Assembly: GCA_977020255.1 (NCBI GenBank)
Contig: CDROCS010003798.1
Coordinates: forward strand, 124,001 to 188,000
Source: Obrimoposthia wandeli
Lineage: Eukaryota
Reading direction: 5' to 3'
Length of the DNA stretch: 64,000 bases
The position numbers were made by a program, and so were the translations under genes. Under the pieces are notes generated by a model, which saw nothing but the letters and a program-made list of their open reading frames with translations, searched no databases and had not been told where the DNA came from. Positions 1 through 64,000 of the stretch are shown piece after piece. Position 1 is the first letter of the stretch. The number at the start of each line of letters is the position of its first letter.

Positions 1-11519: not shown

Positions 11520-11949
11520 AGCATTTCTTGTATGCACAATGCTCTCCATGTTTAATATATGGATAATTGATATTTGATAGATTTAATTGTTTTAATGTTT
11601 TCGAGTATTTTATCACTCATAATTCAGGAAAATATTTATTGATTGTCTTTATTTTAGCTCCATTATACTCATATAAAACAAAGAAAATTGATTTGAATAC
11701 ATCACATCAATGTTTTATTTACTCAGTTATTTCTTTTATCTTCAACTAGTTTTAGTCGATGGTAATGCTTAATGAGATATCTATTTATTTTTCTTGATTT
11801 TCTAATTATCATACCCCATATAGGTTGCATTTTAAAAACATAATGTTTAGGATAGAAGATTGCATCCACATCCATTATACATAGTTCTTTATTACAAATT
11901 CAGTATTATTATCAATAAAATCTTTAAAATCAATAAAATAAACAGACAT
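11520..11949 (-). pseudogene. Broken ORF relic, possibly an RNase H-fold/DEDD-like nuclease
   Basis: Starts MSVYFIDFKDFIDNNTEFVIK, then with a frameshift LCIMD; resembles the hDhQGF..nneFivKEL pattern recalled from Polinton/viral ORFs. Several frameshifts. Confidence 0.3.
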
Positions 11950-11986
11950 TTTTTATACAAATAATTTTATTTGATATTGTTTATAT

Positions 11987-12349
11987 CTATTGTTTATGAT
12001 TTAACCAAAGCAGACAGAGTTGTGCACATGACTGTGTTAAAACACTTTGATAATGTTTCTTACTAAAATGTACTTTCTTTCCAGAATCAAGTACTGTAGA
12101 TATTAATTTAGAAGGGTAATATATCCCAAAGGGGTCAAAAACAAAGATTTCATTTTCTTTAACATGTATTGCAATACAATGTTCACCATGCAAATTAGAT
12201 GAATGTGTATTGATTACATATCCACCTAAACGAGTCAAAGAGGGGATGTGATCAAGACTGTAGACTCCATTGAAACGCGAACCGAGTAGTTTTCTTCCGC
12301 TTTTTGTTATCTCGTCCGAACTAGAATATATAGTAATTAATAAATTCAA
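11987..12349 (-). CDS. Adenain-like cysteine protease
   Basis: VINT..GEH, FDPFG, YQS..TQSCAQLC: His/Asp/Gln/Cys catalytic set; ORF intact. Confidence 0.88.
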   Translation of the reverse strand: MNLLITIYSSSDEITKSGRKLLGSRFNGVYSLDHIPSLTRLGGYVINTHSSNLHGEHCIAIHVKENEIFVFDPFGIYYPSKLISTVLDSGKKVHFSKKHYQSVLTQSCAQLCLLWLNHKQ

Positions 12350-12393
12350 ACTGACTTACTTCATTTATATCTTCTTTATTGTTTTCATTCTGT

Positions 12394-13605
12394 TTATACT
12401 AGTACTGTTCCTCCCTTGGTAATTTGAACCTCAGAATCGAATACTCCATAGATTATAATATTAGTAGGATGTTCAAGTGCTTTTGAAAACTTGATTTCTA
12501 CTTTCAAATTTCCCTGTTTAGGGATTTGAGCTTGATTAATATTGAAATCAGGAGAGAGAACAAATGTGAACAGTGTATACTTGTCCTTGAAATCAGTCAT
12601 TGAAATTCCAATATTAGCATCCTTATCCAAATGACCAAGATTTCTAATTAAAGATTGCACATAAGAAAACACATAATCATTATTTTCAAAGTCATTCGTA
12701 TAAGATTCTTGATAATCAATATTTCGTGCAAGTTTAATTGAGCTCACATTCATGTGTCCAAATTGAGAAACCTCATTTTTAGACTTACCTCCATAGGTAG
12801 AAGTGTTTTTGAAAGCAATTAAAACAAAGTTTAAAAGTTGCATACTACCAAATATCTGATCATTGTAATAAGATTGTGCTCCCGTAGGGATAGCATGAGA
12901 AACAAGATTAGTTTTTCTAATAGGATAACATGGATTTTGCTTCTCCAACCCTATTCGATGTGCAACGAGTACAGATGGTTCCACCTTTACTCTACAAACC
13001 AGCAGTTTTGCTTCCGTAATCTCAATTGCTGCTTTAATAGTATCAGCGCAAACAACACTAAAACCTACTGGATTTCTCTTCATTCGAATGTGTGCCCTTA
13101 CACCGGGTAAAATATACTTTGGTTGCTTAAATAAATCCAAATGTAGACTCCCACAAAGTGACAATCAAAGCTGTTCTTTTTTTTCATCATCATCAAATCC
13201 AATTGCATCAAGATTAATCAATTTCGTATCATTACCGTAATTCAGTAATGTTTCAATCATTGCTTTATGGGTGTAACTAGTATTATGTCCCTAAATTTTC
13301 AAATTATTGAGACTGATAATCACATCCTTGAAAAGAGTATGCAACATGAAATTAGCTAATTTGATATATAAATCATCGTCCAAATCACCTCCTCCTTCCT
13401 TTGTAACTTTCAATTAAACGAGAAATAAACTATCGTTCTAATCAAGATATTGAGTATTGGATCCATTTATTTTGAATCCTAAATCCGGAGAAGTAGTCCC
13501 GTTAGCCGTATTTGTCGGAAAGATTTCTTCAAAACTAGCACTATCAACTACAACCTGAGGTATAGGTTTATCGAATATACACAATTCAGTTTTAGCACAA
13601 CTCAT
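12394..13605 (-). pseudogene. Major capsid protein (double jelly-roll), four in-frame stops in the 5' third
   Basis: MSCAKTELCIFDKPIPQV... continues in frame through stops into ORF 12394-13164 (GSLHLDLFKQ.KYILPGV; GNLKVEIKFSKAL..PTNIIIYG.FDSEVQI). Confidence 0.85.
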
Positions 13606-13712
13606 TACTTAAAAATTGTTCCACCTAGTTTCAAACGTTTGTTTATACCCGATGCTTTACATGTTTTCTAACGTTTATAACCACTTCCCTTTTGAGTTTT
13701 CTTTCTCAAAAA

Positions 13713-13967
13713 TTAAGCTAGACTTGGAGAAATTTCATTCACCTGGTCCAAGGCTGCATCCTTTAGTGTGGGAAGAAATTTCTCATCACCAGACAAGTAT
13801 TTTGATCCAACATTAGCAATAAATTTCCCGAGTCGCTTGAGTAGTGGGAAAGCAAAACGACCAAAAACTTTCCGCCATCCTGATCCATACTGTTTTCCCA
13901 CAAAATATGGCAAATCACCTCCTTGCATTGGTTTACTATACGCATCGATTATACTTGAATCAATCAT
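13713..13967 (-). CDS. Small Polinton core/membrane-lytic-type protein with adenain site
   Basis: MQGG|D site, QYGSG motif, then a basic amphipathic helix (WRKVFGRFAFPLLKRLGKFIANVG). Confidence 0.6.
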   Translation of the reverse strand: MIDSSIIDAYSKPMQGGDLPYFVGKQYGSGWRKVFGRFAFPLLKRLGKFIANVGSKYLSGDEKFLPTLKDAALDQVNEISPSLA

Positions 13968-14985
13968 AATTTACGAAAATGAACCGTTAAACTTGTTTTA
14001 TCTCCGTAAGCAAATGTAATTAATCTTCCAGAATAATTACGTATATTAACTTCAATATTGTTAATAGAAGAAGAACTCACTGGAATATACATTGGATTTT
14101 CAATTGGAATATGTATAATATCACAATACTTGTGCTTTTCCTGTTGAACCCAAATTTATTTATTAAGGGAAGTTTAGTTCCTCCTACGAATATTGGTTCA
14201 GTAATACTCGTGTAGATATAAATCTGATTATATGCATTAGTCATTTTAGGAATAATCTTTGCTTTGAAAACCTCATTTTTATTTTCAAATTCATTTTCAT
14301 CAAAACCGATAATTGAGGCTAATGATTTATACATGACAACTTTAACAATATTTGATTTCAATTTGAAATGAATCAATTTATTAACTAGTTTAAAGTTTTC
14401 AAATACATTTGGTAACATTGTTTTAAAATGTTTACACATGCTTTAACATTCGGGAAAAAGAAAAACATTGGGAACTGAATATAATTTCCTCTCGCGTTTA
14501 GTGAATCTGCTTTTTATCTTGAATGTAATTATCGGATACTTGATGTGTTTATCCATAATTCCCGAAAACACATGTTTACCTTTTTCAGGATTAGTTGGAA
14601 ATCCTTATTGTTGTGCAACAATCTCATCACTAAAAAACTATTTCAAAATTATCCCTTTTCCTATAATTTGAATTCGATTCTCTTTATTTAAAAAGATTGT
14701 GAAATCATCGCCCGCCTTAAAACGAGCCAAATCCATTTGACCCTTATCAAATAGTAAAGTCACATCAGTTACTTTATCAGCTTCTTGTTGAGTAATATAT
14801 TCAATCTCAGTTTCACTTTGAATATATAGAGGAGAGTAATTGAAAGAAAATTCCGTAAGAGCAGCTTCCCAAGCACCAGGTAAATTGATTGAACTTTGAT
14901 AATCAATACTAAAACTAGTAGCAGTATTATTCGGTTGAGTTAATGGTGAACCAATACTTGGCAATACAACATAAATTTAGTTCAT
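13968..14985 (-). pseudogene. Minor capsid (penton, single jelly-roll) protein, disrupted
   Basis: MN*IYVVLPS..PNNTATSF..WEAALTEF at the N-terminus; IYIYTSITEPIFVGGTKLPL and TVHFRK-like end. Start overlaps the integrase stop (ATGA). Confidence 0.78.
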
Positions 14986-16010
14986 TCTATTTGAGAAGCT
15001 AATATACAACTAGGTTCAGTATATCCATGCCACTTAACACGATATTGTTTATGCTTTCCTCTCCCTTTTGTCTCTAAGATTTCTTGAATTCTATATACAT
15101 TTGGTTTCTCAGGCAAGACTTGTAATTCCTCGTGATAAAATTTACCCGTGATTACATTATTGCTCTCATCCTCAATGAAATACATTCCCGGTACATGTTT
15201 ATTATCAATTTTAGTTATACGAAATACTTCATCGCTCCAATTATCTTTAAAATTCTTTATAAAAGGAGTAGTACTAATTTGAGAAATACGTACATAATCA
15301 CAAACTTTATACTTGGGTTTCTTTACAACTTGACTTTGGTTACGGCGTTGCCAAATTTCCATAGCATTCTCATCTGTAACATCAACATGTCTCTTTCGGT
15401 TTAATGATGAGTGCTCACTATGATTGTATGCATGTATTATTTGAGGTAAAACAGTTACCAAGGACTTATTTCCCTGCTTTGTGAAATACCTTTTCAATCG
15501 ATCTCTCAATGTTCGATTAAAACGTTCAACTAAAGCAGCTTTATATTGAGAAAATACTGAGTAATGATTAATATTATGTTTTTTCAATAGTGCACTAACA
15601 TGTTTATTAAAAAACTCCTTTCCATTATCCGTTTGGAAATTTCTTGGTTTTATTTCTTTAATCAAAAGCTCCAATGCCTCTAAAACATCGATACCAGACT
15701 TAGACTTTAATGGAATAGCTCGTGCGAATCTGCTAAAGACATCAATACAAGTTAAAATATATCGATGTCCACCGTTAATACTCGCATTGGGAATCAATTC
15801 CATAAAATTTGCTTACCATAAATCATTCGGGCCGCTCGTTTTGTATGATCTCGTTGGGAACCGACTTCTCATTGGTTTGTTTAAGCTGTAAGCTAATTGA
15901 TTTCTCAACCACACCTGAGTTTCCTTTTTCCCCTTTTTTGTCTCATTTGCTAATTTTGAAACCCCTGTGTAATCAACGGGATGACTTGGATCGAACCATA
16001 TTTTCTCCAT
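14982..16010 (-). pseudogene. Retroviral-like DDE integrase with C-terminal chromodomain, one premature stop
   Basis: ORFs 15813-16010 and 14982-15803 are in frame across W*ANFME (expected WQAD, so first catalytic Asp appears as Asn); FQTDNGKEF, VERFNRTL, YRVKWHGY. Confidence 0.92.
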
Positions 16011-16107
16011 TGCAGCAAGACGATTTGATTTTTAAATTGAATTTAGGAATAGATGGAAGTGATCCCATATATAAATTCATATTATTGATTCGAATTTATG
16101 TTTATAA

Positions 16108-16530
16108 TCATCGGTTTATTAGTCTACTAGCAAGTGCACCAACTATTGAGCTAATAATTGGTACGAGAAATCCTAAAAATCCACCACTTTGCTTATAAAG
16201 CAACTTACGTTTACCGATTCGTGTTTTGGCATGAAACAAAGCAAGTAGAGGTTTCTTATGCCGATTCAGGTTAGCCTTGACAATTACTTTACCAGAAACT
16301 ATTTTCTGTATCATATTAAGTAAATCATCAATTACAAAAGTAGGGAATTATTTAAGAATAGCTGGGCGGCGAATAGCAGGTGCACGCATGAGAGAATTGA
16401 AATAGGCAATACTCCTAGATTTCTTAACAACACTTCTTTTCGATTTTTGAGCAACCATTTTCCTTGCACTTAAAACTGATTTAATCAATTTTTTAACTTC
16501 GGGTTTAACAGTTTCCTTTTTAAAATTCAT
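16108..16530 (-). pseudogene. Basic core-like protein with adenovirus pX-like C-terminus, one in-frame TAA
   Basis: ORFs 16348-16530 and 16108-16314 are in frame (33-nt gap); ends KQSGGFLGFLVPIISSIVGALA, similar to pX GGxLPxLIPxIAAAIGA. Confidence 0.6.
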
Positions 16531-17177
16531 CTTCGAGAAACTGGTTTCTTTATTTGTTTATAGACGATTATTCCTGATGGATTGAATACATCAGTTCTAA
16601 CTTTAAAGTCATCGGGACAATCTTGAGTAAAATCAATAAAAATGTATCCATGAGGAATAGTAGTTGCATCTTGAAATGAATCAATTAAAAACTTTCTATT
16701 ATTCGGGTAAGCTTGTCTTGAAACAAAATCAACAACCGTCTGATCACGTGGATTCTTGAAGAGAACAAGGTAATGTACATTTAAATTACGAGTTCTATGG
16801 TTCTCTCCTTGATGAAATAGATTTTGTGTGATGAAAATAACAGTTACTTCCCGATGTCGTGCTATTTTAGTGAATAAATTATTGAAATCACTCTCTTTAT
16901 TTGCTTCTTGATATAAATCATCAATAACAATAACATCATGTCGTTGTAATCGCTCAGACCAATTATCATCAAATCCATTAATGACTTTTATATTTTTGAT
17001 TTTCTTAAACTCTTTACTGGTTAAACCGGCTTCTCCATCTCCTCCCTGATGCCAGTATATCTTATTAAACTTAAAAGTAAAGTATTTATTATTTTGTAGA
17101 AACTTACATACAAAATGATTTTTCCCACTACCACTAGGACCTACAATCTGAAAAACTGAATTATTTTTTAAGTTCAT
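16527..17177 (-). CDS. A32/FtsK-like genome packaging ATPase
   Basis: Walker A GPSGSGKN, Walker B VIVIDD, RHREVTVIFITQNLF, YLVLFKNPRD; intact. Confidence 0.93.
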   Translation of the reverse strand: MNLKNNSVFQIVGPSGSGKNHFVCKFLQNNKYFTFKFNKIYWHQGGDGEAGLTSKEFKKIKNIKVINGFDDNWSERLQRHDVIVIDDLYQEANKESDFNNLFTKIARHREVTVIFITQNLFHQGENHRTRNLNVHYLVLFKNPRDQTVVDFVSRQAYPNNRKFLIDSFQDATTIPHGYIFIDFTQDCPDDFKVRTDVFNPSGIIVYKQIKKPVSRR

Positions 17178-17178
17178 A

Positions 17179-17595
17179 TTAAAAATAATAGATTATCGGG
17201 ATAATGTTTATAAGACAAAACTCTTTAAATTTTTTTATTATAATACATCCACTAAGAAACAATAAAAAACTCTTCTCCCAGAAAAAGCTCCTTTTCTCTT
17301 CTTTTTTTGCAAATTCTTCTTTCTTCTGATTGTATCCCAGAATGAGATGATTGACTGCCTTGTCGTGCACCATTCTTCTTACCTGTTCCTCCAAGGATAG
17401 ATTTGAAACATCAATGAGTTTCAGGACATCTTCTTCTATGACATTCTTCGAGATGAAGCTCTTCACCGCCTTGTCAACATTTTGCTTGAAATAATTTGGA
17501 GTAGACATAATGAAGAAGCAATAAAAAGTAATCTGCTTATATACTATACATCTGAAATCTGATTGGTTAATAAATACACTAACTAATAAAGACAC
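17179..17595 (-). CDS. Hypothetical Polinton protein (likely true start MSTPNYFKQ near 17508)
   Basis: Open frame with coding-like composition between the ATPase and the phosphatase; no motif recognised. Confidence 0.45.
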   Translation of the reverse strand: MSLLVSVFINQSDFRCIVYKQITFYCFFIMSTPNYFKQNVDKAVKSFISKNVIEEDVLKLIDVSNLSLEEQVRRMVHDKAVNHLILGYNQKKEEFAKKEEKRSFFWEKSFLLFLSGCIIIKKFKEFCLINIIPIIYYF

Positions 17596-17640
17596 TGACT
17601 AATAAAGACACTGATTAATAAAGATAAAGACGAATAAAAT

Positions 17641-18207
17641 TTACACATGATAACGATTAAAAATACGTATATGATGAAGCATAGCTTCATTAGGAGCAGC
17701 AGTAGTCCGTTTAGCTTTAACACGATTGGAAGCAGCAGTAAGACCCATCGAATGAGATAAAAATGCAATAACAATGCAAGCAGCATGTAAACTACCATAA
17801 TGACCACATACTAAAATCTTACCACCATTTTCGATAGTTTCTTTAATTATATTATTAGTCTGTTTATAATATCTCATTATTGTTTCTCCTAATTTTGAGT
17901 TTACAAAGACAGAAGTATATTTTAATTTCTTATAAGATATCTTATCCAGTATAGATGAATTGATTACATGAGTGAAATCGGAGTTCAAAAGTGTAGTTTC
18001 ATCAAACTCATCTCTATAATTACCAATATATAATTGATTTACTAAAATCTCACTCATTTTTGTTTTGTTTAATTTTTCTACATTAAGTTGAGTTAATCTA
18101 GCACTAAACAAACTATCAAAAATATGGGTCATGTGGTTCATTTCCATACTGGAAGCATGAGCTATTATGGATTCCATAAAATCCAAAGCATTTAAAAATC
18201 TAATCAT
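17641..18207 (-). CDS. Dual-specificity phosphatase-fold protein with degenerate active site (pseudophosphatase)
   Basis: QLYIGNY..FTHVINS, KILVCGHYGSLHAACIVIAFL in place of VLVHCxxGxSRSATIVIAYL, VKAKR...PN; intact 188 aa. Confidence 0.8.
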   Translation of the reverse strand: MIRFLNALDFMESIIAHASSMEMNHMTHIFDSLFSARLTQLNVEKLNKTKMSEILVNQLYIGNYRDEFDETTLLNSDFTHVINSSILDKISYKKLKYTSVFVNSKLGETIMRYYKQTNNIIKETIENGGKILVCGHYGSLHAACIVIAFLSHSMGLTAASNRVKAKRTTAAPNEAMLHHIRIFNRYHV

Positions 18208-18242
18208 CTCTTATCTTCTTCAATAATCGGATCTATAATAAC

Positions 18243-18410
18243 TTATTCTATCGTCACTTCATCAATAGTTTCTTCTCTTTTCATAACTGTTGTTGTTGAT
18301 GTTGCTGGTGATGATGTTGCTGCTGGTGATGATGTTGCTGATGATGTTGCTGCAGGTGGTGATGATGTTGCTGCTGCTGGTGAACATGTTGCTGATGTGA
18401 TTTTCTCCAT
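18243..18410 (-). CDS. 55-aa Ser/Ala/Thr/Pro-rich mini-ORF
   Basis: MEKITSATCSPAAATSSPPAATSS...EVTIE*, with TATATAAG about 26 nt upstream; below the ORF-track cutoff. Confidence 0.4.
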   Translation of the reverse strand: MEKITSATCSPAAATSSPPAATSSATSSPAATSSPATSTTTVMKREETIDEVTIE

Positions 18411-18640
18411 TTTATCAATTCAGAGTTAATTTACTCTTATATACTAAACGATATGCTGATGAGGCTTCGAAGTCCGAAATGGTAAGTATTGAATGTTACT
18501 TACAACCATTCCCTTGTTATTAATATTCACTAATTTGATATTGTGAAGTAGCATTTCTGTTTATTATAAACTGATTTCTTCTATTTATACTATTTTAACA
18601 TCTATTTATAGATTACATGTCTTTGTTTAATTACCTATGT

Positions 18641-19630
18641 CTAACCTAATCTAATATTTCTTACTCGTCTAATGATAATTGTCTTGCAATATGGACATGG
18701 AATAAAACGATCTGAACATTTAATACACGTGTTTAAGTGTCCACATGGTAAAAATGCCACGGAAATCGTATCTGTCATGCAAACAACACATTCGGGATTT
18801 TTTAAGAGGTACTCGAGATAATTTATACGATGTTTTGGTTCAGATTTTATTTCTAAAGATCTTAAATCCGTTATAAACTCATATATAGAATCATATTTGT
18901 TACCGAATGTTTTAAATCTATTAACTAAAACGGCTTTGATTCTATCATGGCTATAATCTCGTTTCAGCAAAACTATTTGATGAGTTTCCATCTGAGCATC
19001 AATTTAATCATTACTAATATGATATTCAACAATACATCCGTTCTTGATTCCCATATTAGATTCTTTACAATCTTGAGTATGAAAGATTCTTTCAGGTATA
19101 GTATCAATAAACTCAAGCCGGAGTACTGCTTTCTGACAGAAACAACATCGATATGAATCATTCCAAATATATACATGAGGGAAAATCGATAATGTAGGTA
19201 TTTCAATATCATTAGAATATGTATTACGTACAATAACTACTTTATCCATTGGAGTTGAATCAAAATCAATTTGCTTGGTGCTGGAATCAATTATTGGTAC
19301 GTTTGAAACATTCCTTTTCAAAACAAACGGGCATCTTGGGAAAAATAGCTGATGCCGCTTCATTGGTTTCAGATAGTACTCCCATCCCGATATTCCTCCC
19401 TGACAGTAAATACACTTTACATTATATTTTGAATCATCGTGCTTGTAAAATCCTGCTTTTGCTAAAGCTCTCTTATCCGCTAAACCAGTAAACTTTGCTT
19501 GTAGTGATTCTAATCTTCTTTCTTCATATATCATATTTTCATTTCTTCTTGAAATCTTGTCAAAACGTTGTCGTCTAATGCTGAGTTCTCCATTTTCCGA
19601 AACATAATATCCAATAAATTTAGTAGTCAT
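18641..19630 (-). pseudogene. Inhibitor of apoptosis (BIR + degenerate BIR + RING), split by one in-frame TAA
   Basis: EERRLES..LAKAGFY..VKCIYC..W..H..FPRCPFV (BIR), second CCFC..H..C, C-terminal CVVC..AFLPCGH..C..C..CPYC RING. The two ORFs are in frame with a 12-nt gap. Confidence 0.85.
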
Positions 19631-19779
19631 AACATTGAATGTAGAAATTGTCTAGCTTATATAGTAAGTGAACATCTATTTTCAGTAACATTCTTAGTAT
19701 TTACAAGAATAGTCATGTGATGTCTTTGTCTTAAGAATAAAGCAGTATAAACAATATTTTGCTAATGATTTTATTGAAA

Positions 19780-20459
19780 ATGAATAATCAAAATAATCAA
19801 AATAATCAAAGTAAAGCTAGTACATATATAGGTTCCGGTAGTAATTTATATTCTAATATGAATTATAATATAAATAATCAGAGAGAAAATATTAATCCAT
19901 CAAGTCAAACAATAACAAGTCCTACGCGCGTAACCGAAGAACGTAAGCCCTTTAAGGATATGACTAATACTAAACTATTTTCATAAACAAGAATGTTAAC
20001 CAATTGAGACTAAACGACTTTCATAAACAAGAATATCGACCAATTATAATTGAGCTTTAGAGGATAAACAATTGAATATTTCAATTTATAATTGTCAATA
20101 TGAATTTTGAAAAGCTATATCAACCTATGCATACATATTATGGATATGAGATGCACTTTTTGAAGAAAGCTCATAACTATAATTTTATTTTTCCCGTCAA
20201 CATCGAGCCGCTTAAATTTGATTTTGAAATATCAAATTTGACTTCTGTGGATAAAGAGAGGATCAATATTATCTTGACTCAATTCGGAATCAACTATGCG
20301 CTTCAGGAAAACAAATTCGTGATCAAAGGATCAAATGCCACTTTCAAGCATGAGAATGGAACAATATACGAAGTACCTCCTCCTAAGCAAGAATGGATTC
20401 TCTTAATCAGAATTCAAGGATGCAAGGTCGGACCCAGTGGATTGGAAACTCCAACATAG
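19780..20459 (+). pseudogene. Unknown Polinton gene on the opposite strand (Asn-rich N-terminus plus ORF 20100-20459), probably one frameshifted gene
   Basis: Two ORFs bridged by coding-like sequence in shifted frames; TATAAA near 19745. Confidence 0.4.
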
Positions 20460-20567
20460 AAAATAATTGAAGCTGTTAGAGTTGACTAATAAATTTTTGT
20501 GTCTTTATTTGTATTATTTTATTTTATATATAAACAATAGTGATACTTTAATAATAATATTTATTAT

Positions 20568-20922
20568 GAAAATGACTAAAAAACCTACTAAATCATTAAA
20601 GTCGAAAAAGACTAAGGTATAAATATGATGTAAACTATGAGTAAAAAGAAAATCATGGGGGGTTTGGGTATTCATATGATGGTAGGAAATCTTTTAGGTA
20701 GATGGTTTGGTGGAGTTGATAAAAAAGCTATAAAAAAAAGAATGTGGATTATATTAGAGGGAAAATGGGAATGGATATACAAAAAGGAGATGGTATACAA
20801 AATGGGGATGGTATGCTTGATATTTTTGTAAAATTAGATAAAGTTGTAAAAGCATTTGAAAAGGATCCTAGTGCATATCTTGGTAGAAAACCTTTACTAA
20901 AACCTCCAAAGTGTTTGTAATT
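20568..20922 (+). pseudogene. Basic Gly-rich core-type protein, frameshifted in a poly-A run
   Basis: KKIMGG|LG adenain-type site; after the shift DIQKGDGIQNGDGMLDIFVKLDKVVKAFEKDPS...KCL* (QxGxG motifs). Confidence 0.45.
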
Positions 20923-21769
20923 ACATAAAGTTGCAATATAGATGCAGTACGTGACTGTCTTTGTAGCTATTGATGACTGTCTTTGTTAGACACTCAGACA
21001 CACACACGTGATTGTCTTTGTAGATATTGATGAATGTCTTTCTTAGACACTTACACACATACATGCCTGTATAAGAATAAATGAAGTACGTGACTTGTTA
21101 CTATTGATTACATAAAGATGCAAGTATTTGCAATATAGATGCAGTACGTGACTGTCTTTGTTAGATAGATACACGAACGTTTAAACATATTTATCAAATT
21201 ATATAATACTTTATTTTATAAGTAGATAATATAATTTAATTTAGTTTAATTGAATTTAGTTTAATCATATTTATCAAATTATATAATACTTATTTTTATA
21301 AGTAGATAATTTAATTTAATTTAAATAAATTATATAAGTTTGAACACACACACACACACACACGATATGTATTTTGGTGAAGACTGCATATTAATACCAC
21401 CTTTAGATAAAAAGATATATAGTTTTAAAGTATGTTACTAAAAATAAAATATGAGTCATCGATGAGTCATCAATGAGTCATTAATTAGTCATATTTTAAG
21501 CTCACCGTGACCTTAAATGACATTGTCCTCATGACGTCATGACCTTAAATGACCTTGACCTCATGAGGTCATGACATTGACTTGACCTCATGAGGTCATG
21601 TCCTTATTGTGACCTTAAGCTGGGCTCAAGGGGGTATGCTCAAAACGTCTTTGTCCTGAGCAGAGGGGGTCATGACCTACATTTTGTCCTCACCGTGACT
21701 TTAACTTGACCTACAATTTTGTCCTCATCATGACCTGAGCTTTTTCCAGAAGTCACACATCCACCTACT
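20914..21769 (-). repeat. Right TIR of the Polinton (~856 bp, complete)
   Basis: Inverse of the left TIR plus ~180 bp outer extension ending CCACCTACT; has an internal ~55-bp duplication and an expanded CA tract; flanked by GTATCT. Confidence 0.92.
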
Positions 21770-21782
21770 GTATCTCAGGTTA

Positions 21783-24700
21783 CAATTTGCGAATTACACT
21801 TTTGGTTATTTGATCACCAAAACCAAACCAGTTTCTACTGTGATAGGATTCACGACAGTCATTTCTCCTATATATCCATGTTTCGTACACAGTCACGAAT
21901 CTCATCAGGAAATCGATAGTGTTGCATGAATCGAGTAATTCTCCCGATACTCTTTTGTGATTTGCATTATTTGTATAGCACAATAATTAAATTGTCTATA
22001 ATCTTCAAATTTAGATTTGAAATCTTTAAATATGTGTTTATTTGTGGCGGATAAAACTTTAATAGTGCCGAGATTTTCTGGACCTGCTAATATTAAAATG
22101 AAGAAAAAATGTTTTAAAGTTTTATTCTCCACTCACTTCTCTCCATAGACCTTTCATTCGTGGATCATCACAGTTCAGTTGTAAATGATCCACAACAGAA
22201 TCTGCCGTCCAATCAGAGCCATTAAATTTGACACCTTCTTCCTCTTGACCTACTTCAAATGCGTCTGAATGGATGACCTACAAATAAAGGTTTGTCGTGA
22301 CTTAATTTCAAATAAAATTGTAAATAAAATAAAATTAACAAAATAAAAATGATGATGTTGAGTTCCAGAATCGGACAAATTTAATAAAAAAGAATTAAAT
22401 AATTGGCTATATTTATAGTCCTGGACAAGGAAATTTTGTAACCTTGAAAGAGTAAATTAAATTAAATTAAATTATGAAAAAGGGAACAATTTATGGAAAT
22501 TTGGAAATTCCAAGAAATGGAAATTAATTGACCCCATGTGACCGCTGATTCAACAGCATAAATAGACACATGAGGCACCACAACTCGCCAAATACAATAT
22601 ATAATCAGTCGAACAGAAGAACAGGACACAGTAAGGAAGCACATCTGGCCAAAATACAAGTGTTCAGACAGAAGAGGACCGACACAGTAAGAAGAACATG
22701 AAACATACTCCACGACTTGCTTGGATTGTCAAGAGAACAAGAATTGACGAATCATATCGGACCTAGACGAAAATATCCGCCTATTGGTCAGCGAGAATTG
22801 TATAAGAAGAAAGAAGCAGCTCAAGTCAAGACACAGGTTTTCCGACAAAGTGTCGAAGAAATCAAGCGGACGAGGACTTTTCCCACGAGAGGAAAACACG
22901 TCAACAGTACGCAACGAGAAAAGAACGAGGACATCAGACAAACCTGACAGATCAGCTACATACGGCAAGTATATAATTTACTTATAAACTCTTATTATTT
23001 AACGTAATTTGTAATTATCCTGAACACGGATTATTATTTTAATTACTTAACATCCTAATTGTGAACATAGAACTATCCTGAACACGGATAGCTTCTTGTT
23101 GATTAACCGATAAATATCAGGGAAAAACTACTAGCCTGAAACAGGCCGAAGCCTTTTTTAATATCAATTCTTTCCCCACAATAAAATTTGCCTGAACACG
23201 GCACGACAGATCTGCCAGCTACTTCTGGATATAAATTGGACAGAAAGCACGAGATTATTTTTGATATTGTAAACTGATCGTCTTAGTATTCGTCTTAAGC
23301 ACTTTTATTGTACGTTTTATTTTAGTGAATAAATTATTTGTTTCGATTAACATTACATTGTTGAAAGAGTTTAACCGTAGACAATTAGAGACTAGCCCCA
23401 CGTTTAAATCACAGGCACGAAATATCTACAAGTCATAAACTCATAGAATAAGCAGATATTAAGAAAAATAAACATATATCTTCAGATAATTTACGAGACT
23501 AAAAGGGTAGGCAGTCCACACGAGACATATAACTCTAAAGAACTCACGCACCAGAGGCTTCCAAAAGAAGTACTTCAACTCTGGTCCCAACAATGATGAT
23601 CTTGATAATGATTAGGTTGATGACGATGCTTTGTGTATTAATGTTAATGATAGCCATAGTCAAAGTACAGTAAGCTTCCAATTTAATACACACCTCATTT
23701 TTTGCACTTAAGTAGTCCTAAAATGGACCTAATTATTAAAGTCTAGTAGCATATTTTGGTGACTCCAGTTCGTAATATACGTTTTTGACAGCTTCTTAAC
23801 TGTTTATAACATTGTTAAAGTTTTTTATTCATCAGTGGAGTGTCGTAAAAATTCAGAGCATAAATTTCAGATATTCCATCACTCCATTTATTATTTGAAA
23901 ATTTATTGAACAATCTGCAATCATCGTAGTTGATTTTAAAATGCATATGTCTGCTTACTACACCAGGCTCAAGATCGTATAAATATTTGGCTGATGTGAA
24001 AGAACACATTTCTTGATACTATGTAGGAGCTTGAATTCAATTCTGCCATTGATCTGTAACAATAAAACTTCTATAAATACTTGCAATTTCTGTTAGTTGA
24101 ATATAATTCTGGTAGCTTTAATAAAAAAATTCAATCGATTTAATTGTTTTGCTGAAATAATTAACAGTAAAGAAATTTGAATAATCAGTAGTATATTATC
24201 ACTTTATTTTTCAGTCTTTAGTTAAAATATCATTGAATTGTTAAAATGATAAAATCAACCTCATATTCATTAAAAGTTACTGATATTTTAAGTTTGCGTT
24301 AAGAATTACATGAAAGTAAAATTTATTGCTGTGATTTTGATAATAATCAAAAGCATTGTTTAATTTTTCAATAGTTTTATTTTCGATCATTTAATATTAA
24401 ATTGGTGGTGAGAAATAATATGAAAATGCAATAATAAGAAGGAAATTAAAAGAAACTAAATTCTCACTAAAGGCTTATTCATTAGATTCCAGAGTTCTTC
24501 GACGCTTTCAACTTGTGGAAGATCCAGTACTGAAAATGAAGTTGAATAAGTGTTTCTGATATTTTATAAAAATAAATAATTATGTGGAACTTAAACATGA
24601 AAAATGGAGACGATGAATGGTTACATTATCCCAAAACGGAAACATGGCCTAAAATACTCATAAGATATATTCCAATGCGTGTTGATGATCTGATTGAAGA

Positions 24701-27700
24701 CACACAAAGTAGATTAAAGTAGATTTTTGAGAAGTAAATACGAAATTTTTATGATACAAATTAAATTGAATATATTTATAATTTTTTGTTGTGTTTTTAG
24801 TGTTGAAATACATAAATATATTCATTTGTACTAAGCGTTGCGGTAAGTTAATCTAAATATGCACCGAACTCCCAAACGTTCTCATATTGAGATTATGTTT
24901 TAAAAAGAAAAGAACATAATTTTAATAAAATTATTTAGATTTATACGTCAATTATTGGTATGTCCGTCTTTAGAGGGGAAATAAATTTATCATACAAAAA
25001 CAACCCAATGGTAAATATAACAATAATTAAAACAACAATAACACAGTTCCTAGTATCTAACATATTTTTAAAAGCATTTTAAAATTTTATCAAAAATGAT
25101 GACATTTCGAGGCTCTAAAAATCTCACCACAACCTTACCTTAATTTTAGGTAGCTAGTCAAAGCTAGTGGCACAGAAAAACTTAATTTTTACGTTGCCTG
25201 TTTTTCATAATGTTAGGTCCAGAAGAAAATTAGCTACCGCAACCGGAAATTATTCACAGGTCACTACATGTAAGTCGTACATCCTACCACTGAACTATCG
25301 CGGCTTGTAATCTCTCCCATTAACACAACTAAGAATTTATCAATGGGAACATGCTTTTATAATTGAAAGTTAATGATTTTTATCAAATATGTTTCTTAAT
25401 ATAGAAAGTTAACATGTTTACTTTGCTTATATATTATGTGTCGATTTCATTTTAATCTCGCTGCAGTTTAGTCAATCAAATACTGAAGAGCTTCTTCACG
25501 AAAGGCAGAAAATCGTGTTGCCGCTTTTCCTTTTTTGTTTTGTCTGATTTAGAGATGTAAAGAACATTTCATCACTTCTGTAAAGATCATCTACACAAAC
25601 ATCATAATTTCCACATCTTTTATATATAATATACACACTCCTACAATTACACTAAATGTCACATGTACATAACCGTTTCAAATCAGTGAAATGGATTTTT
25701 GAGGCCTGATTGGTCAATAAAAATTTAAAAACAGAAAATATTATATAACCATTATAATTTTCAATGATTACACTCTGTGTAACTTACTAAGTTACATAAA
25801 GAAAGTGATACATTTTTAAAAGATCCACATTTTAGTCGAATTTAAAGCTTGATGAAACGGAATTCTAAAGTATGTGAAACATTTATTTGATAAATTATTA
25901 GCACAAATTCTCATTTTAGCAGACTCTTGGAAGACTGTTAAAATCACTGAATGTTTCCCAATTTTCTATTTCAATTTTCTTAACACTTGTTTTTGTTTTA
26001 TAGTCTTAGATTAAAAGATAATTCATCAAAATCTGTCGTAAAAAGTTTTTAATTTTCAATTTAAATTGTTTTTGATATTTAAAATCAATCTATTAAGCTA
26101 TTAATTCTAACTTAGTAAGTTCCTTTTAACTTAGTAAGTTTCTAAAATATTGTGCCTCTCGGTAGGTTTTCATTGGATTGTTCTTTTTGCAAATTCGTGT
26201 ATGTTTGTAGTATTTTATTTTTACATTTAAAAGTCTTTAAGTTTGTGATTGATTTTTGTAGATAGAATCTTCAACTTTTTTTAATATACTACGATGCTAG
26301 ACGATTCTAATACTCTTGGATGTTTAAATTAAATCTTAAAATTTGTAGTTAAGCTGCTAATTGTTTATCAACATTAGATCAATTACTACATGCAATATTA
26401 TACTAATGTAATAAAATAAGTTTTTTGTTTTATTTTTTAAAGATCAAATTTTACCATTTTCTTTCTGTTTCTTTTGGTTTAAATTTTTTCATTTCTGTTA
26501 ATCTTTACTTAATTGCATTTAAATATTTCGGTATTAAGATTAGAGCGATTTTCAGAAATAAAACAAAGTCAAAAAAGCATTTTAAAAAGCATTTCATAAC
26601 AAATACGTATTTTTAAACCAATATTTGGGAAATTTATTATTTTTCGCGTTTATTTACTCAATCTCTAATTCGAAGCTAAAATCAAACTCAATTAACAAAA
26701 GCAAATAATGGTATTTTCCCAAATGGATAGGTATACAAAACTAACGAAAATCTTTGAGATATATTTACTTCTCGTGACCTCCGACTTTCTGGTCGTCCTC
26801 ATCTGGCGAACAGATAATATCTCCCTCACACGGCTCAAAGTTGCCCCCTTGGATTCTTATTTAGTGATAAGTATGGCAGTTTTTATAACCTAAACATTCG
26901 GGAAAAAATGACTTTTACCTAAGTATATATAATATAAATATAATATCAATGAATTCATGCTTACCTTTAGCATATATTTAGATAATATATTTAGATAATA
27001 ATATAGAATATTTAAACAAATGATAAACCTTTAATAATATTGTTGAACTTTTTGTTGTAGTTGTAATTACAATGACTATTAAGTCATGACTATTAAGATT
27101 TCATGATAAAAATTATGACTTTTTATGATATATCATAAAACAGCACCCTAGTGATAAGTTTTCACTTATAATTTATTCATTTTAAAATACATCTTAAACC
27201 ACTCCGTCCGTTTTATTTTAATTCAACTTTTTATTTAAGCGAACTGTACAACACAAATGATAAAAAATATATTGAAGTACAAAATTGTATTTTATTAAAA
27301 GAAAAATTCTTACGTTTCATGGACTTTAGGAAATCTTCCAGATATTGTAAGATCCAACTTTTGGCCGTGGCTATTTCCACAGGGTCGGGAATTTCTGTCT
27401 CTAATCTGGCCTTGTACCTGTAATTAAACCAAATTAATTATTGATGACGTAAAATTAAATTGATAAACTTTCTAAGTAACCATTTACTAAAATGTTAATG
27501 GTTTTCAAAACTATCCATTGTTGCCGTATGTTTTCGATAAAAGAAGTTAAAAAATATTATAAAAACTGTAATTTGTTTAAATAAAAATAATCAAATTTGT
27601 GATTTTTAATAGTTTATAATTATTCAAAACTATCCAAAAATAACCCGAGAACATCAAAACTCAACGGGTGAATTATTAGTAGAAATCAGTTAAATTTTGA

Positions 27701-30700
27701 GTCACTTTTTTTAAATGAAAAATGTATCAAAATTGGGTTCTAAATTTTGATTATTTCCTTACAATGAAACGTACTTTAGGTGTCATAAAAATTAAGAGTT
27801 CGCAATTTGTATAAAAATTATGAAATGAATTCTACATATAAAAGTTATTTCATTATCTGGTAGTTTTCAGTATTTAAAAAGTTATCGAAAGAAATATTTA
27901 TGTGATAAATTTATAAATGTGTTTAAATATATTAAATTATAGAAACACTAATTATTGATTATATGAATAAATACCAAATAAAAATTAATTTAATGAATAT
28001 TAAATTGTTATTGGTTTAAAATAAAACCTTACAAATTCCTATTGGATTTTAAAATTCGCAACACTATTTCAACTAGTGTGCTTAAATATTTGGATTTCAA
28101 TTATTTCAATTAAACCAAATCATAAAATTTATTTTATAAAAATTTATACATATAACTATTTTATTATAAATAAATAGCAGCTAAAACTACATTTTTAAAA
28201 TTACAAAATATTTTGTTTATCATATACTAAAATTTCACCGAGTTCTTTTTGACCTTTCTAAACGTTTCCTTGTTAGATATATTAGTTTGAAGTTATATTC
28301 AAACTTACGTTCAAAACCGGCAACAAAGACGCTATTTAAGAAGTGGCTTCTGTTTGAAAAGCCCCCTTTTGGGGTTTATGAGGTATGTAGTAGTTATATT
28401 GTTGTTCTAACTAGTTGTTCTTTTTATTATGTAGTCTTTTGGTTATTTTAACTATGTTGTTAAACCTCTACATTTGGGTGGAATCTGGGGTTATTTTTAT
28501 TTGAGGTTTCTAATTTTATTTTCGTGGTGGTTTTAGAAATAAAATACCTCTTTATATAGAGAAGTGTTTATTTTTTAAATTCTTTATATTTTTATATTTT
28601 GATAGTTTAAAACAAAAAAAAACTAATTTTTGCTTGATAAATCAAGAAACCACTATTATTGTAAAAAAAAAATAATTTGGTTTATAAGCTTATAAAAAGT
28701 ATTGAATTCTTACTTCATTGGAAAAGAAAATTTATTTCTTCTAACTCGAGTGGTTCAATTTTCTAAACTTGTTTTTAGTTTGTTTAATTTTGTTGTTGTA
28801 TTTTTTATGATTTGTTTGTTTGTGTTTTTATTTAATTTTTCTATGACGTTTCTAATATATAAATGATAATATCACATATTTTTCATTGTTATATATCATC
28901 ATTAATTTTTTATTTCAATTTTCAAAATATTTTATTTTAAGTAGATATATAGAGAAATTTTAATAATATTTATGTGTTGATGACTAAATGCTGATTAGGC
29001 AATTTTTTCAGTCAAAATTTAGTAAACATTTAAATGTCCATTGAATTTGGTCAATTGATCGCCGAGATTTGAAAATAATGGTTATTATTGCATTTTAGTA
29101 CTGGTTGTGTGTCTGTCTATATAATAGCTAGGTATTTTGTGATTCAGTACAGTTTTTGTAGCAGTGTATTTTAGTGATTTTGGCAACTCGACAAAAATAA
29201 AGCTTACATTTAGTTTGCTATAATACAGCGAAGAATGTAATTTTAAAGAAACTTCCAAATGAACATTTCAGAAAAACGAATGCATAGAGTTAAAACTAAC
29301 TTTAATCAACCTACACGCAAAGTCGAGAAAATTATATGTTTACCACCAGCAATTATGAATTTTAACAATTCACATGTTTGTTTTTGTAATTTAAATAATA
29401 TTCATTCTTCAGTTTTTTATTAAGTTTATGTTTCATTCAATTCAGGAATCAGTTACATGTAAGCTTGTTTTCTACGTATATAAGGTGTATTTTCTTTTTT
29501 GACAGAAGTTTTCAAATGATCGTAGTTTTTGGGATAATAAAAAAAGTTATTTTATTTATAAAATTGAAAAGCTGAAGAAGACCTGATATCAGAAGAAAAT
29601 ATGCATGAAATAATTTAATTAGTACATATGGGAAAAATTAACCGAGAATTTCAGATACCATTTACGACAATCAATCATAGATTAACAAAACCAAAGACAA
29701 ATTTAAAAAAAAGGATGTTAGAGTTTTAAATACAAAAAAGCGAATTTCAGACCAATCTATTAACAATAGTTATAATGTACTTGTTTCTTTATATGGCATC
29801 CAGAGACATTTCAAATTAAAAATTACAATGAACCTACGAAATTCTTGATTAAATTAAATAAACAACATCGACTATATAGAGTCAGTATGATCGAAAACTG
29901 GTTTCAAGGAATAAATTTCGAGAGTCAATTTTAGTGACAAAAAATTATCCAAGTTGAATGGACCGGATAATTGAAAGAAGTGGAGGCTAAAATTTGACCC
30001 ATCATTTAGAATGCAACGACAGGCAATCAGTGGAGGACTTATGATTTTCGATTAAATCCCTTGTGATCGACTCTTAATTCCGTTATCTATCGAAGTATTG
30101 TTTATGAAAGTATTCATATGAGAGATTTGATCAAAAGGTTTTATAAAACAAATGAGTAAGTGTAAAAATAATTATTAAATCGTTATAACTAATTTGAAAA
30201 ATTATTAAGCTAGAATTTAAAAATTTGATAAAGGAATTTTATACAAACTGGGATTTATTATTTAGCAATTAAAATGAACACATTGTCAATTTCAAAGTCT
30301 TCTATGATTTTATCTATATTACAATTAATATTTAATTCCAATGTTGTCAGTGTTATAACAAGCTGGGCTTGAAAGAAACATTTGGAAGGAAATTAACAAA
30401 TGGACAGAACAATTGATCACCATCTCCCAAAGAAAGCTGAATGAACGAGCTGACACAATGTAAGAAACAGTGTGGAAAATCCACTATGGATATTTTGTCC
30501 ATGAATGGTAGAGACCGACGTATTGTGCTGATATACCAGCTCCTCGCGTGGTTTTCAATTGTCTGGGTTAGCATAACGACAATTCCATATTGAATCTATA
30601 CTCTTGCACCAACAATGGTCTCAACTAGTCCCAGAAATAGGATGATTACTAGACAACAAATCTATATCGGATAGTTTTCTGTTGTCTATTTATTTGAAAG

Positions 30701-33700
30701 ACGTAAAGTTTAATAGCATATATTGAAGAATATTTTAATCGATATCAGAATCATAATGATTCATTTACAAATTTCATTCCGGGCCCTTTTAATACGTTTA
30801 CCAGTTTTTAAATAAACTTAAATATATTACATTTTGTTATTTATAAAAATATATTTTACTAATTTACAATTTTTATTTAAACTTTTACATTATATTAATT
30901 TATTGTGGAAATTTATTAAAAAATAATTTTATTATAAATGATGCATGTAAAATTTGTTGTAAGTTGGTATAATAAATATAAGACAAACTAACTTTGTAAA
31001 ATTCCAACATACGACAAAACTGTTCAAAAATATTCAAATATTTGTCTTTAATAAAAGCGGGAAAACGTTTATAAAAATGTTTTAGACTTTGTAATTTTTA
31101 TGAAGTAAAACAAAAAACGTTAAAATTGTAAACAATGAACAGTTAAACTACACTTATTTATAATTTAATCTTCACGACGAAAAACTGAAAACAAAGTCGT
31201 TGTGATATACATTTATGAATGAAAAGCAACTTTTCAATTTAAATATAACTCTAATTGTTTATTGAATTTTTAAGTGATGCAAAATAAAAATTGCAAAATT
31301 GTTTCAATGGTTTATATAATGTTTACTCTCTAATGTTATAAGCATTGATAGGAGGACCAAATAAACTCAAAATCAGAAAATTTAATTTAATATGTAATGC
31401 ATTTATGCTAGCCAAAATAAAATTGCAAAACATTAAAAATATTTGAAAAACCAAAGTTATAACTACATTTATATATTAATTTCCAAGCTTTAGTAGTGGT
31501 ATCATTGCCTTTATTTATCAAACACTTAACCAGTCTTTGAGGAAAGGATTCGTATAGGGATTTAATGAATGTCAGATGGATGCTGTCCCAAGCTTTTATT
31601 ATTTATCTTTGTCGTAGTTTTGCTTGCCATGTTCGTATAATTTGTTTGACATCATAGCCCATACATTTTCTAAGCTGTTTAGATCTGGACTTTGAGGGGA
31701 GCATTTTAAAGAATCTTTCTTTTGTTCTTGAAGCCATTTTTAATAATTTTAGCACTATGAACTGGAGAATCATCTTGCTGGAAAACCGAATTATTTGATA
31801 GCATTAAAATTAGCAATGTTTCTAATATAGATTTAAATTCGGGACTCTGTAATGTTCCATTTACAACTGCTAACTCGCTTTTTACATTATACCCAATGGC
31901 ACCCCAAACCATAACTATACCTCCTTCCAACTTATATCATTTGCCTTCATATAATTTCGGATGGTTTGGCAAGACACCTTGATATCTAATGTACTTCGTT
32001 GTGCATGGAATTGAATTAACTAGCATTTTTTATTTGACGAAGTGTTCTATCCAACAGTATCCGTGTACTTCGACGAGTTTCTTTTTTATAACACATCTTC
32101 GTTTAACATAACGATATTAAGTTGAAAGATTTCGTCCTAAAACACATGAAATCTTGGATGGGTTAATTTTCAATCTCAGAAGAATAGTTATTGTAAATTT
32201 TGCTTATTTCGACAAATGCTTTGATAAACCCATCTTAATATGATTGCTAAATACATAGTTAAGGTAAAATGTACAGAAACTTACGTTTATTAGCCTTAAA
32301 ATATTAATGAGATCAGGCCCAGCGAGATCAGATCGAGCTCTAGAAGCAAGCTGCAAAGTTGTGAGATTGGTAGCTAAAACCGAAAAGCCCTACACAATTT
32401 CTGAATCACTCATTTAATCAGCTTGTGTGGGAATTGGCAAAACCATGTGGCGATCAATGAAGCAAAATAATTGACCATGTAGTTAAGGTAAAATGTACAA
32501 AAACTTACGTTTATTAGCCTTAAAATTTTATTTAACAAGATTTTGCAATTTTTATTTTGCTACTTTATATGCGATATATTATACTCGATATATAGATTCA
32601 AATTAATTTATAATGTATTATAAGTAATAATGTATTAAATTTAGAAGTTTAAGCGTAATTTCATAAATTTATTAAGTGTCATTTGTATTTGAAAGTAAAA
32701 TTGCAAAATGTTACTGTTATAATTTGAAATGTATTTAACTTTAAAATATTTTTTATTTTTGCATTTATATTTTTGCAGAGTGCATATAAGGTCTTTGAAA
32801 TTAAACCACTATACTTCAAGTGGATGTACCACTTACTTTTATTTTTAAAAATAACAATAATATAGCAATCATATCTAACGAATATTCTAATTGTCTGGGT
32901 TAAATATTCTTCTTTTTAATATTTTCTGAATAGTAAAGTCGTTAGCTAATTCCTGAATTTTTAAAGATTATTACAGTTTTTATATCCATCGGTAGTCTGT
33001 TGTAAATATTTTGGAGCGTAAATTTTAAATATTCAATCACTCAGTTTGTTATTTGATTTTACCAGACTAGAGAAAATCACTTATATTTGGGCTTAGGATA
33101 TTAAATTCATTCTAGGTACTTTTCTGCGGTCAATGAACATGCTCCCTTTTACTAGCACTCTCATTTAATTATATTTCTTATGGTTTTGTTTTTTAAAGCT
33201 AGAATAAAATATTAGACAGTAAATAATTTTGAAAAATAAAGTATTAATCTAATTATTGCATGGGTTAACATTATATTTACTGCAGTAGTAGGTATTTCTT
33301 AACATGTTCTTATCCCTTTATTAATTTGACTACTCATTGCGAAATTTTCATTATATCTACTGCCATGTGACAGATCAAATATATTAACATTTTTCATTTA
33401 TAATTTACATTTATGAAAAAAATTGACATTGATAAAACTTGATGAATTAATGCAGCAATATAATATCAGTGAATAAAAAAGAATACTGATCACGAATGTT
33501 GATGAAATTTCTGACAGTGACAATTAATATAATGAAGAAGTTATTTAAACTGTTAAACCTAAAATGATAAATGATCACATAAATGTTAGATTAAAACAGT
33601 GTTAAACAGTGATATGACAGCTTTTTCAGTTGCCAGCGTTCGTATATTCACCAATATATAGCAAAACAAATTGAATTCCCAAATTCTCTGGACTAGTGTT

Positions 33701-36700
33701 CTTTTTCTGATATTATTATTATTCGAAAACGGTACATGGTCAATAATTTTGCTTCATTGATCGCCACATGGTTTTGCCAATTCCCACACAAGCTGATTAA
33801 ATGAGTGACTCAGAAATTGTGTAGGGCTTTTCGGTTTTAGCTACCAATCTCACGACTCTGCAGCTTGCTTCTAGAGCTCGATCTGATCTCGCTGGGCCTG
33901 ATCTCATGGCAGAACTTCGCGTTTGAATGTGATTCGCAGACGCTTGAATAGTTAATATCCTTAATTATGTACGAAGAATGTTTGGTACAAAGGTGCCAAT
34001 GGCTTCATTGCTTCATTTGAGAACTTTTCCCGAAACTCACAATGGGAAGAATTTTTGGAACCAACTTAACCAATTTATGTTATCCTCAGTTTGAGAGTTA
34101 TGTTGCACTGTTAGATATATTTCATTGGCTCACTTTCTTTGTCAGGCGAATCTGACGACTTCTCAGTTATTTTTAAATATTTATACATGTGAAAAGCAGA
34201 TTTAAAGTATCATATATGTTCATTGCAGAAATAACCGTAGCGATATTTTAAATGGTCTTCTGTAGAAAATGGTTTTATCATTCGAAAGATACACTTATAT
34301 TTTCATATTCAGCAAATGATCGCATCTAAATGTCTTGCTGAAATTAAAGCAAAGCAACTAAAAATTGAAAAGCATCTTAATGGGTTACGACTATTAAAGT
34401 TTTCAAAATTTAATATAATAAATTATAAAAGTTTAAAAATCAGTTAATAATATCGTTCACTAATTACTTATGATAATTTCAACAACAAAACATATTAAGA
34501 AAAATGCAGCAGCTTCGTCATATTAAAATTCTTATTTTTGTATTTATTAAAATAAAATAGTTGTAAGTTTATTTTGTTGAAATCATATTACCAAATTATA
34601 CCATTGGACATTTAGAACATTAATTTTTCGCGGAACATTTCTGGAACTCCTCTTTGAGGTCTCTTCCATATGTTAAAGCCACATTCATCAATATAAATAC
34701 ATTGCTTCGTGGTCCATTTTTCTTCAATTAAGCACTTCACATAATCTCGACAAAGCCTTTAACACTTTCAAAGTTTTTCTCTGTGACAGAAGTTCAAACA
34801 AATTTGAAACTGTAAAGCTTTAAATAATTCGCTACAGTGTTATTGGAGCAAGTTATGGAAAACTTCTGACCCAAAATTAGCGCCATATGATCGAGGGTAT
34901 GTTCTATGAAAATATGTTCTATAATATAAGCTAAACATGAAATCACATATGGTACCTTGTTTGTGTGTGAGCCTATGTTTTTATCACCGTTGATTAGAGG
35001 TATCATGGTTAGTTTTAAAGTTAGTGTACGGAATCCTATAGTAAGTCTTTTTTATTTTACCTAAACTTATAATAATTCATTATAGATTATGCACAATTCT
35101 GACGATTGTCACCTATGACTTGAATTAGGTGACACCTCCTTTTACTTTTAGAAACTTTTCCGAAAAGTCACACATAACTATGCCAATTGCAACACCATCG
35201 TCATTTTTTTTACTGACAATCTGTCTATACTTCACTGACAAATGCAGGTATCTTAATTTTATTGGCCTATTTCATGACAGATCAAAATTATTCAATATTA
35301 CTTATGAAGCATATTATTAGATAAGCATTTAATTTCACTGTTAATGACTAAAACTGGTACATTAAACACGAGATTAAAATCGTACAAAACGTTTAAACGG
35401 TAAACACGCCCGTACTTAGTAGTTAAGTTCATTGTCGCTGTATGTATGAATGTCCAGTTAGACGGACTAAAAGTAAAAAAATATTTGATTAGCTCTCCAA
35501 GATATTTGCATTTATGAAATATTGATAGTGTTAAAACTGATAGTATTATCGAACCTTAGGAAAGATTCCCCAATGGATGTGGTTGAGCGACCAGTTTGCT
35601 CTGCATCATTGGATTGGTTGGCACTAGGTGGTTCCACCTCGATTACGATTGTGGACGGTTCCGAATCAATCGAATGACGTTTCTGGGACAAGGGTAAGAA
35701 TTCTACTTCAGTATCATTACCGTTCCAGTTATTTCATCTAAGTACTGTTATTAAACTATGTCACTTGGGATGAAAGCAGAACGTTTCCGACAGAGACGTT
35801 TCGGATTTTTGGTAAAAATTGCTGTTCTTTCTAATAAATGTTTTGGTCAATTTATAAATATTTTCATTATTTTAGTTAATTATATTTAATAAATACATGA
35901 TTGAACTGATATTTTGTTTAAATATATTCTTATAAATTTTTTTCCGAATTGAATAATTCTAAATTTTCTTTTTACAAATTGACTCAAATTTATTTTATTA
36001 TAAATTTGTTAGACTTAGAAAAAAGGAAAATGAAAATATCAAAATAAGAATGTATACTAAATAAAAAACTTTCTAAATTGAAGGTTATAGAATAATAAAA
36101 TTAAGATAAAAAATTCTTTGATAATAAAAAGGCAGCAAAAAATTAAAAACTTAAAAGGCCATGAATATGAGTCTATAAGTTAAGAGAAACAAATTTAAAA
36201 AAGTCCGAGGAAAAGGTATTAAGTAAGGAATCTCGGAGAAACTATGTGAAATCCACAGCATCCAGTTGATCAGCTAAACGTCTGCATCAACATAGTAGAT
36301 AATGACATTCGATCGAACAATTATTCCAACGAGAAAACCCCAACAAATTGACTCAAATATAATTTTATTTTATTTTAAATTGACTCAATTTTTTCAACTA
36401 ACTTTTTCTTATAAATGTGACTCAAATCAAAATTTTCGGAAAACTATCTATTTCTTATAAATAAAATCTATTGGAAAGAAATCTAATTTATATCAAAAAT
36501 CTGAAAATTTCGACATGTAGTACTTTTAAATATGGCCAGTCCGAAACGTTCGTGCACCATTAATACCTGTACCAGTAAATTAAGGATTTTCAAGTACATT
36601 GTTTAATTAGCGAAAATTTGCTAACATTTTAACTAAAAAGGGTCTCCAATTCATGTTCAGTACTACACACGACATTTATATTATATTTGACTTTTGTTAT

Positions 36701-39700
36701 ATTTTTAAATGGAAAATTATTTCCAACTAATTCATAAGCAAAAAAATTCTGTCTTCTATAATAACAGTAATAAATATGATCAGCAATAATTCTTCTTTTT
36801 TGTAGCAATTTAAAAAATTGGTCTTAGAAATTATATCAAATCTCTGTATGCTAACGAATTTTATATTCATTTTTCTGGTGTAAGTGACAGTATATAATCG
36901 TTAGAAGCAGTATTTCCTTCTGCATTATTGCCTACTTTGCAGGTAATTTTCCCTCCGCGAAGCTGAAAAAAATCGCTGTACGACTGTGGGCACTTCGAAT
37001 AAATAATTAAAATTTTACTCATGACAAGAATTATAATAAATAAAATTTTTAATGTTTTTGTGTGGAAATGACAGCTCGTTTCTTTGAAAGAAATGACGTA
37101 TATAAAGAGCCAAACTTATCTCTTTAACAACTGAACAAATCTTTGTGTCTACAGAAGCCTGAAATAAACAAACCTTGTCATTTGCGATCCCCTCTCTGGG
37201 CAGGATATGTTCTCTGTTCTCTTGAGTTGACCTGAACATTTGACACTCAATATCTAGCGAAAATGAAACTCACATTTGTGAAGGTGCTACAGCACTGAAT
37301 CTCTTATCAGGCTGCAATTTCCTGGGTGACCTTCTATCTTCTTGAAGCTGTAGGTGGTCTCGGTTTCCGGTCAACAGATTTAATCGGCGTCCGGACACAC
37401 AGTAGTTGAGCGGCATGCGGTTATCTACGGGCTGAGCCAGGAATTATTCTGCTAATCCACACTTATTATATTAATAATTATAAGAATAAAATAAAACTGG
37501 GTAAACTAAAGTAAATATATAGAGACAGAAAATTCTAAATTGTATAATTGAAGGATTATTTGTTGAAGGTTGCGTTATAATTAAGCGTTATAGTACTATT
37601 CCTGTTATAAGGAAAGAGGATTTGAATGAGCTATGAGAGAATAAAATCTCTCACAAAAACTGCGGTACACGAGTTATTGTTATTGCCATGCATTTCTTAA
37701 GTAATTCCCCGATCACTTTGTCAAGAAAGTAGGTATCACTTTATTTTGATTAGCCATAAAGACGACAATATTACTTGAAGCTCTTTTAAGAGAAGATAAC
37801 ACAAAATAGACGCTTTTATCAGACCTTATAAAACAATTTAAATACTCAAAAGCACCTTTAATTTGCAAAATTTGAGATAAGCACTTAACTTGAGTTTTAA
37901 TATAAAAATTATTAGATACGAGATTAAATTAATTAGTCACAGAGGCGTCACCAATATTTACAAAAGCAGATTCTGAAAGAAAATGACGTTTAAAAATTTT
38001 ATCAATGTATATGTGTAGCGAAATAATTCTTGTTTTTGATGGTTTTCTAATCATAGATGAGTTTAAATACATGATGCCTCTTTAAAATTCCGTCCTGTAC
38101 CGTTATTAAGAGCAAGTTCGTAACGTGTCTTTCTTATATTTTAACCTTTTTTACGTATTAATCATCTTCATTCTAATCATGGTGCATTTCGTTGTTTCTT
38201 TATTCCTTACAAACACCCTATTTAGATTTATCATACTTGACCTCTTCAACACTCACAGTCTTTTCATATTCTCCATAATCTGCTTCAACTTCTCTACAAA
38301 AGCCAGTTTGATAAAATCTCTTAGTAACAAAATGCGTTCTGCAGTTAAGCGTAACAGCATGATTATGAAATGATCGAATATAAAATCGATGCTCATTTGA
38401 TAAAAATAAAAAATATGGCTATAAAATTAAACTGTATCAATTATCTAGTCATTTTTATGCATTTTGGGGTTGAAGTTTCTCTGCAGGACTAATGTTAGAA
38501 GCGACTGAACGGGAATTCCGGATTCAGCTTATATCCAACCACTACGTGAGCTTTAAACACTCGGCCTCCCATAAGCCCGGAGTGCTGTGGCATACTTGTC
38601 GATTATAAATACAAGTTTCAATTAATTTTTTGAGATTATTTTCCAACATATTTTTCCATTAATATTTTCCGAATAATTCAATGCTGTATATACTAAAACC
38701 AATTATTAATGTTGAGCAATTTAAGCAGTAAGAGGGGCTCATATGACTGATTGGTGAATAGTCAGATTGGTCCGGTGTAAAGGAAACAAAGTGATTGCAG
38801 CTGTAGTGCGCTGTACGTGTCAGTGTCGTCTTGTGATCGACCTGAAGACCACCACGGTCGACCTTGTGCTTCTCTAGCTGTTTTCATTAGTTTGCGCTGC
38901 ACACAAGTGCCAATTGTGATTTCTGAAGACTCCTCCAAACAACTATTTAATCAGCAGTGCAGTTTCTGTTGTATGGTGTGAATCTTTGACGGCCTTCAAT
39001 CAAAATAATACACACTTTCGCTTTTACAACTTCGTTACAATGAGCTCACTCTTCACGGTTCCATGCATCTAACCTAACCAAAAGTATAGTCAGTTTCTTT
39101 ACCGTTTGGGTCTATAAATTCACCGTCCAATAGAATTATATGTGTGACAAATTACCCCAAAATATTACAACAGTTGATCACGAATTGATTTGGTAAAAAA
39201 ATTTAAAATCATACGAAAAATGATTCAAATAGATTCTAAAACTTTTTGTAATGAATTTCGTTTTATTTATGATTAATTGATCAATTTAAAATTTAATTAT
39301 ATTCAAACCAGTTTAATTTTGTTGGTATTCGTTTTTTTAAGTAATTTTTAAGTAAACTTTAATTTATAATTTTAATTTTAATTTATTAGTCAAAATATCA
39401 AAATAAAATTAGCTGAATAATAATGAAAAAGAATTCAAATGTTGATTGAGTATGTTTTGACAGTTTTGTTTTGTCGTGTTTAAGCCAGAGAAAAATTACA
39501 TAATATCAATATCAAACTTTTATTGAACAAATATAATATAAGAAATCGATTTCGTTAGAATTTTGAGATATTGCCGGTCAGAAAATACATTTTATACACA
39601 AAATAATGATTTGGCAAGGAATTATTAGGTATGATGAGTTATGAAAACATGAAATGCTTGTATTGATTTCGAATAGATTAGTTTGCGCTGCACACAAGTG

Positions 39701-42700
39701 CCAATTGTGATTTTTAGAAAGATTCAAGTATTAATAAAGCTTCTGTAGATAATCTGTATTGGTAATATCATATTCGATAATAACCTCGTCAGTATCTACC
39801 TCCAAAAAACGTAATTTCATTGTAGGGAAAAATTGTACTGTTTTTTGAACATCGTATAATTACAACATACACAAACCATTTTTTAGATCTTACTAGAAAA
39901 TTTATTTGGAATATAGATATTTTGAATGTTTCCATACGTACTGTATAGTGTAAGTGTATTTAAGGAATGGTGAGAGGTCTACTACGAATCAACTCTTTGT
40001 AGATAAATCCCCAATACTCACATCCAACGTTTTCTTGTAGATCCGGAAGCTGTTCTTGGTACGCTGGGCCTCGATAAACCGATGTCGCTGCAAGCTGCTG
40101 TTGCTACTGGCAACGGTCCCGAATGGCAAGGTCGTCTGTGGGGAATCTCCACCCAGAGAGTGAGAGAAATCCTCGTTGCTATTGTTATTAAAATTAAATG
40201 TTTTATAGAACAATTTTGTAATTTTATAAATTTTATATCAGAAAAGTGACTAAGAATTTGGTATGGATCAAAACTATAAACGGTTTAATATTATATGAAC
40301 CGATTTTCATATTTTCAAACATTTAGTCATTTTTGGATGGAAATTTGATAACATTGTTAGTAAAACTGTAGTGGTAAGGAACTTTTTGGGGCTAGAAATA
40401 AAAAGCAGCTTTGAATCTCTTACAAAATGTTGGAAAAATTGTTCATACTCAGAAGCGTCTTATCAAGATCAATAATTGTTTTGTTAGGTTTGAGAATTAA
40501 GAAATTTAAATATTTTAGTCGATTAAATACTAAAATAAAAATCCTTGAAAGCAAGGTTGAAAATTAAATTAAATATTAATTTTAGTTTTAGAATTGAAAT
40601 TAGTGGAATTTAGGGTAAAAATTAGGAGGACCACGAAGGTCGTGTATAATGTGAAATGTATAAAAGTTAAATTAATTAACACAAAAAGCGAACAATTTAG
40701 AAAATTAATTAAGAAAAAGGATCAATTAGAGACGTCAATCAAGAGACGTCAATCAGAAAGGTAAGCACATTTTAAGTGCAATAAGGTTCATTAATTTTGT
40801 GAATTTCCCTGCAAAGAAATCAGCTGTCGAGTGATTGACAGATTTGCCTCCTGAATTCCCTCGCATACTCCGCTAGCTGTCGATTGATTACTGACAGAGT
40901 TGCTCTCCTTTTTGCTCTATAAGACAGTTCCCCATTACGAGAAACCACAAAAATACGGAATCAAATACGGAATCAACTACAGAGTCGACTGGACCACAAA
41001 TCGGTAAGTAGTGATCAAGAATTGGAGAGAGTTAAAATTATTTAGATCAATTTATTGCCGACAAGACGATTTGAAAAGAATATAAATTTATTGCTGATAA
41101 GCCGATTTGAAAAGAATATAAATTTATTAAATTTATTGCTGATAAGCCGATTTGAAAAGAATATCAATTTATTAAAGTTATTGCTGACAAGACGATTTGA
41201 AAAGAATATCAATTTATTAAAGTTATTGCTGACAAGACGATTTGAAAAGAATATCAATTTATTAAAGTTATTGCTGACAAGACGATTTGAAAAGAATATC
41301 AATTTATTAAATTTATTGCTGACAAGACGATTTGAAAAGAATATAAATTTATTAAATTTATTGCTGATAAGCCGATTTGAAAAGAATATCAATTTATTAA
41401 AGTTATTGCTGACAAGACGATTGAAAAGAATATCAATTTATTAAAGTTATTGCTGACAAGACGATTTGAAAAGAATATCAAATTATTAAAGTTATTGCTG
41501 ACAAGACGATTTGAAAAAAATATCAATTTATTAAATTTATTGCTGACAAGACGATTTGAACAGAATATCAATTTAAGACGATTTGAAAAGAACCTCAATT
41601 TATTGTTGAAAGACGATCCCACAAGTTCGTCAAACTACCTACGGACCCTTGCATCGGACATCCCAGTAATTAGTCGCAGTATTTGGTAAGCCAACCGACT
41701 AGGAGCATTCATTGCCCCTTTAGTTGGCAATTAGGATACCTTATTACCTCCTGTTGGTAATGACCTAGTAAACAAATTCATTGTCCCTAGCTGGCACTAG
41801 GATAGCTGACCTTTAACCAATCATTGTCCCTAGTTGCACCACCATCTTATTCATTGTCCCCAGCGACAATTAGGAATTATACCAGACTTTTTGCCTGTAA
41901 GATTCATTGTCCCTAGCTGACAATTCGGTTCATTCATTGTCCCTAGTTGACAATTGACAGTCACTTCATTATTCCTTAGTTGACAATTCGAAGATCATTG
42001 TCCCTAGCTGACACCTGGTTCGTTCATTGTCCGTAGTTGACAATTAGAGTAAGTTTTCATTGTCATCTTTGACAATTAGGTTTTTAGGAGCATCTTAATG
42101 TTCACAGTGGACAATTCGGGGTCAAACACACAGCAACAGAGTTATGAATCAAGAAACTTTATCTAGAGATAAGAAGTAGAGCGAAGAAAATTAAGAGAGT
42201 TGCGTTATAGATTAACCAACCTAAGTAAGAAGAATAACCCTAAAAACTTATTCACCTGAACGTAAAATCGATACGTGGTTCATCCCCACTTCTTGTAGAG
42301 ACTTACAGAAGTCCTAGGAATTTTGTCATACTTTTTAGAAATACGTACATAAACGTATTGTTGTGTTAGTTACGTGAATTACAAATAAACAATTTCCTAC
42401 ATTAGAACAAGTTGTTTTTGCACCCTTCAGAATAAGAGACACCAAATCAAATACCTTCAGATAGTACAAGAGATTAGGCAACCATAATACTAAGTAGGCC
42501 ACGACCAACTTTAAGACCTGCTTCTAATCGAACTCACGTTGGGGCCCTCCGCATTCAAGAGGATCTGTACCAAGTTTCGTATAGAAACCCCAACAGTTTC
42601 AATAAAACTGTGTTTTTATTTTGTATTTTTATTTATTAAAAACTGACATTAGTTATAGAACATTTATTTCATTGCCTAAATAAGTAATCGGTTGAAATGT

Positions 42701-45700
42701 AAACAAATAGAATACGTATATTTTGACACAGTAAACTATTAAAAAAAGTAACCCTAAAAGTTAGATAAAAATCCGTGGAAATATTCAAAATCTATTTTTA
42801 CGGAAAAAGTGAAACAAAGCATAATTCATTAGGTTTCTGAAACAAAAGCACAGATAGTAAATAAATTGAGCTTTATTATCCAATTTATCCATACAATATG
42901 TTTGTTGAAGTTATTTTCTTCGTTATTTCGACACTGCGGTTCACCTTTTTGAATGTTGTTTATTATACTTTTACTTAAAATAAAAAAACCAGCAAATACT
43001 ATGAAATAAATGGCAAATTTTTGAAAGGTTCAATTTAGAGCAAAATTACAACAACAAAAACAACTTTAGAATTGTATAAATTAATTCAATCTTAAAATTA
43101 ATTAATCTGGTCTTTTGTTTAAGTAAGCTAATTTTCTGATTTCCTGAATTCAAATGAAATTGCGACTATTTTAATTACAGGGATTAATGGATATTCGAGG
43201 AAACATAAATCATAGGAAGTAGAAAAGTGTAGCAGCGAATATTTGCTCTAGCTCGATTCGTAATTAGGATTTGAGAATTAGTTTTTTTTACTCAAAGACA
43301 ATTAGGAGTAAAATAAAATCAAAAAATGATTGTCTTCCCAATGAAAAAACACTTAACTGATTTGAAAATTAATTTAATTAATTATTATTTAACGGAAATT
43401 CTTGTGCTCATTAACTAGGATAGTTGAGGCGCACCAGGGTTGCAATAATATAAAAGATTTTTAATATATTTTCTATTATGGAACTTTAATGGAAATTTTA
43501 TGTTAAAAAATCATGTTAAATGATTTTTTAATATTTAACATTTAATTTTATTAGAAACGTTATTTTTTATTTAAATTGTACGTATAAAAAATGACCATGA
43601 AATATTTATTTTTGGTTAACCTTAATATTATTTTTACCTCTACTAGTGAACTGATTACATTTTGTGTAGGTCAGGAGTTTCCAAAATAAGTTCCGTAGAC
43701 AAAATCAGGCCGAAATTTAATAAAAAATAAACTTACAAAACTGGGCATTAGCGTTTCTCGCCTTTACCTACCAGGTCATAGGCCCACTATAATTACTTAA
43801 TAAATACTTCATTAGTTTAACTTTGAATTGTTTATTCATTTTTCAATATAAATAAGTTTTATTTTTATTCTTCACTTGAGGGTTTTAAGTATTTATAAAT
43901 AGGTAAGAGTTCCAATATTTTATAAATAATACCAAAGAGTTGCGGCCAAAATTGATTGGGAACTCCTGGTGAAGGCCAATTTTATTTGTAATATAACATT
44001 TAACATTATTATGTGTATCTTAGATTGCTCAGCAACCCAGCCTGGATAAATCATGAGCTGTATTGACAAATATACTGGTGGTGAGACAGGAAAATTGAAG
44101 ATATTTGCATTCGCACAGTCAAAACGAAAACTATGACGAACTAAGCTGTAATTTTTGATTGACACTTTGTGTTATCTGTCCGTATCAAGGAAATGTAACA
44201 ATCACCGTCTGGTGACTCCAGTTTCTCGACTACTGAGGTCTACAAAATGTTAATGGCCATTTAAGACAATCAACAAATTAATTATGAAACGAATGAAATA
44301 TCACATGATCCGAAATTACTTCTATCAATACTTCCTGTTGATCAAAAAATTTCAGTTACCACTCAGTTTCTAATTTTCCATGAAGTGTTGTTAATGAAAT
44401 GTAGATACAGAATATTCAGAAACTTTTCAGATGATGTATTGCATGATGAATCTGCCTTTTGGAAGATGCTAGTTATATTTAATCCTCCTAAAATGTATCA
44501 TACTTCGGGTAATAACTGCAGTTCTTCCAAAAATATCTCTCGACAACTGAAGACTCAAAGCCCCCCCCCCTTTGTTCCTTTGAGTTAGTACCGACACTAT
44601 ATACTACTCAAACCATATGAAATTGGAGTTCCTGACATATCGGACTTCAGATCTATTAACCATTACTATATTCTTACCTATAGAGATTTGGGAACTAGAA
44701 AGAATAAGCAATCCAATTTTAAGTGGTGTTGCTTCGAGAATTTTATCTGTTCCAGTGGACTCATTTGGTGTTGAAAGAATATTCTCCAAGTTTAAATGCA
44801 TGAAAAATTACAGGGAACAAGATTATCGATGTCATCACCGACACATTGATTAGAGCATTTACCAACAAAATACATGACACAACTTTTATTGTGATAAAGA
44901 AATTAGTGTATACATCATTTTATTGGAAAGTAGTTTTGCATAATCAATGAGTTTAAAATTGTATGAATTATCACTGAAAATATTTAAGCCGGGTTTTAAA
45001 AACAACTGATTTATAATCTGATTTATACCCGATTTGATTTTTAGAAATAATCCCCTATAATTTCTCGGGAAAAGCAAATTAAACTGACGATGCTCACCTG
45101 TCAAAATCTGTTTACTAGACTACCTCTGCAATTTCTTGATAGAATTTCCATGTCGAAAAGCTTTTACTCGTTGAATTAGCTTGAGTATATTTAACTTTAT
45201 ATAGGATACGATGGAACTTTTAAATAGATTGTCATTTATTAATTTTGAAAAGGAAAATTATTTTTTAAATTATTTATAAACAGTGTATAAAATTATATCG
45301 TATGTTTTTGAACATTGCATTCCAGTAGTTCATCTAGAAGAAATAACCTATGTGGTAACATTTTCCCAACACATTAACGAATTTTGATATTATTTTCAAA
45401 TGAAAATTGCACATTGTTAACCCTCAGCCTGCCAACGTGTGATTTTAAAAATCACACTTCATATTATTTACAATTACTTGATAAGTTGAACTACGAATTG
45501 TATATCCATACATTACTTTGCCTAATTATGTGTGTTGACTACAATCGTGTAATGAAAATAAATTATAAGCAGTTGACTGACTGAGACAGATATTTTTCAA
45601 GCTTTGGTACAACAACTCTTCTTCTTACTGAACATAATACGACTTATTTTGGAACACTAATGTGTAATAAAAGGGACATCCCACCGATTATCCATCAACG

Positions 45701-48700
45701 AATGGATTTGTACCTGTCTTCTGCTTTAGGCTGGGAGGGCCAGCCAAGAGAGTGACCCCTATGTAGTTATCAAGCAAAGACTAAAAAAGGTTAATATGAT
45801 TTACCAATGCACCATGATGATTCAATTGGTGATGAGAGTGTGAAGAAAAAACCAGTAATTATAACTGACTATAACGCTACAAAAGCAGGTGTTGATTCGG
45901 TCGACCAAATGATCAAACAATACACCACTAGGTTCAAGACACGAAGATGGACAGTTGTGCACTTCCAAAATTGGCTCGATGTTGCAGGCGTAAATAGCCT
46001 AACCTGTGTCATCCAAATTGGACAATAATAAATCAAGAACTCCTCACCGAAGACTATTTCCTGAAGACTTTAGCGAAAGAGCTAACACAGCATACATGAA
46101 AACGCGCATAGCAGCAAATCGGGGTTTACAACGTCCATTGATCCAAATGATCGAAAATTATGTTGGTCCGATGATTGGTCCCAATATTGGTGGGGACGCT
46201 GTCGATCAAGCACCTGCAGGTCATGAAAAATGACGATGTTCGCTTTGTAAAGCAACAGGGAAAATGCAGCGTTTATGCAACCTAACAAAAATGACATGCC
46301 AGGTGTGTGACTTGCCAGTCTGTGGTAAGCACTATGAAGTGGCAGGTGTAATCTGTCTGAATTGTAACTGAACTTTAATCTACTTCTTTATTATATTTTG
46401 GACTTCAATTCTATTACTTGGACTTTATTTCTCTAACATTTTTATAAAGTGCATTTTTCGTGTTTTAAAATAAAGTGCATCTATGCATTTTTAGTTTATT
46501 TTTTATTTTATTATAGCCCTTTTCACACTTGTTCATGAATTTAACTGACTAAAACAATGAAAAATACATAAATTAAGGTGTGATTCTTAAAATCACACGT
46601 TGGCTTGAATAGGTTATGTCAAACGTTGGCAGGCTGAGGGTTAATAACGTGTTTGTTTTAATTTCTATTTAATTTTTATCAAAGTGAAAGCCAAAACATT
46701 AAAAGGAACATTATTAACAATAAATACCCCTGATCATGTTAATGTGACTTACTACCTTTTTGTTATTTTTAAACATTAAACTATTGGCCAAAATAAGCCT
46801 TTTCATAATTGTCCAGATTTACGTATATGTCATCCTTGCAATTCCTACCCGATTCAGCATGTGTTCTCAATCAACTTGGGTTTTGCATGATAAATACGGC
46901 ACTTTGAAACATCAGGTGGCGAACAATTTATAGCCGGATAGAAAACGTCGTCCTTACCTGTTTATTTGCATTTAATATTTCCAAATGGTAAAAATGCGCT
47001 ACTGATATTTCGTATTTATATTTAGATATTTGTGAGTATGCCTCGCTTCCACCGATGATTTTGTGCGATCTGCCGCTGACAACGGATTTAATTTCGGCGT
47101 CGAGGTGTATTAACTATCTTTACACAGTTACATTTAATTATTAAGTGTATCATGTGGTTTTTCTGATTTTTATTTTTTAAATTTAAATTATAACATAACG
47201 AATATTTCCACTACGTCCAATTTTTTAGCTGTGTTCTTTATCGAAATATTCACCACCCAGAACTTTCAGTTCATGTAACTGTGGATTGACTAACTTTGTA
47301 TGGGTGTTTACAATATCAGGATATCTGCAATGTATTGGAACTTTCGATAACGGTCTTCTGCGAGATTCGTCCTCAGACATCTCTCGAGTACTTCGCCGAA
47401 TTCTGCACGGTTCTTACTGAAAGTGAAATGTTGGGGAATGCAACCAACAACGAGCGGTGGATTGAGGATGGATTATCAACGTTTTGAAACTGCATATATG
47501 TATGATAATGCCATTTTAGTTGGTTCTGTGTGTACCACACAGCAGCGATACAGCGGACTCACTTGATGGATTTAGGGGCCTCGGTGGGTACCAAGGTAAA
47601 CCTCTTTCCGTGCAGTAGTACCGGTCTGCTGATGGGTCTTGAGGGACCTAGCAAGCTGCTACTGCTGCAATATATGGTGGGGTGGCTGGTACCGGGCTTC
47701 AAGCCGGCAAATGGGTCTCCATTGCTCCCAGAACCCGACAGAGGGAAGTGTTTTACCTTGGAGGTAGAGCTGGGAACAAGGTAATTGAGAAATTGTCAGA
47801 CAGTTAAATGTACAGTGGAGTTTACGAGATCTGAGCCCTTGGTATCGCGCAAAAAGGCGTTCAAATTACAGAGATTTAAGGATTTTATATTTTGATTTTA
47901 TATAGGGTTTGATAGGATTCAGATTGACAAGTCTCACTCCATTAGGGGGTTTACAACATATATGTAGAGGTAAGAGAGCCAGGCCGGAAATAAGGAAAAT
48001 TAAACTGTAATCCATTATAACAAATTGTTTGCGCAAAGTAAATAACTTTTAAACAAATTCAGCTCATTTCCAGTGAATTTAGTGAAGGAAATTTAATTTG
48101 TACGACTCTGAGAATTGAAAACTCACAACAACTATCGGTGAAACTCTTAGCTACGGCTAGAAATAAAGAGTCGGAATATTTGAAGTTTTCTATATAAAGT
48201 TATGTACAAAATTGACTTAATTTATTAAAAGAATTGCAAGAATATAAAGACTTTCAAATAATGTTGGAGATTTTCCTATTAAACAAGTAAGATGGAGAGT
48301 CCTAGCTACAATAAACTGCGTGCCATGAAGTACCAGTCTCAGAGGTCCTGTAAATAATGTCTGGTGCACCTTCCAGAAAGTTTATGCACGATAAAATTCC
48401 ATAAGAGTAACATTACAAGAACCCCAAAATTCTGTCAGTTTTTGGTGATTATTTCTGTCGTTGGCATTCTAAAAAGTCGATTTGAATTATCTTAATTAAA
48501 GACGTATAAACTATCTTTAGAATGGCATGAAATTAAGAAAATTCGCTTCACGAATAGGGCAGTTAAATGACGTAGTGAATAACACAACATCTTTGTAAGC
48601 CGGGATTCAAAGATGAAACATTTCAGTGAGCTGTAAGATCCCAATTAAGCTGAATATGAGGTTACAATTTGTGATTGATGATTGGCCACCATTTACAAAG

Positions 48701-49797
48701 TTTCATTTGTATATATTAATTTCTTCCGGAGATATTTTCACACAAAGTGCGACCGACCAGGATTTCACCATTTCGGCACCTAAATATAGAAATAACGAAA
48801 AGTGCAAATTGATAACTTTCACCACATATCGAAAAAGGGTCATCATAAACCTCTAAGTTCAGAATATTGGGGAAACAAAATTTTATTAAAGGACTTCAAA
48901 AGCTATAGGTCATTAAATTATGTCTTCTTTGCAATTCTTTGTTGAATATGTTGGCTAGGATTTCATATGGGGAATTTACTGGAGGTACTTAGAACCCTGT
49001 GTCCGTACAATAAGTGTCCCAAAGGTGGCTTTCAAGGTACCAAAATGAAGCTTAGTATCACAACTGGCTTGGCGCGGTTTTGCAGTTTTTGTCGAGGATT
49101 GCTCGAGCCGGAAATTGAAATTTCGATATTAATCCTGGCCCTTTCCACTTAGTTTGTAAACACCTCCGAAAGCCATTAATGCATGTGAATGAAACTTCTC
49201 GAGCACAAGACAGGCATCGATGACACTGGATATTAAACAGGATAGTATATCTCCGTGCAAGAATCTTTCTGAATTCCGGCTGGAAAAAATGATGTTGAAT
49301 AACTTTGTGAAATTTTATACAAAAATTAAAAAGGTAATTTGAACTACTTCTGACGAAACAGAGGGAAACTTGACAGTTAAACATAACCTTGAACTAAGAA
49401 AACGAAATTATTGACAAAATTTCATCCCCTTCGAACTTTGTGAAGTTACTAACCTGATCGTGAGATGGCGGGGAAAGGAACACTCACCAAAACGCCATCG
49501 TAGTGTGTGAACGCATTTTCGTATAATCTTCACAAAAGGTTCGGCTTTTGAGAGACACAAAACCGGCATCAGAATCCTCGTAGTCGTTGCCCGTATTGCT
49601 GAGACTAAATTCCGGACTCTTCGTGGGTTTCCGGAGAGTGGGTTTGCCATAGAATCGTCTAGAGTGACTCAGTTGTCGAACTGGAAACATATTTGGCAAG
49701 TTCGAGGAATTACAGTTGATAGGCGAATTCCAAACTGGGTTGATAACACGCTTTTGGTAGAGATCCAGGGACAAATTCATTTCAGCGGCTATTTTAG
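21783..49797 (-). CDS. Upstream exons of a long unidentified host gene (candidates 49797-49488, 47769-47563, 40178-40022, 37431-37274, 37231-~37170, ~35735-35559, 27417-27314, ~26856-26771, 22277-22137, ~21950-21795)
   Basis: GC-richer islands with AG acceptors and GTGAGT/GTAAGA donors. Phases chain correctly for 47563>40178, 40022>37431, 37274>37231 and 35559>27417. Could be more than one gene; product not recognised. Confidence 0.5.
22717..23357 (+). mobile_element. Possible 3' pol tail plus LTR remnant of an LTR retrotransposon
   Basis: RTRTSDKPDRSATY resembles RSTR..KPPDR pol tails; followed by a TG...AATAAA...CA block (23010-23357) with repeated CCTGAACACGG. No TSD found. Confidence 0.3.
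25235..25304 (-). pseudogene. Degenerate tRNA-like sequence (TAC at the anticodon position) or tRNA-derived SINE head
   Basis: GCCGCGA/TTGCGGT acceptor stem and GTTCAGTGGTAGGAT D-arm are present; anticodon stem and T-loop are damaged. Confidence 0.45.
29560..30130 (+). mobile_element. Highly decayed Tc1/Tc3-like transposase relic
   Basis: VNFSDKKLSKLNGPDN at about 29929-29977 resembles Tc3 IFSDEKKFNLDGPD. Confidence 0.35.
31490..32110 (-). mobile_element. Tc1-like (DD34E) transposase relic
   Basis: GGIVMVWGAI, FQQDDSPVHSA, SPDLNSLENVW motifs in order, with frameshifts. Confidence 0.8.
32307..32480 (+). repeat. Inverted copy of hAT transposase segment 33733-33908, flanked by a 47-bp direct duplication
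   Basis: Near-identical reverse complement; flanks 32256-32302 and 32480-32526 differ at one base. Confidence 0.85.
33600..34260 (-). mobile_element. hAT (Charlie/ZBED5-SCAND3-like) transposase relic
   Basis: PHC..FSNEAMKP and RALEASCKVVRLVAKTEKPYTISESLI match the Charlie-type N-terminal region. Confidence 0.7.
41050..41600. repeat. 45-bp tandem repeat (TTATTGCTGACAAGACGATTTGAAAAGAATATCAATTTATTAAAG), about 12 copies
   Basis: Directly visible; explains the repetitive ORFs on both strands. Confidence 0.93.
41708..42085. repeat. About 10 copies of the palindromic repeat TTCATTGTCCCTAGTTGACAATT separated by variable spacers
   Basis: Copies near 41708, 41779, 41820, 41850, 41903, 41933, 41965, 41996, 42024, 42057. 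Confidence 0.85.
43672..43968. mobile_element. hAT MITE, copy 2
   Basis: TIRs CAGGAGTTTCCAAA / TTGGGAACTCCTG; degenerate TSD GTGTAGGT/GTGAAGGC. Confidence 0.75.
44390..44860 (+). mobile_element. hAT transposase C-terminal dimerisation-domain relic
   Basis: PILSGVASRILSVPVDSFGVERIFS motif. Confidence 0.7.
45421..46640 (+). mobile_element. Non-autonomous piggyBac deletion derivative, 1220 bp
   Basis: TTAA on both sides, perfect 18-bp TIR CCCTCAGCCTGCCAACGT, internal KKPVIITDYNATKAGVDSVDQM..Y...KTRRW and Cys-rich tail CSLC..CQVC..VCGKH..CLNC. Confidence 0.93.
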
Positions 49798-50963
49798 CTA
49801 CAAATCCATTTAAATTTAAGCATGCAAATATGATTCGTAAAATAGGTTTTTAAAATAAGGCCAATTATTTTATTCCAAGTTACATCGTAAATAACAAAGT
49901 CAAACAAATATTTACTATCTAATAATATATTTCAGTTAAATTTGCATTTTGACAAATGGAATGTAAATTATTTTCCATACTTAGATATAATATTAAATTT
50001 TTAACTATTTAATATTCCAGATTAACAATTAAATCGTCTTGGTAACATTTTTAATAAACCCTTAAGAATTATATTTAAATTAAAGAAAAGTGTGAGTACA
50101 AGTGAACACTGAATAAAACTCCATTACTTACAGAGAAAAGCCAGATTAAATTCAAGATCTTACACTTAAAAAAAGGAATTTTCTCACAAAATTCTAAATA
50201 TTTATGTGATCGTTTCGAGCCTAGTGCAGTGAGCAAGTTGTTAAGGTTTAGAAACGGACAAATAATTATAATAGATTAAATAAAATAGCTTATATATATA
50301 GACCTGGCCAAAAACATATAATAGGGAAAATTAAAATTACAAAATTACCCAAAAAATTAAAAACTGAAATGAGTCGATTAACTCTAAAATAGAGATGATT
50401 TGGGCTGACTATATACATCGAGTCAGACCTAGAACTACTAGAAATGAAGATTTGTTGATGTTCTTAGGTAAAAGCGTAAGTAGGAACAACCATTTAGGCT
50501 AAAATGTACAGGTCTGAAAAGAGGGTAACATTCACTTCCTATAATTTTTACGTTAAACATTTTCCATCCTACATTTTTATGTATTTTTTTATTTCAAAAA
50601 ATTATTTCCTAAAATCAGTTTCACAATTAGTTTTGCCCAAAACTTAATTTGACAAAAAATTAAAAGTTTTAAATCTTGTTGTGAGTAATTTTTTTTCTCA
50701 ATTTTTTTTAAAATATCACGTGTCTTAGTTCCATTTCTTTTACTGAAAAAACAAACACACTTTTGTTTTACTAAAGTGTGTTTGTTTTTTTACATTAAAC
50801 ATTTTCTATCTTAAATATTTATATATTTTTTTATCTCAAAAAATTATTTCCTAAAATCAGTTTCACAATTAAAAAATTAAAAGTTTTAAATCTTGTTATG
50901 AGTAATTTTTTTTCTTTAAGTACAAGTGGGTTGATCTTTGGACCCCAGATGATAGGGAGTCTA

Positions 50964-51019
50964 ACTTTTTAACTCATGGCTCAACGAATTGTCGTAGTTG
51001 AGCTGATGAGTTAGAAAGT
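50964..51019. other. 56-nt hairpin with a ~21-bp stem
   Basis: ACTTTTTAACTCATGGCTCAAC pairs with GTTGAGCTGATGAGTTAGAAAGT around an 11-nt loop. Confidence 0.5.
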
Positions 51020-51529
51020 ACACTTTACACTACTAGACAAAAAAAAATAAAAAAATAAGGGTTGTTCTAATGCCATGGCATCCGAATACCGAATATCAAA
51101 TAATTATTGGAAATTGTTACCCGATAAAAGATAGTTACCAATCCCTCAAAGATTGGATTAATAACTATGAACATAAAATTAACAATAATAACAATAACAA
51201 TTAAATTGAGAGCAGATTGAAATGAAATATTATCCCTTAATTGACGAGCACTAGTATTAACATAATTGGTAGATCGAGAAATGCTACCTGAAGCCAATCT
51301 TGCCAATTTTTTGGTTATATTGTCAGAGGAATATTTTAAACAAATGTTAAAATTCACAAACAGATAATTAAATTGAATTTATATAATTAAATTACAAATA
51401 TTTATAATTATATAACAAGGAAAATTTTGTCCATGAACTAAATATAAATTAAATTAAAATTAAAATTAAAAAACAGAAACTCTAATAAAAAAATCAATTA
51501 ACTTAATTTGAAAATTAAGAGGAAGTTCA

Positions 51530-54500
51530 CCTGATATGACTATGACAAAACACTTCCACGGCCTTGTTTACTTGCAATTTTAATTGCAACATACCCCTTC
51601 CTTGATTGACCCTAATCAACAATACAACAAGGGGAATGTCACAAAATATTGCTACTTGAACAGAGAAAACAAAGCCACAGAGAACAAAAAAGAAAACACT
51701 CTCTCTCATAATACTTGACATAAATTTCTTATAGACTTCGTCTTCTCTTTCCCCTCCACCATCAATCTGACTATCCGTACCAATCCATATTGTCCCTCTA
51801 TTAATTTCAGTATTCTCGTTAGTGGCCATTTTCCTCGCTCATTTTTTTCCAAAAAACCAGTACGATATCCTCTACTTTCAATGGTTCCTCCGTTTCTCAA
51901 CATTTTTGTCTAACTGCCTACATTGGCACTATCTCATCCATCCACCTTTTCCATAATTGTTCCATCAAACCTTGTAACAACTTCCACCGATGTTTCACAT
52001 TATTCGTGGTCAAGTCGCAATTCAGGTATCAAAAAAACTATTGGCGTCAATGAAATAATTTCTTTATTATCTTGACTCAGATAACCCAATGGCCGAGAAT
52101 TCACCAGATTTTCAACTTCAATTAACATTGTACCAAATTCTTCATCTGACAATTCCGCCCTCTACATCACTCTTTTCATCGCCCTTTTTACTGACTTCAC
52201 CATTATCTCAAAGACACCATCAAAGTGAGGACTACCTGGCGGATTTAAAATCCATCTAATCTCATTCTTTACTAACTCTGCTTTAAGTGCATAAGTATCA
52301 AACTTAACCTCTTCTATTAGATTTGCTGTTCCCACGAAATTCAATCCATCATCCGATAACATCAATGTTGGCCTTCCTCTCCTACCCATAAACCTTAAAC
52401 GCTCTGATGAACACATCAGTATCCAAACCCTATGTCATCTCCAAATGAACCGCTTGAGTCTGTAGACAAGTAAACAGACAAACATACATTTTGGCTTTTA
52501 CTTGTCTCCGACTTTGCTTTGTCAAAAAAAGATCATGCAAAGTCCACACCGACTCTTACAAACGCCCTGAGTGGTTCTTCCAACCTGAACTTTGGTAACG
52601 GTGCCATCATATTTTGCATATGAGCTGCTTTTGCTCTTTTACAAATCACACATTCCGTTTCAACTTTTATAATCAATCTTCAAGCCTTTAATATCCAAAA
52701 TCTTCTCTGTAGTAAACTTAATATGTGCTGGACTCCGGCGTAGTGAAAGTTTCTATCATGCAAATCCTTCACTACTAATCTTGCTAGCCAGCCTTCACTT
52801 TCTATCGTAATTTAAGAATTCAGCATGAATTAATCTGGAGTTTGTTCTTAACATACCTCCTTCATCTATAAATGGTCTTAATTTCAAGATTTTACTGTTT
52901 TTCAAGACTTCCCCAGTCTTCATTAAGCTTTTCATTTCTGTCTTAAAATATATCCATTGATCCTCTTTGATCAACTTAATCATACTGAGTTATATCTCTT
53001 CACGATCAATTCTCCTCTTTTCCGTACTTCTATTTTCTTCCGGCAATTATTTATAAATCGATTCATCCAAGCTCTTATCCTTTTTAATCTTGTCAAACTA
53101 GAATATTTTTCGATTTCTAGTATCTTTTCATGTGAGACTTTCACTTCATATGTTAATAAAGTACATACTTTCTTTTCCATATCCTCGAATTGTGTAAATT
53201 TATGATTTATCGGCCACATCTCTTTTGTTTTTTGTTTGAAATATACTGGTCCTTCTCACCAGGCATTCCCAAGAAGCATTCATCTATACTTACCCCTCGT
53301 GATAAAACATCCACTGGATTTTCCTTTGTCGGTACGTGTCTCCATTGATTTATATCCGTTGTTTCTTGGATCTTTCCAATTCTATTTGCAACAAACAGTT
53401 TTTAATTTCTACCTTGTTGTTTTATCTACCACAACACATATTCACTATCTGACCAGAATATCACCTTCTTACAATCTTCATTCCACTATCTCGCTATAAC
53501 ATTTGCTAGTTTAATCCCTTCACATGTGACCATAAATTCCAATCTTGGAATACTCACTGTTTTCAACGATGCTACTTTCGATTTCGCTGCTATTTACACA
53601 ACTTTTACTTTCCCTTTTTCCCTTGTCCGTAGATATGCAACGGATCCATAGGCTTCTGATGAAGTATCTACGAAGACGTGAATTTCCCTCTCTTTATCCG
53701 GTTCTATTTCGAACCATCTTGGAATTTGGACTCCGCATAGTTCTTTACATTGTGAACGCCATATCATTATATCTTTCCTTAAATCTCCTTCTATTTTTTC
53801 GTCGCAGCCTAATCTACTTAATTATATTTTTTGCATCAATATTTTTGCTTTTACAATAAACGGACCTAACGAATCCTAAAGGGTCAAATACTGTAGACAA
53901 AATAGTTAAGAACTCTTGCTTACTAATATTGATCCCATAATCTACTTTAGTTTTAAAAATGAAATAATCTTCTTGATGATCTCATTAAATACCTAATGTC
54001 TTGACTTGACGTTCTTCATCTTTGATTCGTAATACTTTTGCTTGATCCGATAATAGAATCTGCTTGTTAATTTCCTCACTACTCGTTATCCATTTCTGGT
54101 TTCTATTTTCGCTCCTCGCCATATTTCTTTCACTTCTAACATTGTACTCTTCGCTAGATCTTCTGTATCTATTGAGCACAATTTATCATCCATATATGTA
54201 TTTTCCAAGATCAATCTCATCTCGCACTATCTGGATACTTATCTTGATATCTTCCCACGTTTTCCCTTGATACTATCTGTGCCAAAATGGCGATACATTT
54301 AACCCGAACTAATCCATTCGTATTCATAGGTTACTATATTCCCTTCTTTATCGTTCCATAAGAAACGTAACCATTTTCGATCTGATTGATTTACTTTTAC
54401 TTGTAAATACATTTCTGTAACATCACAAGCCAATGCTATTCTTTTATCTCGAAATCTGAGCAGTATTTCCATCACATCTCCTTGTAGCTTTGGCCGGCTA

Positions 54501-57500
54501 TTAATGGAATCGTTTAAACACTTTTCGCAATCTTTTGCAGCGGTGTCGAAAACTATTCTTACTTTAGTAGTATTTCAATCTCGTTTTACCACCAGAAAAT
54601 GCGGTAAATACCATCGCGTATCCTTCGTATCTTCTTACTTAAGTAATCTTATATGCCCTTTATTTTCTTGATCATCTATGATCTTTGAGTAATCTTCTGA
54701 TAATTCCTTGTCTTTATTTAATCTTCTTTGTAAACTCTGCAATCTTCTCATTGCCATTTGCTCATTAACTTGAAGTTTCATAATCCCTTCTTTCCATGGA
54801 ATCTTCACTTCATATCTTCCTTCTTCCATTACCATTGCATTTACGCTATTCTCGTAACTCAACTTATCCGTCTTATTCATTATTTTTACATCTTCGCAAA
54901 TATTTTCAACTTCCCAAAATCGACGTAGCTGATTATCTAATTCAGTGTTTCCCAAATAACTTATGATAAAGTTTGTTAGGTTTTGGTATGGCCTTCCTAG
55001 ATTCACTCTACCTACACATGTCCACCCTAATGGGGTCTTTGTTGCTATCGGATCTTTAGACCCTCCCATCGTTCTTCAATGCTCTTATGTATCTCAATCA
55101 AATCTGATCCTATCAGCATATCGACTTGATTTATGTTCTCACTTGCTGGGAACTTGATATCTTGTAGATGTTTCTATCTCTTGTTAATACTATTCCAATC
55201 GACTACTCGTAAGTCTCCCGTAACCTCCTTTATTGCTAATGCTTGAATTCTTCTTCCAAATGACTTTTCTAAATTTTGAATTAGAAATGACACCCTTTTA
55301 CAATCCAAGTTTATATCTGTCCTCCGATTACCCATACTGGCGTTTTTACTTCCTCACCTTGCAATTTTAAATAGTCGGGCGCTGTTTTGCTAATGTAGCT
55401 TACCGTGCTCACATCGTCCAGTAATGCGTTGATTTTGATTTCTTCCCCTCTATTCTTTATTATGACTGGCACTGTTCTTAACATCACAGTTGACTTGTTA
55501 TCAACGTGTAGATTTGTTTGATTTTCGGAACTGTCTTTCTTCACGTGTAATAGCCAATGATGTTTGTTCTTGCGCCCGTCTATTTTACATGCTGATTCTC
55601 TTCTGCATTCTTTGACCCAATGCCCCGGCTTTAAACAGTTATTAAACAATTTCTTCTGCTTGACTTCTGCCCATTTTTCTTCTATTTCCATTTCTTTAAA
55701 CTTAAAGCATTGATCGGTGTAATGTACTCCTCGACAATTGTGACATTTTTTCCATGTTTCAGGATCCATCTTTGGTGATGTTAACTTTGATTGTTCTGGA
55801 ACTATATTTTTTGGCGCGTTGCTAAAATATGCATTCTTGTTTGGATATGTTTGTCTTTGATTATATCGGTTAATTTCTACAAACTTGTATCTTTGCTCAG
55901 GTTTTCTTTTATTCTCCTGACATACTTCTTTTGCTTCTCTTAAATCTTCCGTCTTTTGCTGGGCCCATTTTAACATTTCTTCCATTGAATCCGTTTTATC
56001 TTCTTGTCTTTTCCATTGTGTCCATTCAATAATTGATTGTCTATGTATCTACTTTAGAAAGGTCTATTACAGGTAGCTGTTGCCTAAATCTTATTCTTTA
56101 TTTAAGACTTTCAACTTCATTATAGTCCTTTCCAACAGCTCCGTGGACCTTTCAAACTCCCTGATATCCTCTTCTCGCATTACTTTGAAGCTATCGACAT
56201 CATTAAGGATGTTTCGATAATCTCTTTCGTTGCCCCCATACCTTTAGTTCAGTCTTTCTATGGCTACGTCGTAGGCTTCTGACAACAACCCAAAATTTTC
56301 GATTAATTTGATTGGCTCTGGTCCTAAATACTGTCGTAAGTGCAGTAATTTGCTTGACCTTTCAGCATTCACCTTTCCCACTAGTTCCTGAAACATAGTC
56401 TTCCAGTTCTCGTACTTTTCTGTACATCAGTTGAAAGTGGGTAACGTTAATCTTCTCAACTCTGATAATTCTTTACGTACAATATATATTTTGTCGTTCT
56501 CATAAATTGGCTCCTCCTTATTAACTCTTTTTCCTTCTCTTTGTAGCCAACATTGCTATTTTTTAACTTAAACCCTTGCGTTACTTCCCTATTTACTTCG
56601 TGACCTGAATAGTCTTTACTTAACTTACTTGTCATCTTTTGATCATTAAATATTAAGACGTACAATGAACTCTTTTCTAAATCAAGAGGCAAGATATAAT
56701 TGTGAAGAGTAATAAGTCATAAATTTTCTCTTTCTGTGTAGCTGCCATCTGGATAATCCTTTTCCCCTCGTAACTCCACTTCGCTTCATACATTTCATCT
56801 CTTATTTGTAATTGGGACGGTCTGACATTCTTTACTTTTGCTATGATAAATTTTAACTCTTCGTTCGATATCCCTTGGTAGACCTGTTTTTTTTCTGACC
56901 TTTCCTTGGTCTTCTATTGTGATTATTACTTTTTGCTTTTCTTCTTCGTCTAACTTCCAATTTTTATATAATTTTCCTGCTTTCTTGATTATCTTGTTTT
57001 GTGTCTTACTAAGACTCTTCTCCATTTTTTTTTCTGGGCAGTTGATATTTCATGGTCCTTACAACTTCCCTGCTGCAGTTTTGTCCTTCTATCTCCTTTA
57101 AACTTTTATCCCTTTCTTCTCCTCTGACTAACTTATTGAAGAGCACTTTCACTCTTTCCCTTCTTCCCTCCTTCTCTCTTTTCCTTTTTCTTCCCTTCCT
57201 CTCTCAACTCTCCGTTGCTCTATTTTTACTATTACTATTTTAATCACTATTATTTTTATTATTGTCAACACTTAATCCTTCATCTTGCCTCTCATTTCCA
57301 GACTCTCCACTCTTCCGGCTTCCCGAGACAACTGTTTACCGGTTTGTGGAGTTCTGTTGACTCGAGTGGCAAGATTTTGAGTATTATTATTTTTACCTTT
57401 TATTTTATGACATATAGGATAAGAAACATAAGAATTTTTGTTCATGTCATTTTGAATCACAAGTTGATAGTTGTTCTTCATCAGCTTTTGGTGTTTAATC

Positions 57501-57652
57501 AGATGCTTCCTCTGTAGCTTTGGTTGCGACCTTTGGGTTCTCCTCAACAACTTTTGTCCCTTCTTTGACAGTCTTGGTTTCTGAGTTCGCTTTTGGCTTC
57601 TTCTCGACCTTCGCTGGTTTTTTAGCTTAACCACTAACCAAAACTTCCGCAC
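51530..57652 (-). mobile_element. BEL/Pao LTR retrotransposon, heavily decayed (gag-PR-RT-RH-IN)
   Basis: Triple zinc knuckle, ALLDDVSTVSYI protease, KTPLGW, WYLPHF, YMDD, LHVFVDTSSEAYG RNase H region, HHCC finger, SDDGLNFVG and NPPGSPHFDGVFE integrase; purine tract GGAAGGGGTA then TG-starting LTR at 51591. Confidence 0.92.
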
Positions 57653-57996
57653 TAGGACACTCCATCTTTTTTCCCGCCAACTCTATCTTTTGTGGCCATT
57701 TCATCTTTGTGGAGAAAGGGAGGTTTACCGCACAAAATTTTAAATAAATCTACCTCACATGCCCGTACATCAACTTTCTCCTCTTTTCGTCCGTTATAAT
57801 AACTAGTTTGCATCAATTTATCAGATATATCTGAATAAATAACTAAATTTTCTTCGAAATATTGGCGACTTTTTAAATATTTTTTACGTTGATTTTTATT
57901 TATCAAACATACCATCTGATTTACCCTCGAATTATTATCATACGCTTTATTTTCACTAGTTTCATCATATATTGATTGTGTAAATTTATTTATCAT
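57652..57996 (-). pseudogene. Possible protein kinase relic (subdomain IX-like)
   Basis: NGRKEEKVDVRACEVDLFKILCGKPPF resembles Aurora-type [28 protein letters not shown]; other subdomains not convincing. Confidence 0.3.
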
Positions 57997-58239
57997 ATAT
58001 TAGTCTCATTATATTCTTTATTTAAATTTAAACTTTTTTGAGGCAATTTGAAGGGGCCACCACAACCTAACGCTTCACTATGATCTTTTGTAATAATAAT
58101 TTCTTGAGCTCTTTTTGTTTCTCTGTCTGGCTTGGCCTCAAAGAACTTTTTAACAAGATAACCGGACACCAAAGACAGACAGAAGTTGTGCACTTTTTTT
58201 CTAGATCAAGATGATTCTAAGATGAAACCAAACTTGACT

Positions 58240-59128
58240 TGCGACAGGCAAACATCTGATTTGAGAAAACTTTAATCGCAGCAGGCCATCACTCTTCATT
58301 CATGAGTGACTCCAACTCTTTCTGATTATCCATGTTGATTTGGCAAGATTGTGTGGGAATATGTGAGACAGTGTCAATGTGCCCGAGTATCATCTTCTTT
58401 TTTTCTGGTCGTAGAAAAATTACAGATTACCCTATTTGACCGTTTCTAGCTGTACGTCCAACACGATGAATGTACAGTTCTAGGTTCAAGGGAATATTGT
58501 AGTGTAACACAATTGACACATTTAAGATATCCACACCTCGAGATACTGCATCAACACACAGCAGTATGGCGTCATCAGACCTATTAAATTGTAGAAAGGT
58601 AGAGGTTTTCTGATTAGAGTCCATAGCAGAGTGGGTTGCCATGATCCAATCATTGCAACTGTAGTCATGAATCAGCTCATAGTAGAACTTTATTTGTCCC
58701 GAAGAGGACATAAAAACCATCATATTCGTATGAAACTTTATCATATGCATAAGAACCTCTAGACGCTGATAGGGTAATACCTCTAATTACTCACGAGAAA
58801 CAGTTTCTGTAAGTTTAACAGAAGTCATCATATTGACACACTTGAAATTAGCAGTAAAGACACTTTTAGCAAACTCTTTTAAGTCAGCTTGGTTATCTTC
58901 ATTATTTTTCAGTGTCGCTGATAACATCATTTTCCTGCGTTTCTTAGGTAATAAACGTGCAATAGAACACACAATCGGGCGATGTTGCGCTGAGAAATAA
59001 TGATTGGCTTCATCCAAAATCAGAATAGATAGATTGTCGCACATCAGCAGCTTCTTCGTATATTCACAACACACTCTGTTACCATTTTGTAAACTAAGGA
59101 ATTCATTTGAAATATATTCGAAAATCAA
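58240..59128 (-). pseudogene. DEAD-box RNA helicase relic (DDX18/Has1-like), intronless, 5' truncated
   Basis: LILDEAN, MLSATL, DAVSRGVDI, YIHRVGRTARNG, then IFLRPE; one frame continued across two TAA stops; Q-motif and motif I absent. Confidence 0.85.
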
Positions 59129-59269
59129 ACAACATCAACACTGAGATAAATAAAGCTACTTTCTCAAATATTTCACAAGCTCAAAAAATTAACAACAATT
59201 AGTGTAAACTAATGAATCCATATGTGTTTATTTATTTTAAAAAACTGCGGTTGTATTATTTTTTTGATA

Positions 59270-59329
59270 TAGTTAAACAAAAAACTCCCACGGCCTTGTG
59301 TAATTTTAGGTGTAATTTTAATTGCAACA
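59270..59329 (-). repeat. ~60-bp match to the start of the BEL 3' LTR (candidate 5' LTR start)
   Basis: TGTTGCAATTAAAATT...ACAAGGCCGTGG shared with 51591-51530; similarity stops afterwards. Confidence 0.55.
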
Positions 59330-59530
59330 TGTATATTTGCCATCACTATCTCGGGCTTCAGATATAAGCCAAATAGTCAATAGCTGCCGGGAACTGAAAA
59401 AAATAGATTAAACTAATGCCAAGTGCATTACTTCATTAAGAATTAATGAATTTGTTAATAAATTAATATTTTATTCAAGTTTTCTATATAGAATAATTAA
59501 ATTTCCTTACATAAATATATCGTATTAATG

Positions 59531-59833
59531 CAAAGGTTCTCAAAGTGGGTTCCGTAGACAACATCAGGGGTTCCGCGAGCAGAAATTTAATTATTTTTTT
59601 GATAAAATTGGCATTTACGTTACTTGGCTTTACCTACTAGGTCATAGACCCAATATAACTACTTAATAAACACTTCATTAGTTTATCTTTAATTTTTTAT
59701 TCATTTTTCATTATAAATAAGTTTTATTTTTATTCTTCACTTTATGATTTTAGGTATTTTTAAATAGTTAGAGGTTCCAATATTCTTAAATAAAATTAAA
59801 GGGTTATGCAGCAAAAAAAGTTTGGGACCCCAG
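59531..59833. mobile_element. hAT MITE, copy 3
   Basis: CAAAGGTTCTCAAAG / TTTGGGACCCCAG ends; internal identity with copies 1 and 2. Confidence 0.72.
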
Positions 59834-61044
59834 GTCTAATGACATAAAGTAGTGAAGAAGATTGATCAGTTTCGCGCGTTCAGATACTCCCACGGTTGTT
59901 GATGTTATCTTTGTCAAACTCGAAGCCATTTAGGAACTATGCATGTAAATTATTTTTAGGAATCTAGTGTAATAATTGTGATCACACTGAGTGCTCTGGA
60001 AACAGAATCATTCTGAAAACATAAATATGTCTTATATGTTCAAATTAATTGTTTTTTATTTAATGTATACATTTTGTAAACAAATATCTTGTTATATAAT
60101 TTTTTTTATTTCACTTTATTATGATTAAAAATTTACTTAATGTTTATTAGGATTTTCAAGTTGATTAAACAAAAATTATTTTAGTAATTTCATTTAACGA
60201 ACTATAACAACAACAAAAAAGTATAAAAAATACTATTAAAAATAACTTTTATTGAAATAATTTTTCAAAAATAAATACTGATTTATCTGTAATTTACAAT
60301 TGAAGTCTGAGCATTAGGACTGCTAAACAATGTTTTAAATGAATTATTATGATAATGACTTATTTTAGAAAAATTTTAATTTTAAATAAAATACCACAAT
60401 TTTTGAATATTGAATAATAAATCACCTCAAGATAACACTTTCAAAACTAATTTATATTCTAACGTCGATAAGTGATTATTCAAGACTTAAATATTATAAA
60501 GTATGTATACTGGAAATAATACGTGGTAGAATTAATTATAACAGAATACGATAATTTTATTTAGTTAAGAATAAATTTTTCTAGTGATATTTTTATTTTC
60601 ACAAAGATTGTAAGATATGTTCTTCATAATTTCAATTCTAACCTACTGTGCATATACCAGGGTTTATAATCGAGGTTTAAATAGACAAAATAGGAATATT
60701 TATGAATTATTTGCTGAAATACAAATATAACAAAGTTCATAGAAAAATGTTCAATATCTTTCTCTAATAAATTTTAAATTAACTATAAACAAACAGTTTC
60801 GCATTTTCAAACATATTCAAGAAGTAATACAAATGAGATCTCTTCTAATAAATTATTTTGTTTGAAATGATAACCTGGGCTATCGTTTTCTATCGTGACC
60901 AATAAGATTTCTACAATATCGTGCAATTTTTCAAATTGTCGTACACTACTCCAAAATGTGTAAATTTAATTTTGATATTTAGCACTTTATTCCTTTTAGT
61001 ATTTATTTGAATAATTGAGACTTTGTATTTATAATCTTCTCAAA

Positions 61045-61830
61045 ATGTCTACGGACAAAGAGGCTTCAACATGTTTTACAAGTGACAATTTCTGTCAAGC
61101 TGGCGAATCTTTTTGTCAAAAGGATTCTACGAATGATGCATGGATGAAACCGTCTTTCATTGATCCTACGATGGTAGACTTCGAAACCCAAATGAAAAAC
61201 GTAGATTTATATAAATCGTATTGGTTTAATAGTATTATTTAGTCAATGATGGGGAAAGTTATGGAGAGTTTCGAGAAAACAATGAATGAGCAGACGCGGA
61301 AATTTGATGAAATCCGAAGGTAGGCAATGATGTGTACAAGGTTCAAATAATACCTTTTAGTTTATCTAATGAACCAATGATTAGCTATTTACTTACTCAC
61401 TAGATTATGTCGAATATTGAATATTTTCCTATTTAAGAAGCACTCGTATTAAAGCTACAATAAGTTGTGCGCCACCAAGTTTCAGTTCGAGAGACCCTGT
61501 AAAACAATATCTGATGCACTTTTGAATAATACGTTATCATTAGAATCCTTAATATCTTTTCATATCTTTCATTGGATTGGCTAGAATAAAAATAAGGGTT
61601 TTCTTAACCAATTTTCACATTCCAGAATGGCTGATTTGGAAGAACGAAAAAGAGACAAGAATCAGAATACTCAGCACATACCGAGCAATATCAAAAATGA
61701 GTAAGTTAAAGGTGACTTAGATGTTGTTCTGACGGTTTCTGTAGGGGTGTCAGCCTTAACACCTTGTGGAAGAAGGTGCACAATATGTTGCTCAATACTG
61801 ACGAACCCAGCATCAGTGGCCGTGACCTAA
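61045..61830 (+). CDS. Possible exons of an unidentified plus-strand host gene
   Basis: Open coding-like islands (MSTDKEAS.., MADLEERKETRIRILSTYRAISK, TLWKKVHNMLLNTDEPSISGRDL|GTAATC); structure not resolved. Confidence 0.3.
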
Positions 61831-64000
61831 GGTAATCAAATTGTATTTTGATTATCACAAACACTGTCAAATACTATTTTCAAATTTTTGCTTAATATGT
61901 CTGCTAGCTTTATATTGATGTAGAAATTAACCCCACACATGGAGAGGTTCTAGAGATATTATCCAAAATATTCACCATCATATTAAGTACCTTATATATC
62001 ACATAGAAAATCGAACAGCATGAAATGGGTGGCTGTAGACATACATACATGATACTCTAGATACAGTCAACAGTTAGAAGACTATATACATGAGGCGACT
62101 GTCGATTGTGACAGTGCTCAAGTTATTGCAGCTAATGAACCTTTCCCCCGGATTTGATATTGTTAACCATGATAGTCTTATTTATGATCAGTAGCTTTAT
62201 ATTAGTTTAAGAGCTACACTTCAAGTAGAAATTAAGTTTTAGAAATGTATGATTGCACAAAATATACCAGTATGATTAACCATGTGGAAAAGAATGATAT
62301 AAATAACCATATACATATTAAGGCTGATGATATTAAATAAGATTTTACTCCTAAAAAGATAAAAAAGATGTAATAAAGATTGAAAAACCAATTGAAGAAC
62401 ACATTTATGATAGAAATGAGATCTGAAATAGAACGAAATTTGGTTACGAAGTGTTGAAGCGAAAGTAAAACATATGAAAATCCAAAGTTCAGAAACCCAA
62501 ACCTGACCTAAAGAAATATCACAAATTGAGCAGTCTTGAGTTAATTGCCCAAAATTGATAAAAATGTATCATTCTTCGCAATATTTCTTGACTAGTGAAG
62601 TCTCCAGCTGCTTCTTGCATTTTTCCAAGATGCATACACACTCACAGCATTAGACTTGTGAAGATCATATTAATTTGGGGCTTTTGTGAGAGAATTAGTA
62701 GGATCTTAATTTCAATGTGCAAGGTTACATTTTCAGAATCCTGTGCTCTACAAATTGTCAATTAAACATATTTCAAAATATTTTATACTTAGATATACTA
62801 AATAAAAACGCAATAATATTATTTTACAAAATTATCTATACGGGGTTCGGTGAGAACAGTGACGATATGTGGGGTGGAAATTTAGTCTAAAATCGATGGT
62901 TAATTTAGAGAAATTAAGAATGTGTATTTAACTCAATCCTCGTCCCCGATTCAGCAGTGTGGGTCAAAACCATAATTTGATCTGTGAATCCATTAGTGTG
63001 GAATGTAAATTTGCGTAGACTCTATTCCACACAGTTAATATTTGTACACATTCTCCAGTGTTTAGATTCAGGTTCTGATTTACCGAAGAGTTGGTGTGTC
63101 CTCGCGCTTGTGGTGTCTTGACTTAAACTTCAGACCTGTGTGTGAACTTCCAATCCGCAAATCGGGACAAATCTAATGCAGATTGAATGAGATATCGTCT
63201 GTTATCCAATCCCCAATGCAGTTCAACTACGTTGAATCAGCCAAGAATATACAGGAAACTGATTATAGACAAATCTGTGATTTATGAGTTTACTTTTGTT
63301 GTTTTAATGTGTCACATTTCCTAAGTAATTGAGTTTCTTTATGTCAATATTTGCCCTCTTTCCGTATTTAGTGATTTCTGCTTCACACAGGACAGCGTTC
63401 CTCCTACAACACATTAATAGTATAAATTTGCATTATTATGTTATATTATACATCAAATAAGTACTTGAATAGATTTGAAACATAAATAGACCAAAGTATG
63501 TCGCTGTAGTCTATGTCAAAGTAAAAAAATCTAACAAAATATATTTTTCTGGCTTAGGCAATTATAATTATACCTTTTCATGAAAGGTTTCCCTTTCACA
63601 AAAATACGATTTAAAGTATAGTTATGCAACCCGGTTACAACAAAACTAATTATATTGCACCATCATGTACATTTATTATTTAAAGTAGGGTCAGTTAATT
63701 GTAAACGGAAAGTTGAAATACTTGGCTCCGTTTGCAACAATGGAATTTATTAGAAACCAATACGAGCATTTCATGTTTTCGTAACAGATCGTACCTAATA
63801 ATTAATTTTTATCACTAAATAAACGTTTTCATACATATATCAAGTTATTATTTTGTGTATAGCATTGTGTTTTCTGACCTTATGTTATTCCTGACATTTT
63901 GCAATTTCGTTAAAAGGAAATATGGATTTTTTTACATGGACAACATAGCGTAAAGTTATTTTCTTTATTGAGATAGAAGCTATTGCGGATCTAAAGTACG

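Follow-up and report, generated by a model that had tools for sequence, protein, structure and literature searches.

A DSP-fold protein with replaced catalytic residues carried by a Maverick element in Obrimoposthia wandeli

Catalysis by dual-specificity phosphatases (DSPs) requires a Cys, an Arg, and an Asp, and the Arg is required to hold the phosphate. An ORF in a stretch of 64,000 nucleotides of the O. wandeli genome (contig CDROCS010003798.1, positions 124,001 to 188,000; hereafter, the window) encodes a DSP-like domain in which these residues are replaced. This raises the question of whether the gene is a phosphatase gene in decay, or whether its product is kept for a function other than catalysis.

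Fold, catalytic positions, and host element of the ORF

The window ORF matched Pfam DSPc (PF00782) with 46.1 bits against a cut-off of 33.5, and the AlphaFold model of residues 31–188 reached a pLDDT of 90.4. MKP5, DUSP22, and other DSPs matched the model at TM scores of about 0.8, with all DSPs scoring alike, and viral DSPs matched it equally well. The model was built on an alignment of DSPs; it is thus not independent evidence and says no more than that the sequence is compatible with the fold. These results bear out the sequence-only reading of this DNA, in which the DSP fold was described as preserved.

In the alignment with human DUSP19, which is free of gaps over the catalytic loop, the His-1 column is occupied by Cys134, the catalytic Cys column by Gly135, the Ser-before-Arg column by Leu140, the phosphate-binding Arg column by His141, and the Ser-after-Arg column by Ala142, confirming the Cys-to-Gly and Arg-to-His replacements and the further loop changes noted from the sequence alone. 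To these, the loss of the general acid is added here: the window protein has Ser104 in a column that is Asp in 100% of the other 73 rows of alignment A1. Asn103, considered for the general-acid position, was dropped, as the column is that of Ser104. These comparisons suggest that the family represents a fold-keeping phosphatase devoid of all three catalytic residues, which is predicted to be catalytically inactive and is probably a binding protein, not an enzyme.

Catalysis might have persisted or migrated within the domain, with Cys134 (or Cys144) as the nucleophile and His141 as the positive group, since Cys134 is next to the place of the normal nucleophile and 86 of the 87 sister copies compared below have it. 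However, Cys134 aligns without a gap to the His-1 column and is located where the central strand of the model ends, no Arg stands at the needed spacing, no general acid is present, and the constancy of Cys134 is that of a young family. We regard residual catalysis of this kind as very improbable.

The ORF lies in an element that spans positions 7417–21590 of the window and is bounded by terminal inverted repeats, whose arms show 89–94% complementarity and lie about 13–14 kb apart, with ragged ends in the window copy (Table 1). On its gene content, the DSP ORF is cargo of a Maverick/Polinton-type element. The element appears virus-like from its genes, which is the only sense in which the label "virus-encoded", given in the sequence-only reading, applies. 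The ORF at 11987–12355, with a residue order judged by eye to be adenain-like, is one that we take to encode a cysteine protease, and the capsid fragment had no match in Pfam or PDB searches. Well over a thousand Maverick copies are present in the 1.35 Gb of genome scanned. At one place (L072–L074; G000:C21:88057-95646), the segment from the DSP gene to the ATPase gene occurs three times in tandem with a spacing of about 2.2–2.4 kb. The RING ORF of the window Maverick is 50% identical to that of a second Maverick family, and 44% identical over 117 aa to a RING of a retroelement (L091:3552-3899).

The window copy of the Maverick is decayed. In 46 of the 88 sister copies sampled, the DSP gene is open for 234–297 aa, and these long ORFs begin with M-E/K-K and cross a Ser/Pro/Ala/Thr repeat as well as an acidic stretch before the DSP domain, so that the 188-aa window ORF corresponds to their C-terminal part. 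The frame of the window copy is broken upstream of the DSP domain, with the N-terminal part in another frame, and the domain itself is unbroken. The description of an "otherwise intact ORF" thus fails for this copy. A TBP-like segment is present in 69 of the 88 sister copies, in one of which it gave a Pfam TBP match.

Table 1. Features of the Maverick element in the window, and TBP-like genes at other loci
Feature	Position	Strand	Basis or remark
Left terminal inverted repeat; 3 AP-1 motifs, 1 CRE, AGGTCA repeats	7417..7980	.	
Protein-primed family B DNA polymerase, in pieces	8365..10265	-	Pfam DNA_pol_B_2, three ORFs, E 7e-6 to 0.0025, each at or under cut-off
Probable cysteine protease	11987..12355	-	Weak Pfam C58, E 0.017
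C-terminal part of probable double-jelly-roll major capsid protein	12394..13164	-	Atlas look-alikes 0.97; DJR/NCLDV capsid families on 10-18% of members
Retrovirus-like integrase and chromodomain, two pieces	14982..16031	-	rve E 3e-11
pX-like core protein frame	16108..16347	-	Weak Pfam Adeno_PX, E 0.0025, below cut-off
A32-like packaging ATPase	16527..17177	-	Pfam
Small ORF of no known family, between DSP and ATPase	17179..17508	-	
DSP-fold pseudophosphatase ORF, 188 aa (window copy)	17641..18207	-	ORF list, Pfam, fold model
Residues 174-177 (EAML), place of the FNFL-type MAPK docking motif of MKPs	17677..17688	-	
Degenerate phosphate-binding loop, residues 134-142, C-G-H-Y-G-S-L-H-A replacing H-C-x-x-G-x-S-R-S type	17782..17808	-	
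Ser104 at general-acid Asp column	17896..17898	-	Ser in 86/87 copies, Thr in 1/87
Detached N-terminal part of DSP gene (Ser/Pro/Ala/Thr repeat, acidic stretch)	18243..18410	-	Separate 55-aa ORF, different frame
TBP-like segment remnant, 102-nt match	18453..18554	-	About 800 bp of most sisters absent at 18452
IAP-type cargo: BIR ORF 19004-19630 and RING ORF 18641-18991	18641..19630	-	Pfam
Right terminal inverted repeat	20931..21590	.	Related repeats run on to about 21740
TBP-like gene occurrences	L005:333-922; L103:1918-2463; L113:767-1341; L204-L206		

The replaced site and constraint among sister copies

A genome pattern with codons 134–137 left free matched 1,896 places and nothing in the control, with Gly at the Cys position in 99 of the 100 matches listed. 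When only the upstream 18 bases were fixed, Gly was found at 1,839 places and Cys at 19 genome-wide, and none of the 19 had a His before the Cys. The combination of Cys and Arg behind the family anchor gave no match in a genome pattern search, and a looser Cys-and-Arg pattern gave six matches against eight in the control, none with the family loop; copies with changed flanks escape these patterns.

Residues were counted in the first 91 places in contig order, from which three tandem twins were removed; 87 of the resulting 88 copies passed the coverage filter. Positions 138–140 were fixed by the search pattern and are therefore excluded as evidence. The Cys column contained Gly in 86 copies and Cys in one, and the Arg column contained His in 82, another residue in four, a gap in one, and Arg in none. 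In a second set of 85 copies (57 picked by protein search), neither Cys nor Arg occurred at the catalytic columns. A search for a diverged subfamily having the same loop with other Gly codons gave no match genome-wide, and a diverged copy used as the query returned the same family only, at 79–87% identity. Sister copies with an intact HCxxGxxR, the finding that was to be looked for against inactivity, were thus sought, and none combining Cys with Arg was detected.

The copies differ from each other by a median of 3.9%, and because all of them belong to one young family, fixation alone proves little. As judged from these copies, the dead site was already in the replicating parent, and its fixation does not show selection on the site. 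The gene may be a relaxed passenger that has become useless and drifts in a replicating lineage, its dead site fixed since one parent made all of the copies.

The pattern of change within the domain bears on this explanation. Among the columns conserved at 75% or more in alignment A1, which consists largely of hits to the window protein, 0 of 6 in the catalytic loop were kept, as against 17 of 26 elsewhere (P = 0.0055). In addition, at least 9 of the 18 bases in the six catalytic-loop codons depart from codons for the usual residues, far beyond the roughly 4% by which the copies differ among themselves. Catalytic positions have changed and fold positions have been kept, which argues for a selected pseudoenzyme. 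This contrast, together with the lack of any sister found with Cys and Arg, supports the earlier suggestion of evolved inactivity instead of a single decay mutation. Stops accounted for 14 of 227 private changes and for none of the changes shared by at least three copies, and a neutral drift of 0.2 substitutions per site at that nonsense share would be expected to produce about 8 stops. Long-term retention of the DSP fold after catalytic loss is supported by these sequence comparisons.

Present constraint was assessed by comparing shared variants, which have passed through replication, with private ones, which mostly reflect post-insertion decay. DSP variants found in at least five copies comprised 14 synonymous and 18 non-synonymous changes, compared to 42 and 185 for the private ones (ratio 0.29, P = 0.0025), and the ratio for at least three carriers was 0.52 (P = 0.05). 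The core domain alone gave P = 0.053 and 0.13, and shifted-frame controls at the three-carrier threshold ranged from 0.69 to 1.39, none significant. When only variants showing linkage to those of another gene were kept (linkage filter), the ratio was 0.53 (P = 0.24; 6 synonymous, 14 non-synonymous), and the 85-copy set, which is biased to shared amino-acid changes by its 57 similarity-picked members, gave 0.75–1.01, not significant. An early run with 57 copies had given 0.29 versus 1.10 on a per-site scale. In the unbiased set, the ATPase (0.09–0.26), RING (0.09–0.23), and TBP-like (0.16–0.36) genes showed tighter constraint than the DSP gene, which is far less constrained than the capsid fragment and the ATPase. 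The low dN/dS that had been proposed as a check is thus seen weakly: it is significant at five or more carriers, and not significant after the linkage filter or in the biased set. These results read as a constraint on the DSP gene that is probably real but relaxed today.

For the passenger explanation, three of the four settings gave a weak or null signal of selection, the fixation comes from one young family, and the stem branch in a quick tree, in which the Maverick rows were unplaced, had 1.84 changes per column, with a median of 0.67 for the end branches. Conversely, the open frame and the core residues are kept at about 70% divergence from any active DSP, the changes are concentrated at the catalytic positions, and the synonymous excess among high-frequency variants is significant. 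We consider it unlikely that the gene is such a passenger.

Relatives and origin of the DSP gene

A word search for homologs outside this genome gave 66 candidates, none at E ≤ 0.001. In a full scan of 1.84 billion representatives, the best score was 60.0 bits; the 150 hits listed showed 22–38% identity, and 136 of those had HCx5R. An Atlas search with the window protein returned generic DSP clusters and nothing closer, and IMG/VR scans gave no useful relative. The Maverick DSP was found in four of the sequencing runs listed, from one sample, none of them RNA. Within the genome, a canonical-motif pattern that excludes some loop types matched 40 places, comprising 36 retroelement-like variants and four exon-like single genes, one of which was matched weakly (30 bits) by the window protein. 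In the quick tree, the Maverick DSP, left unplaced on a long branch, grouped neither with MKPs nor with STYX, and stood apart from the STYX-like proteins P0180 and P0190. Another protein, P0006 (931 aa), contains three DSP domains in tandem; in all of them, Ser replaces the catalytic Cys and the Arg is retained.

The slot that holds the DSP gene was compared between Mavericks. Two other Maverick families in this genome (one copy each; ATPase 73% and 76% identical) share the TBP-like and ATPase genes with no DSP between them, and the same was seen in three metagenomic relatives with contigs spanning the slot (ATPase 72–76%); the metagenome scan used one query sequence and returned 5 loci, although 434 ATPase relatives are present as proteins, so that the DSP absence rests on few contigs. 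These slots without a DSP suggest that the gene is a lineage-specific capture into a variable slot. A resemblance of the N-terminal part of the DSP gene to the slot gene of the metagenomic relatives L205 and L206 was rejected (E 0.24 and 2.1).

The two other Maverick families adjoin copies of the window family, at L103:13-3179 (cargo order TBP-IAP-ORF-ATPase) and L113:3-2530 (TBP-ORF-ATPase). Each of the three Maverick families here carries the compact TBP-like gene, as do three of the four close metagenomic relatives, where it is about 145 aa long; the gene shows purifying selection.

A second high-copy element in the same genome also bears DSPs, with an intact DSP motif in 30 of 30 loci. This giant Gypsy-type element (L091:3-9998 and L092:2-1639; G000:C399) is present in at least 150 copies, with open frames up to 4,633 aa. 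The one copy scanned has a single long frame with a fusion glycoprotein, two aspartyl protease hits, a BIR, a RING, RT, RNase H, an integrase, and the DSP. The intact-motif DSP domain is followed by a degenerate second one, whose loop was read in 20 of the 30 loci and contained Cys or Arg in none. A broken pPolB and an endonuclease VII match at L093:3169-5240, about 10 kb downstream of the Gypsy DSP, indicate that another Maverick adjoins it.

The active-motif Gypsy DSP scored 63.1 bits against the window protein, above the 60.0 bits of the best of the 150 hits listed, with 30% identity extending into the helix before the domain; the full margin is 3 bits, and for the core domain alone (phmmer) the lead is reversed, at 58.5 versus 59.4. 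On these scores, it ranks first among the relatives of the Maverick protein, by a small lead. The motif after Pro-Asn is EAML in the Maverick protein, versus LNFL in the Gypsy DSP (28 of 30). It is conceivable, though doubtful, that the Maverick DSP came from the co-resident, envelope-bearing giant Gypsy (or from a common donor), was then made a pseudoenzyme, and could compete with or regulate the Gypsy DUSP or its targets. If true, two unrelated virus-like elements in one genome would have in common a kit of IAP and DSP for host control, and each would possess a dead DSP domain of its own. With IAP-plus-DSP cargo present in parallel in the Maverick and the giant retroelement, cargo sharing between element classes becomes testable.

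The Gypsy element resembles Burro-like giant Gypsy elements, as described in parts of PMC6431247, in its in-frame fusion glycoprotein, BIR, protease, RT, RNase H, and integrase within one long frame, and differs in its RING and the two DSP domains after the integrase. The main text of PMC6431247 contains neither "phosphatase" nor "DUSP".

Candidate functions and comparison with known systems

The explanation that we favor, at a probability of roughly 0.5, is that the protein is a binding module that needs no phosphate and acts on a host regulator, within a cassette that includes the IAP and TBP-like genes. A DSP gene would have been acquired by one Maverick lineage, in the variable slot that separates the TBP-like gene from the packaging ATPase, and catalysis would have been lost long before the recent burst of the family, with the protein kept for its fold. 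The DSP domain would bind a host regulatory protein via a surface outside the pocket, and the pseudophosphatase may cooperate with the neighboring IAP and TBP-like genes so that the host cell survives and stays permissive during replication of the element. Expression, the binding role, a partner, and a connection with the IAP and TBP-like genes are presumed here; binding of STYX to FBXW7 and of MK-STYX to PTPMT1 (passages of PMC8622459) would be the analogues of such a role. Against a binding module, the constraint is weaker than that on the ATPase, RING, and TBP-like genes and is not robust, and relatives manage without the DSP gene.

The terminal repeats bear on a role in MAPK signaling. Each repeat contains three TGA[CG]TCA motifs and one CRE, and 2,000 shuffles of the left repeat yielded a mean of 0.07 AP-1 motifs and a maximum of 2; the AP-1 motifs sit in a short tandem repeat, and hence are not three independent events. 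Many AGGTCA/TGACCT hexamers, which we take to be nuclear-receptor half-sites, also lie beside the AP-1 and CRE motifs (window 7417–7560 and 21440–21740). The AP-1 sites that the sequence-only reading had placed in the repeats therefore stand, at three per repeat, and the tie that it drew from them to the pseudophosphatase is one of proximity only.

That reading had proposed a decoy trapping phosphorylated MAPKs. Such a protein would bind JNK, p38, or ERK, as a pocket trap or a STYX-like anchor, and tune AP-1-driven transcription from the terminal repeats. The clustering of AP-1 and CRE motifs in both repeats is consistent with this role, and STYX, which likewise has Gly for the catalytic Cys and lacks a kinase-binding domain, is a nuclear anchor that binds ERK (passages of PMC8622459); MKP5 is also among the top fold matches, although all DSPs score alike. 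However, the Maverick protein has neither the Arg nor the Asp to hold phosphate, and a full-length sister passed the Pfam cut-off for DSPc alone, with no rhodanese-type (CH2/kinase-binding) domain. KIM-like patterns occurred in 501 of 1,000 shuffles, so that the two found carry no meaning. In addition, according to parts of PMC4802042, MKP7 binds JNK1 via 285-FNFL-288, and F285D abolished the binding, whereas the Maverick protein has EAML at the docking-motif position in 69 of the 72 copies readable there (of 88; 16 unread), with three single variants. The quick tree likewise placed it with neither MKPs nor STYX. Without the Arg, a kinase-binding domain, or an FNFL-type motif, trapping of phosphorylated MAPKs is not supported, and a MAPK-directed role in any form is improbable.

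A virion-associated structural or accessory function, like that of the baculovirus PTP, would fit the position of the DSP gene, on the same strand as the ATPase and virion genes and just upstream of them, and the BmNPV PTP acts as a virion structural protein, not as an enzyme (parts of PMC3320614). On the other hand, close relatives with an ATPase identity of 72–76% have the slot without a DSP, and the constraint is far below that on the capsid fragment and the ATPase. We regard this function as quite unlikely.

The binding-module explanation can be set beside known pseudophosphatases. STYX, whose structure 2r0b was among the PDB matches (E 4e-7), is alike in its stand-alone DSP domain, the Gly at the catalytic Cys, and the lack of a kinase-binding domain. 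It differs in that, in the Maverick protein, the Arg, the Asp, the His-1, and both loop Ser residues are also changed, the N-terminus is of low complexity, and the gene belongs to a mobile element. MK-STYX (STYXL1) is alike in that the His-1 and the Cys are both replaced, and differs in keeping the Arg (FSX5R) and having a CH2 domain. In the changes described in passages of PMC8622459 for STYX (C120G in HCX5R) and MK-STYX, the Arg is left, and MK-STYX is reported there to have no direct ERK regulation and to act through other partners.

Among animal DNA viruses, the bracovirus PTPs and the BmNPV PTP are likewise captured host phosphatases. The bracovirus PTPs, proposed to be mimics or pseudophosphatases (parts of PMC4553618), form multigene families delivered to the parasitised host, in contrast to the one DSP gene in a Maverick here. 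The BmNPV PTP still has phosphatase activity (parts of PMC3320614), whereas all three catalytic residues are changed here. Adintoviruses and animal Mavericks, as presented in parts of PMC8502044, have the same pPolB, integrase, ATPase, capsid, and pX-like genes, and carry Bcl2 and IAP accessory genes, the latter as here. Non-catalytic roles of captured viral phosphatases (PMC4553618, PMC3320614) and IAP cargo in adintoviruses (PMC8502044) are thus already known from the parts of these sources cited. The main text of PMC8502044 does not contain the word "phosphatase", the available portions of PMC11410931 and PMC2646287 hold nothing on a Maverick DSP gene, and in the main texts of the open-access literature, no DSP, whether active or dead, was found described as cargo of a Maverick.

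A Maverick DSP that is fixed in more than 1,800 copies, with more catalytic loss than STYX or MK-STYX, would offer a natural case for the DSP fold without phosphate binding. The IAP and TBP-like neighbors may point to Mavericks steering host signaling as viruses do.

Other features were seen in the window outside the Maverick. A 105-aa ORF at 1150–1467 (plus strand) has a signal-like N-terminus and a Cys-rich C-N-x-C-x-C motif with no Pfam match, and is presumably pacifastin-like. An array of tandem repeats, each about 39 bases long, at 3347–4693 is open in all three minus-strand frames, and its Pfam matches look spurious. The region 51000–58000, with strong strand skew (GC and AT skew near −0.3) and short ORFs on the minus strand, one of which has a weak match to a zinc knuckle, is probably a decayed retroelement. 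Small inverted-repeat elements at 32307–33907 (175-nt arms, 98%) and 45410–46651 (33–40-nt arms) are probably non-autonomous DNA transposons.

Follow-up and report, generated by a model that had tools for sequence, protein, structure and literature searches.

A compact TBP-like gene, conserved across a clade of Polintons and paired with a second promoter-like class, in the deleted gap of a decayed accessory arm

Polintons or Mavericks (adintoviruses) carry a protein-primed polymerase (pPolB), an rve integrase, an A32 ATPase, capsid-like and protease-like genes and long terminal inverted repeats (TIRs), all of which recur in the element described here. Homologues of IAP and Bcl2 have already been noted in adintoviruses in the accessible part of the work by Starrett et al. 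(2021; PMC8502044), where 'IAP' stands twice in the text of Fig S2. The legend of Fig 5, which deals with MELD viruses and related elements, bears the label 'TBP' in the available portions of the same paper and of its preprint, and the label may point to a related gene. Within the open-access literature searched, no Polinton TBP family, structure or promoter motif is described, and a term search of the main texts of Polinton and PLV preprints, apart from their supplements, returned no mention of TBP or TATA. Vertebrate Mavericks are intronless according to the accessible text of PMC8097293, in contrast to the Polinton family treated here, in which GT-AG micro-introns are predicted. Beta- and gamma-herpesviruses use a viral TBP (vTBP) and a variant TATA box (TATT) before late structural genes, while their early genes have conventional promoters (available part of PMC12529657), and planarian Burro LTR retrotransposons carry BIR domains (available part of PMC6431247).

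The window analysed here is a stretch of 64,000 nucleotides from Obrimoposthia wandeli (contig CDROCS010003798.1, positions 124,001 to 188,000), in which inverted repeats at 7417-7981 and 20931-21769 enclose a Polinton element of 14 kb. The hallmarks of Polintons are found in it: protein-primed PolB, in fragments, together with an rve integrase; an A32-like ATPase recognised by Pfam, with capsid and protease genes assigned by the similarity of relatives' ORFs and by position; and long TIRs with ends of the (AGT)n/(ACT)n type. The right end is CTACT at 21769, an end point that is identical in one other copy (L043) and near in a second (L042). The left terminus, where a 6-bp target-site duplication was looked for, is missing in the window copy. 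The repeats and core genes are as follows.

7417 to 7981, no strand: left TIR, its outer part missing relative to the right TIR; 95% identity over a 309-nt inner block
8099 to 10735, minus strand: protein-primed PolB in several fragments (PF03175, E 7e-6 to 3e-3, three ORFs)
11987 to 12355, minus strand: presumed cysteine protease-like gene, named from its position; relatives' orthologues follow the capsid-like gene, and there is only a weak Pfam match
12394 to 13164, minus strand: 3' fragment of what we take, from its position, to be a major-capsid-like gene; matches 403-424-aa ORFs of related Polintons, no Pfam match
14982 to 15812, minus strand: rve integrase with chromodomain (PF00665, E 3e-11; PF00385, E 0.006)
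16108 to 16347, minus strand: fragment of a pX-like core protein (PF05829, E 0.0025)
16527 to 17177, minus strand: A32-like packaging ATPase (PF04665, E 1e-4)
20931 to 21769, no strand: right TIR, which holds repeat arrays of AGGTCA, AP-1-like and CRE-like words and ends in CTACT

Between the A32 ATPase and the right TIR lies the decayed accessory arm of this high-copy Polinton family, in which the gene order is IAP-like, TBP-like (with a predicted 38-nt intron), a small two-exon ORF, pseudo-DSP and ORF109. In the window copy, the arm and its flank read as follows.

17179 to 17508, minus strand: 109-codon ORF (ORF109), with a canonical TATATAAG box at 17536-17543
17641 to 18207, minus strand: domain of a DSP-fold pseudophosphatase (DSPc, E 6e-12), without the catalytic Cys and Arg and without the general-acid Asp at the aligned position
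18243 to 18410, minus strand: N-terminus of the DSP gene, a low-complexity S/T/A/P-rich and acidic 55-codon ORF split off by a break in the window copy
18452 to 18453, no strand: junction of a deletion of ~800 bp, which cost the copy most of its TBP-like gene along with a small ORF predicted to have two exons
18453 to 18554, minus strand: remnant of TBP-like exon 1, with a canonical TATAAATA box at 18582-18589
18641 to 19003, minus strand: C-terminal part of the IAP, a weak helical UBA-like stretch and an IAP-type RING (RING ORF 18641-18991, PF13920, E 5e-12)
19004 to 19630, minus strand: N-terminal part of the IAP, one BIR and a Cys-rich linker (PF00653, E 2e-14), with a TATATAAG box at 19656-19663
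20100 to 20459, plus strand: 119-aa ORF (ORF119), whose family is a frequent neighbour of the TBP-like gene in relatives (18/56 metagenomic loci); no usable match in Pfam or Atlas

An earlier note on this DNA had described an IAP gene and a phosphatase-like gene as adjacent, co-oriented and outside the core module. Their place outside the core holds, and the BIR, RING, DSPc and 55-codon ORFs do all lie on the minus strand, with the ATPase to one side and the right TIR to the other; IAP and DSP are neighbours in the window copy only because ~800 bp between them have been lost. Since that loss took most of the TBP-like gene with it, the gene was missed at the time. The junction at 18452/18453 is common to none of 67 other loci.

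A DNA search of the 1.35-Gb genome gave 5,999 first-look candidates, 40 of which were scored; these figures are not copy numbers. Since the 39 scored copies compared with the window's were all picked through the IAP region, the presence of IAP in this set is uninformative; its frame is uninterrupted in 17 of the 40 copies, while 32 copies have the DSP and 36 have TBP exon 2. In a second, independent set of 30 loci selected on DSP, TBP exon 2 lies nearby in 25, and the sister family A' has the same arm gene order as the window's family A.

Selection on the arm was gauged from 41-66 copies per gene by setting changes shared by at least three copies against singletons. For IAP, pN/pS is 0.23 in shared and 1.16 in singleton changes (Fisher p 6e-10); the two TBP exons give 0.18 and 0.22 against 0.62 and 0.99 (pooled Fisher p 4e-5), DSP 0.32 against 0.81 (p 0.025) and the ATPase 0.17 against 0.87 (p 8e-8), while ORF119 shows no significant signal of selection (0.39 against 0.71, p 0.26). 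Measured against one A' copy, omega is 0.29 for IAP, 0.34 for DSP and 0.09 for TBP exon 1. The arm genes are genes of the element, held under purifying selection during replication and decaying neutrally after insertion. Were the arm neutral, hitchhiking host DNA, a window copy in which every arm gene except ORF109 is broken would be expected, as would the neutral singleton changes; but the shared variants and the between-family comparisons (omega 0.09-0.34) contradict this, as does a TBP that is distinct from the host TBP loci and conserved across metagenomes. We give that account next to no credence, and the purifying selection on shared variants refutes it. Nor is the gene pair a passive insertion unique to this copy, given the thousands of candidates, the same order in A' and the purifying pattern of the shared variants.

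What stands out is the content of the deleted gap, a compact TBP that occurs throughout the Polinton clade and is paired with a second promoter-like class. In other copies, exon 2 of the TBP-like gene matches PF00352 at E 3e-12. A genome search with PF00352 gave 19,768 candidates, of which 150 were scored, and all 14 stretches fetched around 13 of the matches that rank below the host-type loci contain Polinton core genes, with ATPases 67-75% identical to the window's. The gene is present in Polinton families A, A', B, C and D, that is, in at least five families of this genome, and is distinct from the host TBP of the same genome, which is metazoan-like and has a 47-nt intron. Among 1.84 billion proteins, the intronless 144-aa form found 136 representatives at E<=1e-10, some cellular TBPs included, mostly unnamed or auto-named TBP. 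Polinton core genes accompany it at 24 of 56 metagenomic TBP loci (18/24 for contigs of at least 3 kb), including elements whose ATPases are only 35-37% identical, and a Polinton found through its capsid alone (L237) also carries it (E 2e-51); the alignment search returned no locus in IMG/VR and no match in INPHARED. The TBP-like gene is the most conserved gene of the arm and recurs across a wide clade of Polintons.

In family A, 37-40 nt break the gene at a single site, with GT-AG ends in 38 of 45 matched loci (67 examined). Intron-like sequence occupies the same site in families A', C and D and in one metagenomic locus (L162), and that of A differs from those of C, D and L162. No interruption is present there in family B or in 47 of the 56 metagenomic loci. 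As family B is intronless and colinear, the position of the intron is fixed, and it is from colinearity with intronless relatives that the intron is predicted. None of the 15 listed joints (172 more are unlisted), from four contig runs of one sample, kind unstated, falls at a predicted intron, which speaks neither for nor against splicing. A spliceosomal intron in this gene, as predicted, would imply host Pol II in the nucleus.

Modelled with AlphaFold (pLDDT 97), the protein has the TBP fold: 144 of 144 residues align to human TBP (rmsd 2.3 Å, Z 14.0), the next unrelated fold reaching Z 6.9. Its first repeat consists of four strands and no helix (residues 12-61), with a gap over helix H2. N6, F39, E96, F98, N112 and F114 are invariant in 35 of 35 sequences and E94 nearly so, and all of these but the two glutamates are DNA-facing. 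Three intercalating phenylalanines are invariant and the fourth position, assigned by spacing, is not Phe; four such residues with both helices in each repeat mark a cellular TBP, a set that the Polinton TBP does not have. As modelled, the ~145-aa protein keeps the DNA-binding sheet and the C-terminal EPExF stirrup, which we take to be the TFIIB contact, and is without both helices of the N-terminal lobe. In TBP, recognition of the 5' TATA and TFIIB binding fall to the C-terminal lobe; the 3' half of the box lies against the N-terminal lobe, which also bears cofactor surfaces, its helices being those for TFIIA, TAF1, Brf1 and Mot1. Sequence phylogeny places the Polinton TBP in a clade of its own, apart from the host TBP paralogues: a quick tree of 78 rows of divergent sequences sets the short TBPs apart from those of host and archaeal type with SH-aLRT 99; in this tree, long-branch effects are possible and families A, C and D are represented by exon 2 only and two host rows by exon 1 only. 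Seven of 38 rows labelled cellular beforehand fell in the short-TBP clade; these are without the canonical first repeat.

The IAP-like gene is split in the window copy by an in-frame stop at 19004-19006, and in other copies it is one gene of 333 aa with a BIR, a UBA-like stretch and a RING. The zinc ligands of the BIR (Cx2C...H...C) are present, and the C-terminal RING is of the IAP type, its best matches being the RINGs of cIAP1 and XIAP (E ~1e-9 to 1e-8). A BIR-BIR-RING layout, as first proposed, does not survive: in families A and C Pfam recognises only one BIR; the region in the middle matches nothing in Pfam at E<=10 and is unconserved, and most of its Cys-rich part is missing from family C. 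Residues ~214-265 align weakly to residues 117-170 of cIAP1 in PDB 3t6p (i-E 320, not significant alone), presumably its UBA domain, and this weak helical stretch suggests a BIR-UBA-RING layout. An AlphaFold model (pLDDT 40) is unusable, and a search for protein homologues found nothing at E<=0.001 among 569 candidates. The protein probably acts as a ubiquitin ligase of the IAP type and would delay cell death. Two host-like BIR loci (L086, L087) are also present in the genome.

The 55-codon ORF, earlier counted as a separate mini-ORF, is the 5' end of the DSP gene, which it begins in 19 of 30 DSP-selected loci, where the DSP ORF measures 238-276 aa. The earlier note also saw a MAPK-phosphatase-like decoy. 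The catalytic signature is indeed lost: the signature position reads VCGHYGSLH in family A and VCGHYGGLH in A', and HCx5R appears in 0 of 28 readouts from IAP-selected copies, 0 of 28 from DSP-selected loci and 0 of 18 from A', so that the pseudo-DSP state is older than the split between A and A'. The MAPK-specific reading has to be dropped, as no rhodanese/KIM docking domain was found in a full 264-aa ORF, in which DSPc is the only significant match, and the nearest PDB matches are atypical DSPs (DUSP19, DUSP22, STYX). The top 150 PF00782 matches in the genome score alike, and the 20 inspected belong to one repeat family, so that the list does not extend to host DSPs. A large repeat family of the same genome encodes a catalytically complete DSP with which the pseudo-DSP shares 31% identity over 147 aa; capture from the repeat would be conjecture.

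IAP and DSP are exchangeable cargo and form no fixed unit. Families B and D have neither beside TBP, in family C an IAP flanks TBP without a DSP, and in the metagenomic set of 56 relatives a DSP (with the catalytic motif) turned up once and a RING-only gene once. That the arm consists of element genes under selection, with a TBP-like gene conserved across the clade and IAP and DSP as exchangeable cargo, we hold with near certainty. The cargo itself is genuine, has a function at family level and is new to a moderate degree only. The earlier note went further and proposed a circuit, a dedicated cassette of IAP and MAPK-phosphatase decoy triggered by stress motifs in the TIR, so that stress would be sensed, the element would replicate and apoptosis would be blocked. 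Both genes are under purifying selection, their order is common to A and A', and AP-1-like and CRE-like words are enriched in the right TIR (3 and 1, with 11 AGGTCA, against shuffle means of 0.16, 0.01 and 0.37). The enrichment stands, but these words come from short tandem repeats and so are not independent sites, and AGGTCA half-sites outnumber AP-1 words 11 to 3. Against a circuit also count the missing MAPK-docking domain, the failure of IAP and DSP to be retained together across families, and starts that lie 1.3-2.5 kb from the TIR, each with a TATA box of its own. We found no support for such a circuit, nor any tie between the TIR words and stress, and consider it improbable.

Motif comparison points to two promoter-like classes, a canonical TATA box before TBP and the accessory genes, and an ATAAACA box before the ATPase and capsid genes. 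The latter is oriented, is mostly TATAAACA and stands ~35 nt before the ATG; the canonical box stands 33-35 nt before each ATG of IAP, TBP, DSP and ORF109. Boxes of the window copy other than those given above are the following.

16555 to 16562, minus strand: TATAAACA box inside the 3' end of the ATPase gene (YKQ codons), 32 nt before the next ATG
17205 to 17212, minus strand: TATAAACA box, 35 nt upstream of the ATPase ATG
18436 to 18443, minus strand: canonical TATATAAG box, 33 nt upstream of the DSP gene
19746 to 19753, plus strand: TATAAACA box, 34 nt before the ATG at 19780, on the strand divergent from IAP and with no co-oriented gene upstream

A partly redundant set of 22 elements with 201 ORFs has 56 TATAAACA matches within 120 nt upstream; 34 of these stand at 30-49 nt, and no positional peak appears for the reverse complement TGTTTAT, for GTAAACA or for AATAAA. 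Within 17 less redundant elements, TATAAACA lies 25-52 nt upstream of 29 of 159 ORFs (shuffle mean 0.5, maximum 4 in 1,000), and ATAAACA stands before 10 of 11 ATPases and 5 of 8 capsid genes; as the elements are related, such counts are not independent. At the 3' end of the ATPase gene, TATAAACA is found in 17 of 18 elements, as YKQ codons in 16, and L237 has seven copies on one strand and none on the other. ATAAACA stands before none of 42 TBP genes, 22 of which have a canonical TATA and 20 no TATA in the interval scanned. A TATAAACA box before the IAP of family C speaks against a clean split into early and late. Searches for Polintons without TBP yielded no usable control, so the link between gene and motif is a co-occurrence within one related clade: IMG/VR scans gave either nothing or three PLV-like contigs (no TBP, 0-2 TATAAACA each) that are too distant to count, a GTDB search gave two loci, one TBP-positive and one partial, and a capsid search of the genome itself found no divergent clade and no loci.

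Could TATAAACA be a forkhead site, or the polyadenylation signal of the upstream gene, and not a core promoter at all? ATAAACA fits the forkhead consensus RTAAAYA, and in some ATPases (L128) the motif overlaps the stop codon and AATAAA. Its orientation and distance are fixed, however, the related words show no peak, and the box also precedes divergent genes that have no co-oriented gene upstream (19746 in the window; ORF122 of L133 and L134). We regard both of these readings as very improbable.

The overall explanation to which we incline, with modest confidence, is that of a decayed Polinton arm and an element TBP that drives the late genes. Host TBP and Pol II would read the canonical TATA boxes, so that the arm is expressed early, and the element's ~145-aa TBP would then bind TATAAACA and drive the packaging, capsid and core genes late. 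That the element TBP selects TATAAACA in this way, as herpesvirus vTBP does TATT, is an analogy that we favour slightly; whether a minimal TBP devoid of N-terminal-lobe helices might reprogramme host Pol II to a dedicated TATAAACA late promoter seems to us evenly balanced. In a third step, the BIR-RING protein would delay cell death and the pseudo-DSP would act as a non-catalytic binder, both modulating the host, a proposal on which our judgement is equally divided.

A different division of labour is possible, though on the whole unlikely. As a TATA box, TATAAACA departs little from the canonical form and may be bound by host TBP, cellular TBP can accommodate a C at that place (the C(-25) variant was crystallised with cellular TBP, PDB 1qn3), and TATAAACA could simply be the element's preferred TATA for host TBP. 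The element TBP would then be a supplement or decoy without promoter selectivity, either topping up limiting TBP or competing for TFIIB and shutting down host transcription; retention of the stirrup (E94 nearly invariant, E96 invariant) alongside loss of the N-terminal-lobe surfaces suits a decoy too. Host TBP alone, however, sits poorly with a motif found before 10/11 ATPases yet 0/42 TBP genes, with a divergent lobe that is the one facing the 3' half of the box, where the motif differs, and with DNA-facing residues (N6, F39, F98, N112, F114) invariant in 35/35.

An element TBP together with a motif on packaging and capsid genes bears on the timing of Polinton gene expression and on the question of a true viral cycle. 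If late-gene selection by the element TBP is true, Polintons would possess a self-encoded switch from early to late transcription, convergent with the vTBP/TATT system of herpesviruses and carried out by a single protein of 145 aa, which would argue for a regulated phase in which virions are produced. A natural TBP ~35 residues shorter than the cellular core could also serve as a probe of the TBP surfaces needed for Pol II initiation. The IAP and pseudo-DSP extend the known accessory cargo of Polintons and are less surprising than the TBP.

Set beside described systems, the cargo proteins resemble familiar families with certain departures. The Polinton IAP has a zinc-ligand BIR and an IAP-type C-terminal RING in common with cellular (cIAP1/2, XIAP, DIAP1) and baculovirus IAPs, but one BIR where those have two or three. 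With STYX-type and atypical DSPs, the Polinton DSP shares the DSP fold without catalytic Cys and the absence of a rhodanese domain; it differs from STYX-type proteins in that the signature Arg and general-acid Asp are also lost and in being borne by a mobile element. Burro likewise is a high-copy mobile element with a BIR, carried in a retroelement polyprotein and not, as here, among the separate genes of a DNA element.

For the TBP, Nucleocytoviricota offer a viral protein of the same fold (BFVD matches to E 2e-8; an Atlas cluster at 0.95), but their named matches measure 169-506 aa against ~145 aa in Polintons. Nucleocytoviricota TBPs serve a virus-encoded RNA polymerase, and the ORFs listed for these Polintons include none for an RNA polymerase. 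The vTBPs of beta- and gamma-herpesviruses (KSHV ORF24, EBV BcRF1) likewise combine a TBP mimic with a variant TATA, although in the Polinton case binding is a prediction. ORF24 is a multidomain protein that works in a six-protein complex and binds Pol II directly, whereas the Polinton TBP is a bare saddle of 145 aa with a TFIIB-type stirrup; the fold match to BcRF1 is weak (E 3e-3), sequence homology to ORF24, BcRF1 or UL87 was not found, and the 144-aa protein has no extra domain of the Pol II-binding N-terminal kind. The likeness to herpesvirus vTBP is one of analogy and not of membership.

The small open reading frames that adjoin the short TATA-binding-protein-like (TBP) gene of Polintons lie, in the window and in the fetched loci (L numbers), as follows.

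L148, 5870-6355; L149, 156-677; L165, 6588-7052; L237, 10736-11215: conserved ORF of about 155 aa beside TBP
Window, 20100-20459; L075, 5401-5799; L084, 3929-4462: beta-rich ORF family beside TBP
L008 (another copy in the host genome), 3307-3550: small ORF with two predicted exons, lying between TBP and the DSP gene

The ~155-aa ORF begins with a D-x-E-type motif and presumably resembles a DEDD exonuclease; a Pfam search with it returned nothing significant. The beta-rich family, which adjoins TBP in 18 of 56 metagenomic loci and gave no usable match in Pfam or Atlas, might, as a guess, be a ssDNA-binding OB fold. The predicted intron of the two-exon ORF is 34 nt long and GT-AG, with these dinucleotides kept in 46 of the 48 matched loci, and the ORF was not found in the inspected loci of sister family A'.

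The TBP-bearing Polinton-like contigs L123, L143, L149, L162, L165 and L170 bear additional cargo. One item is a DSP that retains its catalytic motif and seems to hold a micro-intron; the others are an E2 ubiquitin-conjugating enzyme, an LRR protein, a RING-only gene and KilA-N proteins. Two Polinton contigs, L237 (12.7 kb, from GTDB) and L238, are placed in bacterial MAGs, probably through binning contamination.

The host genome itself carries at least five TBP-family loci (contigs C238, C968, C60 and C1092; L060-L065), including one head-to-head pair. Two divergent host paralogues are intronless, and an intron of 47 nt interrupts the metazoan-type TBP.

Elsewhere in the window, a GC-richer stretch (3347-4693) in which long ORFs overlap in several frames is probably a tandem repeat; its Pfam matches are repeat-like and spurious only. 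Two more elements are bounded by inverted repeats, at 32307-33907 (arms of 175 nt) and 45410-46651 (33-40 nt), and a strongly skewed minus-strand region (51500-58750) contains the following.

55311-55985: zinc-knuckle-like ORF, weak match
58427-58750: Helicase_C exon, E 6e-18

DSP domains also occur in a high-copy host repeat (L100-L119, for example L107 and L118, and L085:54-2370) with long open frames of up to 4,633 aa. Here the HCx5R motif is complete, a second, degenerate DSP domain follows, and identity to the Polinton pseudo-DSP is 31%. Upstream of the repeat in L085 lies an integrase-like ORF, which we take to be gypsy-type.
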